NCBI GenBank assembly: GCA_964447685.1 | Contig: CAYUTI010000002.1 | Location: 13,966 to 77,965, forward strand | Direction: 5' to 3' | DNA length: 64,000 nt | From: Candidatus Woesearchaeota archaeon | Lineage (GTDB): Archaea > Nanobdellota > Nanobdellia > SCGC-AAA011-G17 > CAYUTI01 | In this document: positions 1-64,000 of the stretch, one piece after another | Position numbering within the stretch: the first letter of the stretch is position 1 | Layout: each line of letters starts with the position of its first letter | The notes under the pieces: model-generated | Seen by the model: the letters and a program-made list of their open reading frames with translations, nothing else | The model's database searches: none | What the model was told of the DNA's origin: nothing | Position numbers and translations under genes: made by a program

Positions 1-129
1 CGTATTATTGACAAATGTTCCAGTTACATAAGAAATTGTATCTTTAAAAGGTGCTGAAAATAAAGCTATGATATTAAATAAGTATTTATTAAAACGTTTT
101 TATAATATTTTGAATAAAGGTGGTAAAAA

Positions 130-297
130 ATGATTATAGCAATTACAGGATTAATAGGTTTAGTTATCGGTATTAGTATTGGTTCAAAAATATCTGATGA
201 GATATGGATGGCAGGGACTAATAAATACCATATTGAAAAAAAAGGCAGAGTCTATAAAATTATTGACGTTTATAAGCATAAAGCAGGAGAAAAATAA
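130..297 (+). CDS. small membrane protein (55 aa; N-terminal hydrophobic helix MIIAITGLIGLVIGISIG)
   Basis: ORF read by hand; below the 60-aa cut-off of the ORF track. RBS aaaggtgg 7 nt upstream. Stop overlaps the next ATG (TAATG). Confidence 0.35.
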   Translation: MIIAITGLIGLVIGISIGSKISDEIWMAGTNKYHIEKKGRVYKIIDVYKHKAGEK

Positions 298-491
298 TGG
301 CTAAAGCAATAAAAGAAATCTTAATGAGACGTGACAAGTTATCAAGTTTTGAAGCTGATGATTTAATAGCTCAGGCAAAAGAACAACTTAATGAATATCT
401 TGATAGTGGTGATGAAGATTCTGCTTATGATATATGTAAAGAGTTTTTCGGACTTGAGCCTGATTATTTAACTGAACTTTTACCGTTATAA
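297..491 (+). CDS. hypothetical acidic protein, 64 aa
   Basis: ORF track. Translationally coupled to the upstream small ORF. Confidence 0.4.
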   Translation: MAKAIKEILMRRDKLSSFEADDLIAQAKEQLNEYLDSGDEDSAYDICKEFFGLEPDYLTELLPL

Positions 492-497
492 CTGAGG

Positions 498-707
498 TTG
501 ACTATGAAATTAAAAACTTGTCATGACGAAAATAAATTTTGTGATGTATGCGTTGCTAAAGTAGTCTGTGTAAAATGTAGTTCTCAAATATGTGAAAAAT
601 ACGAAACTATAATTTGCAATGAATCGATAATTAAAACGAGTCCTCATTATAAATTGGGTGGAACTGTTTGTTTGAAATGTGCTATTACTAATTTGAAAGC
701 AGGATGA
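498..707 (+). CDS. Cys-rich small protein, possible zinc ribbon (CDVC...CVKC...C..C)
   Basis: ORF track; 9 Cys in 69 aa arranged in CxxC pairs. Confidence 0.4.
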   Translation: MTMKLKTCHDENKFCDVCVAKVVCVKCSSQICEKYETIICNESIIKTSPHYKLGGTVCLKCAITNLKAG

Positions 708-720
708 GAGGTGATGAAAA

Positions 721-1599
721 ATGGATTTAAATGAAAATTCAAAACTAACTGATAGAGATTTCGCAAAATTTGAGATAGGTATAAATGATATTAATCTATC
801 AAAAATGAGCGACATTGAACTTGAAAAATTGTATAAAGATATTAATAATTACATAGAATATTTATCATCATTGTCTGATCTACCTCTGAAACAAAAACAG
901 ATATTAAACAAGAAAATTAATATCTTAATATCTAAAGAACTTATAATTAAAGAGTTACTCAGCAAAAGAAATATCCTTATTAATATAAGAAAAAATTATG
1001 GTAAAGATACTCTAACAAATTTTTACAGAAAACTTGTAGAACTATGTACGGCACCTCAATTTAGAGAAACTATAAGAATTGTTGTTGATAAAAATTCCAC
1101 AGATCTTTATCAATTTAATAAGGAAAATAAATATCGTAATATTGAAAAAGTAGATGGTGGCTATCGTGTCTATTTTTATAAAAGCCCAAGTGTTAGATTA
1201 CCAGTAAGTGAAAAATTTTTTATAGGAAACAATAATAGTGATCTTCTGATAGATGCTATGAAATGGAGAGATGAGGAAGAGGAGCGCCTTATACTAAATG
1301 GTGATCTAATAATAATAAAATTTCCATACAGACTGGTAAATAATAAAGGCAAACGTGCCGGAATTAATAAAGTAAAATCTATATATTGGAACGCTAGTTG
1401 GGTTGAAAATGGGGAACAAAAATATGAATTATTTTCGATTCGGGAATTTGGAAAGAAGGGTGCTAAAAATAAAGCATTGGAGTTTAGAATACAAAAAGAA
1501 AAAGAGATGTTGCAGGAATATAAAGAAACATTAAAAAATATTGGAATTAGTGATAACGTTATTGATCATCTTGTAAAAAAACATACTGAGAAAAAGTAG
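721..1599 (+). CDS. protein with two AP2-like DNA-binding domains (GYRVY...W / W.A.W..NG)
   Basis: Loose match to the AP2 domain pattern common in phage HNH/AP2 proteins. Last + strand gene before the strand switch. Confidence 0.45.
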   Translation: MDLNENSKLTDRDFAKFEIGINDINLSKMSDIELEKLYKDINNYIEYLSSLSDLPLKQKQILNKKINILISKELIIKELLSKRNILINIRKNYGKDTLTNFYRKLVELCTAPQFRETIRIVVDKNSTDLYQFNKENKYRNIEKVDGGYRVYFYKSPSVRLPVSEKFFIGNNNSDLLIDAMKWRDEEEERLILNGDLIIIKFPYRLVNNKGKRAGINKVKSIYWNASWVENGEQKYELFSIREFGKKGAKNKALEFRIQKEKEMLQEYKETLKNIGISDNVIDHLVKKHTEKK

Positions 1600-1612
1600 T
1601 ATTGTATGTAAT

Positions 1613-1638
1613 GCGAGGCTCAAAAATATGAGCCTCGC
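1613..1638. terminator. bidirectional rho-independent terminator hairpin (gcgaggctc-aaaaatat-gagcctcgc) between convergent genes
   Basis: Perfect 9-bp GC-rich stem with an 8-nt loop, read directly. Lies between the + gene ending at 1599 and the - gene ending at 1688. Confidence 0.6.
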
Positions 1639-1687
1639 TTATGCAATTAAATTTTTAACTCAGCTTGAAATGAGTAAGGAGGGCATT

Positions 1688-2110
1688 TTAGGCTCGAACA
1701 TCTTCATCATCTTCTAAAGCAGCTATGTCTGCTTCAAGTTGTTTCAACTCTTCATCTTCATCTATTTTAGGTTTTGTAATAGAAGCTGGCTTTGGTACAA
1801 GTTTAGGTTCAGGTTTCGGTACAAGTTTAGGTTCAGGTTTAGGTACCTGTTTTTGTACAGGTTTAGGTTCTGATTTTTGTTCTGGAACAGGTTTTGCAAC
1901 AGCAGCTATAGCAGTATCAACATTAATACCTTTATCTCTTAACATTTGTAACACAATACCTGCATTAACTTTAGGTCCAAGATCTTTTTTTGCACGACTG
2001 ATTACATAATCAGTAACAGCTTTTGACATCGATTGATAACTATCAAGTGCGCTCTCAGGTACCATTTTATTAGCTACAAGAAGTTTAGCAGCTTTTTCAA
2101 TCATAATCAT
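1688..2110 (-). CDS. Pro/Lys-repeat protein (PKPEPKLV repeats) with acidic C-terminal helix
   Basis: ORF track; 24-nt tandem DNA repeat at about 1790-1850. Confidence 0.5.
   Translation of the reverse strand: MIMIEKAAKLLVANKMVPESALDSYQSMSKAVTDYVISRAKKDLGPKVNAGIVLQMLRDKGINVDTAIAAVAKPVPEQKSEPKPVQKQVPKPEPKLVPKPEPKLVPKPASITKPKIDEDEELKQLEADIAALEDDEDVRA
1790..1850. repeat. tandem 24-nt coding repeat (ggtacaagtttaggttcaggtt x2, plus degenerate copies)
   Basis: Read in sequence; encodes the PKPEPKLV repeats on the - strand. Confidence 0.55.
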
Positions 2111-2121
2111 TCTCCTTCTTT

Positions 2122-5100
2122 TTAGTTTAATATTTGCTTTAATTTAGCATTATCTGCTATATTTAAATCAGAATTTAAAATAGTACTGCATACATGTTCA
2201 AAATATTTCTCATCCTTAGTGTAAAAAATTTTGAAATTATCTTTAAATTTAAATCCCAATTTTGATAAGAATTTATTATTGCAATTTAAACTGTTATTAA
2301 TCATTAAATACACAGCATCATCTTTAATAAGTGGATAAATATTCATTAACCCATTACTTAAATTATTGTGGCTTATTTGATAAAACATTTCGAGATCATC
2401 CGGTAAGTCACCTTCGTGAACTCCATTGTTAATATCTATAACCACTTCTTTAATGAGTTGTAGCTGATGTTTGGCCACTTTATAGCGTGATTTTAAACTC
2501 CTTATAATATAACGGCAATGCTCAATGGATTCTATTTTTACATAATAGAAGCCATTTATCTGCTTGAAACCTATATTAAAAAGTTCAGGATGAGCTGTAT
2601 TTGTTGTTAATGCGTGATATTCATTCAGTGTGCTATAGTTTAATTTAATAGTTTTTTTCAATAGTGCAACTTTATCAGCCTTTATAGTTTTCTTGAATTT
2701 TCCAAAATTTATTCTAGAACTGTTTTGATTGACTCCAATTATTTTACCTGTCCCAAATTCAGTAACAACTTTCCTACCGATTAAGAACCCACTGTATTTT
2801 CTTAGATCATCATATGTATAACTATCAAATTTAATCTTATCATTAGATGATAACGATTTTCTGTAACAACTAAATGATTTATTACTGAAATTCTTATCAC
2901 GTATCCAATTTGTTATAAAAGTTCCATTAATACTTTCTGGTATAGGCATATTTTCAACCCATGGAACTTTAACCATTTTTGATCCTGCCAACTGTTTTGC
3001 GATAATAGGTTTAATTGGTGTAAAATCATCTTTAAGTTTTGCTTCCTCAATTTCTTTTTGTAAATGATTGATATACTCCATATCTTTCTGTAGATATTTA
3101 AATAAACCAATAACTGAAGAATCCGCACTTAAATACTCTTCACATATTACTGGCCTCTCAGGTTTATCGATAGGAGAGTTTTCCATTACTTGAGCATTAA
3201 ATAATTTATTGTAAACTTGATAACAATATTTTAATATGTCGGCACTATTATCACAAAACACATGATTAATGTGAACTGTTTTATTAAGGTTTAAATTATT
3301 TAATGTTATTTTATCAAGATATGGTCTAAAACTTCTTGCAATTAATTGTTTCAGTTTTCCAGCAGACCAGTCAACATCTGGACAGATAATTCTATCACAA
3401 ATTTGAAGATTTACACCTTCGGTTAAGCTTAATATAACAGCAAAAGCAACTTTAATTTTAGGATCGTTAATAAACTTTGTAAGATTTTGTTTATGGCCAG
3501 CATCATAATAGACACTGACATCGCTATACCTACTATACTTCTTTAAATGAGCTGCACTAATTTTATAATGACAGGCAACAATGACCTTACCTTCACCTAA
3601 ATTAATACTTTCTTCTATCAAGTCATCAATTACTTTTAACTTAGGACTAATCTTATCTTTTTTTGAAACGGTAGAAATATCGGTGTTCCCTGCAACGAAT
3701 TCAATAAATTGATTTTTTGTTGGAGCAGTTAAATATTGTTCTAGTGTTGCAAGCTTTCCGAGTAGAGGAGCAGGTATTGTTAATGCTTCATCTTCCCCCG
3801 TAGATGAGCAAAAACGGTTCCACTCGACACTTAAAATAGGATCAGCCGATATTTCTACCATTAACTGATAGACTAACGCACGATAAATCTTTTCTTGAAC
3901 AGGTCGCATCTTTACAAATCTGTGACTATGCTCAATTTTTGGTAATGATGCTGCCCAGTGTTTCTCTCTAAAATTAAGATAATATGTTGATAGATTTAAA
4001 TCCTCTCTAATCTTATCCTTAGCATCAGGCTTCCAATCTTCGTGTTTACCGTTTTGATTAACGTAGCCTAAACCGTATTTATTCCCAAACTCTTTTAGAG
4101 TTCCCATTGCATTAGGATCGAGAAAACCTATTTGACCCACAAGATCTAAAGGAGTGTGTGGAATTAAAGTACCTGTAGATAATCTTCTATATGGAATGGA
4201 AATAAAATCACGACTTGCTATAGATCGTTGACTATCGCTGTTTTTAATAAAATGTGATTCATCTAAGCAGCAATATTCTGGATTTATAGCTTCTTTTAAA
4301 AATTCCAAATTTGGAAAAAACAGATTCCCATATTCATCAATATCATTCTTATTTCGGTTAGAAATAAAATTATAAGTAGAGATAAAGATACTATTAATAG
4401 GAGCTTTTTTACAAAGAGAAGCTATTCTCTTCTTACCCCAGTTTTTAACTGTTTCAGTAGTTATTGGTATTGCGTTAACACTACATCCAGTAAAATAGTT
4501 TATCTCTCCTACGATTTGCCAAACAAGATTATTTGGAACTATTATAATAGCTCTCTTTATCCTGCCACGATTTAACAGGTTTAGAATATCACAAATCATA
4601 ATAAGAGTCTTACCACCACCTGTAGATACATCAATAATAGCTAACTCACCTGCAATATCAAGTTTTGATATACAAGTTCCCTGGTGCTTTAAATAAAAAA
4701 GATCTGTTCTCAGATTAGGGATTTCGGGTAATTTAGTTATTACATTACTATCAAATAGCGCTCTTCTCTTTTCATGAATATATTTTAATTTATCAAACTT
4801 CTTGTAATTCTCTAAAACAATCTGGATATATGCAATTCTTATCAAATAGTTTATTGGAGTTATTTGACAGCTTTTTAATTTAGTTTTTAACAGGTTTTTC
4901 CTATGTCGAATAATATCCAGAAGTATTCTACTTACTCTTTTATCTTTGAAATAAAATGAAATCGGTTGAAGAAAAGAAATATTTTCTATTCCGTTATAAT
5001 GTTCATACTTAGTGAACTGCATTTTTAAAGTAGGATTAAGTTCTTTTATATTAAATCCCAACAATTCACAAAATTCATCTAAAGGTTTATTAAAAGTCCG

Positions 5101-5937
5101 TATTATATCTGTATCTATTACTTTACTGGATTGTCTAAAATCAAATACCTCAATATTACCACTGCTATTACTATAAACAAGAACACCTTTAAACGTATCG
5201 AAACTTATAATTCTGTTTGCAGGTTTTTTACTTTTTAATAGACTATTGATGTATTTTTGTTTGGTGTTTGATAACTCTTCATCAAATTTAGGTATGAAAA
5301 AGATAGTTCCATCACTTATCTTGAATAGGCCATAACGATTTTTATCAGTCTTGACTTTTAAATCGGTATCGAGATAGGAGGGTATTACACCTGTATCATT
5401 CCAAGATTGAATTATTTCAAAAATTAAATTCTCTTTTAATGCTGTTTTACTTTTTTTAAAAAGAGGAGATAGAAAATAAAATAGTTTCTCTTTTAAAACA
5501 GCTTCAGAACTAACATAAAAACACCAATTATAAGCTATATTAACAAAATTTATCTTAACCTTAAAATCATTTTTTGATAAAACAACTGAAAAATTACCGC
5601 TATTAGTTGGATTATCATAAGAATCTATAAGTTTGTCATTAATAAAGATTTCTTTAAATACATAATCTCTAAATTCTATTTTAGACATAGATGAGAAACG
5701 TCTTTTAAACTTATCCTCAAGACCTATTCTGGCTTTACATAACAGGGGACTAAACAGTTCTTTATTTTCATGAATCTCTAAAGCACCTGTTATTATTTTA
5801 CTCTGTTTTTCAAAACTTTTAAAAAACTTTTTTTTAGTTGTTTCTTGTATGATATTAAAAACTGATGTTTTAAAACTGTTTAAAAACTCAATTAAATCAT
5901 TTTTGTTATTTCTTTCGAGTAGAAATTTCACAGTCAT
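2122..5937 (-). CDS. superfamily-2 (SNF2/DEAD-like) helicase, 1271 aa
   Basis: Walker A VSTGGGKT, motif II CCLDESH, motif VI QLIARSFR. Large unassigned N- and C-terminal extensions. ATG confirmed at 5937. Confidence 0.8.
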   Translation of the reverse strand: MTVKFLLERNNKNDLIEFLNSFKTSVFNIIQETTKKKFFKSFEKQSKIITGALEIHENKELFSPLLCKARIGLEDKFKRRFSSMSKIEFRDYVFKEIFINDKLIDSYDNPTNSGNFSVVLSKNDFKVKINFVNIAYNWCFYVSSEAVLKEKLFYFLSPLFKKSKTALKENLIFEIIQSWNDTGVIPSYLDTDLKVKTDKNRYGLFKISDGTIFFIPKFDEELSNTKQKYINSLLKSKKPANRIISFDTFKGVLVYSNSSGNIEVFDFRQSSKVIDTDIIRTFNKPLDEFCELLGFNIKELNPTLKMQFTKYEHYNGIENISFLQPISFYFKDKRVSRILLDIIRHRKNLLKTKLKSCQITPINYLIRIAYIQIVLENYKKFDKLKYIHEKRRALFDSNVITKLPEIPNLRTDLFYLKHQGTCISKLDIAGELAIIDVSTGGGKTLIMICDILNLLNRGRIKRAIIIVPNNLVWQIVGEINYFTGCSVNAIPITTETVKNWGKKRIASLCKKAPINSIFISTYNFISNRNKNDIDEYGNLFFPNLEFLKEAINPEYCCLDESHFIKNSDSQRSIASRDFISIPYRRLSTGTLIPHTPLDLVGQIGFLDPNAMGTLKEFGNKYGLGYVNQNGKHEDWKPDAKDKIREDLNLSTYYLNFREKHWAASLPKIEHSHRFVKMRPVQEKIYRALVYQLMVEISADPILSVEWNRFCSSTGEDEALTIPAPLLGKLATLEQYLTAPTKNQFIEFVAGNTDISTVSKKDKISPKLKVIDDLIEESINLGEGKVIVACHYKISAAHLKKYSRYSDVSVYYDAGHKQNLTKFINDPKIKVAFAVILSLTEGVNLQICDRIICPDVDWSAGKLKQLIARSFRPYLDKITLNNLNLNKTVHINHVFCDNSADILKYCYQVYNKLFNAQVMENSPIDKPERPVICEEYLSADSSVIGLFKYLQKDMEYINHLQKEIEEAKLKDDFTPIKPIIAKQLAGSKMVKVPWVENMPIPESINGTFITNWIRDKNFSNKSFSCYRKSLSSNDKIKFDSYTYDDLRKYSGFLIGRKVVTEFGTGKIIGVNQNSSRINFGKFKKTIKADKVALLKKTIKLNYSTLNEYHALTTNTAHPELFNIGFKQINGFYYVKIESIEHCRYIIRSLKSRYKVAKHQLQLIKEVVIDINNGVHEGDLPDDLEMFYQISHNNLSNGLMNIYPLIKDDAVYLMINNSLNCNNKFLSKLGFKFKDNFKIFYTKDEKYFEHVCSTILNSDLNIADNAKLKQILN

Positions 5938-5947
5938 GATTCACACA

Positions 5948-6715
5948 CTATATTATTGTTAACAATGGTTTCTTATATAGCAGTTTTTTAAACTCTGCTT
6001 TTACTTTCTTGTTCATAGTTTTTTTATCTTTGAGATCTTTCTCACTCAATTTGAATATATAACGTATATGCTGAGGAGTGAAATTGAGAACTGTTTTAAG
6101 ATACATTTTTTCAGGATTATCATCATTGCCTTCTATTAACTGGATCTTTTGAGTTCCAATAGTTAGTTCAAATTTATCTCCTGATTTTTTAAACCCTTTA
6201 TCTTTAATAAACGTTACAAGATTACGATCATTCCACATAACGTCTTTTGTAAGTTTAATTGGAATAGTAGAAATCATACGCCACATAGAACGTTTTTCAT
6301 CATAATAAACAGCATCTATCCTCTCTTTGAATATTCGTGTTATCATGTCATTATCAAAAAGATAGCGTAAAATCATTTCTGCTTTATTTGTTATCTTATC
6401 ACGGTTATTATAAAAACGTTGCTGCAACGATTTAGCAACTTCCATATCCAGATGAGCTGTTGATGGATCTTCAAATGGGATACCAAGTTTACTGCAATAG
6501 TTTGTAAAAATAATCTTTACAAAAGCCCATTTCTTTTTTAGATCATCTGGATATTTTTCCCTAATTATAGCCCCATGTTTTTTATAAAAAATAGGCCATT
6601 CTGCTTTAGCTCTTTCACTGATAAAATCAGGAGGTGTTTTAGGCCCAGGTTTTTTATATTTCAATCCATTAGTAGATTGAATAAGATTTTTTGAAATTAC
6701 ATCCTGAAATTTCAT
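5948..6715 (-). CDS. hypothetical protein, 255 aa
   Basis: ORF track; tight spacing in the - strand operon. Confidence 0.5.
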   Translation of the reverse strand: MKFQDVISKNLIQSTNGLKYKKPGPKTPPDFISERAKAEWPIFYKKHGAIIREKYPDDLKKKWAFVKIIFTNYCSKLGIPFEDPSTAHLDMEVAKSLQQRFYNNRDKITNKAEMILRYLFDNDMITRIFKERIDAVYYDEKRSMWRMISTIPIKLTKDVMWNDRNLVTFIKDKGFKKSGDKFELTIGTQKIQLIEGNDDNPEKMYLKTVLNFTPQHIRYIFKLSEKDLKDKKTMNKKVKAEFKKLLYKKPLLTII

Positions 6716-6773
6716 AAATGTCCTCTACTTTTCAAAGGCTTTTCTTAAACCCTTTTCCATAAAACGTATTTCA

Positions 6774-7148
6774 TCACGATATCCTAAATAATTTTGCCCT
6801 GCCTTTGATAAGCTCTATTATATAATCAGCAGTTGCAAAAGAAGGTAGTTTTGGTGTCATGTATTTTGTAAGAGTTCTACCAGTTTTCTGATCAACTATA
6901 ATTGCCTTTGAAATATAGGGAGGAAAACCACCATTAGATTTCGTAATATGATCATTAACTTGTCCAGGTAAATAACTATACATTAATTTCCAAACCCATT
7001 TTGCTAAATTATTGTCGACAGGTTTACCAGAATCTTTTATGTTAAATTCTTGAGTTCTTTTTTCTCCATCTTCAATAAAGTTAACAATAAGTGGAACTAT
7101 TTTATCATTTCCACCTCTAACTGTTGTATTAATATAAACGTATTTCAT
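6774..7148 (-). CDS. hypothetical protein, MKYV-family N-terminus (MKYVYINTT); start trimmed from 7175
   Basis: An internal ATG gives the family motif. An aaggat RBS sits 8 nt upstream. The track start at 7175 would overlap the upstream gene. Confidence 0.45.
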   Translation of the reverse strand: MKYVYINTTVRGGNDKIVPLIVNFIEDGEKRTQEFNIKDSGKPVDNNLAKWVWKLMYSYLPGQVNDHITKSNGGFPPYISKAIIVDQKTGRTLTKYMTPKLPSFATADYIIELIKGRAKLFRIS

Positions 7149-7158
7149 ATCAGTATCC

Positions 7159-7545
7159 TTAATCTTCATCATCATCAGGTAAATAACCCAAGTTTACAAG
7201 AAATGTCTTAAGCCCCTGTTTAGATTTAAAAGCCTTTATTAAGCCCTTTTCCATAAATGGAACCAGTATTCTTGCAAGTCGCTCCGTTTTAAGTTCGTAA
7301 CCAATTGTTTCGTCAAAAAAAGCATGACTGGCAAAATTAGACATAGATTTAGTGATACGTGTAAATAGTGCTTCAAACTGATCTACTTTAGCCCTATCAC
7401 GTTGTAACTCTTCATCTATGTCGAATACATTATCACTATTACCTTCTTCAGCTTTAATTCTAATGAGGTTTCCCTTTAATGCTGATTCAACAACAGCAAT
7501 GGCCTGTAAAGGACTTATTTTCTTTCTCTTAATATCATCAGACAT
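7159..7545 (-). CDS. hypothetical protein, 128 aa
   Basis: ORF track. Confidence 0.5.
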   Translation of the reverse strand: MSDDIKRKKISPLQAIAVVESALKGNLIRIKAEEGNSDNVFDIDEELQRDRAKVDQFEALFTRITKSMSNFASHAFFDETIGYELKTERLARILVPFMEKGLIKAFKSKQGLKTFLVNLGYLPDDDED

Positions 7546-7566
7546 AGAAAAATCCTTTTCAGTTAG

Positions 7567-8184
7567 TTATTTGTTTATGGATGAAAGAAGAGACTTTGCA
7601 TATTTCTCAATTATTTTTGATCGTTTTCCCCAAGCTTCACCGGCTGGAGATCCAACAAGCTCTTCAACAAATCCTTTAGGAATTTTAACTTTAGTTGAAA
7701 TACGAACATGTGGAGATTTCGTATCAGGAGGCAGCATTGTATAGCTAACAAATCTTGAGAAATCTGGACGTAGTGAATATTTTTCAAGCTTAGATGTTAG
7801 ATTAGAAACAACATCAACATCATCGATTTCATATTGACTGTTTAAACTAACAACAGCACTACCATCTTCAGGAAAATTAATACTTTTAATAGTAGAAGAT
7901 TTATGTTTCAACTGATTATTAAGATCAAAATTCAAGTCGCTGATAATCTTACCAACTTCCTCAACACCACGACCAATAAACCTTCTTACATATTCATTAC
8001 TAAGAACTTCTTCTATCTTTTCCTCTTCTTCCTCTGTAGGTAAATCAGTTTTCAATTCGTCATTAATAGACTCATTGCATTGCATATTTATACGTTTAGC
8101 AATTTTAGATGGAACCTGTAATTCAGAAGTTATAGACTTTTTGATTCCGTTTTTAACTCTAATACTTAACGCAGATGGATTCAT
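7567..8184 (-). CDS. hypothetical protein, 205 aa
   Basis: ORF track. Confidence 0.5.
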   Translation of the reverse strand: MNPSALSIRVKNGIKKSITSELQVPSKIAKRINMQCNESINDELKTDLPTEEEEEKIEEVLSNEYVRRFIGRGVEEVGKIISDLNFDLNNQLKHKSSTIKSINFPEDGSAVVSLNSQYEIDDVDVVSNLTSKLEKYSLRPDFSRFVSYTMLPPDTKSPHVRISTKVKIPKGFVEELVGSPAGEAWGKRSKIIEKYAKSLLSSINK

Positions 8185-8224
8185 CTTAAATCTCCTTTGT
8201 TAATCAGTTTTTAATCTTAAATAT

Positions 8225-8770
8225 TTATTTAGAAAGTAAATGACTTCTTAAATTTTCTTCAAGTACAAGTAAACCTTCTTGAAGTTCTTTACCAAGATGT
8301 GTATAGATAGTGTTGAAACTTTCTTTAACCTGTTGCTTATTCCCAACTTCTTTACTGAGACTTACCATTTCTCGTTTCAGATTTTTTCCGAAATTGAGAA
8401 TAAGACGTTCTATAACAGGTTTAAGGAGATTAAACACTTCTTCACTAATTACTTCCCAGTTAATTATATTATTAAGCTGGTCTTCAAGTCCTTGATATTG
8501 ATTCATCAAATTAGTAATAGCGTAGGCATAATTGGGATAAGGTTTTGTAAGGTACATACCTTCAGCTATCGGAACAAGACCAGCGCATACCTCCAACATT
8601 AAATTTAAACGCTCCGTTGGATTCATTTTTTTAATGTCTTCCGGTCTAAAACTTGCCTTTTCGATAATTTTCTCAACGTCAATTTCTTTACCAGGTTTTG
8701 AAACTTTTTCTACAAGATCTCTAGCTTTCTTATCTGATAGTTTTATGACGTTATCATTAGATCTTCCCAT
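8225..8770 (-). CDS. hypothetical protein, 181 aa
   Basis: ORF track. Confidence 0.5.
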   Translation of the reverse strand: MGRSNDNVIKLSDKKARDLVEKVSKPGKEIDVEKIIEKASFRPEDIKKMNPTERLNLMLEVCAGLVPIAEGMYLTKPYPNYAYAITNLMNQYQGLEDQLNNIINWEVISEEVFNLLKPVIERLILNFGKNLKREMVSLSKEVGNKQQVKESFNTIYTHLGKELQEGLLVLEENLRSHLLSK

Positions 8771-8807
8771 ATTACACCCCTACTATTACAATGAATTATT
8801 ATCAATA

Positions 8808-9566
8808 TTATTTTATTTTGTTTAATATTTCTGAATAAGCATCAGGATAAGCTTTTTTCAAATATTCCATTACTTCAGCCTTACTTGAAGCAGCTTGGAT
8901 ATTAATCTTATTAAGAATAGCTGAAGCTGGAATAGCTACTTCTTGATCCTGAACTTTTACAGTTACCATATCTCCTTCATTACTGATATCTGAGATTTGT
9001 CCCAAAGATTTTCCAGGATTACCATCAACATCAAGAGTAAAGAATTCTACGAAATCATCAGCTTCAATAGTTTCTTCAAATGTGTTTGGATTAACACTAA
9101 GAGCAACATTTGATGAAGAAGTTATATAGAGTGCGTTCTGCATAATTTCTTCAAGCTGATCATCATTTTGTCTAATATAGAAATTTTTACCGTCAATATT
9201 TTCTTTTGTCCATACTTGATTAAGGTCAGTATCAAGATAACTATTTGCACTGATTTGAGTAAAGCCTTTAACAGCTTCTTCTGTTTTATGTTGAATAGCT
9301 GAGCGATAAGCTATCATGGAAGCATAAAAACCATGTTTGTCCTCATAGGTTTTAAAAGTTTCATTGTATGGAACAAGTTTATTATCAGTTGCAGCAAAAA
9401 TGAATTCTCTTGCACTATTGAGATTAATTGGAGTTGCGCTTCCAATAATAATTTTTGTAGAGTGATTACCCAGTAAACTTGCTGATACAGTGTACATTCC
9501 AAGCGTAGCGTTCTCAGATTTTGCTTTCATGTAATTGTTGATAATGTTCTTTGCGTTTGCCTTCAT
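8808..9566 (-). CDS. hypothetical protein, 252 aa (possible virion protein)
   Basis: ORF track. Confidence 0.5.
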   Translation of the reverse strand: MKANAKNIINNYMKAKSENATLGMYTVSASLLGNHSTKIIIGSATPINLNSAREFIFAATDNKLVPYNETFKTYEDKHGFYASMIAYRSAIQHKTEEAVKGFTQISANSYLDTDLNQVWTKENIDGKNFYIRQNDDQLEEIMQNALYITSSSNVALSVNPNTFEETIEADDFVEFFTLDVDGNPGKSLGQISDISNEGDMVTVKVQDQEVAIPASAILNKINIQAASSKAEVMEYLKKAYPDAYSEILNKIK

Positions 9567-9605
9567 AAAAATTAATCTCCTTTAATTTGATTTGCGTTTT
9601 CAAGA

Positions 9606-10724
9606 TTATCTGTTAAAAATAAGTCTTGAACTTATACCCTCGCTATGAAGTTGTCGAGGATAATAACCTCCAACACGGTTTGAAACATTTGGCCATTGTA
9701 GTCCAAGTTGGAAACCATGCCTTCTATTTTTCCATTGCTTCTTAAACTCTTTAAACTCACCTTTTAACCACTCGTCACTTCTTCCTATTTCAGCCTCAAT
9801 GTATTGTGTTCTATCTACTGTTAGTGTAACAGGCTGACCTGAATAATCAAAAGCAGAATCACCTTCTGCTAAATATTGCGCTCTTAATGCAACATAATAA
9901 GCAGCTTCTAATAATGCATATTCAGGAACTTCTCCATTTATAAAAACTTCGTGGCCCCATGTTGTAAGAGGACTAATCATATTAATAAGGCCAAGCCCTT
10001 GTCTTAAATAAAAAGCTAAATCACTATCACGATAACCTACATAAAGATCAATATCTTTCATCACTTTGTCAAGCATCATTCTCAAATCACTTATTCTTGA
10101 CATTGTAAAAAAATCAATACATGTTAGTTTTTGATAATAAACTGACTCTTCATTTCCAAGTACAAAAGTCCAGACAGCATTATAACTATTTCCTGCTGAC
10201 ATAGTTCCTGCCTGAATTACATTCTTATAAATATAATATTCACTGTACATTCCAGCGGGAACAGGTTCTGATGTATGAATTACTTGATCAGCTTGATTAT
10301 AAAGTTTAAAGTTTATACTTGTTGCGCTTCCAGGTAGTGGTATTGTTAATGCAGTCTTTGTAAAACTAAAACCTATCTTCTGTATCTCTTTAGTTGTTGT
10401 TAGATTGTAAGAAGGATTAACTACATCAAAATACTCAGTTAACTTATAAGTTAACCCATTATTTGTTACTAAGTCCCAATCAATTACATATTTATTTTCT
10501 TCGTCACTAAGAACACTTGTATCAGGAATTGTAAAATCTGCATGATATAAATTATCTTGTGCGTTAAAAGTTCCTGTTCCTGCAACAACAAGATCTTGGT
10601 GTATATCACGAACAACAAAACTTGGATACAAGTTTGGATCATTAGGCATAAGTGGGACACCTTCACTAAAAAACGAAGCCGTAACCGAAACTTCTTGTCC
10701 AATATAGACAATGCGTGGTGTCAT
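9606..10724 (-). CDS. hypothetical protein, 372 aa (possible structural protein)
   Basis: ORF track; no recognisable motif. Confidence 0.5.
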   Translation of the reverse strand: MTPRIVYIGQEVSVTASFFSEGVPLMPNDPNLYPSFVVRDIHQDLVVAGTGTFNAQDNLYHADFTIPDTSVLSDEENKYVIDWDLVTNNGLTYKLTEYFDVVNPSYNLTTTKEIQKIGFSFTKTALTIPLPGSATSINFKLYNQADQVIHTSEPVPAGMYSEYYIYKNVIQAGTMSAGNSYNAVWTFVLGNEESVYYQKLTCIDFFTMSRISDLRMMLDKVMKDIDLYVGYRDSDLAFYLRQGLGLINMISPLTTWGHEVFINGEVPEYALLEAAYYVALRAQYLAEGDSAFDYSGQPVTLTVDRTQYIEAEIGRSDEWLKGEFKEFKKQWKNRRHGFQLGLQWPNVSNRVGGYYPRQLHSEGISSRLIFNR

Positions 10725-10727
10725 AAT

Positions 10728-11630
10728 CTACTCCTCAAATTGTCGTTGAAACATAAGATATCCATAAGTTGACGACAATTTTAAAATTGATTTTTTGAGT
10801 GCTTTGGGATTGTCAACATTAAATCCCTGACTGGATAATAACAACTTCTTAGGTGATGTTTTAGTTAAACTAAATGTTATCATTGTTTTACTATATTTAT
10901 TATTATCATCAAGTTCGACTATAGACACGAGATATATTTTTTTTAAAAGAGATGCTTTATTTTTTAGTTTTGGAACATTTAATATAGGAATAAATTTTCC
11001 AAAAACAAGTTTATTTTTATTAGTATCTATAAGAAGATTTTTTTCATTACTTAATTGTAATATATTATCATCACCTATAATCTTACGGATCTTCTTGAAT
11101 TCATTACTAAGCATCTTTTCAAGGCGTTTATTGATTTCACTTTTATCTGAAAGTGGTTTTGGATAAACAGTTTCTGCTATCCCATTTAACATAGATTTTA
11201 TGCAATCTATTAAATCTCTTTGTTTAACTATAGCAGAATTTAATTCTGTTTTTACAGCATCTATTTTTTTATTAACAACTTTACTGAAGGCATAATCAAT
11301 TTGAGATCTGGCATTTTCTAAAAAGGACAACTCATTATTAGCAGATTTAAGAAGATCAAACTTTTTATCAATATTTCTTAGCAGCTTATTTCTATCATTT
11401 CCTGCTTGCACAAATAGTTTATTAAGACGTTTCATCTTTTTTACAGTGGAAATATGATATGATTTCCAACGTTCTATCAGAGAATTAAATTTATGAATAT
11501 GAAAATTAAATTCACTTCTTTTTGATTTTGAATTAAAACTAACTTTATCATATATTTTGAATGAAACCGCTGAAGAAATTATGTTAGCTAATTTAGTATA
11601 TTCACTATTAAGATCATAATCATTTTCCAT
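10728..11630 (-). CDS. coiled-coil protein, 300 aa (scaffold-like composition)
   Basis: K/E/L-rich heptad-like sequence; calling it a scaffold is speculative. Confidence 0.45.
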   Translation of the reverse strand: MENDYDLNSEYTKLANIISSAVSFKIYDKVSFNSKSKRSEFNFHIHKFNSLIERWKSYHISTVKKMKRLNKLFVQAGNDRNKLLRNIDKKFDLLKSANNELSFLENARSQIDYAFSKVVNKKIDAVKTELNSAIVKQRDLIDCIKSMLNGIAETVYPKPLSDKSEINKRLEKMLSNEFKKIRKIIGDDNILQLSNEKNLLIDTNKNKLVFGKFIPILNVPKLKNKASLLKKIYLVSIVELDDNNKYSKTMITFSLTKTSPKKLLLSSQGFNVDNPKALKKSILKLSSTYGYLMFQRQFEE

Positions 11631-11647
11631 ATAACTACCTATATCAT

Positions 11648-12664
11648 TTATATAACGAAAACATAATTATTTTCATTGTAGAATTTATTCACATTTTTAC
11701 TTGGCATAATGAAATATTTCTCAAAATGCCTAACTAATCGTGCCTGAGCTGTATTCGATATCAGTACACCCATTGGATTATTAGGTTCATTCTCAATTAT
11801 ACGCCATAAAAAACCTTCATCATCTATGATAAGATCAGTGGTATGTATTGTATCTACTGTATTATCGAAATTAATTGTTATATTTGAAGTAACATCATCA
11901 CGAATGTTAAAATCGCCGGTATAAGTTTTAGTAAGTCGTGGCATGTCACATTGAATATCATATTTAGCTACACCAAACTGTAAAAATATTCCATAAAGTC
12001 CAGCATTTTCATTAGTGCTGTCTTTCATTTCAAGTACAAGATCAACTGTGTTATTCTGATATGCAAGAAAAGCATCTTCGCTTACATCACTACCATCAAT
12101 TGTAAGATTCCAATGAGCAGGTTCTTCTTTAAATTTAATTGCAAGATTTAAAACACTATCAAAATATTTAGGAACATTAAATTTCCATGTAATTTTACCG
12201 AGCCTACTTTCAGGTTTAAAATAATAAGGTTGTTCTCTTACTATTCCTACTCTGTATGGTTTATGACTCATAGTATAATCAAAGCAATAAGATTGAGCAC
12301 CAACTCTTGAATATCCTCCAGGAAAACCTGTACCGAAACAAATTGGACATTGTTCTTTTTCAGGTAATACTGTTCCTGTAAGGTTCATTAGAAAGTCTGT
12401 GAATTTTACACCGCTGCTATTCTCAACAGCTTCTATATCTCTTTCAATACTTTCATCAGTACAAGTGCATTGTCTTCCATTCTTTAATAATTTATAATAT
12501 TCTACATATTTAGGGTAAACTTTAATAGCTTCATTCTCTTCTCGTTGAGCCTGAGTAAGTATTCTTTTCATCCTTTTCCTAACTTCAGGATTAAGATGAG
12601 CATTCCGTGGATCACGCTGTACTCGTGGTTTTGCGAATCCTGATGTTGTTGAATAGATTGTCAT
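11648..12664 (-). CDS. hypothetical protein with Cys cluster (CTCTD...CPICFGTG), 338 aa
   Basis: ORF track. Confidence 0.5.
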   Translation of the reverse strand: MTIYSTTSGFAKPRVQRDPRNAHLNPEVRKRMKRILTQAQREENEAIKVYPKYVEYYKLLKNGRQCTCTDESIERDIEAVENSSGVKFTDFLMNLTGTVLPEKEQCPICFGTGFPGGYSRVGAQSYCFDYTMSHKPYRVGIVREQPYYFKPESRLGKITWKFNVPKYFDSVLNLAIKFKEEPAHWNLTIDGSDVSEDAFLAYQNNTVDLVLEMKDSTNENAGLYGIFLQFGVAKYDIQCDMPRLTKTYTGDFNIRDDVTSNITINFDNTVDTIHTTDLIIDDEGFLWRIIENEPNNPMGVLISNTAQARLVRHFEKYFIMPSKNVNKFYNENNYVFVI

Positions 12665-12671
12665 AAATCAC

Positions 12672-12866
12672 CTACTTACCATATAGTCGTTTACGTGTCA
12701 GTGCAGCACGATGTCCTCTTCTATTTCGTTTAGTGGCTCCCATCTTTTTTGCTGTACGAACTGCCTTACGAGATAAAGCTCTATGCTCAGCTTTTCGTTT
12801 ATTTTTTTCACGCTTTCTTTTAGCGAGACGTAATTCTGTTTTTGTCTTCTTTTTTGAAAGAGGCAT
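12672..12866 (-). CDS. extremely basic small protein (about 45% K/R), putative nucleic-acid-binding or packaged core protein
   Basis: Composition resembles ribosomal L34 or protamine-like proteins; no specific homology claimed. Confidence 0.5.
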   Translation of the reverse strand: MPLSKKKTKTELRLAKRKREKNKRKAEHRALSRKAVRTAKKMGATKRNRRGHRAALTRKRLYGK

Positions 12867-13075
12867 TAGTCATCACCTTTTAGACTGGCTAACCTCGACG
12901 CTATTCTAATACATTTTTCTGATTGAATATCATCTTCCATACTTGCTGCCATACTTAGACAAGTTAATGCAGAGTTAAGATTAATTAGTGTTTGTATGTT
13001 ATCTGCAATTCTAAGCCTACTTGAAACTTGAATTGTTTTTTGTATAATTCTATTTTGCTTAGCAATAGATGGCAT
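12866..13075 (-). CDS. hypothetical protein, 69 aa
   Basis: ORF track. Confidence 0.35.
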   Translation of the reverse strand: MPSIAKQNRIIQKTIQVSSRLRIADNIQTLINLNSALTCLSMAASMEDDIQSEKCIRIASRLASLKGDD

Positions 13076-13078
13076 AAT

Positions 13079-13270
13079 TTACACCTCATTTACTTCTATT
13101 TTCTTAACAACAGCTTTTACACCTGTAGGATCTTCTATAATAAGATTAGAGCCTTGTCTTTTTATTACTTCACAGACAGTATCACGAGGTATGATATCAC
13201 CTGATTTTGTTTTAATATCTTTAATAGTTAATACAAAATCTTTCGCACTTCTAATTATCGTGTATTTCAT
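13079..13270 (-). CDS. small protein, MKYT N-terminus (start trimmed to the internal ATG)
   Basis: Internal Met gives the MKYTIIRS N-terminus; trimming also reduces overlap with the upstream ORF. Confidence 0.35.
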   Translation of the reverse strand: MKYTIIRSAKDFVLTIKDIKTKSGDIIPRDTVCEVIKRQGSNLIIEDPTGVKAVVKKIEVNEV

Positions 13271-13505
13271 TTGAAACACCCCTTTTCGGAATTTTAATAT
13301 CTCTAAAACTCTTATTAATATCACTATAAATTTGAATACTGTTAATATATTTACACTCTACAAAACCACACTTAAAAAAATTCTTATTATTAACAGCTTC
13401 AAGAATAATGTAATAAAAAAATTTTCTTCCGAAACTAAATTCTACAACGTTATCAACTATTAATTCTATAGAATTATTTTTTAATGTGATTCGTATTTTT
13501 TTCAT
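13251..13505 (-). CDS. hypothetical protein, 84 aa
   Basis: ORF track. Confidence 0.35.
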   Translation of the reverse strand: MKKIRITLKNNSIELIVDNVVEFSFGRKFFYYIILEAVNNKNFFKCGFVECKYINSIQIYSDINKSFRDIKIPKRGVSNEIHDN

Positions 13506-13516
13506 ATGAGGTTATC

Positions 13517-13933
13517 TTATTGTTGTTGAACACCAATATCAAGTGATATAATTCCTGTAGCATTTATAGCGTCATTATTTTTCACTTGAAAATAAATAAG
13601 AGGTTGAATAAGATCATCTTGATTCTTAAAAACTAAGAAGGAATGATGTTCTGTTACAACCACGGCACTTGTTTCAATATTATATTCTATATTTAAACCT
13701 GATTGTGAAAATATATTATAAGGACTATTTATAGCAGTATTTTTTCTATTAAAAAAATGAAAATCAAAATTAGTACTACTACACTTAATAATTATATTAA
13801 CTAAAATAAGTTCAGTTGGAATTTGTAATTCTTGCACAGGTCCTGTAGTAGAAGGAGTAACAGTAGGAACAAAATATTTATAATATGTTGTTCCACTTGA
13901 TTTATTCTCAAATAGTTTTAATGGTTTTATCAT
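13517..13933 (-). CDS. hypothetical protein, 138 aa
   Basis: ORF track. Confidence 0.45.
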   Translation of the reverse strand: MIKPLKLFENKSSGTTYYKYFVPTVTPSTTGPVQELQIPTELILVNIIIKCSSTNFDFHFFNRKNTAINSPYNIFSQSGLNIEYNIETSAVVVTEHHSFLVFKNQDDLIQPLIYFQVKNNDAINATGIISLDIGVQQQ

Positions 13934-13942
13934 AACTCACCT

Positions 13943-14164
13943 TTAATTTCGTTTTTTAAGGTTAACTTGTCGCCATGAATTTTTATATCTAGTTTCAACA
14001 TCAAATATTTCATTTCTATTGACACTAACTGATGTTTCAATACTATCTTTTAACTGTACCATGAAAAAATAATACAGGCCGGAAACGTATTCTATAACAT
14101 TTTTATAAACTTTCATGTCTCCGTTCTGAAAGGTTATTTTTATCACCTTTTCCTTTTCCATCAA
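13943..14164 (-). CDS. hypothetical protein, 73 aa
   Basis: ORF track; aaggagaac RBS upstream. Confidence 0.4.
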   Translation of the reverse strand: MMEKEKVIKITFQNGDMKVYKNVIEYVSGLYYFFMVQLKDSIETSVSVNRNEIFDVETRYKNSWRQVNLKKRN

Positions 14165-14195
14165 GTTCTCCTTATAGTTCAGGCCTATAAGATCA

Positions 14196-14642
14196 TTATT
14201 TTTCTTTCCAAGTTTTTATGCCTTTTTCAACACTTCTTCCAACTATATAACCACCAACACCGAGCTGTAATAAATCCCACATTTGATCAGGTATTGCTAA
14301 TATAGGAGCTTGATTCCAAAATAAGCTTAAATAAGGATATAAAGCATAATTATTGAATATTATTAAACCAAAAAGACTCATTAATCCTGGTCGCCAATTT
14401 CTTTGTAAGAAAGATTCTCCCTGAGCTTCTGCAATAATAACGTTACTTTGCATTTTAGTTACTTCGTTACTGAGCTGAACACCTAATACTTCAAGCTCAA
14501 GAACTTTACTTTCAATTTCAGCTTTTTTCTCTGGACTTATTTCACCTGTTATTGCTGATCTAATATCTTTAGCTAAAGCACCTACTCCGCTACACAATTC
14601 ACCAATTCCAAAAGAAGCTATTTTAGATATAAAATTACTCAC
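14196..14642 (-). CDS. holin-like protein (GTA-type 3-TM holin family; WRP motif, N-terminal coiled coil, C-terminal TM segments)
   Basis: QRNWRPGLM motif followed by hydrophobic helices. Immediately upstream of the lysozyme gene. GTG start. Confidence 0.55.
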   Translation of the reverse strand: MSNFISKIASFGIGELCSGVGALAKDIRSAITGEISPEKKAEIESKVLELEVLGVQLSNEVTKMQSNVIIAEAQGESFLQRNWRPGLMSLFGLIIFNNYALYPYLSLFWNQAPILAIPDQMWDLLQLGVGGYIVGRSVEKGIKTWKEK

Positions 14643-14644
14643 GG

Positions 14645-15061
14645 CTACACCTCTTCAATTAATTTTACTAGATTTTTACTACGGACCCCTACTTGATTAT
14701 ACCATGAAGAGTTTTTCATTTCCTTTATCATTCCTGACCAATCATTATTTTCTATAGTAGCGAACATTTTTTTAAAATTGGATAGTCTTGAAATACCCAT
14801 GTTAAAACACATATCCATTAAGACTAATTGAATATTTTCTGGAAGACTGTTAAATTTTGAAGATCCTAATTTATTAATAAGTTCGTCTTTAACTCTTTTA
14901 ATATCATTATTAAGAAGAAATAATGCCTCTTCTTCTGATATACCGTTATCCTCTATATTTCTACCAATACCTATTGTTAATTTTCCAGCAGGACACCTAT
15001 AAGGAAATAATTTACTACCTTCATGACTAATAAGCATAGCCATTAATTTAGTTTTATCCAT
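14645..15061 (-). CDS. T4-type lysozyme / endolysin (glycoside hydrolase family 24)
   Basis: Clear similarity to T4 lysozyme: HEG...TIGIGRN and SSWYNQVGVRSKNLV versus T4 SRWYNQTPNRAKRV. Confidence 0.85.
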   Translation of the reverse strand: MDKTKLMAMLISHEGSKLFPYRCPAGKLTIGIGRNIEDNGISEEEALFLLNNDIKRVKDELINKLGSSKFNSLPENIQLVLMDMCFNMGISRLSNFKKMFATIENNDWSGMIKEMKNSSWYNQVGVRSKNLVKLIEEV

Positions 15062-15140
15062 ATTTACTATCTCCTGTAAAATGTGAACTACCGTCGAACT
15101 AAAGATTCGACAGTTTTCTATAACACCTAAAATATAAATT

Positions 15141-15509
15141 TTAATCTGTTATTCTTCTTTTTTCTTGTTTTCTTTTATCATGAACATAATCAATAAATTT
15201 TCTATGTTTTAGTACTCTTACTGTCATTAATATAACTATGATAAGAACAGTAATGAAAAGAGGAGTAGATCGTATCTTCCAAAGTACAGTAGAAAATAAA
15301 GGTTCCTTAAATATTTCTATACTATGTTTAAAGAAATAATGATAAGTTAATATTCCATAACCAGTATAAATAGCTATTGACAAAAACATGAATGTAACAC
15401 ACATAAAAACCGCACTAGCTTTTCTTAGTTTCCACCACCACCATGAAAACAATAAAAATCCATATATGCAAGTTAAAAATATAGCTACGGTGATGTAATA
15501 ATCGTACAT
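15141..15509 (-). CDS. polytopic membrane protein, 122 aa (lysis-associated?)
   Basis: Three to four hydrophobic helices and a basic C-terminal tail. Confidence 0.5.
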   Translation of the reverse strand: MYDYYITVAIFLTCIYGFLLFSWWWWKLRKASAVFMCVTFMFLSIAIYTGYGILTYHYFFKHSIEIFKEPLFSTVLWKIRSTPLFITVLIIVILMTVRVLKHRKFIDYVHDKRKQEKRRITD

Positions 15510-15511
15510 AA

Positions 15512-15775
15512 TTAATCCTTTATGTCATTACAAATGCACTCCCCATCATCATTTATAAATCCTTTTATAACATCTTTTTCTTTTTTCACTCGATGAACTG
15601 CTATGAACCAATTATCCTCTCCATCCATAGTAGCTTTAATATCATTAAGATGTTGTAAGGCTTTATACTTATTAGGTTTAACAATATTTTCTAAATCACT
15701 TTCTAAAATAGATATATTATCACCTGATAATTTTCCATAAAATCTAGTTAATAAATCTTTAAATAGTCCTGTCAT
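15512..15775 (-). CDS. hypothetical protein, 87 aa
   Basis: ORF track. Confidence 0.4.
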   Translation of the reverse strand: MTGLFKDLLTRFYGKLSGDNISILESDLENIVKPNKYKALQHLNDIKATMDGEDNWFIAVHRVKKEKDVIKGFINDDGECICNDIKD

Positions 15776-15790
15776 TTTACATTTCCTCTT

Positions 15791-16021
15791 TTATACTCTA
15801 TTAACTAAAATTCTAAGCAATGTTGTTAACTCTGTATTAGCTGTACTCAAATCTTTTAATTCATTACTGAGCTTTATACAAAAATCACCTTGTCGTATTA
15901 TTATTTTTTGCTGCCACCATATTATTATAAATAAAATAAGAACAGTGAGAACAAAAATAAAATGCAAAGGATCTTGAAGAAGTTTAAGAATCTCTAGAAT
16001 AGCCTTTAATAAATCAGTCAT
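15791..16021 (-). CDS. single-TM membrane protein, 76 aa
   Basis: LHFIFVLTVLILFIIIWW hydrophobic helix. Confidence 0.4.
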   Translation of the reverse strand: MTDLLKAILEILKLLQDPLHFIFVLTVLILFIIIWWQQKIIIRQGDFCIKLSNELKDLSTANTELTTLLRILVNRV

Positions 16022-16062
16022 ATAATCCTCACTGTCTACATTTATAATAAACTGTTAACGTT

Positions 16063-16734
16063 TTAAATTGTTCTCCAACCCCAAGTTGAATTAGTAAATA
16101 CAAGTTTAAAACTAGCATTCATTGTCGTTACATCCATTGTGTATTCATCAGGATATACTGAACTATGCATTATTCTATAAATACTATTTATTCTTAATCT
16201 ACTAAGGTGAAAATTAGATGTTAGATCACATATACCTACTGTAGAACCAAAAACAGGGTTTATAGGCATATTAATAATAAGAGGTGATATGTCAGTATAG
16301 CCTGTTGTATCTACAAAAAGACGATATCCTGCTTCAGCAGTTGTTCCAGTTGCACTTAAAATAAGAGGAACAAGATTACCTTCACCTAATGGTGGTTGAG
16401 TTGTACCGACTACCATAAAGGTCAAAACGTCTTCATTAAGTAAAGCGACATCAAACTGAACTGTGAATTCATCAACCTCTTTATATAACAGATTTTGAAC
16501 AGGATCAGCAGGAAGAGTATCAACAGCTTCAGCAAGTTGTCCATTTACAAAAATAAGAAGTGTTCTGCTGCCAACAACATAAGGCCCACTAAGATAAAAT
16601 AGTTTATTAGCAATACCATCGCTACCCAATTTTTTCTCGAACATGGACATATTCGAGACGTATCCTTTATCTGCTGTGGTATTAAATTTTCTTAAATAAT
16701 TTTCACCGCTAGCAGTAGCTTTAACTAATGACAT
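16063..16734 (-). CDS. hypothetical structural protein, 223 aa
   Basis: ORF track. Confidence 0.5.
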   Translation of the reverse strand: MSLVKATASGENYLRKFNTTADKGYVSNMSMFEKKLGSDGIANKLFYLSGPYVVGSRTLLIFVNGQLAEAVDTLPADPVQNLLYKEVDEFTVQFDVALLNEDVLTFMVVGTTQPPLGEGNLVPLILSATGTTAEAGYRLFVDTTGYTDISPLIINMPINPVFGSTVGICDLTSNFHLSRLRINSIYRIMHSSVYPDEYTMDVTTMNASFKLVFTNSTWGWRTI

Positions 16735-16758
16735 AATTATTCTCCATTCAATAATTAA

Positions 16759-17220
16759 CTATATGCCGTATTTATCTAAAATGTATTGAGTTTTACCTTC
16801 TTGTAATACATTTAAATTTTGTAGCTGATTTAAGGCATTTCTGAAAGATTGATTGTTGATATTGAAAAATGTTCTTATCTGCATTTCAAATTTAAATCTA
16901 AGTACAATAGAGTTTTCACTTGTTAGAAAATTTATTTTTTCTTCATTATTGAATTCATCCCAAATTTCAGGAACAGAAACTAAGATAGGAATTTCTTCCT
17001 TAGTATTATAAACTGTATAATTTAATCCTATAAATAATTTTAAATCATCATCTGATATTTCAAGTAATGCTTTTCTCATTAAACAAGTATCTTTTATAAG
17101 ATATTTATTTATTGGTATTAAATTAGAAAAAATTAAATTAATTTTATGTTCTTGTTTTTTATACCACTTCTCTTTATTAGTTAGATTTAAATATTCGTTT
17201 AAAACAATAAATTTACTCAT
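16759..17220 (-). CDS. hypothetical protein, 153 aa
   Basis: ORF track. Confidence 0.45.
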   Translation of the reverse strand: MSKFIVLNEYLNLTNKEKWYKKQEHKINLIFSNLIPINKYLIKDTCLMRKALLEISDDDLKLFIGLNYTVYNTKEEIPILVSVPEIWDEFNNEEKINFLTSENSIVLRFKFEMQIRTFFNINNQSFRNALNQLQNLNVLQEGKTQYILDKYGI

Positions 17221-17234
17221 AATATAACTCCATA

Positions 17235-18896
17235 TTAAGGATAATTAATAATTAGCCACTGGCTATTAATACTTGATAAAGTAGTATTACTATCCTTCAT
17301 CGCTTTTACACTAACTCTATATTGAATACCACTCTCTAAAACTGGAGGTGTATAAATTACAGTTCCAGCTCCTTGTGTATATGGAGGAGTTCCAGAAAAA
17401 TATGAGGGGCTACTATTACTATTATGAATATAAATAGTTAACCAAACAGTATCAGTTATTCGTTGTTCTATAGTAACCTCAAAATCTAAATTACTATTAT
17501 TAAGATCTGATGGAACATTAAACTCTATTGAAGATGTTTCTGCATTATTAAGAGTAACAAATGTTGGAATATTAGGTAAATGATAAGGAAGAAGGCTACC
17601 ACTTGGTGTATGGGTTGCACTTCCAATACTTCCTGCTACTCCATTACTTCCACCATTAAATCCAGCTCCAGCTAAACCAGCAGCTACATTCATATTAAGA
17701 ACAGACATTGGAACAGAATCATAACTAAGTGTTAAAACACCGCCATCTCCACCATCTCCACCATCAGCAAAACCTGTAGAATAACTCCAACCGTTACCAT
17801 CTCCCCCATCACCACCTTTTAAATATATATTTAATGTAGTAGTAATATCTCCTGTTCTATAGAACATTGTGAAATTTGGAGCACCACCTCCTCCACCTCC
17901 ACCACCTAAATTACCAGTAGTATTATTTCCACAACCACCACCGTCACCACCTCTATTAGCTCCAACACCACCAGATCTTGGAGTAGCATCTATATCATCA
18001 GTTTCGGCACCACTACCACCACCATTATATTGACCTGCTTGACCATTTGAAGATATGTTTTGATTATAAAGATATCCTAACTGACCTATATAACCACCAC
18101 CACTTCCTGATCTACTAGTTGATAAGTTTCCAGCATTACCACCATCAGTTCCAGAAAAATCCCAGGTAATATTAGCTTCACTAAAAATTAAATTACCATT
18201 TATTGAAAACTTTGGGCTAAAATAACAATTTTGAATTGTTAGTGAAGTAAGACCATTAAATTCACAGTTACCATCAATAGTCCATAAGAAACTTTTTTCA
18301 TTAGATCCTGTAATACTTATTGTTACTCCATCATGATAAAAATTACCACCAATATGAAGTCTGGAAGTAAACCAATCATATTCACTTGGATTATTATTTG
18401 TTATTGTTAAATTTCCATTTATTTTTTGAATTATAGAGGAAGCAGGGTTAGCTCCGACTCCTTCATAATATTGAGTAGGAATCCAATTAGTATAATCAAG
18501 AATCATATCACCAATACATAGAATTTCATTAACCTCTATAGAGTTCCAATAAGAAATGTCACCTATTTTTCTTTTTGAATCTATATTACCCCAAACAATA
18601 AGTTTGTCGCAGGTTATACTTCCATTTCTTATAAATAAATCTCCTCGTACTGTGATAGTATAACCAGTTGCATCTAAACTTCCACCATCATAAATAATAA
18701 GGTTATTAAGTTCTAAATTTTCAGTATATATGCTTGAATCTTTAACAGCGAGATCAATATAACCAACTCCTGTTAATTCTCTTATCCCTTGATTAATATT
18801 CTGTAGATCGCTTCCAGATGTCCAATCACCTCTGTTACTATCTTTTATCTCTTCAAGATCTACACCCTGAAAAAGGTTTTGAAATAGCATAACCAC
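17235..18896 (-). CDS. glycine-rich beta-helix-like fibre/receptor-binding candidate, paralogue A (553 aa)
   Basis: About 60% identical to the neighbouring gene. GGGGGGGG and GDGGDGG tracts. C-terminal FN3-like tail. Confidence 0.7.
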   Translation of the reverse strand: MVMLFQNLFQGVDLEEIKDSNRGDWTSGSDLQNINQGIRELTGVGYIDLAVKDSSIYTENLELNNLIIYDGGSLDATGYTITVRGDLFIRNGSITCDKLIVWGNIDSKRKIGDISYWNSIEVNEILCIGDMILDYTNWIPTQYYEGVGANPASSIIQKINGNLTITNNNPSEYDWFTSRLHIGGNFYHDGVTISITGSNEKSFLWTIDGNCEFNGLTSLTIQNCYFSPKFSINGNLIFSEANITWDFSGTDGGNAGNLSTSRSGSGGGYIGQLGYLYNQNISSNGQAGQYNGGGSGAETDDIDATPRSGGVGANRGGDGGGCGNNTTGNLGGGGGGGGAPNFTMFYRTGDITTTLNIYLKGGDGGDGNGWSYSTGFADGGDGGDGGVLTLSYDSVPMSVLNMNVAAGLAGAGFNGGSNGVAGSIGSATHTPSGSLLPYHLPNIPTFVTLNNAETSSIEFNVPSDLNNSNLDFEVTIEQRITDTVWLTIYIHNSNSSPSYFSGTPPYTQGAGTVIYTPPVLESGIQYRVSVKAMKDSNTTLSSINSQWLIINYP

Positions 18897-18932
18897 CTCG
18901 TTGTTAAAAATTTATTTATTAATAAACTGCTA

Positions 18933-20552
18933 TTATGGATAGATAAAATTTAACCAATTACTCCATAATCCTGATAGATTTGTATCACTATCTTTCATTG
19001 CTCTTATCTTTATTCTATAAGTTTTTCCACTTGTTAGTGCAGGAGGTGTGTAAGTTATTGTTCCGCTTCCTTGTGTATAAGGAGGAGTACCAGAAAAATT
19101 AGATGGATCACTGTTAGATGTTTGATTAATAAGTGTAAGCCATAAATTCTCAGATAATTCTTCTTCAAGAATAATTTCAAAATCTAAATCACTTCCATTA
19201 GAGTCATTAGGAGAATTAAATTCTATAGAGGATGTTTCTGCATTATCAAGAGTAACTATAGTAACTATTTCAGGAAGATGAAAAAGAAGTGGAGTTCCAC
19301 CTGATAGATGACTACTCGTACCAGAACTTCCATTAACTCCTTGAGCATATCCATAACTTCCACCACCTGCTCCACCAGTAACATTCATATTTACTGTATT
19401 AATCGGAGTAGCATTATAAGTAATTGACAGATTTCCACCATCACCACCCTCACCACCTTCAGCATTAGCAGGATCAGCAATTGCACCATTACCACCATCA
19501 AGATAAATATTTAGTGTAGTATTAATATCACCAGTATTATAAAACATAGTGAAATCAGGAGCACCGGCTCCACCACCACCACCTATTCCACCACCACCAG
19601 TTAATGATCCAGCATTACCACCCCTACCTCCCCTACCAGCACCCAAACCGCCTGTAGTTAATACTCCTATAGCACCACTACTTGCACCACTACCACCACC
19701 ATTGTATGTTCCAGATACTCCATTAGCTCCATTAGGAATTGTTATTTGTGTTTGAGCACCTATATAGCCACTACCTCTATAATCATGGACTGTTAAATCG
19801 GTTCCGCTTAAATACCAATTTACAGTAGACTCACTAAATGTTATAATTCCATTAACACTAAATTTAGGACTTAAATAGCAATCATATATTTGTAAAGTAG
19901 TAAGACCATTGAACTCACAATTACCTCCAATAGTCCATAAAAAACTGTGCTCCTGATTATAAGTAAAATTAGATATTATTGTTGTATTATCACAATAGAA
20001 ATTTTCTGTTATATCAATTCTACAACAAAACCAGTTTTGATTTGATGACTCGTCATTAGTTATTGTAAAACTACCACCTATTTTATTAATATCAGAAGAT
20101 GCAGGATTAGCACCGACTCCTTCATAATAGGTAGAATTAACCCAGTTTGTATAATCAAAGGATACGTTACCCTTGCAATGCATAGCTTTTACTGTAAAAT
20201 TATTTACAAAACTTAAATCTCCAACTTTTCTTTTAACTTCAATTTTACCTCTTACATCAAGTTGGTTACAAGTAATGCTACCATTTATAATTAATAAATC
20301 GCCTAACACTGTAATATTTTGATTACCTGAGTTTACATGACCACCATCATAGATAATCAAATTATTTACAATAAGAGGTTGACTGAATGATTGAATACTA
20401 TTAACAGCAAGATCAGTATATTCTAATCCTAATAATTTTTGTATATTATTAGCAATATTTTGTAAATCACTTCCACTTTCCCAATCACCTCTATAACTAT
20501 CTTTTATTTCATCTAGATTTAAATTAATATTAGATCCAGTAAATCCAGCCAT
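18933..20552 (-). CDS. glycine-rich beta-helix-like fibre/receptor-binding candidate, paralogue B (539 aa)
   Basis: Tandem paralogue of 17235-18896. ATG confirmed at 20552. TATAAATA lies 21 nt upstream. Confidence 0.7.
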   Translation of the reverse strand: MAGFTGSNINLNLDEIKDSYRGDWESGSDLQNIANNIQKLLGLEYTDLAVNSIQSFSQPLIVNNLIIYDGGHVNSGNQNITVLGDLLIINGSITCNQLDVRGKIEVKRKVGDLSFVNNFTVKAMHCKGNVSFDYTNWVNSTYYEGVGANPASSDINKIGGSFTITNDESSNQNWFCCRIDITENFYCDNTTIISNFTYNQEHSFLWTIGGNCEFNGLTTLQIYDCYLSPKFSVNGIITFSESTVNWYLSGTDLTVHDYRGSGYIGAQTQITIPNGANGVSGTYNGGGSGASSGAIGVLTTGGLGAGRGGRGGNAGSLTGGGGIGGGGGAGAPDFTMFYNTGDINTTLNIYLDGGNGAIADPANAEGGEGGDGGNLSITYNATPINTVNMNVTGGAGGGSYGYAQGVNGSSGTSSHLSGGTPLLFHLPEIVTIVTLDNAETSSIEFNSPNDSNGSDLDFEIILEEELSENLWLTLINQTSNSDPSNFSGTPPYTQGSGTITYTPPALTSGKTYRIKIRAMKDSDTNLSGLWSNWLNFIYP

Positions 20553-20572
20553 AATTTTACCTCTTTATTTAA

Positions 20573-21139
20573 TTATTTATAAATTAAATAGCCATTCTTA
20601 TTCATCTGTAGTGCAAGTTGATATACATGCTTACAAACACAAGGAACTCTATTTGGATTAGGACTAGGCATCCAATCAGTTTTTCTTTTATAAGGTCTTG
20701 CTTTTCTTTTTGGTTGAAGAGCATCTTCTTCCTCAAGATACCATTCACTTGCAAACTGAAACCATTTACACCCACAGAAACATCTAACAGGATTCCTTGA
20801 CAGTTTGGGCTTTTGAAAATATTTATAAGTGTTATCTACTTTTATTTTTAATGGATATTGTTTATGTGGTGATTTTAATGATTTAATACCATAAAAAATA
20901 AGATTAAGTGAATATTCACCGTTACGACCTGTAGAAGTAGCTGTAACAGTAACAGTATTAACTCCAGCAGCAAATCTTATATTTTTTATAGTTATTTTTC
21001 TATCTCGATAATGTTTTCTACCCAAAACCTGCTCACCATTACTAATAAGTTGAGCAAGTGTTAAATTAGATTTAGCAATAATCTCAATTTGGTTTCGGGC
21101 AAAAACATTAGATATAGAATTAGCTGTGATGAGTTTCAT
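20573..21139 (-). CDS. protein with C-terminal SWIM-like Cys/His cluster (CFCGCKW...CVCKH), 188 aa
   Basis: A CxCx(n)CxH arrangement read in the sequence. Confidence 0.5.
   Translation of the reverse strand: MKLITANSISNVFARNQIEIIAKSNLTLAQLISNGEQVLGRKHYRDRKITIKNIRFAAGVNTVTVTATSTGRNGEYSLNLIFYGIKSLKSPHKQYPLKIKVDNTYKYFQKPKLSRNPVRCFCGCKWFQFASEWYLEEEDALQPKRKARPYKRKTDWMPSPNPNRVPCVCKHVYQLALQMNKNGYLIYK
20574..20581 (-). promoter_or_regulatory. T4 late-promoter-like TATAAATA upstream of 18933-20552
   Basis: Exact octamer on the - strand, 21 nt upstream of the ATG. Confidence 0.3.
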
Positions 21140-21175
21140 AGACTAATTCCTTTATTATTAATATTGAAAATAATT

Positions 21176-21433
21176 TTAAGCTGAGTAAGCAAGTAATTGA
21201 TTTTGATAATTAATCATTTCTGTTTGCAGAGCAGACTTACAATCAAGTATTGCTTGTGCAGGATTAGTTATACCATCAATTTGAGATATAATTTGAATAA
21301 TCTGACTAATCCCTCTATTTAAAATAGAGATTTCAGTATTAACTGCTTGAAGCTGAAGATTAAGATTTTGAAGTTCTGTTGCATCAGTAGAATTTTCAAT
21401 TGCTGTCATAAGACCTGTTCTTGTTAATGCCAT
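21176..21433 (-). CDS. small coiled-coil protein, 85 aa
   Basis: ORF track. Confidence 0.4.
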   Translation of the reverse strand: MALTRTGLMTAIENSTDATELQNLNLQLQAVNTEISILNRGISQIIQIISQIDGITNPAQAILDCKSALQTEMINYQNQLLAYSA

Positions 21434-21462
21434 TTTTATTTCTCCTTATTTTTATTTGTTTA

Positions 21463-21840
21463 TTACCATACAGTACACGTACCCATACAACAATATTGGG
21501 GACTACATGATATTTTAGAACAAAATGAAATTACATATCCCCAGTGATCTGAATTATAATTATTACTTCTGTCATAATTATCTGTTACATCATACCAGTA
21601 GTTGTAACTTGAATCATCACCAGTATCAACATTTACAAGTTGTCCTGTATAATCAGCACCTAATACTCCTGTATAATCAGAGACTAAATTACCTATATAA
21701 TCAGATGTATGATCAACAGTTTTATGGTTTATACATGCAATATTATCAGCTATGTAATCACAATTATCTTGCATTTCCTGTATACCATCTACTTTTACTA
21801 CACCACCTTGTTTACTTATATTTGTCCAAGTAAATGCCAT
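21463..21840 (-). CDS. Cys-rich MAFTW-family protein P1 (125 aa; 6 Cys in the last 20 residues; DYxG repeats)
   Basis: Shares the MAFTW(T/N)xIS N-terminus with P2 and P3. Adjacent to the rSAM-SPASM genes. ggagaat RBS upstream. Confidence 0.55.
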   Translation of the reverse strand: MAFTWTNISKQGGVVKVDGIQEMQDNCDYIADNIACINHKTVDHTSDYIGNLVSDYTGVLGADYTGQLVNVDTGDDSSYNYWYDVTDNYDRSNNYNSDHWGYVISFCSKISCSPQYCCMGTCTVW

Positions 21841-21855
21841 AGTTAAATTCTCCTA

Positions 21856-22302
21856 TTATACATCACCACAAGCCCCGCCCCAAAAACCAGTATTAACGCC
21901 ATTATAATTTGTAGGGCATAATGAACTATTCTCTACTATATGGTTATAGGACTGAACAACACTATAATACCATGTGTCATCCAGCATTACCGCAGCACCA
22001 CATGCATTAGTATGATGTGAAGTATAATCACCTGTATATTTTGTGGTATCATGAACAGAATCATGAGACAGTTTATCTGTTCTACAATAATTTTCATCAT
22101 CTACTCTATCTATTTCATCTTGAATATTAAATATTCTTAATGGATAACTTTTGCCTTCAAGAGTTTCCCATGTAGGTCTTGAAATTGAAATAGTATCGCA
22201 GAGCGTATTTACATTATTTCGTATTTCAGTTATTTTAGTATGTATCGAATCTGTTATCTTATCACCTATTGATACACTTATTGGATTCCAAGTAAACGCC
22301 AT
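21856..22302 (-). CDS. Cys-rich MAFTW-family protein P2 (148 aa)
   Basis: N-terminus MAFTWNPIS; paralogue of P1. Confidence 0.55.
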   Translation of the reverse strand: MAFTWNPISVSIGDKITDSIHTKITEIRNNVNTLCDTISISRPTWETLEGKSYPLRIFNIQDEIDRVDDENYCRTDKLSHDSVHDTTKYTGDYTSHHTNACGAAVMLDDTWYYSVVQSYNHIVENSSLCPTNYNGVNTGFWGGACGDV

Positions 22303-22313
22303 AACATTCTCCC

Positions 22314-22820
22314 CTATTTATCTTGGTTAGAGGGATATCCTTTTTCATTTAATAAATCTATGTAATGCTTTGAAATTTCAAAAGCAGGAGGCAACCAATT
22401 TTTAAAATTTCTAAGTGATTGAGTCAGATTTTTTAAGATATCTATAGACTCATTCATAGTTAAATGACCTTTGATAATTCTATTTATTTGAAATATAATA
22501 TCACTAATATCTCTATTTTTAATACTGTTGTCATTCCAATTATAAATCATTTCTGTATAGGCATTTACAAAATTAATAAAAGCCGGTGTTAAGGGAACCA
22601 TAAAAACTGATCTTCTAACTTCGGATAATGATGTTAAAAGTTTATTAATAAAATCATCATTAGTTTTTACATTTTTATCTTCAGTTAGATCCTTAATATT
22701 TTTTAAAATTTCATGATATGTATAATTTATAATGCTTAATATTTCTTTACCGAAAAATTCATATCTAAATTTATCATCAAGAAAAATTTCAATATGTTTT
22801 TTAGCTTCATTGAATTCCAT
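22314..22820 (-). CDS. helical hypothetical protein, 168 aa (possible accessory or recognition factor of the rSAM cassette)
   Basis: Position only; no motif. Confidence 0.45.
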   Translation of the reverse strand: MEFNEAKKHIEIFLDDKFRYEFFGKEILSIINYTYHEILKNIKDLTEDKNVKTNDDFINKLLTSLSEVRRSVFMVPLTPAFINFVNAYTEMIYNWNDNSIKNRDISDIIFQINRIIKGHLTMNESIDILKNLTQSLRNFKNWLPPAFEISKHYIDLLNEKGYPSNQDK

Positions 22821-22822
22821 AT

Positions 22823-24175
22823 CTATCTCCTATTTGCTTTTAAATATTTTTCATAAATTATTAAATTATCTTTTACGTCTTTATTTATAAGATTATAAAT
22901 ATGAGTTAATGATCCAACTTCATCCATAGAATCTATTATGGCACTTATTTTACCATGTTCCATCATACACATACTTGGTATTGGTGTAAAAATATCACCC
23001 ATAGTTTCATACTGACTTCCTAAACAACCACCTCCGCATAAATATTTAATCCCGCAATCTTGACAGTATGGGAAATTTTTTGTATCAGTAGTATAAATTG
23101 CATATAGAAGTTCAGTGTTGAGGGGATCTATACTAACTATTTGATCATACATTTCAACAAATTTAAAACTGTTAAATTGAGGATAACTAAGCCTATGGCA
23201 TGGGTTAACTGTTAAATCACTTAATCTTATTTGTATATCAGATTGAATACTACATCCTATTCCACGTCCAATAGATGAAAAACAAGAAAATATATTTATA
23301 GGATTTTTAGCTGCCCATCTTGCATAACCAATTTCATCTAAACCTGTTTTTTTCTTTGTCCATTTTACAAAGAAATTAATGAATTTTTGAAAATGTTTAA
23401 CATGATCAATAGTCCATCCATTATTTCTAACTTCTAATAAATAAATATTATCCCAAGGAAGACCATATTTATCAAACATTTCTTGGAACCATAACCAGTT
23501 ATCAATCCATTTATCAATATTATCATAATATACCATTGGATGAAAACCGCAGCCGATATCTTTAGAAAATTTGAAAATAGCATCATAGTCTCTAACATGA
23601 CCGCCTTTTTGAAACGGCCTATTTTCATCACAAAATTTTCCATCAATGCTTGCACTTAAACCTATTCTAAACCTATGCTCTAATGCTTTATTTATTAATC
23701 TGATAACTCTTTGTTTCTTTTCTTCATTTGTACAGAAATTCATATTAGTAGGAATTGAAATACGTCTATAACGAACATCGTGTTTAATAAACCATTCAAC
23801 TAATATCTCTAATACCTCAAATCCAACTTCTGAAGAAAAAATTTCACCTGAGAATAAATCAAAATTTGGAAACATGTTATATTTAGCAAACCATTCCAAA
23901 AGAAGTTTTAAATTCTTAATAACATTTCTTTTTCTATAAATAGATGTAGGATATAATCCAAGTTCTCCATGAGGTCCAATATTACTAAATCTTGAATAGT
24001 AACAGTATTTACATTTTAAATCACAAGATGGTGATATTTGAAGTTCAACACTACTGGCATTATGTCCTTGCATTAATTGTTCATGTTTACCCCAACCACT
24101 AAATACTTTAAAGAATGTTCTGTTTAAAAAACGATGTAACAAATGTGTTCGTTCTTCTTTATATAAATCTATCAT
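22823..24175 (-). CDS. radical SAM enzyme with C-terminal SPASM domain (450 aa)
   Basis: CDLKCKYC (CX3CX2C) near the N-terminus. C-terminal CQDCGIKYLCGGGC (Cx2Cx5Cx3C) plus further Cys typical of SPASM auxiliary clusters. Confidence 0.85.
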   Translation of the reverse strand: MIDLYKEERTHLLHRFLNRTFFKVFSGWGKHEQLMQGHNASSVELQISPSCDLKCKYCYYSRFSNIGPHGELGLYPTSIYRKRNVIKNLKLLLEWFAKYNMFPNFDLFSGEIFSSEVGFEVLEILVEWFIKHDVRYRRISIPTNMNFCTNEEKKQRVIRLINKALEHRFRIGLSASIDGKFCDENRPFQKGGHVRDYDAIFKFSKDIGCGFHPMVYYDNIDKWIDNWLWFQEMFDKYGLPWDNIYLLEVRNNGWTIDHVKHFQKFINFFVKWTKKKTGLDEIGYARWAAKNPINIFSCFSSIGRGIGCSIQSDIQIRLSDLTVNPCHRLSYPQFNSFKFVEMYDQIVSIDPLNTELLYAIYTTDTKNFPYCQDCGIKYLCGGGCLGSQYETMGDIFTPIPSMCMMEHGKISAIIDSMDEVGSLTHIYNLINKDVKDNLIIYEKYLKANRR

Positions 24176-24185
24176 TCTTATCTCC

Positions 24186-25571
24186 CTATCGTAACATTGT
24201 TTCTCGTATCAAACAATTTCTAAGCAACTTTTCAAAAAAACCATTACCGAAAAGTTTAAATAAAGAAGAGTGTTGAATAAAAATACTTCCACCTGTTGAG
24301 ATATTTTCAATTGGACAAGAAATACATCCTAAGATAAAATAATTTAATAACCTAGCCATTTCTTCGTTTTTATATATGCTAGATAATTGTTCTGCTTGTG
24401 CCATTAATCTTATAGTAGTAATACCATAACTTTCTTTAAATTTAGTAAAATCATTATAACCTCTCATAAGCATGAGAAGTCTATCTATATCGAGTTGATT
24501 ATTACTATCAGCACAATAATTTTTTGCTAAATTATTTATAGTAGCCTCGTCCGTTTTTATTAAATCCCCCAAACACTTCTTACTAGTTTCTACATAGTCT
24601 TTATTGGTTATGTAAAAAACTCTATGACACGGAACTACATTATGATTTTCATTAACTGAATATGTACCATCACCGCTACTACAACTAAACATTCTATGTT
24701 TAGTAGACCATTCTTTTATAATAGGTAATCTATTTGTAAGACGATGAAAATAAGCTGAATTAGGTCTTATATTATTAAATAAAAAACCGCTTAATCTTAA
24801 CTGAAAATCATAAAGTTTTGACATTGCAAAACCATCTTCTTGAGTAAAGTCAGTTGGAAGAACTATTGTCGGATCACATGAATAGGATATATTTATTTTA
24901 TTATTAACATTTGTTTCCTTGCATTTAGTGAAAAATTCATCAAAAAATCTATAATAACTTTCAATAACTGAAAAATTATAACCCATCTTCTTTATATCTT
25001 CCATAGAGGCAGTTGGTTTAAAATGCATTATAAAAGTAAAAACAGTTCCGTTTTTATTATTTACAGAATTTAAAAGTCTTATTACTTCAAGACAATTTTT
25101 AATTATTTTTTCAGTAGAACCTTCACCTCTATTCTTATCTGTTATCCATTTAGGGCCATCTATACTAACTTGTAAATCAAGCTCTATTTGTCTATCTGTA
25201 GCAGGAAAATTTTCAACAAATTTAGGTATAATGTCACTTCCAACCATATAATTAGATGAAAAACTAATTTTATTAAAATTTGGAAATAATTTTAACGCCT
25301 CTTCATAAAATTCAGGAATATGATCTAAAAGAGTTAGTGTTGGTTCAGTTCCCCAATGAGAAAAAATTGTTAAATTTTTACCAAACAACTCATAAATTTT
25401 TTTAAGAGTTGATCCATCTTTAATACCCTGTTTTATTTTCTTATGAAAATCCATAAGAAAAGTATTATCTTTAGGTATATAACAATATTTACATTTTAAA
25501 TTGCACCAACCAGCACTAAACATTTCAGATGCTTGAGGAGGTGTATTCTTACTAATACTTAAAGTTGACAT
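24186..25571 (-). CDS. radical SAM enzyme with SPASM/twitch-like C-terminal Cys motifs (461 aa)
   Basis: CNLKCKYC CX3CX2C motif; C-terminal Cys residues (CSSGDG...PCHRV; GCISCP). Confidence 0.85.
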   Translation of the reverse strand: MSTLSISKNTPPQASEMFSAGWCNLKCKYCYIPKDNTFLMDFHKKIKQGIKDGSTLKKIYELFGKNLTIFSHWGTEPTLTLLDHIPEFYEEALKLFPNFNKISFSSNYMVGSDIIPKFVENFPATDRQIELDLQVSIDGPKWITDKNRGEGSTEKIIKNCLEVIRLLNSVNNKNGTVFTFIMHFKPTASMEDIKKMGYNFSVIESYYRFFDEFFTKCKETNVNNKINISYSCDPTIVLPTDFTQEDGFAMSKLYDFQLRLSGFLFNNIRPNSAYFHRLTNRLPIIKEWSTKHRMFSCSSGDGTYSVNENHNVVPCHRVFYITNKDYVETSKKCLGDLIKTDEATINNLAKNYCADSNNQLDIDRLLMLMRGYNDFTKFKESYGITTIRLMAQAEQLSSIYKNEEMARLLNYFILGCISCPIENISTGGSIFIQHSSLFKLFGNGFFEKLLRNCLIRETMLR

Positions 25572-25596
25572 AGTATAATTCCTTATCTACTACTTT

Positions 25597-25971
25597 CTAC
25601 TTACCATCTGGTTTACATTTTCTACATTTACCTATTATATAATCGTCATATTCTAAGTTTATATTAAAATTTACTTCACTTATAAATAATTCACCACAAT
25701 CACACTCACCATAAAGATAGTATTTATTACCATCTGTGAATAGTCCTCTATTGCTATCATATTTTATATTTTCAATAAGCTCCCAACACGGAGAAAGTCT
25801 GGTATTAAATTTTATAGCATCAGGATTCTCTCTATTTATACATGTAGGAGTATCACTATTACAAAAAGTATAACAACCGCTGGAATCGTATGTTGACACT
25901 CTATTGAAATCAGACTCATTAATATCTATTTCTTTTCTGTCTACTTCTTTACTATTCCATTTAAAAGCCAT
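25597..25971 (-). CDS. Cys-rich MAFKW-family protein P3 (124 aa, 9 Cys)
   Basis: N-terminus MAFKWNSKE. Flanks the rSAM pair on the side opposite P1 and P2. Confidence 0.55.
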   Translation of the reverse strand: MAFKWNSKEVDRKEIDINESDFNRVSTYDSSGCYTFCNSDTPTCINRENPDAIKFNTRLSPCWELIENIKYDSNRGLFTDGNKYYLYGECDCGELFISEVNFNINLEYDDYIIGKCRKCKPDGK

Positions 25972-25984
25972 AATAATTCCTCAT

Positions 25985-26017
25985 TCATATTCCGATGGCG
26001 TGTAGTATTATTTATCC
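25985..26017 (-). promoter_or_regulatory. conserved GC-rich upstream element (ttccgatggcgtg...ttattt) 5' of P3; a second copy lies at 52391-52424
   Basis: An identical 13-mer plus flanking similarity, read in the sequence. Confidence 0.35.
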
Positions 26018-26066
26018 AATATGACCTTTCGCTATTTCCATCAGAGTTGGTAAATTAGTCATAGTT

Positions 26067-27173
26067 TTAACCTTTAACTTTAACCCAATGTCTACCGTTT
26101 ACTTTTATCTGTTTTTTAACTGTTCCAAACGATTCATCGAGTTCAGGTTTCTTATAAATAGCGACAATACGTTCAGGATATTTCTGAGCAAGATTTCTAC
26201 TCATTAAAATTAAATTTGCGTTATCATCATTCGTTAATATATCACCACTTTTATATGTATAACCTACAACGGGATTAACATAAGCAAGTACCCATCCAGC
26301 TACTGCTATAGGAAGAGTATTACCTGGAACATTACTTCCTAAACCGTGACCGAATGTATCACTTGCAATTCCGATTATAGATTTTTGACAATGTTCAGTA
26401 CAAAGCTTAGCTCCATATTCAGTATCGTAATAACATTTTCCTGCTATTAAATCTTCACCATCTGCTAATTTTTGGAAGTCAGCAACGTCGTTCCATACTG
26501 CTGCCCAAACTTTATAGGCTATAAATTGTTGATCTGGACTGTTATCATCTTCACTGTTAAGCATAAAATCAGGCCCTTCTCCAGTTGAAATAACTCCTAA
26601 ACTATCATCTATATAACAACGTCTGAAAGTTGGAACACCTGCACCTGGAGGACCTCCAAGACCTGTTGGGTTTATTAATTCATCAGTAGGACCTCCTCCA
26701 CCACCACTTCCATAAACAGTAGGATCAAGATGGTAAAGAACTCCCCAAGATCTTATAACTCCAGTACTGCCTCCAGTAACTCTTAACTTTATTTGCGTAC
26801 CAGTATTAGTAAATTCGTGAATTTGATTGTTAACAACAGTTTCCCAATTAATTCCATCGGCTGAAGCTTCAATAATTGTTACTCCAGAATCATCTATATC
26901 AACACTTACCATACATTGATCAATTACATCAATATAAAGTGGATCAATCAAATTTATACTTTCTATAACTTGCCCTGGTGTAAAATCAAAACTTCCAAAA
27001 CTATTTTCAGTATCATGAATCATTGTGGTGTTACCAACATTTATTTTTAACGTATCTCTAAAACTATCCCACGTTAAACTTAAATAAATAGAACCATCTA
27101 ATAAATCCTGATACGAATCAAATTCAGTATCACCGCCACCTGAACCGGATATCCTTAACTGAGAAAGTCTCAT
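26067..27173 (-). CDS. fibre/receptor-binding candidate with Gly-rich linker (GSGGGGGPT...GGPPGAG), 368 aa
   Basis: Composition and position among the fibre genes. Confidence 0.5.
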   Translation of the reverse strand: MRLSQLRISGSGGGDTEFDSYQDLLDGSIYLSLTWDSFRDTLKINVGNTTMIHDTENSFGSFDFTPGQVIESINLIDPLYIDVIDQCMVSVDIDDSGVTIIEASADGINWETVVNNQIHEFTNTGTQIKLRVTGGSTGVIRSWGVLYHLDPTVYGSGGGGGPTDELINPTGLGGPPGAGVPTFRRCYIDDSLGVISTGEGPDFMLNSEDDNSPDQQFIAYKVWAAVWNDVADFQKLADGEDLIAGKCYYDTEYGAKLCTEHCQKSIIGIASDTFGHGLGSNVPGNTLPIAVAGWVLAYVNPVVGYTYKSGDILTNDDNANLILMSRNLAQKYPERIVAIYKKPELDESFGTVKKQIKVNGRHWVKVKG

Positions 27174-27188
27174 TAGAATCCTCCAAAA

Positions 27189-27710
27189 TTATATACCTTT
27201 TATAACTATTCTGCCTGCAATACTTGTTGATAGATTACTACTCCATCTAACAGTTACAGTATCAGCATCTGTCAATGTTAATAAATACGGTTCTTTTCGT
27301 ACAGCTCCAACTCCGTTGCCCTCATAACAATCAATAAGTAAATTAAAACTACCTATATTATGTATAGCTGTCCAACTTACAGAATTTCCATAACTAGCAA
27401 CATATTTATGATTAGATAAGTTATCTCCAATAGATTCTGCTCTTCTTGCAATACTAACCGCAATTTCAGCCTCACTATCTACAACAGCACTATAACTTTC
27501 AATTAAATTTGCGATTGAATTATCTGTTTCTGCTTGAGACTCATTATGTAATGCAATTGATTTTGCTTCCGAAGCGCTTATAAAAGCAGCATCTGCTTGT
27601 TGACTCAATGATTCTGCTCGTTGAGCTATGCTGTGACCAACTGTAATGTCTCCCGGCTGTACACGCTTAGTATTACCATTGTAAAAAGCTAGAGGTGTTA
27701 CAATAGCCAT
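27189..27710 (-). CDS. fibre-related protein sharing its N-terminal domain with the 642-aa fibre (MAIVTPLAFYNGNTKRVQPGD)
   Basis: N-terminal approx. 40 aa homologous to 28167-30095; also shares the approx. 80-bp DNA repeat. Confidence 0.55.
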   Translation of the reverse strand: MAIVTPLAFYNGNTKRVQPGDITVGHSIAQRAESLSQQADAAFISASEAKSIALHNESQAETDNSIANLIESYSAVVDSEAEIAVSIARRAESIGDNLSNHKYVASYGNSVSWTAIHNIGSFNLLIDCYEGNGVGAVRKEPYLLTLTDADTVTVRWSSNLSTSIAGRIVIKGI

Positions 27711-27812
27711 TGCATTTTTTCCTTATAAAAAAATTTGAAAATCAGGCCAGACTCAAAATTATAAAAATGATATCTGACCTGACTATTAACTATATCTTCT
27801 ATAAATTATTCA

Positions 27813-28091
27813 TTAATATATATCTGATAATGGAGCAGGTCTAGTTGGACTTGCACCACCTACTACTTTATATTTCTTTTGTCTGTCATTACCAACTCCA
27901 TTAGGTGTTGCACTAACTAACCATAGATCATGATTCATAAGTTCATCCATAATTACTTTTCTACCAACACCATTGATATTTTTATGTTTAATTCTAAATT
28001 CAACACTATTAGGTGATTGGTCGTCAGTAATTATAACTTCTGATTTACCAAGACCTTGAAGAAAGTCTCTAAATGCTGTAGTATTATCCAT
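27813..28091 (-). CDS. hypothetical protein, 92 aa
   Basis: ORF track. Confidence 0.4.
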   Translation of the reverse strand: MDNTTAFRDFLQGLGKSEVIITDDQSPNSVEFRIKHKNINGVGRKVIMDELMNHDLWLVSATPNGVGNDRQKKYKVVGGASPTRPAPLSDIY

Positions 28092-28123
28092 AATAAATTT
28101 TCTCCTTTAAAATTAATAAAATC

Positions 28124-28145
28124 AGGGAGAGGAAAACCTCTCCCT
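28124..28145 (-). terminator. rho-independent terminator (agggagagg-aaaa-cctctccct) downstream of the 642-aa fibre gene
   Basis: 9-bp GC-rich stem with tetraloop, followed on the - strand by gattttattaatttt. Confidence 0.55.
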
Positions 28146-28166
28146 TATGTTATAACTTATTACAGA

Positions 28167-30095
28167 TTATAAAGTTACAGTTCGGTCTGGATCAAAGTTG
28201 ATATCAACATTACCACCAGCAGCAGCATTTTTAGCAGATCCTATTTTCTGAGAAACATGTCCCTGAGTAGTAGGAGCATTATCAGTGATTTTACCAGCTT
28301 CAATTGTAGATATGAATAGCTGCTCACCTGCACCAATGTTAGCATTACTATCATGTAGCACATCAGTAATAAGACCATCACCTGCACGAACAGTAACAGT
28401 TGTATCACCATCATGAATAATTACACCAAATGCTGGCATTGTTGCCTCTGCGTTAGCTTTAGCAAGACCAACAGTATTAGCAATAGTTGTTTGATAAACA
28501 ACCATACCTGTTCTATCAGCCGTAGAAGCTGCCATTGTATAAATCTCACCTTCAGGAAGTACAGTACCTGCAAGAGATTCAGCACGTTGAGCAATTGACT
28601 CTGACCTATCAGCAGTACTATCCCCAACAGTTGCAATACTCTGGCTTAATCTTGCAATGCTAATTGTAACCTCTGCCTCACTATCTACTATAGTTGCATA
28701 ACTAAGTGCTAGGTCAGCAATACTATTATCAAGTGCTCCCTGTGATTCTGCTCTACGAGCAATACTGATTCCAAGTTCAGCTTCGCTATCAACTATAGTA
28801 GCATAGCTGTTTGCTCTTACTGCAATTGATTTTGCTATAACACCAAGAGAATCAGCTTCACTAGCTGCATCCTCACCAAGTCTGGCAAGAGATTGACCTC
28901 GTTCACCTATTGATGTAGCTTCACTTGCTCTATCCTCACCTATTCTTGCGATACTAACTGCGATTTCAGCTTCGCTGTCTACTACCGCTGCATAGGATTC
29001 AATTATATTTGCAATGGAATTATCTACGGCTGCCTGAGATTCATTTGCAGTCGCCATTGAACGAGCTTCGCTAACTGCTTCACTAGCATTATCTGCATAA
29101 AGGTCAGCTTCACTTCTTGCTTCAGATGCTTCATCTTCTGCTACTCTTGCAATACTAATTGCATCATCTGCTTCTGATTCTGCTAGAAGTGCAATACTTC
29201 TACCTCGTTGACCTATAGAAGCAGCCTCAGAAATATCTGAGGTCTCAACAGCTACCCTAGCAAGAGATGCTGCACGTTCTGCTATAGAAGATGCTTCAGA
29301 TGCCCTATTTTCTGCAATTTCTGCAATACTGTCAGCTACAAATGCAAGACTAGCTGCTTCACTTAGGTCAGCAGTTCTGGCAAGTGAAAGTGCAAGATGC
29401 CCCATTGATTCAGCAATATCAGAAATACTATTATCAAGTGTTCCTTGTGATTCTGCTCTACGAGCAATGCTTATTCCAAGTTCAGCTTCACTATCAACTA
29501 TTGTTGCATAAGATTCAGCCAATACAGCGATTGAACGAGCTTCACTTGATTTTTCAAGTCTGGCAAGAGATTGACCTCGTTCACCTATTGATGTAGCTTC
29601 ACTTGCTCTACCGATTGCAAGATCAGCAAGACTGTTATCAAGTACTCCCTGTGATTCTGCTTTACGAGCAATTGAAATTGCAAGTTCAGCTTCACTATCA
29701 ACTATGGTAGCTAAACTGTTTGCCCTATCAGCAATACTATTGTCAAGTAGTGCCTGAGATGCATTTAATGTAGCAATTGATCTTGCTTCACTTGCTGCAT
29801 CTGTTCCAGCAGTCTCTGCTGTTCGTGCAAGAGATTCTCCTCTTATGCCAATACTAGTTGCCTCCGAAACACGACCATTAGCAAGATCAGCAACACTATC
29901 TGCAACTACTGCAAAACTTTCTGCCCTATCTGCAATACTGTCTCCTACAATTCCATACGATTGACCTAAAACAGCAATACTTCTAGCAAGTGCTGCTTCA
30001 GATTGACCAGGAGTATTATCTCCAGGTTGAACTACTTTAAGATTTCCTTGATACAATGCCAAAGGTGTAACAGTTGCCATAGTAATTTCCTCCAA
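28167..30095 (-). CDS. Ala/Ser-rich repetitive fibre (shaft) protein, 642 aa
   Basis: Many SIA(R)RAES / DSEAELAISIAR repeats. N-domain shared with 27189-27710; C-domain shared with 30233-30640. Confidence 0.7.
   Translation of the reverse strand: MEEITMATVTPLALYQGNLKVVQPGDNTPGQSEAALARSIAVLGQSYGIVGDSIADRAESFAVVADSVADLANGRVSEATSIGIRGESLARTAETAGTDAASEARSIATLNASQALLDNSIADRANSLATIVDSEAELAISIARKAESQGVLDNSLADLAIGRASEATSIGERGQSLARLEKSSEARSIAVLAESYATIVDSEAELGISIARRAESQGTLDNSISDIAESMGHLALSLARTADLSEAASLAFVADSIAEIAENRASEASSIAERAASLARVAVETSDISEAASIGQRGRSIALLAESEADDAISIARVAEDEASEARSEADLYADNASEAVSEARSMATANESQAAVDNSIANIIESYAAVVDSEAEIAVSIARIGEDRASEATSIGERGQSLARLGEDAASEADSLGVIAKSIAVRANSYATIVDSEAELGISIARRAESQGALDNSIADLALSYATIVDSEAEVTISIARLSQSIATVGDSTADRSESIAQRAESLAGTVLPEGEIYTMAASTADRTGMVVYQTTIANTVGLAKANAEATMPAFGVIIHDGDTTVTVRAGDGLITDVLHDSNANIGAGEQLFISTIEAGKITDNAPTTQGHVSQKIGSAKNAAAGGNVDINFDPDRTVTL
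28400..29900. repeat. dispersed/tandem approx. 80-bp near-identical coding repeats (e.g. 28721-28800, 29431-29510, 29631-29710)
   Basis: Direct comparison of these sequence lines; a further copy sits at about 27440 in the neighbouring gene. Confidence 0.7.
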
Positions 30096-30232
30096 TTTGA
30101 ATTAAAAAAATAATTATTACCAACACCAACATCAACAGCTCTGTCTTCTATATTCGTATTTCTGTTATATATCTATCTACTATGGCTTACAAAATATAAT
30201 TATCTACTATTGTTAAAAGATTTTCTGAATGG

Positions 30233-30640
30233 CTAAAGTTCAATTACTTCACTAATGAGTAAATTGATCTCTATTTTTCCATTTGGTTTTACTTTAACCG
30301 CTGATCCAAGTTTCAAGCATACACCAGAACTTGGGCTTATATTAGTAACTCTTCCAGATTCGAGTGAACTTAAAAATACTGAATTTCCAAAACTGAAACT
30401 AATTCCAGTTTCTGGAACAACATCAACATCACTTCCTGAAAAGTCAACTGAAACACTATTTCCATAATCTCGTTTAATGACTCCGATAGCGTTTGCTGTT
30501 AAAACATCTCCAGCATTTGCTAAACCTACTCTATCGGCATGAGAAGATACTAAATAAACAACAAGACCTCCTCTTCCACTTCCAGACGCTATACCATAAA
30601 TATGAGTTGAATCTTCAATTACTGATCTGATTCGAGGCAT
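30233..30640 (-). CDS. stand-alone paralogue of the fibre C-terminal (tip) domain, 135 aa
   Basis: GGLVVYLVSSHADRVGLANAGDVLTANAIGVI aligns with GMVVYQTTIANTVGLAKANAEATMPAFGVI at the C-terminus of the 642-aa fibre. Confidence 0.5.
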   Translation of the reverse strand: MPRIRSVIEDSTHIYGIASGSGRGGLVVYLVSSHADRVGLANAGDVLTANAIGVIKRDYGNSVSVDFSGSDVDVVPETGISFSFGNSVFLSSLESGRVTNISPSSGVCLKLGSAVKVKPNGKIEINLLISEVIEL

Positions 30641-30721
30641 ATTTACCTCCTTGCTATTAGATTTTTTGCTTTAAGTCGTTTTCCATTTCTATCAAAAATA
30701 AACTATGCAGATTTTTGAGCT

Positions 30722-31606
30722 TTATCTAAATTTGGATACATGATTATTTAAAAGCTGATATCGTTTCTGTTTTAGTAAGTCAATATTTCTTTGTTTTCTA
30801 AGTTTGAATTTTTCTAAAGACTCATCATTCATTTGCTGCGTTGAAACACCTCCATGATGAATAACATAAGTCTTTAAATCTAAAGCTAACTTATAACCTG
30901 GATCAGGATGGCGATAATGCTGAAGTCTAAAACAAAAGTCGTCGTCATCTCCTCCCATATCAAAGTCTTCATCAATTAATCCTACTTTATTAAAAACTTC
31001 TATAGGAAAACATACAGCAAAGAAAGCTAACATTCCTGACATAACCATGTAATTCTTATTAAGCTCTGCAAGCTTGTTATTGATTAAATTAAGGTTCAAG
31101 TTATCAAACCGAGGCACTGTTTTAAATCGTTCAGCTACGTTGTTAATATACTGCCAGTCTCTTTCACAGCTATTTAGTGGCCCAACAGCTCCTATTTGTT
31201 CATCACTTTGAAGCACTCCAACCATATTATCGATCCAGTTGTTACCAACTTCGATATCATCATTTAAAAAGAACACATAATCATAATCACGTTCTAAAAT
31301 AAGCTGTAAACAATGATTAAGGCCACCAGCCCAAAACACGTTTTTCTCACTCGGAATAAGAACAGTGTTATAAAGTTTATTACTTTTAGCGTAAAGTTGA
31401 CCATGTTCATCAGGTTTGTTATCAAATAGAAATAGATGCCAATCAGCATGATTTTTTGATCTGTATATACTTAATAAAGTTTTATATAAGTGGCCACTAT
31501 TATAAGTAACACAAATTAGTGCTACTTTAACATTCTTAAGTTTTTCAATCCTAATTTCTTCATACATAATAGAGTTATCTTTACATGATAAACCTATAGA
31601 TGTCAT
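30722..31606 (-). CDS. family-2 glycosyltransferase (GT-A fold, DxD motif FLNDDIEV)
   Basis: ICVTYNSGHLY...LFDNKPDE...FLNDD pattern typical of GT2. Confidence 0.7.
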   Translation of the reverse strand: MTSIGLSCKDNSIMYEEIRIEKLKNVKVALICVTYNSGHLYKTLLSIYRSKNHADWHLFLFDNKPDEHGQLYAKSNKLYNTVLIPSEKNVFWAGGLNHCLQLILERDYDYVFFLNDDIEVGNNWIDNMVGVLQSDEQIGAVGPLNSCERDWQYINNVAERFKTVPRFDNLNLNLINNKLAELNKNYMVMSGMLAFFAVCFPIEVFNKVGLIDEDFDMGGDDDDFCFRLQHYRHPDPGYKLALDLKTYVIHHGGVSTQQMNDESLEKFKLRKQRNIDLLKQKRYQLLNNHVSKFR

Positions 31607-31667
31607 AATAATACCTCCATATGGTATTTTCTTATTAATAAACTGTTAAGTTTTTATTTTTAACTTA

Positions 31668-32636
31668 TTATAGAGAATTGTATAAGCTGATGAATTTCTG
31701 TACTGCTTTTCTCATACAGAAGGTCTCTCTGGCATAATCAACGTTAAGTTGGATCTGTTTATCTGGATTTGTTTTCAAATCATCCCATGCTTGAGAAACA
31801 GCGTTAACAATTGAAGGTGTATGCCTGTTACACACATATTTAGTATGTTCATCTGTATAGGCAACAACGCTGCATCCAAAAGCCATGGCTTCCATCGAAT
31901 CTCTTGAAAATATTCCGTTATAATTACTATTAAAGCTTATATCAGCTCCAGCAAGAAACATTCTCAAATCGCTAAACTTGTGTTCATAGTGTTCAAGGCT
32001 ATTGCTTATTTGATTAGATTTTAAAACTAAATTGTCCCAACTTGAAGCAGAAGCTACGCTTATTCCGAAAACGTTAAGTCTTGCAGTAGGAATCTTTTTT
32101 CTTATATCAGGAATAGCCCAAAATAGAGGAGCAGGATTCTTATTAATCCTTATATTTGATGTTGAAATTATAGCTGGTCTAAATCGATATTGATATGGTT
32201 GGATCGCTGTTATATCATATTTATCCATATCAATTGCATCTGGAATATATACAACGTTATCGCCATAATTTTTCATGATTTGATAATCGTATTTTGTAAT
32301 AGCAACTATCTTTTTAAATGTTTTCATGAATTCAATATGCATATCAAACTTTTTAGATTTACCACTGCTTTCGATATCATGAAGAACTAAGATCTCAGAT
32401 GTTCCATGAAGGATAGCTAAGTTTTTCTTTTTAGAAAGAAGATGCATTAGCTTTGCAGGAATAGATCTATGAAGTACCCATACATCACATTCATGAGCAG
32501 CGCTCCATGGTTTAGCTACTACTTCCCTGTCACGATACCTATTAGGATCTGGATTTTCTATATCACTAATAAATAAATATGGTTCAAGTCCTGCTTTTTT
32601 TTCCTGCCTACACATGTCTATGCAATATTCGTGCAA
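31668..32636 (-). CDS. GT-B fold (GT4-like) glycosyltransferase, 322 aa
   Basis: FSRDSMEAMAFGCSVVAY matches the E-x7-E / EAMAxGxPV motif. The first codon is TTG; the true start may be the internal ATG at about 32615. Confidence 0.6.
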   Translation of the reverse strand: MHEYCIDMCRQEKKAGLEPYLFISDIENPDPNRYRDREVVAKPWSAAHECDVWVLHRSIPAKLMHLLSKKKNLAILHGTSEILVLHDIESSGKSKKFDMHIEFMKTFKKIVAITKYDYQIMKNYGDNVVYIPDAIDMDKYDITAIQPYQYRFRPAIISTSNIRINKNPAPLFWAIPDIRKKIPTARLNVFGISVASASSWDNLVLKSNQISNSLEHYEHKFSDLRMFLAGADISFNSNYNGIFSRDSMEAMAFGCSVVAYTDEHTKYVCNRHTPSIVNAVSQAWDDLKTNPDKQIQLNVDYARETFCMRKAVQKFISLYNSL

Positions 32637-32664
32637 ACCGCTGAGATTGGGTCGATTTTGTTAC

Positions 32665-32672
32665 TATTTATA
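32665..32672 (-). promoter_or_regulatory. T4 late-promoter-like TATAAATA upstream of the GT gene
   Basis: Exact octamer on the - strand, about 28 nt upstream of the start. Confidence 0.3.
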
Positions 32673-33050
32673 TATAAATAGGGTAAGTGATTTCTCCTTA
32701 CCTCTTTATGTTTCCATAAAGTCCAGACTATATCATCAACCTTAAAAATGTTTTAAAGGCTGTCGGGCGCTACCTATAGGAATCACTCCCTATAAGTGAA
32801 AAACTCTTCATAGTTTTAAAATTAAACCTTAGAAGTTTTTTCTAAGTCGTTGAACCTTTCCACTAATTTATTAGTAGACTTGGCTGCTGATTACCCAATT
32901 CTTTAACTTTTCAAACATTCACGCTCATCGTTTCCAACCACGTTGTAGTGTAAAGACTCTCAGGGCTTTCCAGCAATTCACCCGATTTGCAAACCAATAT
33001 TACTATTGATTGGGGTTATATATTAGCCCATAAACTAAAATGTGCAATTT

Positions 33051-33365
33051 TCATATTATCTCCTTTATACTTTCTACTTTATTAAAATAAGATAAATCAC
33101 TACTATCTAAAAACCACCATTCACAATATTTTCTATTTTGATTAGTCATAGTATGACAACTTCTACAAAGAGTAATTAAATTATTTTTATTATTATTGTT
33201 CTTAATGTAATCAATATGATGTACGGAATTTCCACAATCACCGCAAATCTGACAAATGTAATTATCTCTTTCCCTAATATAAGTTTTAATTAAATAAAAC
33301 TCTTTAGGATATTTTTCAAAAGAAGTACCTCCATTCCAATTAGGGTTTCCTTCTAAAGAATACAT
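33051..33365 (-). CDS. HNH homing endonuclease (104 aa)
   Basis: CQICGDCGNSVHHIDYIKNNNNKNNLITLCRSCH is a complete HNH motif. Confidence 0.75.
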   Translation of the reverse strand: MYSLEGNPNWNGGTSFEKYPKEFYLIKTYIRERDNYICQICGDCGNSVHHIDYIKNNNNKNNLITLCRSCHTMTNQNRKYCEWWFLDSSDLSYFNKVESIKEII

Positions 33366-33502
33366 ATTAGAAAAATAAAGTTTTTTACACTTATTACTAC
33401 ATGTCTTAACAGTATTCTTTTGATTTGGAAAAACTTCAATTCCAGAATTACAAACTATACAACCCTTTTAAAGATTGAGATAATTTATTTCTAAATTCGG
33501 GG

Positions 33503-33601
33503 TTACTTGCTTTCTCTCTGTTTTGATCTTGAATCAGTTACTTTGTTACCACATTTACAAAAATACCTAATCTTACCATCAATTATTTTCTTTATTGCCA
33601 T
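33503..33601 (-). pseudogene. 32-aa ORF (MAIKKIIDGKIRYFCKCGNKV...) plus a downstream in-frame Cys-rich stretch; possible decayed N-terminal zinc-finger portion of the HNH gene
   Basis: Frames checked by hand: they cannot be joined by a single shift, which suggests decay rather than programmed frameshifting. Confidence 0.25.
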
Positions 33602-33696
33602 AGTAATCTCCGCTAAAGATTAAATATAAATAAAGAAGTTAGACTGAATATTAGCGGTATTCAATCAAGACCGGCCAAAGTCCTGTCCTCCTATAT

Positions 33697-34194
33697 TTAT
33701 TTTATGCGTTCCCATCCATTTATTCTATTCTTATTATCGATATCATAACCGCTGATACCTTTGTATTCCCAAAGTTGACCGTTAGCAAGTTTGACAATCT
33801 CACCATAACCAGCACTATGTTTTGGTTTAACTTTGCTAATATCGTTGTGGCTAACTTTATGGCTGTAATTAGTCGGAACAATTTTTCCAGACTTACCGGG
33901 TTTGGAAGCGATACCACCACCAAAAATAGTATTAATATCACGCATCCTGATTTTCTTTTTAGTGAGTGGAATCTCTTTTCCATCAATAACGACAATTATC
34001 TTAGCACCGAAATCTGAAATTTCATCTGCTTTAAAACTGATCTTATCAGATAATCCATTATCGATAGCATCTGTTAGTTTGTTAACAGCAAGAGCGTACC
34101 ATGCAGGGCCATCCATATACCTGTTATTCAAACTCCTGTTAACGGTTTTCATATCATGCTTGATAACATTAGATAGAATCTTAACATATTTCAT
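33697..34194 (-). CDS. MKYV-family protein, 165 aa
   Basis: N-terminus MKYVKILSN. Confidence 0.5.
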   Translation of the reverse strand: MKYVKILSNVIKHDMKTVNRSLNNRYMDGPAWYALAVNKLTDAIDNGLSDKISFKADEISDFGAKIIVVIDGKEIPLTKKKIRMRDINTIFGGGIASKPGKSGKIVPTNYSHKVSHNDISKVKPKHSAGYGEIVKLANGQLWEYKGISGYDIDNKNRINGWERIK

Positions 34195-34204
34195 TATTAC
34201 CTCA

Positions 34205-34621
34205 TTAAGCTGAATATTTTAACCATGCCAAAGCTTCATTCTTGCTATCGAAAAATGTTATTACGTTTATCTTTCCTTGTGAAACAACAATATACCTATT
34301 TTTAATTGGTTTAATATTGCCACCCCAAATATCAAATTTTTCAACAGCGGTATCCTGCTTACTATAAACAGGAACTTCAAAAACTGATAAATTTCCCTTC
34401 TTTTTTAAAGGAGTATGATTATTAGCATAATTAACTAAACCCTTTGTCAAAGAGTTATCTTGATTTTTGTCACCTTGTTTATCAGTTATATAAGTTGATC
34501 TAACAGGTACTGCAATACCACTTCCTGGACTGTAACTAATCCAGAAAGTAATATTTTGGAAAAATATTTTATCTCCTTTATCCCCTGTAGCAGAATCAAC
34601 TTTAACTTTTACGTATTTCAT
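34205..34621 (-). CDS. MKYV-family protein, 138 aa
   Basis: N-terminus MKYVKVKVD. Confidence 0.5.
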   Translation of the reverse strand: MKYVKVKVDSATGDKGDKIFFQNITFWISYSPGSGIAVPVRSTYITDKQGDKNQDNSLTKGLVNYANNHTPLKKKGNLSVFEVPVYSKQDTAVEKFDIWGGNIKPIKNRYIVVSQGKINVITFFDSKNEALAWLKYSA

Positions 34622-34649
34622 TGTAACCTCACAATTTGAATTTTAAGTT

Positions 34650-34832
34650 TTAAAGTGCTGCAATACTTTCCCATTCCAAAGCCCAATCCTGATTTTCATC
34701 TCGTGTAATACCATAAATCTTGTGTTCACCAGTACTTGGAATTGATCTAATTGCATTACTGCTAACTTCTCTTGCAATTGATTCCACCTCTGGAAAAGCA
34801 ATAGTGTTATCTGAAAAATATCGAAAACTCAT
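34650..34832 (-). CDS. hypothetical protein, 60 aa
   Basis: ORF track. Confidence 0.35.
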   Translation of the reverse strand: MSFRYFSDNTIAFPEVESIAREVSSNAIRSIPSTGEHKIYGITRDENQDWALEWESIAAL

Positions 34833-34861
34833 AATGTTCTCCTTGATTTATTATTTAGTAA

Positions 34862-37171
34862 CTACAATATTTGCATATTGTTTATGTTAAGATCTGTAAT
34901 AGTCTTAATAGAATTAATCATTTCATTCTTTGTGCTGTCATTTTCTGAAACAACAAAAGATAAACTATTAAAATAAATTTCTAACATAAACTTTTTATTC
35001 TGTAAGATAATAAATTGATTATAAGTACCATCATTTCCATAGCTGATTGCATAGTCATTTAATAAAGGTTTAAAAAGATCTTTAAATTCATTCTCAGTAA
35101 ACTCTTTATTATGATAGGCTGAATCCCAAAGATTTCCATCTGGTTTAGCAAGAGGTGTTGTTAATACTGCAATTTTTGGATTCATATCTTTAATTTTGAG
35201 AACAGCATTTTCAGGATTTGTAAAATGCTCAATAACCTGACTCAATAACAGACAATCTAAATTATGGTTATTTGGCAAATCAAAGAAGCTTTGAATTGTC
35301 ATTTCTATTTTTGTATCAGGTGGAAGAGGTAATGATTTTACAACTTCAGTAATCATTTTTTCAGCAAGAGTAACTGCAAATTTGTTTGTTTCAATTATAT
35401 TTACATTGAAACCTTTTCTTGCCAGCTTAAAAGCAATAGCTCCGTCACCACCACCGATATCTGCAATATTTTTGAAATCATGTATCTCTCTAAGCTTTTC
35501 AAATATGTTAATTAAACTATCAACATAGTTATTGTATATAGCATCTTTACTGTTCCAGTGATAAGGCCCTAATCGCTCATATTTATCAAATGTTTTACTG
35601 GTTTTAACTTCGCTTAAATTACTTGAACCAACAGCAATATTATTCTCAGCAAGATAAGTTCTCAGAGATAATGCCAAGTTTGCAACCGAAGCTTTAATAT
35701 CACCGATTTCGTTTTTAATAAAAGCTTGACCTTGTTCTTTAGTAAGAGTTCCTGTTTTAACTGCGTTATCAGCTTTATTTTTATTTACGATTTCATTAAG
35801 TATTGATATAGTTTCTTCTTTAGTAAGTTCAGTCTTAACTTCAGAAGGTTTAACTACTTCGTTCTTAACAATCTCACCAGCAATATAAGATTTATTGTTT
35901 TTAATAGCTTCATTTATTTTATCATCAGAAGGTGACGCTGATGTTTTAACTTCTATACTATTTACTTTACTTTGTACAGGAATAGAAGTAGTGCTTGCAA
36001 CAGGCTCTGGTTTAGGAACAGGTATTTGAATCTGATTTCTTTGTTTATTTATAGATGCTTCAATTTCAACAGCCTTAACATTATCAGTTTCAAGTTTATT
36101 TTTAATGATACTATTAAAACTAACAATTGATTTTATAACAGCCTCATTATCAATGGAATTAGATTGAATTTTTTCTAATTGATTATTCATAAAATCTATC
36201 CATCGATCAGTGTAATTGTCCCAGTTAAGTTTTGAAACTTCAGTACGCCCCATTTTTCCAAAAGCAAGTCTTATCTTATCATTATTTTTATATAGTAAAA
36301 TTCTTTTAATAAGAAGATCACTGCTCAGATCAGGACGTTTCATAACTAATGCTGTCTTGTGATGAAACGCAAAATCTTGAGTTCCTATATCTGTACAAAT
36401 TACAGGAAGCTCACAAGCCATAGCTTCAGCAGCGCAATTTTGCCAACCTGCTAATGTCTCACAACTAATATAACAATTATAGCTACTATAAATATTTTTC
36501 ATATCCTCTTGAGGAATATTAATATGGCTTGCTACATCGTTGTTTAGATTGATTAAAGGTTCTGTTGCAATATATCCAAATTTGATATCTTTATAATCTT
36601 TAGAAAGTTTGTTACAGGCATCGATTATAATATTGAGGTTTTTCCAAGGCCTATTACGTCCTTGAAATAATACTTTAAACTTATTAAACTCTCTTGCAGT
36701 ATTAACCTTTCTAAACATATCAAGATTAATAGCACCTGGAATAGTATGCCAGTTTAAAGGTATTTCAACATCTTTTAGATGTTCAGGATTTTGAGCTTCC
36801 CAACCAGAGCCATTGCCTACAACAACTATTTTTGGATCATAGATAACCTTTCCATATTGACCGATTATATAATTACTCCAATATGGAAAAATAATGTTAA
36901 TAATTTTTAATGGTGCCTTGCTAAGATAAATATTTTTACTTAGGCCAGCATCACCACAAATACAAACATCAGCATCATAGTCTTTTAAATTGATAAGTGG
37001 CTGTATTGATTTTTGTGGAAAATTTATTTCTCTTACGAAATCTGTTACTAATGGGTTTTGTGCGTGAATTACAACTTCACAGTCTTTATCAATAAGACGT
37101 TTCCCAAATTCTAAATATCTGCGTACTCCACCATATTTTTTAAAGTGTGGTAGTAAAATTGATATTTTCAT
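34862..37171 (-). CDS. bifunctional GT-B glycosyltransferase (N-terminal) / class-I SAM-dependent methyltransferase (C-terminal), 769 aa
   Basis: AAEAMACELPVICTDIG is a GT4-type motif. The C-terminal IADIGGGDGAIAFKLA is methyltransferase motif I. ATG and aggag RBS confirmed. Confidence 0.75.
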   Translation of the reverse strand: MKISILLPHFKKYGGVRRYLEFGKRLIDKDCEVVIHAQNPLVTDFVREINFPQKSIQPLINLKDYDADVCICGDAGLSKNIYLSKAPLKIINIIFPYWSNYIIGQYGKVIYDPKIVVVGNGSGWEAQNPEHLKDVEIPLNWHTIPGAINLDMFRKVNTAREFNKFKVLFQGRNRPWKNLNIIIDACNKLSKDYKDIKFGYIATEPLINLNNDVASHINIPQEDMKNIYSSYNCYISCETLAGWQNCAAEAMACELPVICTDIGTQDFAFHHKTALVMKRPDLSSDLLIKRILLYKNNDKIRLAFGKMGRTEVSKLNWDNYTDRWIDFMNNQLEKIQSNSIDNEAVIKSIVSFNSIIKNKLETDNVKAVEIEASINKQRNQIQIPVPKPEPVASTTSIPVQSKVNSIEVKTSASPSDDKINEAIKNNKSYIAGEIVKNEVVKPSEVKTELTKEETISILNEIVNKNKADNAVKTGTLTKEQGQAFIKNEIGDIKASVANLALSLRTYLAENNIAVGSSNLSEVKTSKTFDKYERLGPYHWNSKDAIYNNYVDSLINIFEKLREIHDFKNIADIGGGDGAIAFKLARKGFNVNIIETNKFAVTLAEKMITEVVKSLPLPPDTKIEMTIQSFFDLPNNHNLDCLLLSQVIEHFTNPENAVLKIKDMNPKIAVLTTPLAKPDGNLWDSAYHNKEFTENEFKDLFKPLLNDYAISYGNDGTYNQFIILQNKKFMLEIYFNSLSFVVSENDSTKNEMINSIKTITDLNINNMQIL

Positions 37172-37204
37172 TCAATATCTCCTGTTTTACTTTAGATGTT
37201 TTTA

Positions 37205-37570
37205 TTAAACAGCTATGTTATAATTTTTTATTCCAGATTTGGTGTACTTAGCACCATTCTTTAAAAGCCAATCAACTTTTTCTTCAAAAGAAGGATTGCC
37301 TTTCTTACTCCATGTATTAAAATCTACTTTTTTATTAAACTGTTTAAACTGATTTAAAAGAGAATAAACAAATTCTTTTTTTAGCCGATCACTTGAAGTA
37401 TCTTTAAGCTTAGAATTTTTAAACTCTTTCCAAGTAGCCTCCCTCAAATCTGATTTAGATTTATCATCTGTGGGATAATAAAAAAATAGACCTAATCTAC
37501 CTGTTTTTGAATCTTGATATATTCCTTTAGATTCAGGTTGATCATCAGAAAGTATTTTAACATATTTCAT
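37205..37570 (-). CDS. MKYV-family protein, 121 aa
   Basis: N-terminus MKYVKILSD; aaggagg RBS. Confidence 0.5.
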   Translation of the reverse strand: MKYVKILSDDQPESKGIYQDSKTGRLGLFFYYPTDDKSKSDLREATWKEFKNSKLKDTSSDRLKKEFVYSLLNQFKQFNKKVDFNTWSKKGNPSFEEKVDWLLKNGAKYTKSGIKNYNIAV

Positions 37571-37586
37571 TATTAATCCTCCTTTT

Positions 37587-37922
37587 TTAAGGAACTGTTA
37601 TAGTCTTTAATTGTCCATCAAAAGTAAATGATATGCTATTAGCTGCATTACTCGTTCTAACTCGAATTGTCTGATCATTTGTCAAAGCAATTGGAATTTG
37701 AAAACCATCATTAGCTGGAACATTTTTATCTTTAAATTTCCATTCTTCAATACCAGCAGCACCTGGATGGAATGTAACAGCTAAACTTGCTTTCTGAATA
37801 ATTGAAGTTACATTACAAATCGTAACCAAACCTATTGCTGTTTGTCCAATACCTGGAGCATAAAATTCTTCTTCTGTCGTAACAGTTGGACAGATAGTTG
37901 CTATTAATCCATAATAAAGCAT
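37587..37922 (-). CDS. hypothetical protein, 111 aa
   Basis: ORF track. Confidence 0.45.
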   Translation of the reverse strand: MLYYGLIATICPTVTTEEEFYAPGIGQTAIGLVTICNVTSIIQKASLAVTFHPGAAGIEEWKFKDKNVPANDGFQIPIALTNDQTIRVRTSNAANSISFTFDGQLKTITVP

Positions 37923-37971
37923 ATTAACCTCTTACTATTTACTGTTATCATTGATGTTAATCTTAACGTTA

Positions 37972-38157
37972 TTAACTCGTGAACAGACTGAAAAAATAAT
38001 TCTCTTGTTCTAAATCTTCCAACACTTTACTTTTTAAAGTAGTCATAGTGACTTTTTTACTTTCTGGAAGTGAAACGTCATCAATCATAAACACGTCATC
38101 ACTTTCAATATCGTTCTGACTTATTTCTGGAAGATCTGTAATTTTAATATATGGCAT
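37972..38157 (-). CDS. hypothetical acidic protein, 61 aa
   Basis: ORF track. Confidence 0.35.
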   Translation of the reverse strand: MPYIKITDLPEISQNDIESDDVFMIDDVSLPESKKVTMTTLKSKVLEDLEQENYFFSLFTS

Positions 38158-38174
38158 AATCTTCTCCTTAATTA

Positions 38175-39080
38175 TTATGGAATTACAGCTTCACTTGGAA
38201 GTACTGTTAACGGATATTCAAAACTATAGTTACCTTCGCTACAATGCATTGTAACTGTAGCACCATCAACATCCATAATTAGATCTTCATCACTATGATT
38301 AATAGTAAGTCCATTTCTTCTAATATAGATATTGTTAGTAGCGCAACTAACATCCTTATCAATAATTTTTATTTCACCAAGTCCATCTTGCAGGATAATC
38401 TCACAGTCTCCATAACGAGTTAGACAATGAATTCTGTCTCCCATTACAGCACTGTGAATTATACCATTACTTACTGTAATATCTCTAAATGCAACGTTAT
38501 CAAATAATCCATGATGTGCATTTGGATCAGCATTATGACTTTCAAAAGCAGCAGGATTTGCTAAACTATCTGCATTGTGTTCACTCATTCTATCTTCAAG
38601 CATAGATATATGAGCATTAGGATCAACGTTATGATCACTTATTTCATTAGCTTGAGTATAGTTGAATTCGTAAAGACTTGTTATATCAATATTTGCTATT
38701 GTTATCTGAAGTCTTAGGCTAACACTTCCGCTTGGATCATAAAATATACTTGTTTCAGGTTGTGCTAAAAAAAGTAGAAACGGATTAGAATAAATATCTT
38801 CAGCTAAAAGATAAATTTCATTTATCTCCTCAACTGTTAAACTTTGTCCAGGTGGAATAGTACAATTGCATTGAATCGTATTAGGACTCATATCAACTTT
38901 CCCACTTATAGGAGCTGAATACCAAGTAGGCTCTAATGTAGAGTAATCCCTATTAGCATCAAGAACACCAGCCGTACTTGCTACAGCAAAACCCGTAGGG
39001 AAAATATGCCAACCTTCATGGGAAGCAGCTTGAATAGATTTTGTTAAACCAGAGTTGGTTACAAGGCCAATGACTGCCAT
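38175..39080 (-). CDS. tail-fibre-like protein with repeated HN[AV]DPNAH His motifs, 301 aa
   Basis: Three HNxD(PNAH) repeats, reminiscent of the HxH metal-binding repeats of T4 fibre tips. Confidence 0.5.
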   Translation of the reverse strand: MAVIGLVTNSGLTKSIQAASHEGWHIFPTGFAVASTAGVLDANRDYSTLEPTWYSAPISGKVDMSPNTIQCNCTIPPGQSLTVEEINEIYLLAEDIYSNPFLLFLAQPETSIFYDPSGSVSLRLQITIANIDITSLYEFNYTQANEISDHNVDPNAHISMLEDRMSEHNADSLANPAAFESHNADPNAHHGLFDNVAFRDITVSNGIIHSAVMGDRIHCLTRYGDCEIILQDGLGEIKIIDKDVSCATNNIYIRRNGLTINHSDEDLIMDVDGATVTMHCSEGNYSFEYPLTVLPSEAVIP

Positions 39081-39100
39081 TTACCTCACCCCCTTCATTT

Positions 39101-39298
39101 TTATTTGTAAGTCTTTATTAATTTTTCAGCAGCTTCTTTAGGATCTAAGCCACTATTTCTAAAATAATTTACCGTATCCCAAAAATCTTGAGGAGTAGAT
39201 CTTTGAATCATAGGAATTTCTTTTTTAACAAGATTTAAAACAATACTATTATATTTTTTATCTTTTGGAGATAAAGCAACAATACGGACGTATTTCAT
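39101..39298 (-). CDS. MKYV-family protein, 65 aa
   Basis: N-terminus MKYVRIVAL; TATAAATA 20 nt upstream. Confidence 0.45.
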   Translation of the reverse strand: MKYVRIVALSPKDKKYNSIVLNLVKKEIPMIQRSTPQDFWDTVNYFRNSGLDPKEAAEKLIKTYK

Positions 39299-39318
39299 AA
39301 CAGTCTCCTTGAATTATA

Positions 39319-39326
39319 TATTTATA
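39319..39326 (-). promoter_or_regulatory. T4 late-promoter-like TATAAATA
   Basis: Exact octamer on the - strand. Confidence 0.3.
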
Positions 39327-39358
39327 ATAAACTGGAAAAGATTTTATTGAAAAATTAC

Positions 39359-40564
39359 TTAGGGATGGTAAGTTGCTATTACATGATCATTAAATTGTGT
39401 GCGAAGTCTGAAACCATTTTGTGATATAAGTTCATAAATATTAGAACTATTACTCAAAGTTGTTAATATTAAATTATCATCTTGAGTTAATACATCATAA
39501 TCATTTTGAGTTCTCAAACTTGGTGGAGATTCTTCACCTGAAGCCCAGTAAATATGATCACAAAAACCAGCTCCAGTTGTACCAAATACAGCTAACATAT
39601 CCTCAAAGTATAGGAATAGGTCTGAGAACCCACCAAAGCTAATACCCAGTTTCGCAATCTCAGCAAAGTAACTGAGTTCAAATTCCGTTAGCTTAGGATA
39701 AACATAATGTTCAAGGAAAGCCAGCATCGCTTGCAAAGTTCCAACTTTAATACCTGACATTGAAACATCTACGAATAAACTGTAGGTATCAGGAATACCT
39801 TTTGGATTCTTTTCCCACCACTCTTCTATTTCATAACTGATAGTTAAAAACTTTAGAACAAGCTCAAGGCCTGATTTAGTTCCTTTTAAAAAATGAATAG
39901 CATTTAGATAACCTGCAAGGGCTGATAACTCATCATGGCTAAGTTCCATAACGTCATCAATATAATCATAACCATACTCACTTACAATTGCTTTTAATGC
40001 ATCTGTAGAAAGTTTATCTCTATCTCTATGCTTTTCGCTTATATCGTAAAAATAAGGAACCTGACTATCAATAAAATAATCCAGTATCTCATAAAACTGT
40101 TTATATGTGTTATCTTGTTTAGCAAGTTCTTTAGGTAAAAATTGTTGAGCCGATATTTTTGTTTCCCAAACAACCTCACCATCAGTAAAACGCTCATTAT
40201 TTTTATATCTCCAATCAGGTTCCGATTTTATGGAATCTACTTTGTACATATAAAAATTGCTGTTCCATTCAACAGGCCCTGTAGTTGGAATAACAGCGTC
40301 ACCAATAGCATAGGATGTATCAGCTTGCCATGGATCTGTACCAAATACATATGGAACGAAAATCCATTTTATCCTATGGTCGTAAACACTCGTATTTATC
40401 AACCATGTTGGTTCAGAGCTTCCACTATTTCCTGATGTTGAACTATGGCTATAACCAGCACTAATACACTTATAATAACGATTTCTTCTATCAGGAGGGT
40501 AAACATAAAAACCCTTCTCATAGTAAGTGTCTGGTTGCCACGTTCTTTCGATTGTAACGGCCAT
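39359..40564 (-). CDS. structural protein with EPxW repeat motifs, 401 aa
   Basis: SEPTWLINTSVYDHRIKW and SEPDWRYKNNERFTDGEVVWETK resemble the repeats in the baseplate J-like protein. Confidence 0.5.
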   Translation of the reverse strand: MAVTIERTWQPDTYYEKGFYVYPPDRRNRYYKCISAGYSHSSTSGNSGSSEPTWLINTSVYDHRIKWIFVPYVFGTDPWQADTSYAIGDAVIPTTGPVEWNSNFYMYKVDSIKSEPDWRYKNNERFTDGEVVWETKISAQQFLPKELAKQDNTYKQFYEILDYFIDSQVPYFYDISEKHRDRDKLSTDALKAIVSEYGYDYIDDVMELSHDELSALAGYLNAIHFLKGTKSGLELVLKFLTISYEIEEWWEKNPKGIPDTYSLFVDVSMSGIKVGTLQAMLAFLEHYVYPKLTEFELSYFAEIAKLGISFGGFSDLFLYFEDMLAVFGTTGAGFCDHIYWASGEESPPSLRTQNDYDVLTQDDNLILTTLSNSSNIYELISQNGFRLRTQFNDHVIATYHP

Positions 40565-40681
40565 AACTTATCCTTATACTTTTACATGAAGACCTTGAGC
40601 TATTTTATAAGCTCTAAATCAGAAGCTATTTTAGCAATGGCATCTTTAATACCAGTCAGTGCTTTTATTATTTTAGGCATA

Positions 40682-40879
40682 TTATGCTTTTTTAAATTCA
40701 TCAAGTGATCTATATATTTTCTCACCTTTAAATCTGCCTTCCAGTATTTCTACAGTTGCCATAGGAATTGAGTATGTTTTAGTGTCAATTTGAATAACTT
40801 TACATTTTCCAAATTTAGGATGTTTAACTACATTACCTTTTTCTATAGCTGAAGCTGATTTAAGTTTTACATATTTCAT
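40682..40879 (-). CDS. MKYV-family protein, 65 aa (start trimmed to the ATG; the track start is TTG)
   Basis: N-terminus MKYVKLKSAS. Confidence 0.45.
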   Translation of the reverse strand: MKYVKLKSASAIEKGNVVKHPKFGKCKVIQIDTKTYSIPMATVEILEGRFKGEKIYRSLDEFKKA

Positions 40880-40888
40880 AAGCAACCT

Positions 40889-41143
40889 CTATTTTGTTTT
40901 TATGTAAAGATCTTGAGCTAATTTTTTCAAGTCTTTAGAATCCATAAAAATTAGTCGCATCAAAACATTATCAATAGCTGGAACTTTATTAGCTTTTAAA
41001 ACATTTGTTATGTCTTGAATTAAAGACTTTCTAAGTTTATATTCTTTTTCTGAAATAGTTGAGTCGGCTGCATCTTCAACAATCTCTATAATATTTTCAG
41101 CTTTCAACTTAATTTTATTATTTTTAATAACGACTTTTTTCAT
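40889..41143 (-). CDS. small protein, MKKVVIK N-terminus, 84 aa
   Basis: ORF track. Confidence 0.4.
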   Translation of the reverse strand: MKKVVIKNNKIKLKAENIIEIVEDAADSTISEKEYKLRKSLIQDITNVLKANKVPAIDNVLMRLIFMDSKDLKKLAQDLYIKTK

Positions 41144-41161
41144 TAATAGCGTCTCCTTAGA

Positions 41162-41656
41162 TTAAATAAAATTAACAAGCTTATTTGAATTCATATCTAA
41201 TGAAAAAGAAACAGAACCATCTTCACCTGATTTAGTATAGATATTTAGTTTTGTATTATTACCTAAATCATACTTATCCGAAATTTGAAGAAACTTTTCT
41301 CCTTCTTTTTTAAATATCTTAATTTCTGCTTCATATTGTTTTAACATTTTATCATACAAATCATTATAGTCTGGATAGGAAGCCTTATACTTATCAAATA
41401 TTTGTTTTATTCTTCTTTCTGGAACACCATCACTAAGATCTTCTTTTAAATCTTGAACACTAACTGGTTTTCTATTAACTGTATATTTATATACTATAAA
41501 ATATCCCCTACGATAAGAATCCATTAATTTTTCATTATCAATTTTCCAATTTAAGGACTTTGCAAGTTTTTTAATATCATTTGTTACGTTTTTAGCTAAC
41601 TGAGTAAATACAATCTTAGCAGAAATAATATCAGTTTTAACTGTTACATATTTCAT
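41162..41656 (-). CDS. MKYV-family protein, 164 aa
   Basis: N-terminus MKYVTVKTD. Confidence 0.5.
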   Translation of the reverse strand: MKYVTVKTDIISAKIVFTQLAKNVTNDIKKLAKSLNWKIDNEKLMDSYRRGYFIVYKYTVNRKPVSVQDLKEDLSDGVPERRIKQIFDKYKASYPDYNDLYDKMLKQYEAEIKIFKKEGEKFLQISDKYDLGNNTKLNIYTKSGEDGSVSFSLDMNSNKLVNFI

Positions 41657-41668
41657 TATTATTGTCTC

Positions 41669-42082
41669 CTAATAAAAAGGTTTGAATGGTTTAACAATTT
41701 TCCATTCTTTTTTAAATTTAGATAACGGAATAATTCTTATTTTAGATTTACCATCAAATTGCATAAATGTTAAATCGATTACCTGATTACCAACTAAGCA
41801 TACTACATGGATTATATGTTTTTTATAGTCTTCTTTTTCTGATTCATCCACTGAGTAATGATTAAAGAAATCTTCATCGAGTTCAAACATAGGATTTGTT
41901 CCCGATATCAATTTAACATCTATGTTTTTATCTTTTAAGAAATGAAAAAGATCTGTAGAAACTCCGTCACAACTACCATAGAAATCTTCTTTTGATTTTT
42001 TGTATTTGTAGAATTTATCTGTTTTAATAAACTCGTTAACAAGATCTTCTATGTTATCTGATTTAAGTTTTACATATTTCAT
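41669..42082 (-). CDS. MKYV-family protein, 137 aa (start trimmed; the track start is GTG)
   Basis: N-terminus MKYVKLKSDN. Confidence 0.5.
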   Translation of the reverse strand: MKYVKLKSDNIEDLVNEFIKTDKFYKYKKSKEDFYGSCDGVSTDLFHFLKDKNIDVKLISGTNPMFELDEDFFNHYSVDESEKEDYKKHIIHVVCLVGNQVIDLTFMQFDGKSKIRIIPLSKFKKEWKIVKPFKPFY

Positions 42083-42084
42083 TT

Positions 42085-42387
42085 TTATACCCACTTTTTA
42101 AATTTTCCAAATTGATCTTCAAGTTCTGTGTATTTAGGCTTGTGGTCAAACACTTGATCAATATTAACATGAAAATTTCTTCCACCAGAATTAATATCTA
42201 AATAAGTATTACTTAATCCTTTATTATCAATATTGTTTACACGTTCAATTTTACCTTTAGCTATTTTTTGATCTAAACTATCTTTTTTAGTAAATAGAAA
42301 GTAAACAATATCTCCTTCTTTAGGAAGTTTTTTATTTTCAAGATATGACCCTTTTGAAGATATTATTTTAATATTTACATATTTCAT
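42085..42387 (-). CDS. MKYV-family protein, 100 aa
   Basis: N-terminus MKYVNIKII. Confidence 0.5.
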   Translation of the reverse strand: MKYVNIKIISSKGSYLENKKLPKEGDIVYFLFTKKDSLDQKIAKGKIERVNNIDNKGLSNTYLDINSGGRNFHVNIDQVFDHKPKYTELEDQFGKFKKWV

Positions 42388-42413
42388 AATTTATATTATC
42401 CTATTAATAAAAA

Positions 42414-42692
42414 CTAACCATTAATTTCAGCAATAATTTCCCAAGGTCCAACAACAAGACCTTTATTTTTCAAAACAATCCAACCTTTTTTATCAGATAA
42501 TGTTTCAAGAAAATTAAAATCATCAGTTACAAATCTTTTTAACAGAATGGCATGATAACCTCTTTCTTCTGATTGTTCAGCAGCTTTTTCCCATTCTAAC
42601 TTTGGATATTTTTTATAAATCTTTTCTGCTTTATTAACTTGTATTTTATATTCATCATAATCTTTACTTGATATAACATTTACATATTTCAT
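42414..42692 (-). CDS. MKYV-family protein, 92 aa
   Basis: N-terminus MKYVNVISS. Confidence 0.5.
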   Translation of the reverse strand: MKYVNVISSKDYDEYKIQVNKAEKIYKKYPKLEWEKAAEQSEERGYHAILLKRFVTDDFNFLETLSDKKGWIVLKNKGLVVGPWEIIAEING

Positions 42693-42746
42693 AACTAACC
42701 TCTTTATTTAAATATCTTTACCAGGAATTGGTGTAATTACTCCTTA

Positions 42747-45482
42747 TTAGCCACGTTTCCTTATTATGTTTTTACCGAAGATGTAATATTCTTTCCAGTT
42801 ACACCACGGAATAAAAGTAAGTGGGTTCTTAGCTTTCCAGTAGATTTGACCATCTATTACTACTTCATCTTCAACTGTAGGCCAATCAGGTTCAATGTCA
42901 ACAATAGCTGTTAACCTATACTGAAAACCTGTAGCTATAGTAGGTAACACAATACTATCAAGTTGATATAAAGTATCGGCTTGCCACGTATCAGGAGTTC
43001 CAACAATAGTTTCAGCAGTCCATTCCAAATGAATATTTTCAATAACTGTGTTACCAAGCATTGTTGGCCAAATAGGTTCGTGGTTAGTTGAATAGCCTCT
43101 ATCCGTCCATTGACTACTACCATCAAGCTCACCGTCTCTAATATAACTTGCAATATATACAAGACCATTAGGAGTAGAAGGATAAACTAAATCTCTTACA
43201 TGATAGCTTGTTTCTTCTGCCCAAGTCGTAGATTTATTTTCACTAGTTACTTCAACCCTGGCAATTTTCATATAATCAAGCTCTTCAACTTTTTCTTCAA
43301 TGTCTTTATAATCAATTGCATTACCTAAACTCTTCTCATAGCTTTCTAAAATATTATCTATATCAACACGAATGTTAGAAAGACTTACTGAGTAATCATC
43401 AAGGTAAAGTGTAAAAGTAAGTTCAGTAAAAAGAATAACTGGATCATCTATTCCAAAAACTGGCTCGACACCAAAAGGTCTAAAGGTTTCAAGTTCTGCT
43501 AATGCAACATTTTTAGGATAAAGATCACTATACAACTCATCATAACATTCCCAAGTTACAGTTCCATCAATTACCGTGTCACCGATTGTCATAGGCCAAT
43601 CTGGTTCATTATCAACATCAGTAATTCCTGCAACTATGCAACTATAAAAATATCCGTTTTCTAAAGAGGGCTTAATATATTCATCAAGCTGTTGTTCTCT
43701 GTCACCTTTCCAGATAGGAGCATAATAGCCACCGAGAAAAATAGTTTCATCACATTTCCATATTGCATCACCATCTTCAACAGTATTTCCTATAACAACT
43801 GGCCAAATGGGTTCAATACTAAAACTATTAGGTACATACATGTAACCATTATATACCGTAGGTTCAACAATTGAATTTAGGTTATATTCAGTATCTGCTG
43901 TCCAAGTATCAATAATTCCATTATGCAGTACCGTTCTCCATATAACCTGACCATCTGTTATAGTTTCACCAACAACTGTTGGCCATACTGGTTCTAAACT
44001 TCCACTAAGTCCATAAGTGTTTGCATGAGTGTAACCTTCAATATCTGATATGCATGTATAAATATAATTATTTGGAGTTGATGGCATTATTTGTTGGTTA
44101 GGCTTTACCAATAAAGAAGATTGCCATAACAACGTAGTGTGTTCTTTACAGTAAGTAAGAGCAACTACAGCAGGAGATATGTCACGTCCATTTGTATCAG
44201 CTATATTATCAAGAAGAAGTTTTAAACTCTTTAAATAATCATAACGGCCTCTAATTCGTTTTTGAGTTTCGTGAAAAAGAGGAGCATTATTTTTTATGTT
44301 ATCTGTTGACTCTGGAGCAACATATCTATTCTCAGTTAAGGTAGTTGATATTTCACCATAAATAAAATCGATATCACTTTCTGTATAAATAAGATTAACC
44401 AATTCTATAAAGCTGAGTTTTAATTCGTCACCAACTCTATATGGAAAATTAGAGTATTCATAACTTCTAACACATTTCCATGTTAAACTACCCTCTATTA
44501 CTTCTGTACCTATAGTAATCGGCCAATCAGGTTCAATAGCACCGCTTGCTTGAACAGTAGGTGTTATAGATCTAAAATAAAGATTCCCTCGCAATACGCC
44601 AACACATTCCCATTCAATATCTCCATCTATAACAGTAGCTCCTCTTTCAACCGGCCATGCTGGTTCAGTTGCTCCGCTGCTACCACCACCTGGAGTAATA
44701 CAAACATAATAAAAATCGTCATAACTATAATTTGTTTTCATAGCTATACTGTTTTCACTATAAGTAAAACCAGATCGCCATGCATAGTTAGGAGTTATAT
44801 ATTCATTTGGATTGTAAGGTTTACTTCCCATCCAATATTCAGGAGGAAACCTATTGAAATAAAGAACGTCTAAACTATCAAGACTATTTGTTAACGTGAT
44901 ATACTTATCAATTGTCATATCAGTAACAAGTTTAGATGTAGGTAATACATTATCATTTAATGTAAGGATAAAATCTTCACTTACTTTTTCTGATAGAAAT
45001 CTATAAACAACAATATCTTCAGTTGCAACGGTTATCGACTCTTCTATTTTATTACCAATAATAACTTCAAGAGTTGTGGTTTCTCCGAAAACAACATTCT
45101 TATCTTCATTAGCAACTAAGTCATAACCAGCAACGCTGCCTACGATATCAAACTTACTTATACCTATTGTAGAGTTGGCAACAAATGTAAGTTTCAAATG
45201 GGCGTTCTTTCCACGAAAAACACTATAGCCTAAACTCTCAGCAGTAGCAACATGGCTACTTCTAATCTTAGCATCAAATAAGTAATTTTCACGGCGATTA
45301 ACCATAGTGTGATAACTGTTGTAGCTACCAAAATTCGCAAGCATTTCTATAAAAGTTACGCCGGTATCACTTTCATAAAAATCACGCCAGCTTGCATAAT
45401 CAACTTTAGATTGAACAAAAGTTATTAGCGCTTGCTTTATTTCTTCTTGCGATAAATATTCTGGATTAATTATGTGTCCCAT
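42747..45482 (-). CDS. baseplate J-like (gp6/gpJ family) protein with seven approx. 23-aa EPxWP...DG...W.C repeats, 911 aa
   Basis: N-terminal region of baseplate-J type. Placement after gp25/W as in P2 or T4 tails. Repeats read directly. Confidence 0.65.
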   Translation of the reverse strand: MGHIINPEYLSQEEIKQALITFVQSKVDYASWRDFYESDTGVTFIEMLANFGSYNSYHTMVNRRENYLFDAKIRSSHVATAESLGYSVFRGKNAHLKLTFVANSTIGISKFDIVGSVAGYDLVANEDKNVVFGETTTLEVIIGNKIEESITVATEDIVVYRFLSEKVSEDFILTLNDNVLPTSKLVTDMTIDKYITLTNSLDSLDVLYFNRFPPEYWMGSKPYNPNEYITPNYAWRSGFTYSENSIAMKTNYSYDDFYYVCITPGGGSSGATEPAWPVERGATVIDGDIEWECVGVLRGNLYFRSITPTVQASGAIEPDWPITIGTEVIEGSLTWKCVRSYEYSNFPYRVGDELKLSFIELVNLIYTESDIDFIYGEISTTLTENRYVAPESTDNIKNNAPLFHETQKRIRGRYDYLKSLKLLLDNIADTNGRDISPAVVALTYCKEHTTLLWQSSLLVKPNQQIMPSTPNNYIYTCISDIEGYTHANTYGLSGSLEPVWPTVVGETITDGQVIWRTVLHNGIIDTWTADTEYNLNSIVEPTVYNGYMYVPNSFSIEPIWPVVIGNTVEDGDAIWKCDETIFLGGYYAPIWKGDREQQLDEYIKPSLENGYFYSCIVAGITDVDNEPDWPMTIGDTVIDGTVTWECYDELYSDLYPKNVALAELETFRPFGVEPVFGIDDPVILFTELTFTLYLDDYSVSLSNIRVDIDNILESYEKSLGNAIDYKDIEEKVEELDYMKIARVEVTSENKSTTWAEETSYHVRDLVYPSTPNGLVYIASYIRDGELDGSSQWTDRGYSTNHEPIWPTMLGNTVIENIHLEWTAETIVGTPDTWQADTLYQLDSIVLPTIATGFQYRLTAIVDIEPDWPTVEDEVVIDGQIYWKAKNPLTFIPWCNWKEYYIFGKNIIRKRG

Positions 45483-45660
45483 TTTCTTACCTTTATTAAA
45501 TAAATTTATTTATTCTATGAATTTTTTTCAGAGCATAATCGGACAACTCTTTATAAATTTTATCTGCAATATTTTTATAAAGGTCTTTTTTTTTGAAGAT
45601 AAATATGTTGCATAATTTAATGCCTATGCAGCAAGGTCTTTTTGATCACTGAATTAAATA

Positions 45661-46044
45661 TTAAGCTGTAAAAGCTCCGGTAAAACTAAACCGAGTAAAC
45701 TGATTGTCTTCGAGTCCACGTATTGAACAAGCTAAACGAATTTCATAACTGTTATCATCTTCATTAGGAATTACTTCGCTGTTAACTGTGTCAATATAGG
45801 CCATTGGAATCCAACGTTCTACTTCAGTAATTATGCTTTGAAAAATAGAAAGTGCTGTTACGTCATCGATAAGTTCAAAAACCCATGGTTCAGGAGCAGC
45901 ACCAAATTCTGGAAGATCCACTCTTTCTTTCTTACTCGTAGAAAACAGGTTTATAAATTTTTGATAAATAGCCTCAACGTTTTCAAGTCGAGGCTTATCT
46001 ATCCATGCTAAACCATTTATATCAGAATAAACTATGAAAGCCAT
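45661..46044 (-). CDS. gp25/GPW-like baseplate wedge protein, 127 aa
   Basis: PEFGAAPEPWVFE versus T4 gp25 PEFGCDLSDQLFE; size and position agree. Confidence 0.65.
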   Translation of the reverse strand: MAFIVYSDINGLAWIDKPRLENVEAIYQKFINLFSTSKKERVDLPEFGAAPEPWVFELIDDVTALSIFQSIITEVERWIPMAYIDTVNSEVIPNEDDNSYEIRLACSIRGLEDNQFTRFSFTGAFTA

Positions 46045-46060
46045 AATAACTCCTCAATTA

Positions 46061-46360
46061 TTAAATGGATATAGTCCAAGTAATACCATCATACTCAGCT
46101 TTGATTCCATCTTTCTTACCAGGAGCTACCCATTTTTCAACATTATATAAAAAAAGAGGCCCAAATATCATTCCAGTATTGCTTACAATTTTAAATTCTT
46201 GTTTTCTATAATGCAATTTACCTTTAATGTTTGCAATAAAGTTTGAACCTTTGAGTAGCTCAGCATAAACAGTTTCTCCATCATGCTCTTGTAAGAATTT
46301 ATAAAAATCATTTCTATCAAGTTTCTCAGCAGTTTTAACTTTAACTTTAACTTTCTTCAT
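46061..46360 (-). CDS. small protein, MKKVKVKVK N-terminus, 99 aa
   Basis: ORF track. Confidence 0.45.
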   Translation of the reverse strand: MKKVKVKVKTAEKLDRNDFYKFLQEHDGETVYAELLKGSNFIANIKGKLHYRKQEFKIVSNTGMIFGPLFLYNVEKWVAPGKKDGIKAEYDGITWTISI

Positions 46361-46382
46361 GGTGCCTCCAATTAATAAAATA

Positions 46383-46844
46383 TCAGGATGATATTAAGTT
46401 ATCAAAATATAAATCTCTATCCATCATAGGATCAGGTTTTATTCCTACTTTTATAGCCCAATGTTTCCATTCAAAACCATGTGGATCTGCTTTAGGTTCG
46501 TTATCAATTTCTGTTACAGCTTGATGGCACATTTCATGTAGCATTATAAAATTTAAAACTTTATCATTCTTAAAATAGTCTATAATATTTTGAGAAATAG
46601 CAAATGCACCGTCTCTAACTCTTCCTGTTGATGGATCATACATAAATTCCCAATAACCTAGATTAGCGGTTTTCTTTCCTTTCCTATTTCGTAACCATCT
46701 AAACTTAGGATATTTAAGTTTACCACCAAACTTTTCTTTATTAAATCTCTTCCATAGGTTCTGTATATATTTTAATTTAACTTCTTTATTAGATTTTTTT
46801 AGACTATCAAAACTATTTAAAGATTTAATCTTAATATATTTCAT
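46383..46844 (-). CDS. SprT-like zinc metalloprotease-domain protein with MKYIKIK N-terminus, 153 aa
   Basis: MLHEMCHQAV...HGFEW matches the HExxH...HG SprT/WLM pattern. Confidence 0.55.
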   Translation of the reverse strand: MKYIKIKSLNSFDSLKKSNKEVKLKYIQNLWKRFNKEKFGGKLKYPKFRWLRNRKGKKTANLGYWEFMYDPSTGRVRDGAFAISQNIIDYFKNDKVLNFIMLHEMCHQAVTEIDNEPKADPHGFEWKHWAIKVGIKPDPMMDRDLYFDNLISS

Positions 46845-46864
46845 AACGTTCTATTCTCACGTTA

Positions 46865-47110
46865 TCAATTAATAAAAGTATCTGGACTTCCAGTTATTTC
46901 TATTGCTCTAACATTATTCAAATCGGTAAGTCGTGACTGAGCTAACCCGTTAGCAAATGTATCAGGGCTTCCTGTAACTTCAATCATTCGCATATTGTTT
47001 AAATCAGTTATTCTGTGACTACCTAAACTGTTAATAAAAACATCTGGACTTCCTGTTATCTGAATACCTCGTAAACTGTCTATGTCTGTTATTCTTGCTG
47101 CCGGTTTCAT
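46865..47110 (-). CDS. PAAR-like triple-repeat spike-tip protein (81 aa)
   Basis: Three approx. 27-aa repeats ITGSPDVFIN... resemble PAAR-domain repeats, but the PAAR tetrapeptide is replaced by SHRI/SRLT. Confidence 0.55.
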   Translation of the reverse strand: MKPAARITDIDSLRGIQITGSPDVFINSLGSHRITDLNNMRMIEVTGSPDTFANGLAQSRLTDLNNVRAIEITGSPDTFIN

Positions 47111-47113
47111 AAC

Positions 47114-64000: not shown

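What the first reader, a model, noticed from the sequence alone, without database searches (positions are those of the whole stretch)
21463..25971. Twin radical-SAM/SPASM enzymes flanked by three paralogous Cys-rich MAF[TK]W proteins inside the tail-fibre region: candidate phage RiPP-like or protein-crosslinking cassette
Two adjacent genes (22823-24175 and 24186-25571) each carry a CX3CX2C radical-SAM motif (CDLKCKYC; CNLKCKYC) together with C-terminal SPASM-type Cys clusters (CQDCGIKYLCGGGC). That is the architecture of peptide-modifying maturases such as sactisynthases, ranthipeptide synthases, PqqE and QhpD. They are bracketed on the same strand by three small paralogous proteins, P1 (125 aa), P2 (148 aa) and P3 (124 aa). 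These share a conserved N-terminus (MAFTWTNIS, MAFTWNPIS, MAFKWNSKE) and are Cys- and Asp/Tyr-rich; P1 ends FCSKISCSPQYCCMGTCTVW. A conserved leader-like N-terminus with a Cys-rich C-terminus, next to rSAM-SPASM enzymes, is the standard precursor-plus-maturase layout, here with unusually long precursors (comparable to QhpC). No sulfatase CxPxR motif is present, so anSME-type function is unlikely. A 168-aa helical protein (22314-22820) may act as an accessory or recognition factor. The cassette sits between glycine-rich fibre paralogues and the fibre/glycosyltransferase genes, so the products could be crosslinked virion or fibre components, or a secreted or injected effector. Radical-SAM genes have been noted in some low-GC T4-like phages, but as far as I know they have not been linked to cognate Cys-rich substrates.
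Basis: partly seen in the sequence, partly recalled or inferred. Interest (0 to 1): 0.85.

Follow-up and report, generated by a model that had tools for sequence, protein, structure and literature searches.

The report
Radical-SAM cassette for phage fibre-like proteins
This phage carries a conserved and so far undescribed gene set in which two radical-SAM enzymes and a helical partner most likely chemically modify two small repeat proteins that look like tail-fibre parts; if confirmed, this would be a new way for viruses to build host-recognition structures.

Summary
The seven ORFs and the quoted motifs are real, but the description needs three corrections.

- **SPASM:** only the 450-aa enzyme (rSAM-B) has a full 7-Cys SPASM domain. 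The 461-aa enzyme (rSAM-A) keeps three invariant auxiliary Cys, which is twitch-like.
- **Paralogy:** only P1 and P2 are demonstrable relatives. P3 shares little beyond the MAFKW start.
- **Cysteines:** the Cys-rich ends occur only in this phage and its closest relative.

The core idea, a substrate next to its maturase, is strongly supported by context. Of 54 loci with an rSAM-B homologue (mostly viral contigs, plus Parcubacteria chromosomes), 46 also carry rSAM-A. The helical protein is present in 38. In 37 there are MxFxW proteins, usually one long and one short.

These proteins have a conserved N-terminal module and a tail with a strict 8-residue period, rich in S/T/D/N/Y/H. Some carry a lectin domain or end in a fibre-chaperone junction. 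The usual upstream neighbour ends in a phi29-gp12-type fibre auto-chaperone domain. A distant branch pairs 2-5 rSAM genes with CxCxCNY-octad proteins.

Best reading: radical-SAM modification, probably Cys-independent cross-linking, of fibre-like host-recognition proteins rather than small secreted peptides. The chemistry and virion location are untested. I found only a passing mention of such cassettes in the literature.

The parts
26067..27173 (-). 368-aa fibre/appendage-like protein. Its C-terminal ~180 aa are a phi29 gp12-type auto-chaperone (Peptidase_G2 IMC) domain. It is the usual upstream neighbour of the cassette.
   Evidence: Homologues lie directly upstream in 24 of 54 loci. A profile of the shared domain hits PDB 6QZ9, 3SUC and 3GQH (pre-neck appendage protein) at E 1.3e-7 to 3.5e-6. 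Pfam PF11962 matches 6 of 15 members. Larger homologues carry tail-fibre PHROGs, DUF2793 and phage tail repeats.
25597..25971 (-). P3, a 124-aa Cys-rich protein (8 Cys). It starts MAFKW, has TCINR at residues 43-47, and ends with a CxC...CxxC pattern. It is a possible degenerate third member and sits where MAFxW genes usually sit.
   Evidence: ORF. No N-module HMM match at E<=10. BLASTP against P1 is not significant. The only homologue found is in the syntenic relative L001, at 48% identity.
24186..25571 (-). rSAM-A, a 461-aa radical-SAM enzyme with CX3CX2C at C23/C27/C30 and a reduced (twitch-like) auxiliary site at C297, C315 and C419.
   Evidence: PF04055 scores 27.4 bits, just under the gathering score of 29.5. 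The N-terminal half matches PapB, DynA, anSME and YhhB family models at E 1e-8 to 1e-10. Invariant residues come from 38 homologues. It lies next to rSAM-B in 46 of 54 loci.
22823..24175 (-). rSAM-B, a 450-aa radical-SAM/SPASM enzyme with CX3CX2C at C51/C55/C58 and the full 7-Cys SPASM signature.
   Evidence: TIGR04085 scores 28.1 bits (cut-off 27). Invariant Cys are listed. It has 577 homologues at E<=1e-3; the 120 best listed are mostly 40-46% identical over more than 90% of the length. All 30 tested hit PapB and QhpD family models, far below their cut-offs. The nearest solved relatives by profile are 5WGG/5WHY.
22314..22820 (-). H, a 168-aa all-alpha accessory protein with conserved YNWNxN and WxPPAFEISKHY motifs. 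It is the presumed partner of the rSAM enzymes.
   Evidence: It starts 2 nt after the rSAM-B stop. It lies directly downstream of rSAM-B in 38 of 54 loci, and a second copy follows rSAM-A in L004 and L019-L021. The family has 320 cluster representatives. The model has pLDDT 94.3. No specific structural or sequence relative was found.
21856..22302 (-). P2, a 148-aa 'long-type' MAFxW protein. It has a duplicated N-module, a junction DENYCRTD, then an octad-repeat tail ending ...GGACGDV.
   Evidence: N-module HMM 45 bits. Family alignment. Homologues P0125-P0129 are 36-45% identical in the alignment (found). Its own period-8 signal is weak (z 2.4). Octad register.
21463..21840 (-). P1, a 125-aa 'short-type' MAFxW protein. 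It has a single N-module (residues 1-35), a junction ACINHK, then exactly 11 octads (e.g. SDYIGNLV SDYTGVLG ADYTGQLV). The last three octads are Cys-rich (YVISFCSK ISCSPQYC CMGTCTVW).
   Evidence: N-module HMM 52 bits. Period-8 autocorrelation z 3.3. Register shown. The Cys-rich end is conserved only in L001.

Best explanation
The region is one member of a conserved, mostly phage-borne module. Its parts are two divergent radical-SAM enzymes, a helical accessory protein and two paired substrate proteins.

**Parts**
- rSAM-B has a full SPASM domain, which implies two auxiliary Fe-S clusters.
- rSAM-A has a reduced, single auxiliary site.
- H is a helical protein translationally coupled to the enzymes.
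- P2 (long type) and P1 (short type) are the paired substrates.

**Proposed mechanism (inferred)**
1. The N-terminal MxFxW...E-[IL]-R-x-N-x-D module acts as the recognition element, equivalent to a leader. It is bound by H and/or by the conserved N-terminal extension of the enzymes.
2. The enzymes then install radical-mediated modifications in the strictly 8-residue-periodic tail, consensus [T/S/G]-[H/D/Y]-[N/D/Y]-[S/T]-[T/S/G]-[V/Y/H]-[D/Y/N]-[S/G/A].
3. These are most likely Cys-independent side-chain cross-links involving Tyr/His and Asn/Asp/Ser/Thr.
4. In this phage lineage the Cys-rich last octads of P1 may additionally receive thioether links.
5. The products are not cleaved, exported peptides. 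They are fibre-like (probably oligomeric beta-helical) proteins made with the tail-fibre genes, acting in or on the host-recognition apparatus.

**Shown:** gene content, conservation of the gene set, motifs, periodicity and domain assignments.
**Inferred:** that P1/P2 are the substrates, the role of H, the reaction type and virion association.
For: - **Enzyme class.** Both enzymes have invariant CX3CX2C. rSAM-B has an invariant 7-Cys SPASM signature. Its closest families are all peptide/protein cross-linkers: PapB, QhpD, nif11-peptide maturase and SCIFF maturase. The closest solved structures are 5WGG/5WHY.
- **Linkage.** Of 54 loci with rSAM-B, 46 have rSAM-A, 38 have H and 37 have MAFxW proteins, usually one long and one short. 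This holds although the rSAM-B homologues are only 27-67% identical to the window protein. It also holds in Parcubacteria chromosomes with no phage genes nearby.
- **H coupling.** H starts 2 nt after rSAM-B in the window and overlaps it in many loci. Four loci have one H after each enzyme.
- **Substrate design.** The family has a conserved N-module and a junction D-x-N-x-C-x-x-[HD]. A junction-like pattern is found in 44 of 66 members. Tails have lag-8 z=22 and lag-16 z=29, with lags 2, 6 and 10 at z about -12 to -14.
- **Tail composition.** S 13%, D 11%, T 10%, N 10%, Y 9.7%, H 5.3% and C 1.6%.
- **Fibre character.**
  - Laminin_G_3 domains lie inside two long-type members.
  - Two members end in SDxRLKKxIxYI, a fibre-chaperone junction.
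  - One tail hits the T4 gp5 beta-helix model.
  - The upstream neighbour has a phi29 gp12 auto-chaperone domain.
- **No RiPP export machinery.** No protease or exporter family was detected in the window proteins scanned, and none is listed in the L001 gene table.
- **Parallel branch.** In 25 distant loci, 2-5 rSAM genes sit with CxCxCNY-octad proteins that carry a weakly homologous module.
Against: - There is no experimental or proteomic evidence. The substrate relationship rests on gene neighbourhood only.
- The P2 monomer model is low-confidence (pLDDT 45.7), so the beta-helix idea is unverified.
- The gp5C hit is a single member below Pfam's cut-off (25.5 vs 30.9 bits). None of 36 family members has a meaningful Pfam hit.
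- Some tails have almost no aromatic residues (minimum 2%), so aromatic cross-linking cannot be universal.
- H has no resemblance to known leader-binding (PqqD/RRE) domains.
- No cultured phage carries the module, so virion association cannot be checked in existing proteomes.
- Some of the 54 loci are near-duplicates of each other (e.g. L002/L003, L040/L043, L045/L047).
Confidence: 0.55

Rival explanations
1. Classical RiPP pathway. The N-module is a leader that is cut off, and the modified tail, or fragments of it, is released at lysis as a diffusible bioactive or signalling peptide.
For: - The layout of a leader-like conserved N-terminus, a variable repeat core and SPASM enzymes is the standard RiPP logic.
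- Short members exist, at 61-99 aa.
- A conserved junction motif could mark a processing site.
Against: - No protease or exporter family was detected in the window proteins scanned, and none is listed in the L001 gene table.
- Members reach 399-594 aa and include lectin domains.
- The strict long-range 8-residue periodicity without register slips and the fibre-chaperone junction ends are structural-protein features.
- The genes sit in the late fibre operon.
Confidence: 0.15
2. The enzymes are sactipeptide/ranthipeptide-type thioether synthases acting on the Cys-rich C-termini of P1, P2 and P3.
For: - The best-scoring families for rSAM-B are thioether formers: PapB, SCIFF maturase and QhpD.
- P1 ends FCSKISCSPQYCCMGTCTVW, and this end is conserved in L001.
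- The distant branch has extremely Cys-rich octads next to 2-5 rSAM genes.
Against: - Across the family, tails are 1.6% Cys, and 23 of 52 have none beyond the junction, yet the same two enzymes are conserved.
- All family-model scores are far below the curated cut-offs.
- P3 is not a family member by any test.
- This could still be a lineage-specific extra reaction on top of the family-wide one.
Confidence: 0.15
3. The rSAM pair and H act on something other than the MAFxW proteins, for example the adjacent fibre protein, a glycan or a cofactor. On this reading the MAFxW proteins are ordinary small fibre or whisker proteins that simply share the host-recognition gene cluster.
For: - Host-recognition clusters of T4-like phages are mosaics of unrelated genes (PMC7029224).
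- The 368-aa fibre-type neighbour is also frequently conserved (24 of 54 loci).
- Glycosyltransferases are nearby.
Against: - The association with MAFxW proteins persists in Parcubacteria chromosomes that lack the fibre neighbour and any phage genes.
- It also persists across rearranged gene orders.
- The enzymes resemble peptide/protein-modifying families, not sugar or cofactor families.
Confidence: 0.12

Closest known systems
QhpD-QhpC (quinohemoprotein amine dehydrogenase maturation)
   Same: A SPASM radical-SAM enzyme cross-links a whole ~110-aa protein subunit rather than a short peptide. All 30 rSAM-B homologues hit the QhpD model (best E 1.6e-15).
   Different: Scores are far below the curated cut-off of 453 bits (28.7 bits for the window protein). 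QhpD makes Cys thioethers, whereas this family's substrates are mostly Cys-poor. QhpD has no second rSAM, no H partner and no phage or fibre context.
Triceptide / three-residue cyclophane-forming enzymes (XyeB, GrrM/OscB, YhhB families)
   Same: These are SPASM-type rSAM enzymes without an RRE. They act on precursors with many repeats of an aromatic-X-X motif. Here Y-x-S, H-x-S and H-x-T are enriched (z 7-9). There are weak hits to YhhB, GrrM and XyeB models.
   Different: No curated cut-off is met. The enrichment could simply reflect the 4/8-residue period. Some tails lack aromatics. The substrates are larger and fibre-like. Two enzymes plus H are involved.
His-Xaa-Ser system (HxsA-D; described from my knowledge of the NCBIfam/TIGRFAM family definitions)
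   Same: It has a paired radical-SAM enzyme architecture, a small accessory protein and a repeat-rich His/Ser substrate.
   Different: 12 of 30 rSAM-B homologues hit HxsB only weakly (best E 4.6e-9), and the window protein scores 14 bits against a cut-off of 370. There was no HxsC hit for rSAM-A and no HxsD hit for H. The repeat unit and the genomic context differ.
Thioether-forming SPASM maturases of the SCIFF and PapB (ranthipeptide) families; PDB 5WGG/5WHY
   Same: These are the best sequence and profile matches for rSAM-B, and they share the 7-Cys SPASM architecture.
   Different: From my knowledge, these enzymes carry an N-terminal RRE and need Cys donors. Here the CX3CX2C starts at residue 51 (rSAM-B) or 23 (rSAM-A), and no PqqD/RRE hit was found. 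The substrates are largely Cys-free.
Trimeric beta-helical phage fibres and their chaperones (T4 gp5 C-terminal needle, phi29 gp12 appendage with auto-chaperone, endosialidase-type C-terminal chaperone)
   Same: The repeat unit is 8 residues. One member hits the gp5C model. Two members end in SDxRLKKxI, an endosialidase-type junction. The neighbouring protein carries the phi29 gp12 auto-chaperone domain.
   Different: The tails are far more polar than the gp5C VxGxxxxx repeat. Trimer formation is untested. As far as I know, no known fibre is made with dedicated radical-SAM enzymes.
Radical-SAM genes previously noted in T4-like phages (Campylobacter CP220/CPt10 group; pelagimyophage host-recognition clusters)
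   Same: These are low-GC T4-like myophages with rSAM genes. [quoted passage not shown]
   Different: The Campylobacter phage enzymes are about 21% identical to a distant family member (L006 rSAM-B), and the window rSAM-B itself finds no GenBank phage. In CP220 the matched SPASM-like gene (gp023) is not part of a twin-rSAM cassette, although a QueE-like rSAM gene lies about 2.6 kb upstream. The pelagimyophage paper gives no analysis of substrates or function.

Membership tests
Radical SAM superfamily | CX3CX2C motif that binds the SAM-cleaving [4Fe-4S] cluster | tested here: met
   C51/C55/C58 are invariant in 30 rSAM-B homologues. C23/C27/C30 are invariant in 38 rSAM-A homologues.
Radical SAM superfamily | Pfam PF04055 at or above its gathering score (29.5 bits) | tested here: not met
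   rSAM-A scores 27.4 bits and rSAM-B 18.2 bits. Both are divergent but clearly related, given many NCBIfam rSAM hits.
SPASM domain (TIGR04085) | The domain model at or above its cut-off, plus the 7-Cys signature CX9-15GX4C...CX2CX5CX3C...C | tested here: met
   This applies to rSAM-B only: 28.1 bits against a cut-off of 27. C308, C326, C371, C374, C380, C384 and C403 are invariant.
SPASM domain (TIGR04085) | The same features in the second enzyme (rSAM-A) | tested here: not met
   No TIGR04085 hit. Only C297, C315 and C419 are invariant outside the core. This reads as a twitch-like single auxiliary site.
Sactipeptide / ranthipeptide / SCIFF maturases | The equivalog model at or above its curated cut-off | tested here: not met
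   PapB 40.7 vs 340 bits, SCIFF 33.6 vs 425 bits, StsB 18.1 vs 625 bits. The same picture holds for 30 homologues.
Sactipeptide / ranthipeptide / SCIFF maturases | Cys donors conserved in the substrate core | tested here: not met
   Family tails are 1.6% Cys, and 23 of 52 have none beyond the junction. Cys-rich ends occur only in the window and L001.
Sactipeptide / ranthipeptide / SCIFF maturases | An RRE (PqqD-like) leader-binding domain, fused or separate | tested here: not met
   No PqqD-type Pfam hit in either enzyme or in H. The N-terminal extensions are only 50 and 22 residues. H is an all-alpha bundle, not a winged helix.
QhpD (TIGR03906) | The equivalog model at or above its cut-off (453 bits) | tested here: not met
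   28.7 bits for rSAM-B and 16.1 bits for rSAM-A.
His-Xaa-Ser system | HxsB, HxsC and HxsD models at or above their cut-offs | tested here: not met
   HxsB scores 14.3 bits against 370 for rSAM-B. There is no HxsC hit for rSAM-A and no HxsD hit for H.
Triceptide cyclophane synthases (XyeB, GrrM/OscB, YhhB) | The family models at or above their cut-offs | tested here: not met
   For rSAM-A: YhhB 33.9 vs 445 bits, GrrM 28.6 vs 310 bits, XyeB 12.7 vs 450 bits.
Triceptide cyclophane synthases (XyeB, GrrM/OscB, YhhB) | A repeated aromatic-X-X motif in the substrate | tested here: inconclusive
   YxS, HxS and HxT are enriched (z 7-9), but this is confounded by the 4/8-residue period. Some tails have about 2% aromatics.
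Anaerobic sulfatase-maturing enzyme | The equivalog model at or above its cut-off, and a C/S-x-P-x-R substrate motif | tested here: not met
   TIGR03942 scores 36.7 vs 349 bits. The motif occurs in 1 of 66 family members (SYPLR in P2), which is chance.
Classical RiPP gene cluster | A leader protease and/or an exporter encoded with the maturase | tested here: not met
   No peptidase or transporter family was detected in the window proteins scanned on either side of the cassette. None appears in the L001 gene table. This was not surveyed in all loci.
Triple-stranded beta-helix fibre (gp5C-like) | An 8-residue sequence repeat | tested here: met
   Lag 8 z=22 and lag 16 z=29 over 48 tails. P1 alone gives lag 8 z=3.3.
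Triple-stranded beta-helix fibre (gp5C-like) | Pfam PF22178 at or above its gathering score; a trimeric beta-helical fold | tested here: not met
   Only P0130 hits, at 25.5 vs 30.9 bits. None of 36 members hit. The monomer model is uninformative. The trimer fold is not testable with these tools.

The most novel reading that the evidence does not exclude
Many large phages, and some Parcubacteria, use dedicated radical-SAM enzymes to covalently modify their own fibre-like host-recognition proteins. Examples are cross-linked Tyr/His/Asn/Asp octad fibres in this branch and Cys-octad fibres in a sister branch with 2-5 rSAM genes. As far as I know, this would be the first radical-enzyme post-translational modification of virion structural proteins. 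It would also define a large, unexplored family of enzyme-substrate pairs with a new recognition module and a new helical partner protein.
Probability: 0.3. Interest if true: 0.9.

Novelty: new variant of a known kind. Interest (0 to 1): 0.72.

Why it matters
Radical-SAM/SPASM maturases are known for small antibiotic-like peptides and for a few cellular proteins. I know of no case where they build virus particles.

This module is abundant and entirely uncharacterised. rSAM-B has 577 homologues and the partner protein has 320 cluster representatives.

If the module modifies fibre-like proteins, three things follow:
- It would add a new layer of chemistry to phage host recognition and fibre stability.
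- It would explain the 'radical SAM cassettes' noted in the host-recognition clusters of marine T4-like phages.
- It would supply new enzyme-substrate pairs, including a new recognition module and repeat scaffolds, for peptide and protein engineering.

Its presence in Parcubacteria chromosomes also raises the question of exchange between these bacteria and phages.

Tried and rejected
- **GenBank phages.** blastn and tblastn with the region and with rSAM-B found nothing. A long-type family member also found nothing. Only about 21% matches to Campylobacter phage rSAM genes appeared, using a distant member as query, and CP220 shows no comparable cassette.
- **Single-sequence scans of IMG/VR.** These failed for both enzymes. 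An alignment query was needed.
- **Word-indexed protein searches.** The search with H found only itself, so one search was wasted. The profile search with the MAFxW family was capped by low-complexity candidates and returned only 20 hits.
- **Structure prediction.** The P2 model was too poor for a fold search.
- **Fold searches for H.** They gave only generic helical matches. The AFDB library was unavailable.
- **H as an RRE/PqqD-like domain.** Rejected, because H is all-alpha.
- **anSME function.** Rejected on both motif and scores.
- **Link to the pelagimyophage 'curli operon'.** Rejected. It is a different locus with CsgF/CsgG genes.
- **P3 as a family member.** Not supported by HMM or BLAST.
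- **Promoter and terminator scans.** Nothing above background.

Full report
**1. What is in the window**

The window is a low-GC (about 30%) T4-superfamily-like myophage. It has a tail sheath, baseplate hub and wedge, a glycosyltransferase and a helicase. The sheath is about 50% identical to those of Vibrio and Rhizobium T4-like phages.

Almost all long ORFs are on the minus strand. The cassette reads, in transcription order:

| Gene | Coordinates | Size |
|---|---|---|
| fibre-like protein (f368) | 27173-26067 | 368 aa |
| P3 | 25971-25597 | 124 aa |
| rSAM-A | 25571-24186 | 461 aa |
| rSAM-B | 24175-22823 | 450 aa |
| H | 22820-22314 | 168 aa |
| P2 | 22302-21856 | 148 aa |
| P1 | 21840-21463 | 125 aa |

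Downstream come an 85-aa and a 188-aa protein, then two Gly-rich paralogues. Gaps between the cassette genes are 2-29 nt. No terminator-like site was found, and promoter-like sites were no more frequent than in shuffles. The cassette therefore appears to lie in one co-directional operon.

**2. The enzymes**

Both enzymes have CX3CX2C.

rSAM-B passes the SPASM domain model (TIGR04085, 28.1 bits against a cut-off of 27). In an alignment of 30 homologues, the three core Cys and seven SPASM Cys are invariant. The SPASM Cys are C308, C326, C371-x2-C374-x5-C380-x3-C384 and C403.

rSAM-A has no SPASM hit. In 38 homologues only C297, C315 and C419 are invariant beyond the core, so its auxiliary site is reduced and twitch-like.

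The two enzymes are barely similar to each other. They do share a C-x17-C-H-R element.

All 30 rSAM-B homologues hit the PapB and QhpD models. Hits to the nif11-peptide maturase come from 25, to the SCIFF maturase from 23, and to HxsB from 12. Every score is an order of magnitude below the curated cut-offs. The nearest solved structures by profile are 5WGG/5WHY.

So this is a distinct family inside the peptide/protein-modifying SPASM radiation. No RRE/PqqD domain was found. The N-terminal extensions of 50 and 22 residues are too short to hold one.

**3. The cassette is conserved and mostly phage-borne**

rSAM-B has 577 homologues at E<=1e-3. The 120 best listed are mostly 40-46% identical over more than 90% of the length, and most carry no name.

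Loci were fetched from viral contigs and genomes and annotated with my own ORF calls and HMMs. Of the 54 loci with an rSAM-B homologue:
- 46 have rSAM-A adjacent.
- 38 have H directly downstream.
- 37 have MxFxW proteins, usually two.
- 24 have a homologue of the 368-aa protein just upstream.

The commonest order is fibre - MAFxW - MAFxW - rSAM-A - rSAM-B - H. Four loci (L004, L019-L021) have a second H after rSAM-A.

Some loci are near-duplicates, and several are cut by contig ends.

The set also occurs in Parcubacteria and Colwellbacteria contigs. In the Parcubacteria contig it sits among ordinary cellular genes (TatAC, POR, RecG) with no phage genes nearby. More distant pairs (27-34% identity) occur in Clostridia and Peptococcaceae prophages and in other viral contigs. 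In the four of these where the pair is adjacent, an analogous protein lies directly upstream, with a module like '...SDIN..F..L..LR...' and a low-complexity S/N/G/aromatic tail.

No GenBank phage carries the family.

**4. The MAFxW proteins**

The family alignment shows two paired subtypes.
- **Short type (P1-like):** MxFxW..G..I...[EI][IL]R.N.D[YW][IL].DN.AC[IV][TN][HD].
- **Long type (P2-like):** the module is duplicated and ends ...ELR.A.DY.DD.N[YV]C[RS].[HD].

P1 and P2 match the N-module HMM at 52 and 45 bits. P3 does not match at E<=10.

Tail composition is S 13%, D 11%, T 10%, N 10%, Y 9.7%, G 8%, H 5.3% and C 1.6%. Of 52 tails, 23 have no Cys beyond the junction.

The periodicity is exceptional:

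| Lag | z |
|---|---|
| 4 | 14.6 |
| 8 | 22 |
| 12 | 18.8 |
| 16 | 29 |
| 2, 6, 10 | -12 to -14 |

The phase-resolved octad is [T/S/G]-[H/D/Y]-[N/D/Y]-[S/T]-[T/S/G]-[V/Y/H]-[D/Y/N]-[S/G/A].

P1 is exactly 11 octads from its junction to its C-terminus. The Cys-rich part occupies the last three. That Cys-rich end exists only here and in the 67%-identical relative L001.

**5. Evidence that these are fibre-like proteins**

- Two long-type members carry a Laminin_G_3 lectin domain (E 8e-15 and 3e-16). In L042 it lies before an internal N-module copy.
- Two members end in SD[IR]RLKK[DN]IxYI. This resembles the start of the endosialidase-type intramolecular chaperone junction.
- One tail hits the T4 gp5 C-terminal beta-helix model, but below its cut-off.
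- The domain shared by the upstream neighbours is the phi29 gp12 pre-neck-appendage auto-chaperone, Peptidase_G2. It hits PDB 6QZ9, 3SUC and 3GQH at E 1e-7 to 4e-6, and PF11962 matches 6 of 15 members.
- Larger neighbours carry tail-fibre PHROGs, DUF2793 and phage tail repeats.
- No protease or exporter family was detected in the window proteins scanned, and none is listed in the L001 gene table.

Against this, the P2 monomer model is poor: pLDDT 45.7, with only a helix at residues 18-38 moderately supported. No Pfam family covers the proteins.

**6. The helical partner H**

H has 320 cluster representatives, almost all stand-alone proteins of 150-200 aa. Its conserved motifs are YNWNxN and WxPPAFEISKHY.

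H is translationally coupled to rSAM-B. I infer that it is an enzyme partner or substrate adaptor. It is not a PqqD-type RRE.

**7. A sister branch**

The most distant loci have rSAMs only 21-25% identical to rSAM-B and come from contigs of up to about 250 kb. They hold 2-5 rSAM genes in a row. In L067 and L071 a stand-alone ~174-aa auto-chaperone-type protein lies directly before the first rSAM gene, and a small uncharacterised ORF follows it.

They also hold usually paired proteins with an internal W...I...HhNELR.AI module and tails of Cys-rich octads (CNYACTCQ repeated 6-10 times). Many end in SDxRLK..I, or continue into a longer C-terminal region. There are 32 such proteins in 25 loci.

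The N-module HMM hits three of them weakly, at 14-17 domain bits. H is not detectable there.

The design is the same and the tail chemistry differs. This supports the general reading that radical-SAM enzymes are dedicated to octad-repeat fibre-like proteins. It also leaves room for thioether chemistry where Cys is present, possibly including P1's last octads.

**8. Literature**

Seven full-text searches found no analysis of this module; an eighth covered known cyclophane and His-Xaa-Ser rSAM systems.

[quoted passage not shown] PMC12801897 merely annotates a 'radical SAM superfamily maturase' in a cyanophage.

**9. Verdict**

The maturase-plus-substrate logic holds and generalises far beyond this phage. 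The Cys/thioether emphasis, the 'both SPASM' claim and the 'three paralogues' claim do not hold.

The most likely function is radical-SAM modification of paired fibre-like repeat proteins in the host-recognition module. This modification is probably Cys-independent cross-linking. The chemistry, the oligomeric fold and virion association remain untested.

Noticed in passing
L067:7472-13917, L071:7451-12961, L073:6919-11488 (and 22 further loci among L066-L097): A sister branch in large viral contigs. It has 2-5 rSAM/SPASM genes in a row and, usually, paired proteins whose tails are Cys-rich octads (CNYACTCQ repeated 6-10 times). In L067 and L071 a stand-alone phi29-gp12-type auto-chaperone protein comes first. 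Many of the octad proteins end in the SDxRLKxxI fibre-chaperone junction.
   Followed up: partly
L002:4448-9954 (Parcubacteria MAG contig, 157 kb): The cassette sits in a cellular chromosome next to tatC/tatA, with three MAFxW proteins of 91, 306 and 266 aa. Pyruvate:ferredoxin oxidoreductase genes follow it. No phage genes occur within 17 kb.
   Followed up: partly
L042:4355-6139 and L033:4986-6185: These long-type MAFxW proteins (594 and 399 aa) contain a Laminin_G_3 (concanavalin-A-like lectin) domain. In L042 it lies before an internal N-module copy at residues 460-492.
   Followed up: partly
window 27189-27710 and 28167-30095: A 173-aa and a 642-aa protein share an N-terminus (MA[IT]VTPLA[FL]Y[NQ]GN.K.VQPGD). 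Both are built of degenerate 'SIARRAES...' Ala/Ser/Glu-rich repeats. The region has a locally raised GC of 0.41. They are probably coiled-coil fibre shafts with a common attachment end.
   Followed up: no
window 17235-18896 and 18933-20552: Two Gly-rich paralogues (553 and 539 aa) have conserved N-terminal halves and poly-Gly stretches. The antisense ORFs at 17869-18033 and 19549-19755 are poly-Pro artefacts of the GGN codons.
   Followed up: no
window 20573-21139: A 188-aa protein has a CFCGC...PCVCKH pattern resembling a SWIM-type zinc finger. No homologue was detected in the syntenic relative L001, unlike the adjacent 85-aa coiled-coil-like protein (21176-21433), which is 61% identical there.
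   Followed up: no
L004, L019, L020, L021: These loci use an alternative gene order: rSAM-A - H - long - short - rSAM-B - H. There are two H paralogues, one after each enzyme, which suggests each enzyme has its own partner.
   Followed up: partly
L052, L056, L058, L006 (27-31% identity branch): Here the twin rSAMs are preceded by proteins of a different family with the same design: an N-terminal '..SDIN.lF.rLEALR..' module and tails such as FGFDGSNFSFSQNSSRFGFSFGFNSS or NCSGNCSSNYSGN. A shorter protein of about 105-130 aa takes the place of H. In L009 (34% identity) the two rSAM genes are separated by an opposite-strand ORF.
   Followed up: partly

What the first reader, a model, noticed from the sequence alone, without database searches (positions are those of the whole stretch)
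27189..30640. Modular fibre locus: swapped N- and C-terminal domains and approx. 80-bp recombinogenic repeats
The 173-aa gene (27189-27710) and the 642-aa Ala/Ser-repeat fibre (28167-30095) share an N-terminal domain (MAIVTPLAFYNGNTKRVQPGD versus MATVTPLALYQGNLKVVQPGD). The 135-aa gene (30233-30640) is a stand-alone copy of the C-terminal tip domain of the 642-aa fibre. The shaft of the 642-aa gene is built from near-identical approx. 80-bp DNA repeats with at least three copies, plus one more in the 173-aa gene. This is the signature of cassette-like fibre shuffling, with possible host-range or length variation through recombination between repeats.
Basis: seen in the sequence. Interest (0 to 1): 0.55.

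Follow-up and report, generated by a model that had tools for sequence, protein, structure and literature searches.

The report
Modular coiled-coil phage fibre gene pair
This is a pair of virus fibre genes from an uncultured large phage that share an attachment end, and the long fibre's helical shaft gains and loses whole repeat units between related phages; it is an undescribed sequence family, but the kind of thing is familiar.

Summary
The sequence observations hold, with corrections. All genes are on the minus strand. The long fibre starts at the ATG at 30080 (637 aa, not 642). It shares 18 of its first 26 residues with the 173-aa protein. The 135-aa protein is a diverged paralogue of the fibre's C-terminal domain (34% identity, E 8e-14), not a copy. 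The shaft repeats are real but mostly 65-84% identical; only one 56-nt pair is exact.

The shaft consists of about 69 heptads, S-[IL]-A-x-[LVI]-A-[EDN], an alanine-zipper-type coiled coil. The tip and the 135-aa protein are modelled as an all-beta fold. That fold matches domains of tail-fibre-like phage proteins best, and beta-tulip capsid cement proteins more weakly.

Related genomes support length variation: the indels are 105, 105, 21 and 9 nt, and the first three equal whole heptad multiples. Repeat units are also more alike within a genome than between genomes, which indicates concerted evolution.

Active cassette switching is not supported. There is no DNA homology between the tip and the 135-aa gene, no inverted repeats and no DGR-type template. 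The 135-aa gene is under strong purifying selection (dN/dS 0.07) and keeps its position in five lineages.

The locus follows the baseplate genes of a myovirus with a T4-like tail sheath, so tail fibres are the likeliest reading. A GT2 glycosyltransferase travels with the fibre across lineages.

The parts
28167..30080 (-). Long fibre gene, 637 aa (true ATG at 30080; the 642-aa TTG start at 30095 lies inside the RBS)
   Evidence: ORF; GGAGG before the ATG; orthologue of 711 aa at 69% identity in L001
30003..30080 (-). N-terminal module of the long fibre (residues 1-26, MATVTPLALYQGNLKVVQPGDNTPGQ), the presumed virion-attachment motif
   Evidence: 18/26 identical to the 173-aa protein; family consensus MAxKKPLxxYxGxxKxLQxGDxTPG over 15 proteins; modelled as a beta-hairpin in the low-confidence model of the 173-aa protein
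28557..30002 (-). Shaft, residues 27-508: about 69 heptads S-[IL]-A-x-[LVIR]-A-[EDN]; 21.8% Ala, 15.6% Ser
   Evidence: Lag-7 periodicity and heptad table; PDB sequence match to the designed coiled coil 8qae; the L015 homologue passes Pfam Alanine_zipper
28170..28556 (-). C-terminal all-beta tip domain of the long fibre (residues 509-637)
   Evidence: Homologous to the 135-aa protein and to the tips of P0001-P0010; aligns with the Phage_cement_2 domain of P0013
29613..29717 (-). Canonical 105-nt (35-aa, 5-heptad) repeat unit 1 (residues 122-156)
   Evidence: (D1/D3)
29409..29513 (-). Canonical 105-nt repeat unit 2 (residues 190-224)
28704..28808 (-). Canonical 105-nt repeat unit 3 (residues 425-459)
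29555..29610 (-). Exact 56-nt repeat, copy B (encodes RASEATSIGERGQSLARL)
   Evidence: D5, 100%; the short-read contig L002 ends inside it at 29581
28877..28932 (-). Exact 56-nt repeat, copy A
   Evidence: the short-read contig L010 starts inside it at 28906; its orthologues in L001 are only 74-77% identical
28124..28145 (-). Intrinsic-terminator-like hairpin (9-bp stem with 6 GC pairs, then a T-rich tail) 22 nt downstream of the fibre stop codon
   Evidence: inverted repeat I3
30233..30640 (-). 135-aa stand-alone paralogue of the tip domain, modelled as an all-beta, beta-tulip/cement-like fold
   Evidence: AF2 pLDDT 86.6; Foldseek hits; dN/dS 0.07; same position in L001, L008, L015 and L017
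27189..27710 (-). 173-aa short fibre: N-module (27633-27710), about 70-residue helical heptad stretch (27420-27632), unrelated 76-residue beta C-terminal domain (27192-27419)
   Evidence: orthologues P0021 (79% identity) and P0022 (163 aa, with a 10-residue deletion in the helix)
27813..28091 (-). 92-aa small conserved protein of unknown function that travels with the fibre genes
   Evidence: Orthologues in L001 (88 aa), L009 (77 aa) and L015 (75 aa); a 70-aa relative next to the GT2 gene in L004 (37% identity over 46 aa, E 2e-7); ORFs of the same size and position in L012 and L013 (homology not tested)
30722..31606 (-). GT2-family glycosyltransferase that co-occurs with the fibre across lineages
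   Evidence: Pfam Glycos_transf_2; 43-45% identical GT2 immediately upstream of fibre homologues in L004, L012 and L013; also present in L001, L015 and L017
26067..27173 (-). 368-aa protein of unknown function downstream of the short fibre, conserved in L001; context only
   Evidence: dN/dS 0.22; no family or PDB match; not related to the tip profile

Best explanation
The locus encodes two fibre proteins of an uncultured myovirus. The genome is about 175 kb, has about 30% G+C and carries a T4-like tail sheath.

Each protein begins with the same 26-residue N-terminal motif. I infer that this motif plugs both fibres into the same kind of socket on the virion, most probably the baseplate periphery, because the genes follow the baseplate wedge genes.

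The long fibre (637 aa) continues as about 69 alanine/serine heptads. These would form a parallel coiled-coil shaft roughly 70 nm long if the helix is continuous (482 residues at about 0.148 nm each). It ends in a distal all-beta knob.

The short fibre (173 aa) has only about 10 heptads and a different C-terminal beta domain, so the particle would carry two fibre types on one kind of anchor.

The shaft DNA is made of in-frame 21-nt and 105-nt units that recombine with each other by unequal crossing-over and gene conversion. This adds or removes whole heptad blocks without breaking the coiled-coil register and keeps repeats within a genome alike. The result is fibre-length variation between lineages.

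The 135-aa gene is an old, separately expressed paralogue of the knob, not a recombination cassette.

Shown here: the homologies, the heptad periodicity, the whole-unit indels, the concerted evolution, the conserved gene order, and purifying selection on the genes.

Inferred: trimeric state, attachment site, receptor binding by the knob, and presence in the virion.
For: Position in the genome. In transcription order the window reads: sheath (62405-63979), gp5/V spike (53228-54220), baseplate wedge (42747-45482), P2 gpI-like (39359-40564), glycosyltransferases, then this locus. The sheath is about 50% identical to those of T4-superfamily phages.

Shaft.
- Lag-7 identity is 0.255 against 0.111 +/- 0.014 in shuffles.
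- The heptad has S at g, I/L at a, L/V/I at d and A at b and e.
- The only PDB sequence match is a designed coiled coil (8qae, E 6e-7).
- The L015 homologue passes the Pfam Alanine_zipper cut-off (27.9 against 23.1 bits).

Knob.
- The AF2 model has pLDDT 86.6.
- The best structural matches (TM 0.65-0.77, E about 1e-6) are domains of phage proteins annotated as tail fibre-like, collagen-repeat, intramolecular-chaperone or Mtd-N proteins.
- In the 808-aa L015 fibre a second, internal copy of the domain sits between coiled-coil segments (hhalign E 1.4e-5).

Neighbours in other loci. These include CBM_4_9 and other fibre-like genes in L007 and L015 and a DUF4376 gene in L013.

Recombination.
- Indels are 105, 105, 21 and 9 nt.
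- Within-genome unit identity exceeds between-genome identity.
- Short-read contigs break exactly inside the exact 56-nt repeat.

Real genes. dN/dS is 0.07-0.26 for the four neighbouring genes and the tip domain, and all have strong RBSs.
Against: - No experimental or proteomic evidence places these proteins in the virion.
- Attachment to the baseplate rests on gene order alone.
- All top PDB fold matches for the knob are capsid cement or decoration proteins and the phi29 head-fibre base. Relatives touch Pfam Phage_cement_2. A head location is therefore a serious alternative.
- The heptad has small or hydrophobic residues at five of seven positions (g, a, b, d, e). This fits higher-order or antiparallel helical bundles as well as a simple trimer.
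- The AF2 model of the short fibre is unusable (pLDDT 43.7).
- The indels separate lineages that are only about 70-75% identical in DNA, so nothing shows that length variation is frequent or adaptive.
Confidence: 0.6

Rival explanations
1. Head fibre plus cement protein. The 135-aa protein is a trimeric beta-tulip capsid cement protein. The long protein is the same capsid-binding domain carrying an outward-pointing coiled-coil fibre, like the phi29 gp8.5 head fibre with the domain order reversed.
For: - Foldseek against the PDB returns only capsid decoration or cement proteins (XM1, phiCD508, FCWL1, BB1, Adjutor, Pam3 gp6, TW1, HFTV1, T1, Sf11) and the phi29 gp8.5 base, at probability about 1.0.
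- Relatives P0013, P0030 and P0043 touch Pfam Phage_cement_2.
- The 135-aa size and its disordered N-terminal arm (residues 1-8 below pLDDT 50) fit a cement protein.
- The phi29 head fibre joins a beta-tulip base to a helical fibre (PMC7602432).
Against: - The TM-scores to decoration proteins are only 0.5-0.6, against 0.65-0.77 for tail-fibre-like proteins.
- In Pam3 gp6 the N-terminal loop makes most of the capsid contacts (PMC9942802). In this fibre that end is fused directly to the shaft.
- The L015 fibre carries the domain in mid-shaft.
- The genes sit after the baseplate genes, and no capsid-protein gene was identified beside them.
- The short fibre shares the N-module but not this domain, so the conserved, presumably anchoring, end is the N-terminus.
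- The window proteins themselves give no Pfam PF09956 hit even at E 10.
Confidence: 0.2
2. Neck whiskers or collar. The two proteins are functional analogues of T4 fibritin: trimeric coiled coils attached to the neck by their N-termini, with a beta domain replacing the foldon as the C-terminal trimerisation unit.
For: The phage belongs to the wider T4-like group by its sheath. The long heptad coiled coil with a small N-terminal attachment motif and a C-terminal folding nucleus matches fibritin's layout (my own knowledge of T4 wac). A long form and a short form on one anchor recall whiskers and collar.
Against: There is no sequence relationship to fibritin in PHROGs or Pfam and no foldon. The locus is adjacent to baseplate genes, about 17 kb from the only connector-like gene (9606-10724). 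Neighbours in other loci are tail-fibre-like.
Confidence: 0.12
3. Active cassette switching. The 135-aa gene is a spare tip that is recombined into the fibre gene to change host range.
For: A tip paralogue lies 138 nt upstream of the fibre gene, in the same orientation.
Against: - Only 34% amino-acid identity and no usable DNA homology.
- No inverted repeats, and no template repeat or other copy anywhere in the window.
- It has its own RBS.
- dN/dS is 0.07 and the gene is stably conserved as a separate gene in five lineages.
- The tips of the window, L001, L009 and L015 fibres are all orthologous, so no swap has occurred.
Confidence: 0.03

Closest known systems
Phage tail fibres and receptor-binding proteins with a conserved N-terminal anchor and exchangeable C-terminal domains (for example paired RBPs of dual-fibre phages)
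   Same: A shared N-terminal module on two adjacent genes, a fibrous repeat shaft, different distal domains, genes placed after the baseplate genes, and mosaic evolution across lineages.
   Different: There is no sequence match to any Pfam or PHROG fibre family or to 50,697 GenBank phage records. The anchor is only about 26 residues. The shaft is an Ala/Ser heptad coiled coil rather than a beta-helix, collagen or triple beta-spiral.
T4 fibritin (wac)
   Same: A long segmented parallel coiled coil with a small N-terminal attachment region and a C-terminal folding domain, in a phage with a T4-like sheath.
   Different: No homology; a beta knob of about 130 residues instead of the 27-residue foldon; a different genomic position; a much more regular, alanine-zipper-type heptad.
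phi29 head fibre gp8.5 and beta-tulip cement proteins (lambda gpD, TW1 gp56, Pam3 gp6; Pfam PF09956 Phage_cement_2)
   Same: The predicted fold of the knob and of the 135-aa protein matches these. phi29 also joins this fold to a helical fibre.
   Different: The domain order is reversed (knob C-terminal). TM-scores are only 0.5-0.6. The window proteins miss the Pfam model. The genes were not found next to any identified capsid gene.
Alanine-zipper coiled coils (Braun lipoprotein Lpp, PF11839) and the designed alpha-helical barrel sc-apCC-6-SLLA (8qae)
   Same: Heptads with Ser at g, Leu/Ile at a and d and Ala at e. The L015 homologue passes PF11839.
   Different: These are a short bacterial lipoprotein and a designed protein, not virion fibres. 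The similarity is in the repeat pattern and does not indicate common descent.
Repeat-number variation in phage fibre genes (for example collagen-like repeats in host-range determinants of Streptococcus thermophilus phages; from my own knowledge)
   Same: In-frame repeat units gained and lost by recombination change fibre length while keeping the structural register.
   Different: Here the unit is a 7-residue coiled-coil heptad (21 nt; higher unit 105 nt), not a Gly-X-Y triplet.

Membership tests
Phage tail fibre / receptor-binding protein (general class) | Gene lies in the tail/baseplate morphogenesis module | tested here: met
   Sheath, spike, wedge and gpI-like genes lie upstream on the same strand. 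Homologues sit among fibre-like and CBM genes.
Phage tail fibre / receptor-binding protein (general class) | Elongated repetitive shaft with a globular distal domain | tested here: met
   About 69 heptads; C-terminal beta domain modelled at pLDDT 86.6 via its paralogue.
Phage tail fibre / receptor-binding protein (general class) | Component of the virion tail that binds a host receptor | not testable with these tools
   Needs proteomics, EM and adsorption assays.
Beta-tulip cement/decoration proteins (Pfam PF09956 Phage_cement_2) | Passes the Pfam model's gathering score | tested here: not met
   The 135-aa protein and the fibre tip give no PF09956 hit even at E 10. Relatives: P0013 27.5 bits (passes the cut-off of 24), P0030 22.3 and P0043 23.2 (both below it).
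Beta-tulip cement/decoration proteins (Pfam PF09956 Phage_cement_2) | Decoration-protein fold | tested here: inconclusive
   All top PDB hits are decoration proteins, but E is 3e-3 to 0.1 and TM 0.5-0.6. Matches to tail-fibre-like proteins are better. The model has no helix, whereas the beta-tulip is described as having one (PMC7602432).
Beta-tulip cement/decoration proteins (Pfam PF09956 Phage_cement_2) | Binds the capsid at 3-fold sites | not testable with these tools
   No major capsid protein gene was identified in the window, so gene-order support for capsid binding is lacking. The locus adjoins baseplate genes.
phi29 gp8.5-type head fibre | N-terminal beta-tulip base followed by a C-terminal helical fibre | tested here: not met
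   The order is reversed: N-motif, coiled coil, then C-terminal beta domain.
T4 fibritin | Sequence homology and a C-terminal foldon | tested here: not met
   No PHROG or Pfam hit; the C-terminus is a beta domain of about 130 residues.
Trimeric alanine-zipper coiled coil | Heptad periodicity with hydrophobic a/d positions and Ala-rich flanking positions | tested here: met
   match to 8qae; PF11839 hit in the L015 homologue. The oligomeric state itself was not testable.
Programmed variation systems (DGR, invertible shufflon) | Template repeat matching the variable region, or inverted repeats flanking alternative cassettes | tested here: not met
   No copy of any part of the locus exists elsewhere in the window, and the only inverted match is the terminator hairpin. 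No reverse transcriptase or recombinase appeared among the 48 ORFs scanned (the window has 69 ORFs of at least 100 aa), so that survey is not exhaustive.

The most novel reading that the evidence does not exclude
The fibre is the substrate of the co-inherited GT2 glycosyltransferase. The serine that opens almost every heptad (about 69 per chain) is solvent-exposed at the g position and would be O-glycosylated, giving a glycan-coated coiled-coil fibre.

On this reading, the conserved block of GT2, stand-alone beta protein, long fibre, small 70-92-aa protein and short fibre would be a self-contained 'glyco-fibre' module. The nearby radical SAM/SPASM enzymes might add further modifications.

The evidence is conserved gene neighbourhood only: GT2 at 43-45% identity sits next to fibres that are only about 35% identical. 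Nothing tested here excludes the idea.
Probability: 0.15. Interest if true: 0.7.

Novelty: new variant of a known kind. Interest (0 to 1): 0.4.

Why it matters
- It defines an unannotated fibre family of uncultured large phages. The parts are a 26-residue anchor motif, an Ala/Ser heptad shaft and a beta knob related to capsid cement proteins.
- It gives a clean example of how heptad-phased DNA repeats let a coiled-coil fibre change length by whole structural units.
- The structural link between fibre knobs and cement proteins, and the repeated co-occurrence with a glycosyltransferase, are leads for virion-modification studies.
- Practical point: the repeats break short-read assemblies, so fibre lengths in metagenomic phage genomes of this group should not be trusted without long reads.

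Tried and rejected
- PHROGs and Pfam on all locus proteins: no hits.
- blastn and tblastn against 50,697 GenBank phage records: no match for the locus or the fibre.
- IMG/VR scans with the fibre, the 173-aa protein and an alignment: nothing. One further call failed for lack of conserved columns.
- GTDB genome scans by protein pattern and by an exact 50-mer: nothing.
- The JGI metagenome scan added only one short new locus, L017.
- The full-length fibre search was saturated by repeat words. It missed the fibre's own 69%-identical orthologue, so its count of 16 homologues is a lower bound.
- The AF2 model of the 173-aa protein, from a 3-sequence alignment, was too poor (pLDDT 43.7) to use for a fold search.
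- Profile comparison of the tip with the 368-aa protein, the 173-aa C-terminus, the L004 202-aa protein and the L007 170-aa protein: unrelated.
- PDB sequence searches with the N-motif and tip profiles: nothing.
- PDB sequence search with the GT2: nothing. NCBIfam gives only a weak rhamnosyltransferase-subfamily hit, far below the cut-off.
- DGR, shufflon and cassette mechanisms: considered and rejected.


Full report
OBSERVATION.

All genes of the locus are on the minus strand. The 642-aa ORF starts at a TTG that lies inside a GGAGG ribosome-binding site. The real start is the ATG at 30080, which gives a 637-aa protein beginning MATVTPL.

- The long protein and the 173-aa protein share 18 of their first 26 residues and 52 of 78 nt. 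They also share heptad repeat units; BLASTP gives E 5e-23.
- The 135-aa protein aligns with residues 517-634 of the 642-aa ORF (512-629 of the 637-aa protein) at 34% identity, E 8e-14.
- The shaft DNA is internally repeated well above chance: 219 nt at 76% (E 6e-33), 133 nt at 80% and 95 nt at 84%, with every offset a multiple of three.
- One further copy lies in the 173-aa gene: 106 nt at 77%.
- 'Near-identical 80-bp repeats' overstates it. Only one 56-nt pair is exact (28877-28932 and 29555-29610).

ANATOMY.

The shaft (residues 27-508) is 21.8% Ala and 15.6% Ser. It has a strict seven-residue period: lag-7 identity is 0.255, against 0.111 +/- 0.014 in shuffles.

The heptad is S-[IL]-A-x-[LVIR]-A-[EDN]. 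That places hydrophobic residues at a and d and small residues at g, b and e, which is an alanine-zipper-like coiled-coil pattern. Three results agree with this.
- The only PDB sequence match is a designed coiled coil with Ser, Leu, Leu and Ala at g, a, d and e (8qae).
- A homologue (L015) passes Pfam Alanine_zipper.
- The low-confidence model of the short protein shows a hairpin, then a long helix, then a beta domain.

A higher-order unit of 35 residues (105 nt, SYATIVDSEAELGISIARRAESQGxLDNSIADLAL) occurs three times. A strong terminator-like hairpin follows the fibre gene. All five genes have good Shine-Dalgarno sequences.

THE TIP.

An AlphaFold2 model of the 135-aa protein, built on a 12-sequence alignment of tips and stand-alone copies, is confident (pLDDT 86.6) and all-beta.

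Against the PDB, every leading match is a capsid cement or decoration protein (XM1, phiCD508, Pam3 gp6, TW1, HFTV1, T1 and others) or the base of the phi29 head fibre. These matches are modest, with E from 3e-3 to 0.1 and TM 0.5-0.6.

Against predicted viral structures the matches are better (TM 0.65-0.77, E about 1e-6). They fall inside large proteins annotated as tail fibre-like, collagen-repeat, intramolecular-chaperone or Mtd-N-terminal proteins.

An exhaustive profile search found 3616 proteins with this domain. It is often C-terminal, often multi-copy in very large proteins, and also occurs as stand-alone proteins of 117-140 aa. Some relatives reach or approach Pfam Phage_cement_2, but the window proteins do not.

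CONTEXT.

The window is a structural region of a phage with about 30% G+C. The sheath is about 50% identical to those of T4-superfamily phages.

The transcription order is:
- sheath, gp5/V spike, wedge and P2 gpI-like genes;
- three glycosyltransferases;
- the 135-aa gene, the long fibre, the 92-aa gene, the short fibre and a 368-aa gene;
- a Cys-rich 124-aa ORF and two radical SAM/SPASM proteins;
- later a connector-like gene and a helicase.

RELATED LOCI.

The identical 135-aa and 173-aa proteins occur on a 174,909-bp NCBI contig.

L001 is an orthologous locus with about 70-75% DNA identity and the same gene order. Its fibre is 711 aa. The differences are indels of 105, 105, 21 and 9 nt, and the first three equal whole 5-heptad or 1-heptad units.

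L009, a third lineage, has the same tip but a shorter distal shaft.

L015 (a 209-kb contig) and L017 keep the order GT2, stand-alone beta protein, small ORF, fibre. The L015 fibre is 808 aa with a second, internal copy of the beta domain (hhalign E 1.4e-5). It is followed by a short protein carrying the N-motif and a different C-terminal domain.

More distant loci (L004, L012, L013) have a 70-aa ORF, a GT2 (43-45% identical), a short N-motif protein in L012 and L013, and a long fibre.

A lineage with a different N-terminal domain (L014) also has a long-plus-short pair sharing that domain.

RECOMBINATION.

Canonical 35-aa units are closest to a paralogue in their own genome (78-91%) rather than to any unit in the other genome (68-76%).

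The exact 56-nt pair in the window is only 74-77% identical to its orthologues in L001. This is concerted evolution, or independent duplication after the lineages diverged.

Independent short-read assemblies break in the shaft. Two contigs end exactly inside the two copies of the exact repeat.

The four neighbouring genes and the tip domain are under purifying selection (dN/dS 0.07-0.26). Synonymous sites are close to saturation, so these ratios are approximate.

INTERPRETATION.

The best reading is a long and a short virion fibre that share an N-terminal attachment motif. Both have an alanine-zipper coiled-coil shaft and carry different distal domains. Shaft length drifts by whole heptad blocks through recombination between in-frame repeats.

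Tail (baseplate) attachment is favoured for four reasons:
- gene order;
- fibre-like neighbours in other loci;
- the better structural matches to tail-fibre proteins;
- the mid-shaft copy of the knob in L015.

In Pam3 gp6 the N-terminal loop makes most of the capsid contacts (PMC9942802). Here that end of the domain is fused to the shaft, which argues against canonical capsid binding by the long fibre.

The head-fibre reading stays alive because of the PDB matches and the phi29 precedent (PMC7602432). The 135-aa protein, with its free and disordered N-terminus, could well be a true cement protein.

Cassette switching is rejected. There is no DNA homology, no inverted or template repeats, a conserved and constrained separate gene, and no tip swap among four lineages.

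NOVELTY.

The kind is known: a modular phage fibre with a repeat-length-variable shaft. The sequence family is undescribed, with no Pfam, PHROG or GenBank-phage match. The combination of anchor motif, Ser/Ala heptads, cement-like knob, a stand-alone knob paralogue and a co-inherited GT2 is new.

The most novel reading still open is that the GT2 glycosylates the serine-rich shaft.

CAVEATS.
- Oligomeric state, virion location and function are all inferred.
- The count of family members is a lower bound, because the repeat-rich query saturated the word index.
- The repeat number in the window itself depends on an assembly that short reads cannot resolve.

Noticed in passing
window 22823-25971 (-): Two radical SAM/SPASM proteins (450 and 461 aa) weakly resemble RiPP peptide maturases (PapB, DynA, anSME, SCIFF types; all below the cut-offs). 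A Cys-rich 124-aa ORF lies directly downstream of the fibre locus. The arrangement is conserved in L001. L004 also has a radical SAM gene about 8 kb downstream of its fibre gene. This may indicate post-translational modification of virion proteins.
   Followed up: partly
window 30722-37171 (-); L004, L012, L013, L015, L017: Three glycosyltransferases lie between the baseplate genes and the fibre locus: a GT2, a GT1-like protein, and a 769-aa GT1 plus methyltransferase. A 43-45% identical GT2 accompanies fibre homologues that are only about 35% identical in distant loci.
   Followed up: partly
window 27813-28091 (-); L004 225-437; L015 11177-11404: A small protein of 70-92 aa and unknown function is conserved next to the fibre or GT2 genes in several lineages. 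Its position relative to the fibre differs between clades.
   Followed up: partly
window 28906 and 29581; L002, L003, L008, L009, L010, L017: Every short-read contig that reaches the fibre gene ends within the shaft repeats, two of them exactly inside the exact 56-nt repeat. Fibre lengths in metagenomic assemblies of this group are therefore unreliable.
   Followed up: yes
window 28557-30002 (-): The natural heptad (Ser g, Ile/Leu a, Leu/Val/Ile d, Ala e) follows the pattern of the designed six-helix barrel sc-apCC-6-SLLA (8qae). Small or hydrophobic residues occupy five of seven positions, so a bundle of more than three helices is conceivable.
   Followed up: no
window 28170-28559 vs L001: Synonymous divergence of the fibre tip between the window and L001 (pS 0.45) is lower than in the flanking genes (0.54-0.74). 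This could reflect codon constraint or a more recent exchange of the tip between lineages.
   Followed up: no
L015 8691-11117: An 808-aa fibre homologue carries a second, internal beta domain related to the tip (hhalign probability 80%) between two coiled-coil stretches. Its repeat flavour differs from the window's (SEARSEADLAESEAEVAKSIAL).
   Followed up: partly
L004 5515-8946: The contig carrying fibre homologue P0009 also encodes a histidine-kinase-like protein and two response-regulator-like proteins next to phage-like genes.
   Followed up: no
window 26067-27173 (-): A 368-aa protein with Gly-rich linkers (GSGGGGGP, GLGGPPGAG) lies downstream of the short fibre. It is conserved in L001 (366 aa) and has no family, PDB or tip-profile match. 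It may be another fibre or baseplate component.
   Followed up: partly

What the first reader, a model, noticed from the sequence alone, without database searches (positions are those of the whole stretch)
30722..37171. Three glycosyltransferases, one fused to a SAM-methyltransferase, next to the fibre genes
There is a GT2 (DxD) gene, a GT4-like GT-B gene, and a 769-aa GT-B protein with a C-terminal class-I methyltransferase (DIGGGDG). In a phage structural region this suggests synthesis of a methylated glycan. The target could be a virion or fibre protein, DNA hypermodification, or host surface polysaccharide (seroconversion or superinfection exclusion). A GT-MTase fusion is uncommon.
Basis: partly seen in the sequence, partly recalled or inferred. 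Interest (0 to 1): 0.6.

Follow-up and report, generated by a model that had tools for sequence, protein, structure and literature searches.

The report
Phage fibre-linked glycosylation cassette with intron
An uncultured T4-like phage carries, among its tail-fibre genes, a conserved set of three sugar-adding enzymes (one fused to a sugar-methylating domain, one interrupted by a self-splicing intron); it most likely decorates the phage's own serine/alanine-rich fibres with a small methyl-capped glycan, which has not been described for phage fibres.

Summary
Profile searches and high-confidence structure models confirm three enzymes:
- a GT2 (30722-31606);
- a divergent GT4-type GT-B enzyme;
- a 769-aa GT4-type GT-B enzyme fused, through a disordered ~190-aa linker, to a class I SAM methyltransferase whose nearest solved relative is the Hen1 ribose 2'-O-methyltransferase.

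A 373-nt group I intron (Rfam 106.5 bits) separates a 10-codon exon 1 (33054-33025) from exon 2. A decayed free-standing HNH gene abuts exon 1. All 28 orthologues lack the intron.

The fusion and the GT4-like protein co-occur on every contig long enough to show both, and only on uncultured-phage contigs. GT-MT, GT4-like, GT2, a 135-aa knob protein and a long Ser/Ala-rich fibre keep the same order in three related phage loci. In a separate lineage group (43-56 % G+C), a stand-alone methyltransferase and the GT4-like gene are again flanked by Ser/Ala-rich fibre genes.

None of the enzymes has a membrane segment. No flippase, polymerase or sugar-nucleotide gene was detected.

Best reading (confidence ~0.5): cytoplasmic glycosylation of virion fibre proteins with O-methyl capping. 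This is analogous, not homologous, to the mycobacteriophage cluster O cassette and to chlorovirus A064R. Host-glycan remodelling is the main rival. The exact splice junction is unresolved.

The parts
34862..37171 (-). Gene for the 769-aa GT-B / methyltransferase fusion
   Evidence: Pfam GT1 and Methyltransf_11 hits. Family of 17 proteins with invariant G14 G15, E238, E249, D571, G573, G575. AF2 model with two confident domains.
36161..37171 (-). GT4-type GT-B domain of the fusion (aa 1-337)
   Evidence: pLDDT mostly 75-95 (two low blocks, about 60, at aa 121-140). Foldseek hits to MshA, PimA, BshA, WaaG and PglA at E 1e-12 to 1e-14, TMt 0.65-0.71.
35600..36160 (-). Low-complexity, length-variable linker (aa 338-524)
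   Evidence: pLDDT below 50 over most of 339-523. The region is gapped and variable across the family.
34988..35599 (-). Class I SAM methyltransferase domain, Hen1-like (aa 525-728); motif I at 35441-35461
   Evidence: Pfam. Domain profile against PDB: Hen1 methyltransferase domain 3jwi/3jwg at E 5e-10 over the whole domain. NCBIfam UbiG-like O-methyltransferase at E 8e-8.
34650..34832 (-). 60-aa 'mini-fibre' ORF (ESIARE fibre repeat plus a conserved C-terminal IPSTGEHKIYGITRDENQDW motif)
   Evidence: It follows the GT(-MT) gene in the window, L001 (103 aa), L002 (64 aa) and L139 (176 aa).
33697..34621 (-). Two small ORFs that start MKYVK (138 and 165 aa); part of an insertion relative to L002
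   Evidence: Absent between the mini-fibre ORF and the GT4-like gene in L002.
33051..33601 (-). Free-standing HNH homing-endonuclease gene, apparently frameshifted; the intact part is 33051-33365
   Evidence: Pfam HNH at E 7e-5 and many PHROG HNH families. N-terminal pieces lie in two other frames. Its stop codon overlaps the exon-1 ATG (ATGA).
33025..33054 (-). Exon 1 of the GT4-like gene (MKIAHFSLWA)
   Evidence: Identical to the first 10 residues of the intronless L002 orthologue.
32652..33024 (-). Group I intron, 373 nt, no ORF (boundaries +/-1 nt)
   Evidence: Rfam RF00028: 106.5 bits against a gathering score of 50, E 1.2e-26, full model 1-253, at 32704-33042. Boundaries come from orthologue alignment. 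The same sequence occurs in two other assemblies.
31668..32651 (-). Exon 2 of the GT4-like gene (PNLSGLHEYC... to the stop codon)
   Evidence: GT-B fold confirmed on the orthologue model.
30722..31606 (-). GT2 (GT-A) glycosyltransferase gene
   Evidence: Pfam PF00535. NCBIfam rhamnosyltransferase-like at E 8e-11, below the cut-off. 49 homologues including bacterial ones.
30233..30640 (-). 135-aa protein homologous to the C-terminal knob of the fibre
   Evidence: BLASTP against fibre residues 517-634, E 8e-14. Conserved after GT2 in L001 and L002.
28167..30080 (-). Long fibre with Ser/Ala-rich (D/E)SEAE..SIAR repeats and a C-terminal knob (likely start ATG at 30080)
   Evidence: 32 % Ser+Ala. 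Orthologues in L001-L003.
28124..28145 (-). Terminator-like hairpin closing the putative GT-to-fibre transcription unit
   Evidence: 9-bp stem with 6 G-C pairs followed by a T-rich tail (GATTTTATTA). No comparable site lies between 37171 and 28167 on the minus strand.

Best explanation
This is a phage-encoded cassette for glycosylating the phage's own virion proteins, and it acts in the host cytoplasm. Two retaining-type GT-B enzymes and one inverting-type GT2 use host nucleotide sugars. They build a short oligosaccharide on phage structural proteins before or during assembly. The most likely acceptors are Ser (or Thr) residues of the Ser/Ala-rich fibre proteins encoded in and around the cassette: the 642-aa fibre, the 173-aa fibre, the 60-aa mini-fibre and perhaps the 135-aa knob protein. 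The Hen1-like methyltransferase domain is tethered to the first enzyme by a flexible linker. It would O-methylate a hydroxyl of the terminal sugar and so cap the glycan.

The glycan would alter fibre surface properties, for example protease or antibody shielding, solubility or receptor specificity.

[quoted passage not shown] Expression of that enzyme therefore depends on RNA splicing.

Shown here: the domain identities and folds, the intron, the synteny and co-occurrence, the absence of membrane segments, and purifying selection.

Inferred: the acceptor, the order of action, O-methylation of a sugar, and the biological role.
For: 1. Enzyme identities.
2. All three enzymes are predicted soluble. 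The maximum 19-residue hydropathy is about 1.0 for the two GT-B proteins. The GT2 peak lies in a core strand. No flippase, polymerase, ligase or sugar-nucleotide gene was found among the ORFs scanned across the 64-kb window.
3. The order GT-MT, GT4-like, GT2, knob protein, long Ser/Ala fibre is kept in L001 (209-kb contig) and L002; in L003 the same order holds except that the separate knob ORF is absent, and the fusion's methyltransferase domain is degenerate there. Enzyme identities fall to 33-40 %. L138 and L139 have a fibre-repeat ORF between the GT genes.
4. In a separate lineage group (43-56 % G+C, loci L140-L147), a stand-alone methyltransferase, a 52-56 % Ser+Ala fibre-like ORF, the GT4-like gene and a further Ser/Ala fibre sit in a row. 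That last fibre has a C1q domain or the same FDPD-type knob.
5. Twelve of the 17 contigs carrying the fusion also carry the GT4-like gene. The other five are 5.5 kb or shorter.
6. The genes share one strand with the fibre genes, are tightly spaced, and the first strong terminator lies after the fibre gene.
7. pN is far below pS for all three enzymes.
8. Precedents: cluster O mycobacteriophages have three tandem GT genes plus an O-methyltransferase gene that modify capsid and tail tube (PMC11600133, citing Freeman et al. 2023). PBCV-1 A064R fuses two GT domains to a sugar 2-O-methyltransferase that acts on the capsid glycan (PMC7019647).
Against: - There is no biochemical or proteomic evidence; the case rests on gene neighbourhood.
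- Fibre-proximal regions of large phages are also hot spots for accessory genes, so linkage could reflect genome plasticity.
- Cellular relatives of the enzymes sit in polysaccharide/LPS-type contexts. The GT domain lies next to GalU-like and MsbA-like genes. The GT2 lies next to a GT4-UDP-galactopyranose mutase fusion and an ABC transporter.
- L139 adds a GT9/GT8 fusion typical of LPS core synthesis.
- Soluble GT4 and GT2 enzymes with a methyl-capping enzyme are also the signature of ABC-transporter-dependent O-antigen synthesis (own knowledge).
- In the window itself, the GT4-like mRNA may not be restored in frame by canonical splicing (note 4).
Confidence: 0.5

Rival explanations
1. Host-surface glycan remodelling. 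The soluble enzymes act at the cytoplasmic face of the membrane on undecaprenyl-linked O-antigen, capsule or LPS-core intermediates. They add sugars and a terminating methyl cap. Infected cells would then display an altered receptor, giving superinfection exclusion or less loss of progeny on debris.
For: Bacterial relatives lie in LPS/polysaccharide contexts. A GT9/GT8 fusion occurs in L139. The GT2 resembles rhamnosyl- and galactofuranosyl-transferases of cell-wall glycans. Marine cyanomyoviruses carry many such genes, which are read as cell-surface modifiers (PMC12801897). Linking receptor-modifying genes to receptor-binding genes is a known theme in seroconverting phages (own knowledge).
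Against: No membrane anchor, flippase, priming transferase or transporter was found. The genes behave as a conserved core of the fibre module, interleaved with fibre-repeat ORFs in three lineages, rather than as sporadic morons. The fusion and the GT4-like family were found only on phage-like contigs.
Confidence: 0.22
2. DNA hypermodification. The enzymes glycosylate, and then methylate, a modified base in phage DNA to evade restriction.
For: Phage GT-B enzymes do glycosylate DNA (T4 alpha/beta-GT; Pyle et al. 2024, as cited in PMC12619734). L001 has a dNMP kinase and a methyltransferase about 9 kb upstream.
Against: The cassette lies inside the tail/fibre module, not the nucleotide-metabolism module. 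No base-hydroxymethylase-type gene was found among the ORFs scanned in the window. The top 50 structural matches listed for each model are GT4 enzymes acting on sugars, lipids, small molecules or proteins, with no DNA glucosyltransferase among them. The association with Ser/Ala-rich fibre ORFs would be unexplained.
Confidence: 0.05
3. The cassette glycosylates other virion or non-virion acceptors (capsid, tail tube, a small molecule or a lipid), and its position next to the fibre genes is incidental.
For: In mycobacteriophages the known acceptors are capsid and tail tube, not fibres (PMC11600133). In one relative the module follows a ribonucleotide reductase gene rather than baseplate genes.
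Against: Even there it is followed by a 629-aa ORF at the position where the long fibre gene lies in the other loci (no DNA or sequence was available to check this). The fibre-repeat ORFs stay interleaved with the enzymes across lineages.
Confidence: 0.15
4. In this particular phage the cassette is partly broken. Canonical intron excision gives a frameshifted GT4-like mRNA, so only two of the three enzymes work.
For: U33025 (-1) plus omega-G32653 joins GCU+ACCC, a +1 frameshift. The sequence is identical in three assemblies.
Against: Exon 2 is intact over 327 codons and 82 % identical to L002, with pN 0.13 against pS 0.78. An in-frame junction exists with omega-G and C(-1), possibly through a C.A wobble (note 4).
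Confidence: 0.25

Closest known systems
Virion glycosylation cassette of cluster O mycobacteriophages (Corndog-like): three tandem GT genes downstream of an O-methyltransferase gene
   Same: A phage-encoded set of three glycosyltransferases plus a methyltransferase. The enzymes are soluble. Their products modify virion proteins (PMC11600133, citing Freeman et al. 2023).
   Different: No detectable homology: tblastn of the fusion and of the GT4-like protein against 50,697 phage records found nothing. Here the methyltransferase is fused to a GT, and the cassette is embedded among fibre genes of a T4-like myovirus. The known mycobacteriophage acceptors are capsid and tail tube. The acceptor here is untested.
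Chlorovirus PBCV-1 A064R (two rhamnosyltransferase domains plus a C-terminal 2-O-methyltransferase domain)
   Same: A virus-encoded fusion of GT and sugar O-methyltransferase domains that extends and methyl-caps a glycan on a structural protein, in the cytoplasm and independently of host machinery (PMC7019647).
   Different: A064R belongs to a eukaryotic giant virus and acts on an N-linked capsid glycan. It was not compared by sequence or fold here. The present protein has one GT4-type GT-B domain, a long disordered linker and a Hen1-like methyltransferase.
Bacterial Hen1 RNA 3'-terminal ribose 2'-O-methyltransferase (PDB 3jwg/3jwi/3jwh)
   Same: Best solved-structure match of the methyltransferase domain, over its whole length (E 5e-10). 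It includes the VIEH motif and a downstream H..E. Hen1 methylates a sugar hydroxyl in a metal-dependent way (own knowledge).
   Different: Similarity is distant (E 5e-10; identity not computed). The first acidic ligand of Hen1's E-x-x-E-H is Gln here. There is no RNA-binding or Pnkp context. The domain is fused to a GT.
ABC-transporter-dependent O-antigen / S-layer glycan assembly with methyl capping (WbdA-C with WbdD; Geobacillus WsaE)
   Same: Soluble GT4/GT2 enzymes plus a methyltransferase that terminates the chain. WbdD gives a weak hit (E 9e-4).
   Different: No undecaprenyl-priming enzyme, transporter or ligase is present. The setting is a phage structural module. The comparison otherwise rests on my own knowledge.
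Collaborative homing of ORF-less group I introns with free-standing endonucleases (cyanophage S-PM2 psbA intron with F-CphI; T4 mobE with the nrdB intron)
   Same: [quoted passage not shown]
   Different: The host gene is an accessory glycosyltransferase. The HNH gene looks frameshifted. Its target site is unknown. The splice junction is non-canonical on paper.
Other viral GT-methyltransferase fusions in BFVD (A0A6J5QUJ2 from an uncultured Caudovirales phage; CroV E3T531)
   Same: Foldseek aligns both domains of the model to these proteins (E 1e-19 and 4e-16).
   Different: Only 12-13 % identity. Their functions are unknown.

Membership tests
GT4-type retaining GT-B glycosyltransferase (N-domain of the fusion) | Pfam Glycos_transf_1 above the gathering score | tested here: met
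   43.8 bits against 26.4.
GT4-type retaining GT-B glycosyltransferase (N-domain of the fusion) | Two-Rossmann-domain GT-B fold | tested here: met
   AF2 domain pLDDT mostly 75-95 (two low blocks of about 60). Foldseek hits to MshA, PimA, BshA and WaaG at E 1e-12 to 1e-14.
GT4-type retaining GT-B glycosyltransferase (N-domain of the fusion) | Canonical E-x7-E motif | tested here: not met
   The invariant residues are E238 and E249, spaced by 10 residues (ETLAGWQNCAAEA), so this is a variant motif.
GT4-type GT-B glycosyltransferase (intron-containing gene) | Pfam GT1-type domain above the gathering score | tested here: inconclusive
   Glyco_trans_1_4 27.3 against 27 (just met). Glycos_transf_1 22.1 against 26.4 (not met). 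No NCBIfam hit.
GT4-type GT-B glycosyltransferase (intron-containing gene) | GT-B fold | tested here: met
   Orthologue P0020 model: pLDDT 93.3, pTM 0.90. Foldseek hits to MshA, PimA and BshA at E 1e-14 to 1e-12, TM 0.72-0.77.
GT4-type GT-B glycosyltransferase (intron-containing gene) | Canonical E-x7-E motif | tested here: not met
   Only the second Glu (E263, SRDSMEA) is invariant. The position eight residues upstream is an invariant Gly.
GT2 (GT-A) glycosyltransferase | Pfam PF00535 above the gathering score, and a DxD motif | tested here: met
   32 bits against 23.3. FLNDD is conserved in L001-L003 orthologues.
Rhamnosyltransferase subfamily TIGR01556 | Score above the curated cut-off | tested here: not met
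   41.6 bits against 200.55. This is a resemblance only.
Class I SAM-dependent methyltransferase | Rossmann-like fold with motif I (D/E)xGxGxG, and a Pfam hit above cut-off | tested here: met
   Methyltransf_11 23.6 bits against 21.2. Of D571-G573-G575-D576-G577, only G575 is invariant across all 17 fusion proteins; the other four are conserved in at least 90 % of them, and the methyltransferase-degenerate P0017 lacks the motif. The AF2 model is confident over this domain (mean pLDDT mostly 80-94 for aa 530-725); no fold match to a methyltransferase was obtained.
Hen1-type metal-dependent 2'-O-methyltransferase | E-x-x-E-H ... H metal-binding residues | tested here: inconclusive
   The alignment to 3jwi places QVIEH against EVIEH, and H687/E690 against H..E. 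The first Glu is Gln. Metal dependence was not testable.
Group I intron (Rfam RF00028) | Covariance-model score above the gathering score over the full model | tested here: met
   106.5 bits against 50, model positions 1-253 of 253, E 1.2e-26.
Group I intron (Rfam RF00028) | U at the last exon position (U.G wobble in P1) and a terminal omega-G, giving an in-frame ligation | tested here: inconclusive
   Both nucleotides exist (U33025, G32653). Using both gives a +1 frameshift. In-frame junctions need C(-1) or omega-A.
Group I intron (Rfam RF00028) | Self-splicing activity | not testable with these tools
   Needs in-vitro transcription and splicing, or RT-PCR.
Mycobacteriophage-type virion glycosylation cassette | Homology to the cluster O/F GT and methyltransferase proteins | tested here: not met
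   tblastn of the fusion (E <= 1e-5) and the GT4-like protein (E <= 1e-3) against the INPHARED phage records gave no match.
Mycobacteriophage-type virion glycosylation cassette | Glycans demonstrated on virion proteins | not testable with these tools
   Requires mass spectrometry of virions or of co-expressed proteins.
GtrABC-type seroconversion module | Membrane proteins GtrA (flippase), GtrB (bactoprenol GT2 with TM helices) and GtrC (GT-C) | tested here: not met
   No 19-residue segment of TM-like hydropathy in the two GT-B proteins (about 1.0). The GT2 peak (1.98) lies in its catalytic core. No small TM ORFs were seen in the module.
Phage DNA glycosyltransferases (T4 alpha/beta-GT type) | Structural similarity to DNA GTs, and linkage to base-hydroxymethylation genes | tested here: not met
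   None of the top 50 matches listed for each model is a DNA glucosyltransferase. No such genes were found among the ORFs scanned in the 64-kb window. The rest of the ~175-kb genome was not seen.

The most novel reading that the evidence does not exclude
A conserved, previously undescribed system in which tailed phages O-glycosylate and methyl-cap their own Ser/Ala-rich tail fibres. Its core is a divergent GT4-like enzyme plus a Hen1-like sugar O-methyltransferase, shared by at least three phage lineages from 25 % to 56 % G+C. This would be the first fibre-directed glycosylation machinery in bacteriophages. In this genome one enzyme is additionally gated by a group I intron with a non-canonical (C.A or omega-A) splice junction.
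Probability: 0.4. Interest if true: 0.75.

Novelty: new variant of a known kind. Interest (0 to 1): 0.58.

Why it matters
Phage-encoded glycosylation of virions is known so far from mycobacteriophage capsids and tail tubes, where it blunts antibody recognition. A cassette aimed at the receptor-binding fibres would add a new layer to host-range and immune-evasion biology. It would matter for fibre engineering and for expressing phage fibres in other hosts.

The cassette also supplies:
- a compact, soluble GT / sugar-O-methyltransferase fusion family with no characterised member;
- a divergent GT4-like family that standard profiles barely detect;
- a natural case of a group I intron in an accessory glycosyltransferase gene, whose junction does not fit the U(-1)/omega-G rule on paper.

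That junction can be tested directly with a simple splicing assay.

Tried and rejected
- Megablast of 30000-38000 against the phage collection found nothing. tblastn of the fusion (E <= 1e-5) and of the GT4-like protein (E <= 1e-3) also found nothing. No isolated phage carries this cassette.
- A single-protein scan of viral contigs found nothing. The alignment-based scan was needed.
I therefore could not count fibres of this type that lack the enzymes.
- The genome-collection scan returned only GT-domain relatives at 24-32 % identity, in Aminicenantes and other MAGs, and no fusion. Their GalU/MsbA neighbourhood is suggestive but not transferable.
- Sigma-70-like promoters occur at chance level (63 against 61 expected). 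The T4 late-promoter motif TATAAATA is enriched in the window but not positioned before genes. No promoter claim is made.
- Pfam, PHROG and NCBIfam scans of the scanned ORFs found no sugar-nucleotide, flippase or base-modification gene.
- Intron P1 models:
  - The Rfam alignment of P1 is poor.
  - A U.G-containing helix (GGGCUAAUAU with AUAUUGGUUU) competes with a GNRA-capped hairpin and is weaker (-4.1 against -6.8 kcal/mol).
  - The closest related introns, found by their core sequence in 52 viral contigs, have unrelated P1/P2 regions and gave no covariation for this question.
- Assembly error at the junction is rejected. Two other assemblies are identical there.
- Accession searches in the paper library found no source description.

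Full report
**Setting.** The window has low G+C (~30 %). From about 1.7 kb onward, essentially all ORFs of 120 aa or more lie on the minus strand. It encodes a tail sheath, baseplate proteins (gp25/P2-I-like, hub), a head-tail connector and a large helicase. The sheath is 49-53 % identical to those of distant T4-like phages such as Vibrio GR11A, Rhizobium RHph_TM and Thermus phiLo. There is no nucleotide-level match to any of 50,697 deposited phage genomes. The source is therefore an uncultured T4-like myovirus; its own proteins are recorded on a 174,909-bp contig.

**Observation check.**
- The GT2 gene (30722-31606) passes Pfam PF00535. It has FLNDD and GGDDDDFCFR motifs, which are conserved in orthologues.
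- The 769-aa protein (34862-37171) passes Glycos_transf_1 and Methyltransf_11. It carries DIGGGDG at residues 571-577.
- Its AlphaFold model has a largely confident GT-B domain (aa 1-337) and a confident methyltransferase domain (about aa 530-725). A disordered linker joins them.
- The GT domain matches GT4 enzymes (MshA, PimA, BshA, WaaG, PglA) at E 1e-12 to 1e-14.
- A profile of the methyltransferase domain finds the bacterial Hen1 2'-O-methyltransferase domain as the best solved relative (E 5e-10). The match covers the whole domain, including VIEH and a downstream H..E. UbiG-type O-methyltransferases are the best NCBIfam match.

**The middle gene is split.**
- The ORF 31668-32636 starts at a TTG and lacks the usual GT-B N-terminus.
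- Directly upstream, Rfam finds a complete group I intron (32704-33042, 106.5 bits, E 1.2e-26).
- An ATG at 33054 opens MKIAHFSLWA, which is followed by a stop codon.
- The intronless orthologue in L002 begins MKIAHFSLWAPNLSGLHEYC. That is exactly exon 1 plus the start of exon 2. L001, L003 and L004 agree.
- All 28 other family members are uninterrupted proteins, 27 of them full-length (336-358 aa) and one a 226-aa fragment. The window's copy was called as a 315-aa fragment.
- The gene is therefore exon 1 (33054-33025), a 373-nt intron, and exon 2 (32651-31668).
- A model of the 81 % identical orthologue is very confident (pLDDT 93) and is a GT-B fold of GT4 type. Sequence profiles barely detect it.

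**Unresolved junction.**
- A canonical U(-1) (U33025) joined after a canonical omega-G (G32653) gives GCU+ACCC, a +1 frameshift.
- In-frame ligation needs either C33026 with omega-G, or U33025 with omega-A.
- The C33026 option could use a C.A wobble in a GGGC/ACCC P1, followed by a GUAA-capped hairpin.
- Two further assemblies from different sequencing runs have the same sequence. That omega-G is the terminal nucleotide is stated in PMC3984707.

**HNH gene.** An HNH ORF (33051-33365) ends on the exon-1 ATG. Its N-terminal parts lie in other frames, so the gene looks decayed. The layout recalls collaborative homing of ORF-less introns with free-standing endonucleases (PMC3984707, PMC2790892, PMC6083498).

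**Family and distribution.**
- The fusion has 17 relatives of 582-769 aa; 16 have both domains, and P0017 (L003) has a degenerate methyltransferase domain. None carries a viral or more specific annotation: two have generic machine names and the rest are unnamed.
- An exhaustive HMM search of 1.84 billion cluster representatives finds only about 13 end-to-end matches.
- Cellular genomes contain only the GT domain, at 24-32 % identity.
- Twelve of the 17 fusion contigs also carry the GT4-like gene. The other five are 5.5 kb or shorter.
- The GT2 has a wider family that includes bacterial genes.
- Against the L002 orthologues, non-synonymous change is far below synonymous change for all three enzymes. 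For the GT4-like gene, pN is 0.13 and pS is 0.78.

**Neighbourhood.**
- In the window, L001 and L002, the order is GT-MT, small ORFs, GT4-like, GT2, a ~135-aa protein, then a 640-810-aa fibre. L003 keeps the same order but its GT2 is followed directly by a 537-aa fibre without a separate knob ORF.
- The fibre is built of Ser/Ala-rich (D/E)SEAE..SIAR repeats with a C-terminal knob.
- The 135-aa protein is homologous to that knob (E 8e-14).
- A small 'mini-fibre' ORF, with the same repeat and a conserved C-terminal motif, follows the GT(-MT) gene in the window, L001, L002 and L139.
- L138 and L139 have an unfused GT, a fibre-repeat ORF, extra GT2 and GT9/GT8 genes, the GT4-like gene and the GT2.
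- One relative adds a second GT1 and a Methyltransf_24 gene.

**A separate lineage group.** In loci L140-L147 (43-56 % G+C), with a Phage_capsid_3 capsid gene in the one locus scanned (L142), the order is as follows:
- a stand-alone methyltransferase (27 % identical to the fused domain);
- a 52-56 % Ser+Ala fibre-like ORF;
- the GT4-like gene (36 % identical);
- another Ser/Ala-rich fibre with a C1q domain or the same FDPD-type knob;
- in loci L140-L142, also a collagen/Mtd_N fibre.

The constant core is thus the GT4-like enzyme, a methyltransferase and Ser/Ala-rich fibre proteins.

**Mechanistic reading.**
- The GT-B proteins and the module's small ORFs have no membrane-like segment; the GT2's only hydrophobic peak lies in its catalytic core.
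- No flippase, polymerase, priming transferase or sugar-nucleotide gene was found among the ORFs scanned in the window.
- The first strong terminator-like hairpin on the coding strand lies just after the fibre gene.
- This fits cytoplasmic, protein-directed glycosylation using host sugar nucleotides, with the Hen1-like domain methylating a sugar hydroxyl as a cap.
- The closest functional precedents are the cluster O mycobacteriophage cassette of three GTs plus an O-methyltransferase, which modifies capsid and tail tube (PMC11600133), and chlorovirus A064R (PMC7019647).
- Neither precedent is detectably homologous, so this is an analogue, not a member.
- Foldseek shows that GT-methyltransferase fusions recur in other uncultured phages and in CroV.

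**Rivals.**
- Host glycan remodelling is supported by the polysaccharide contexts of bacterial relatives, by the LPS-type GT9/GT8 fusion in L139, and by the general resemblance to methyl-capped O-antigen synthesis.
- It lacks any membrane or export component, and it does not explain the interleaved fibre-repeat ORFs.
- DNA modification has little support.
- Nothing here was tested biochemically, so I put the fibre/virion reading at about 0.5.

**Verdict.** The finding is real and more structured than first described. It is a rare, conserved, fibre-linked glycosylation and methylation cassette. One gene is interrupted by a group I intron, next to a decaying HNH gene. It is a new variant of a known kind (phage-encoded virion glycosylation). 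The acceptor is untested and the splice junction is odd.

Noticed in passing
window 21463-25971 (-): Two radical SAM/SPASM peptide-maturase-like genes (24186-25571, 22823-24175) give their best NCBIfam hits to PapB, SCIFF and anSME-type maturases at E ~1e-10, all below cut-off. They are flanked by three small ORFs that start MAF(T/K)W; all three are Cys-rich, two of them mainly in the C-terminal part (25597-25971, 21856-22302, 21463-21840). The block lies directly downstream of the fibre genes. The two radical SAM genes and the ORF preceding them are conserved in L002. It may be a RiPP-like cross-linking system for small virion proteins.
   Followed up: partly
window 51219, 42082, 40879, 37570, 34621, 34194 (starts, - strand): Six otherwise unrelated ORFs begin MKYVK, with nearly identical DNA (ATGAAATA(T/C)GT(A/T/G)AA). 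Two of them, together with the HNH remnants, form a ~1.6-kb insertion relative to L002 inside the GT cassette. This may be a shared gene-start cassette or a recombination scar.
   Followed up: partly
window 33051-33601 (-): The HNH endonuclease gene appears broken into three frames: MAIKKIIDGKIRYFCKCGNK..., then NPEFRNKLSQSLKG..., then the intact 104-aa HNH ORF. One SNP (33123) distinguishes the Logan SRR14492170 assembly.
   Followed up: partly
window 32992-33011 (-): An 8-bp hairpin capped by a GUAA (GNRA) tetraloop near the 5' end of the intron is likely P2. It competes with the only possible U.G-containing P1 helix.
   Followed up: yes
window 28167-30095 (-): The fibre gene has markedly higher G+C (~41 %) than its surroundings (~30 %). 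Its listed TTG start is probably wrong. An ATG at 30080 follows a GGAGG, giving MATVTPLALYQGNLK, the N-terminus shared by the other fibres.
   Followed up: partly
window 30722-31606 (-): The window's GT2 is ~30 aa longer at the N-terminus than its ~257-262-aa homologues. The true start may be the internal Met before EEIRIEKLKNVKVALICVTYN.
   Followed up: no
L001 12579-14342: In the 209-kb relative, a 587-aa DUF7487 protein with many CxxC pairs and repeated KYGV motifs sits between the GT-MT and GT4-like genes, next to an extra stand-alone methyltransferase (14477-15058). It is probably another mobile endonuclease-like insertion at the same spot where the window has the HNH gene.
   Followed up: no
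locus of P0031 (JGI 3300075153, 47.9-kb contig; no DNA held): In this relative the GT cassette follows a ribonucleotide reductase gene that contains an intein. The cassette there has an extra 628-aa GT1 and a Methyltransf_24 gene.
   Followed up: no
window 721-1599 (+): This is the only sizeable plus-strand ORF. It has a weak AP2 DNA-binding domain hit (E 3e-5, below cut-off), as seen in some homing endonucleases.
   Followed up: no
window 18933-20552 (-): A 539-aa protein with a long Gly-rich segment (GGGSGASSGAIG...GGGGIGGGGGAG) lies in the structural region. It has no family match.
   Followed up: no
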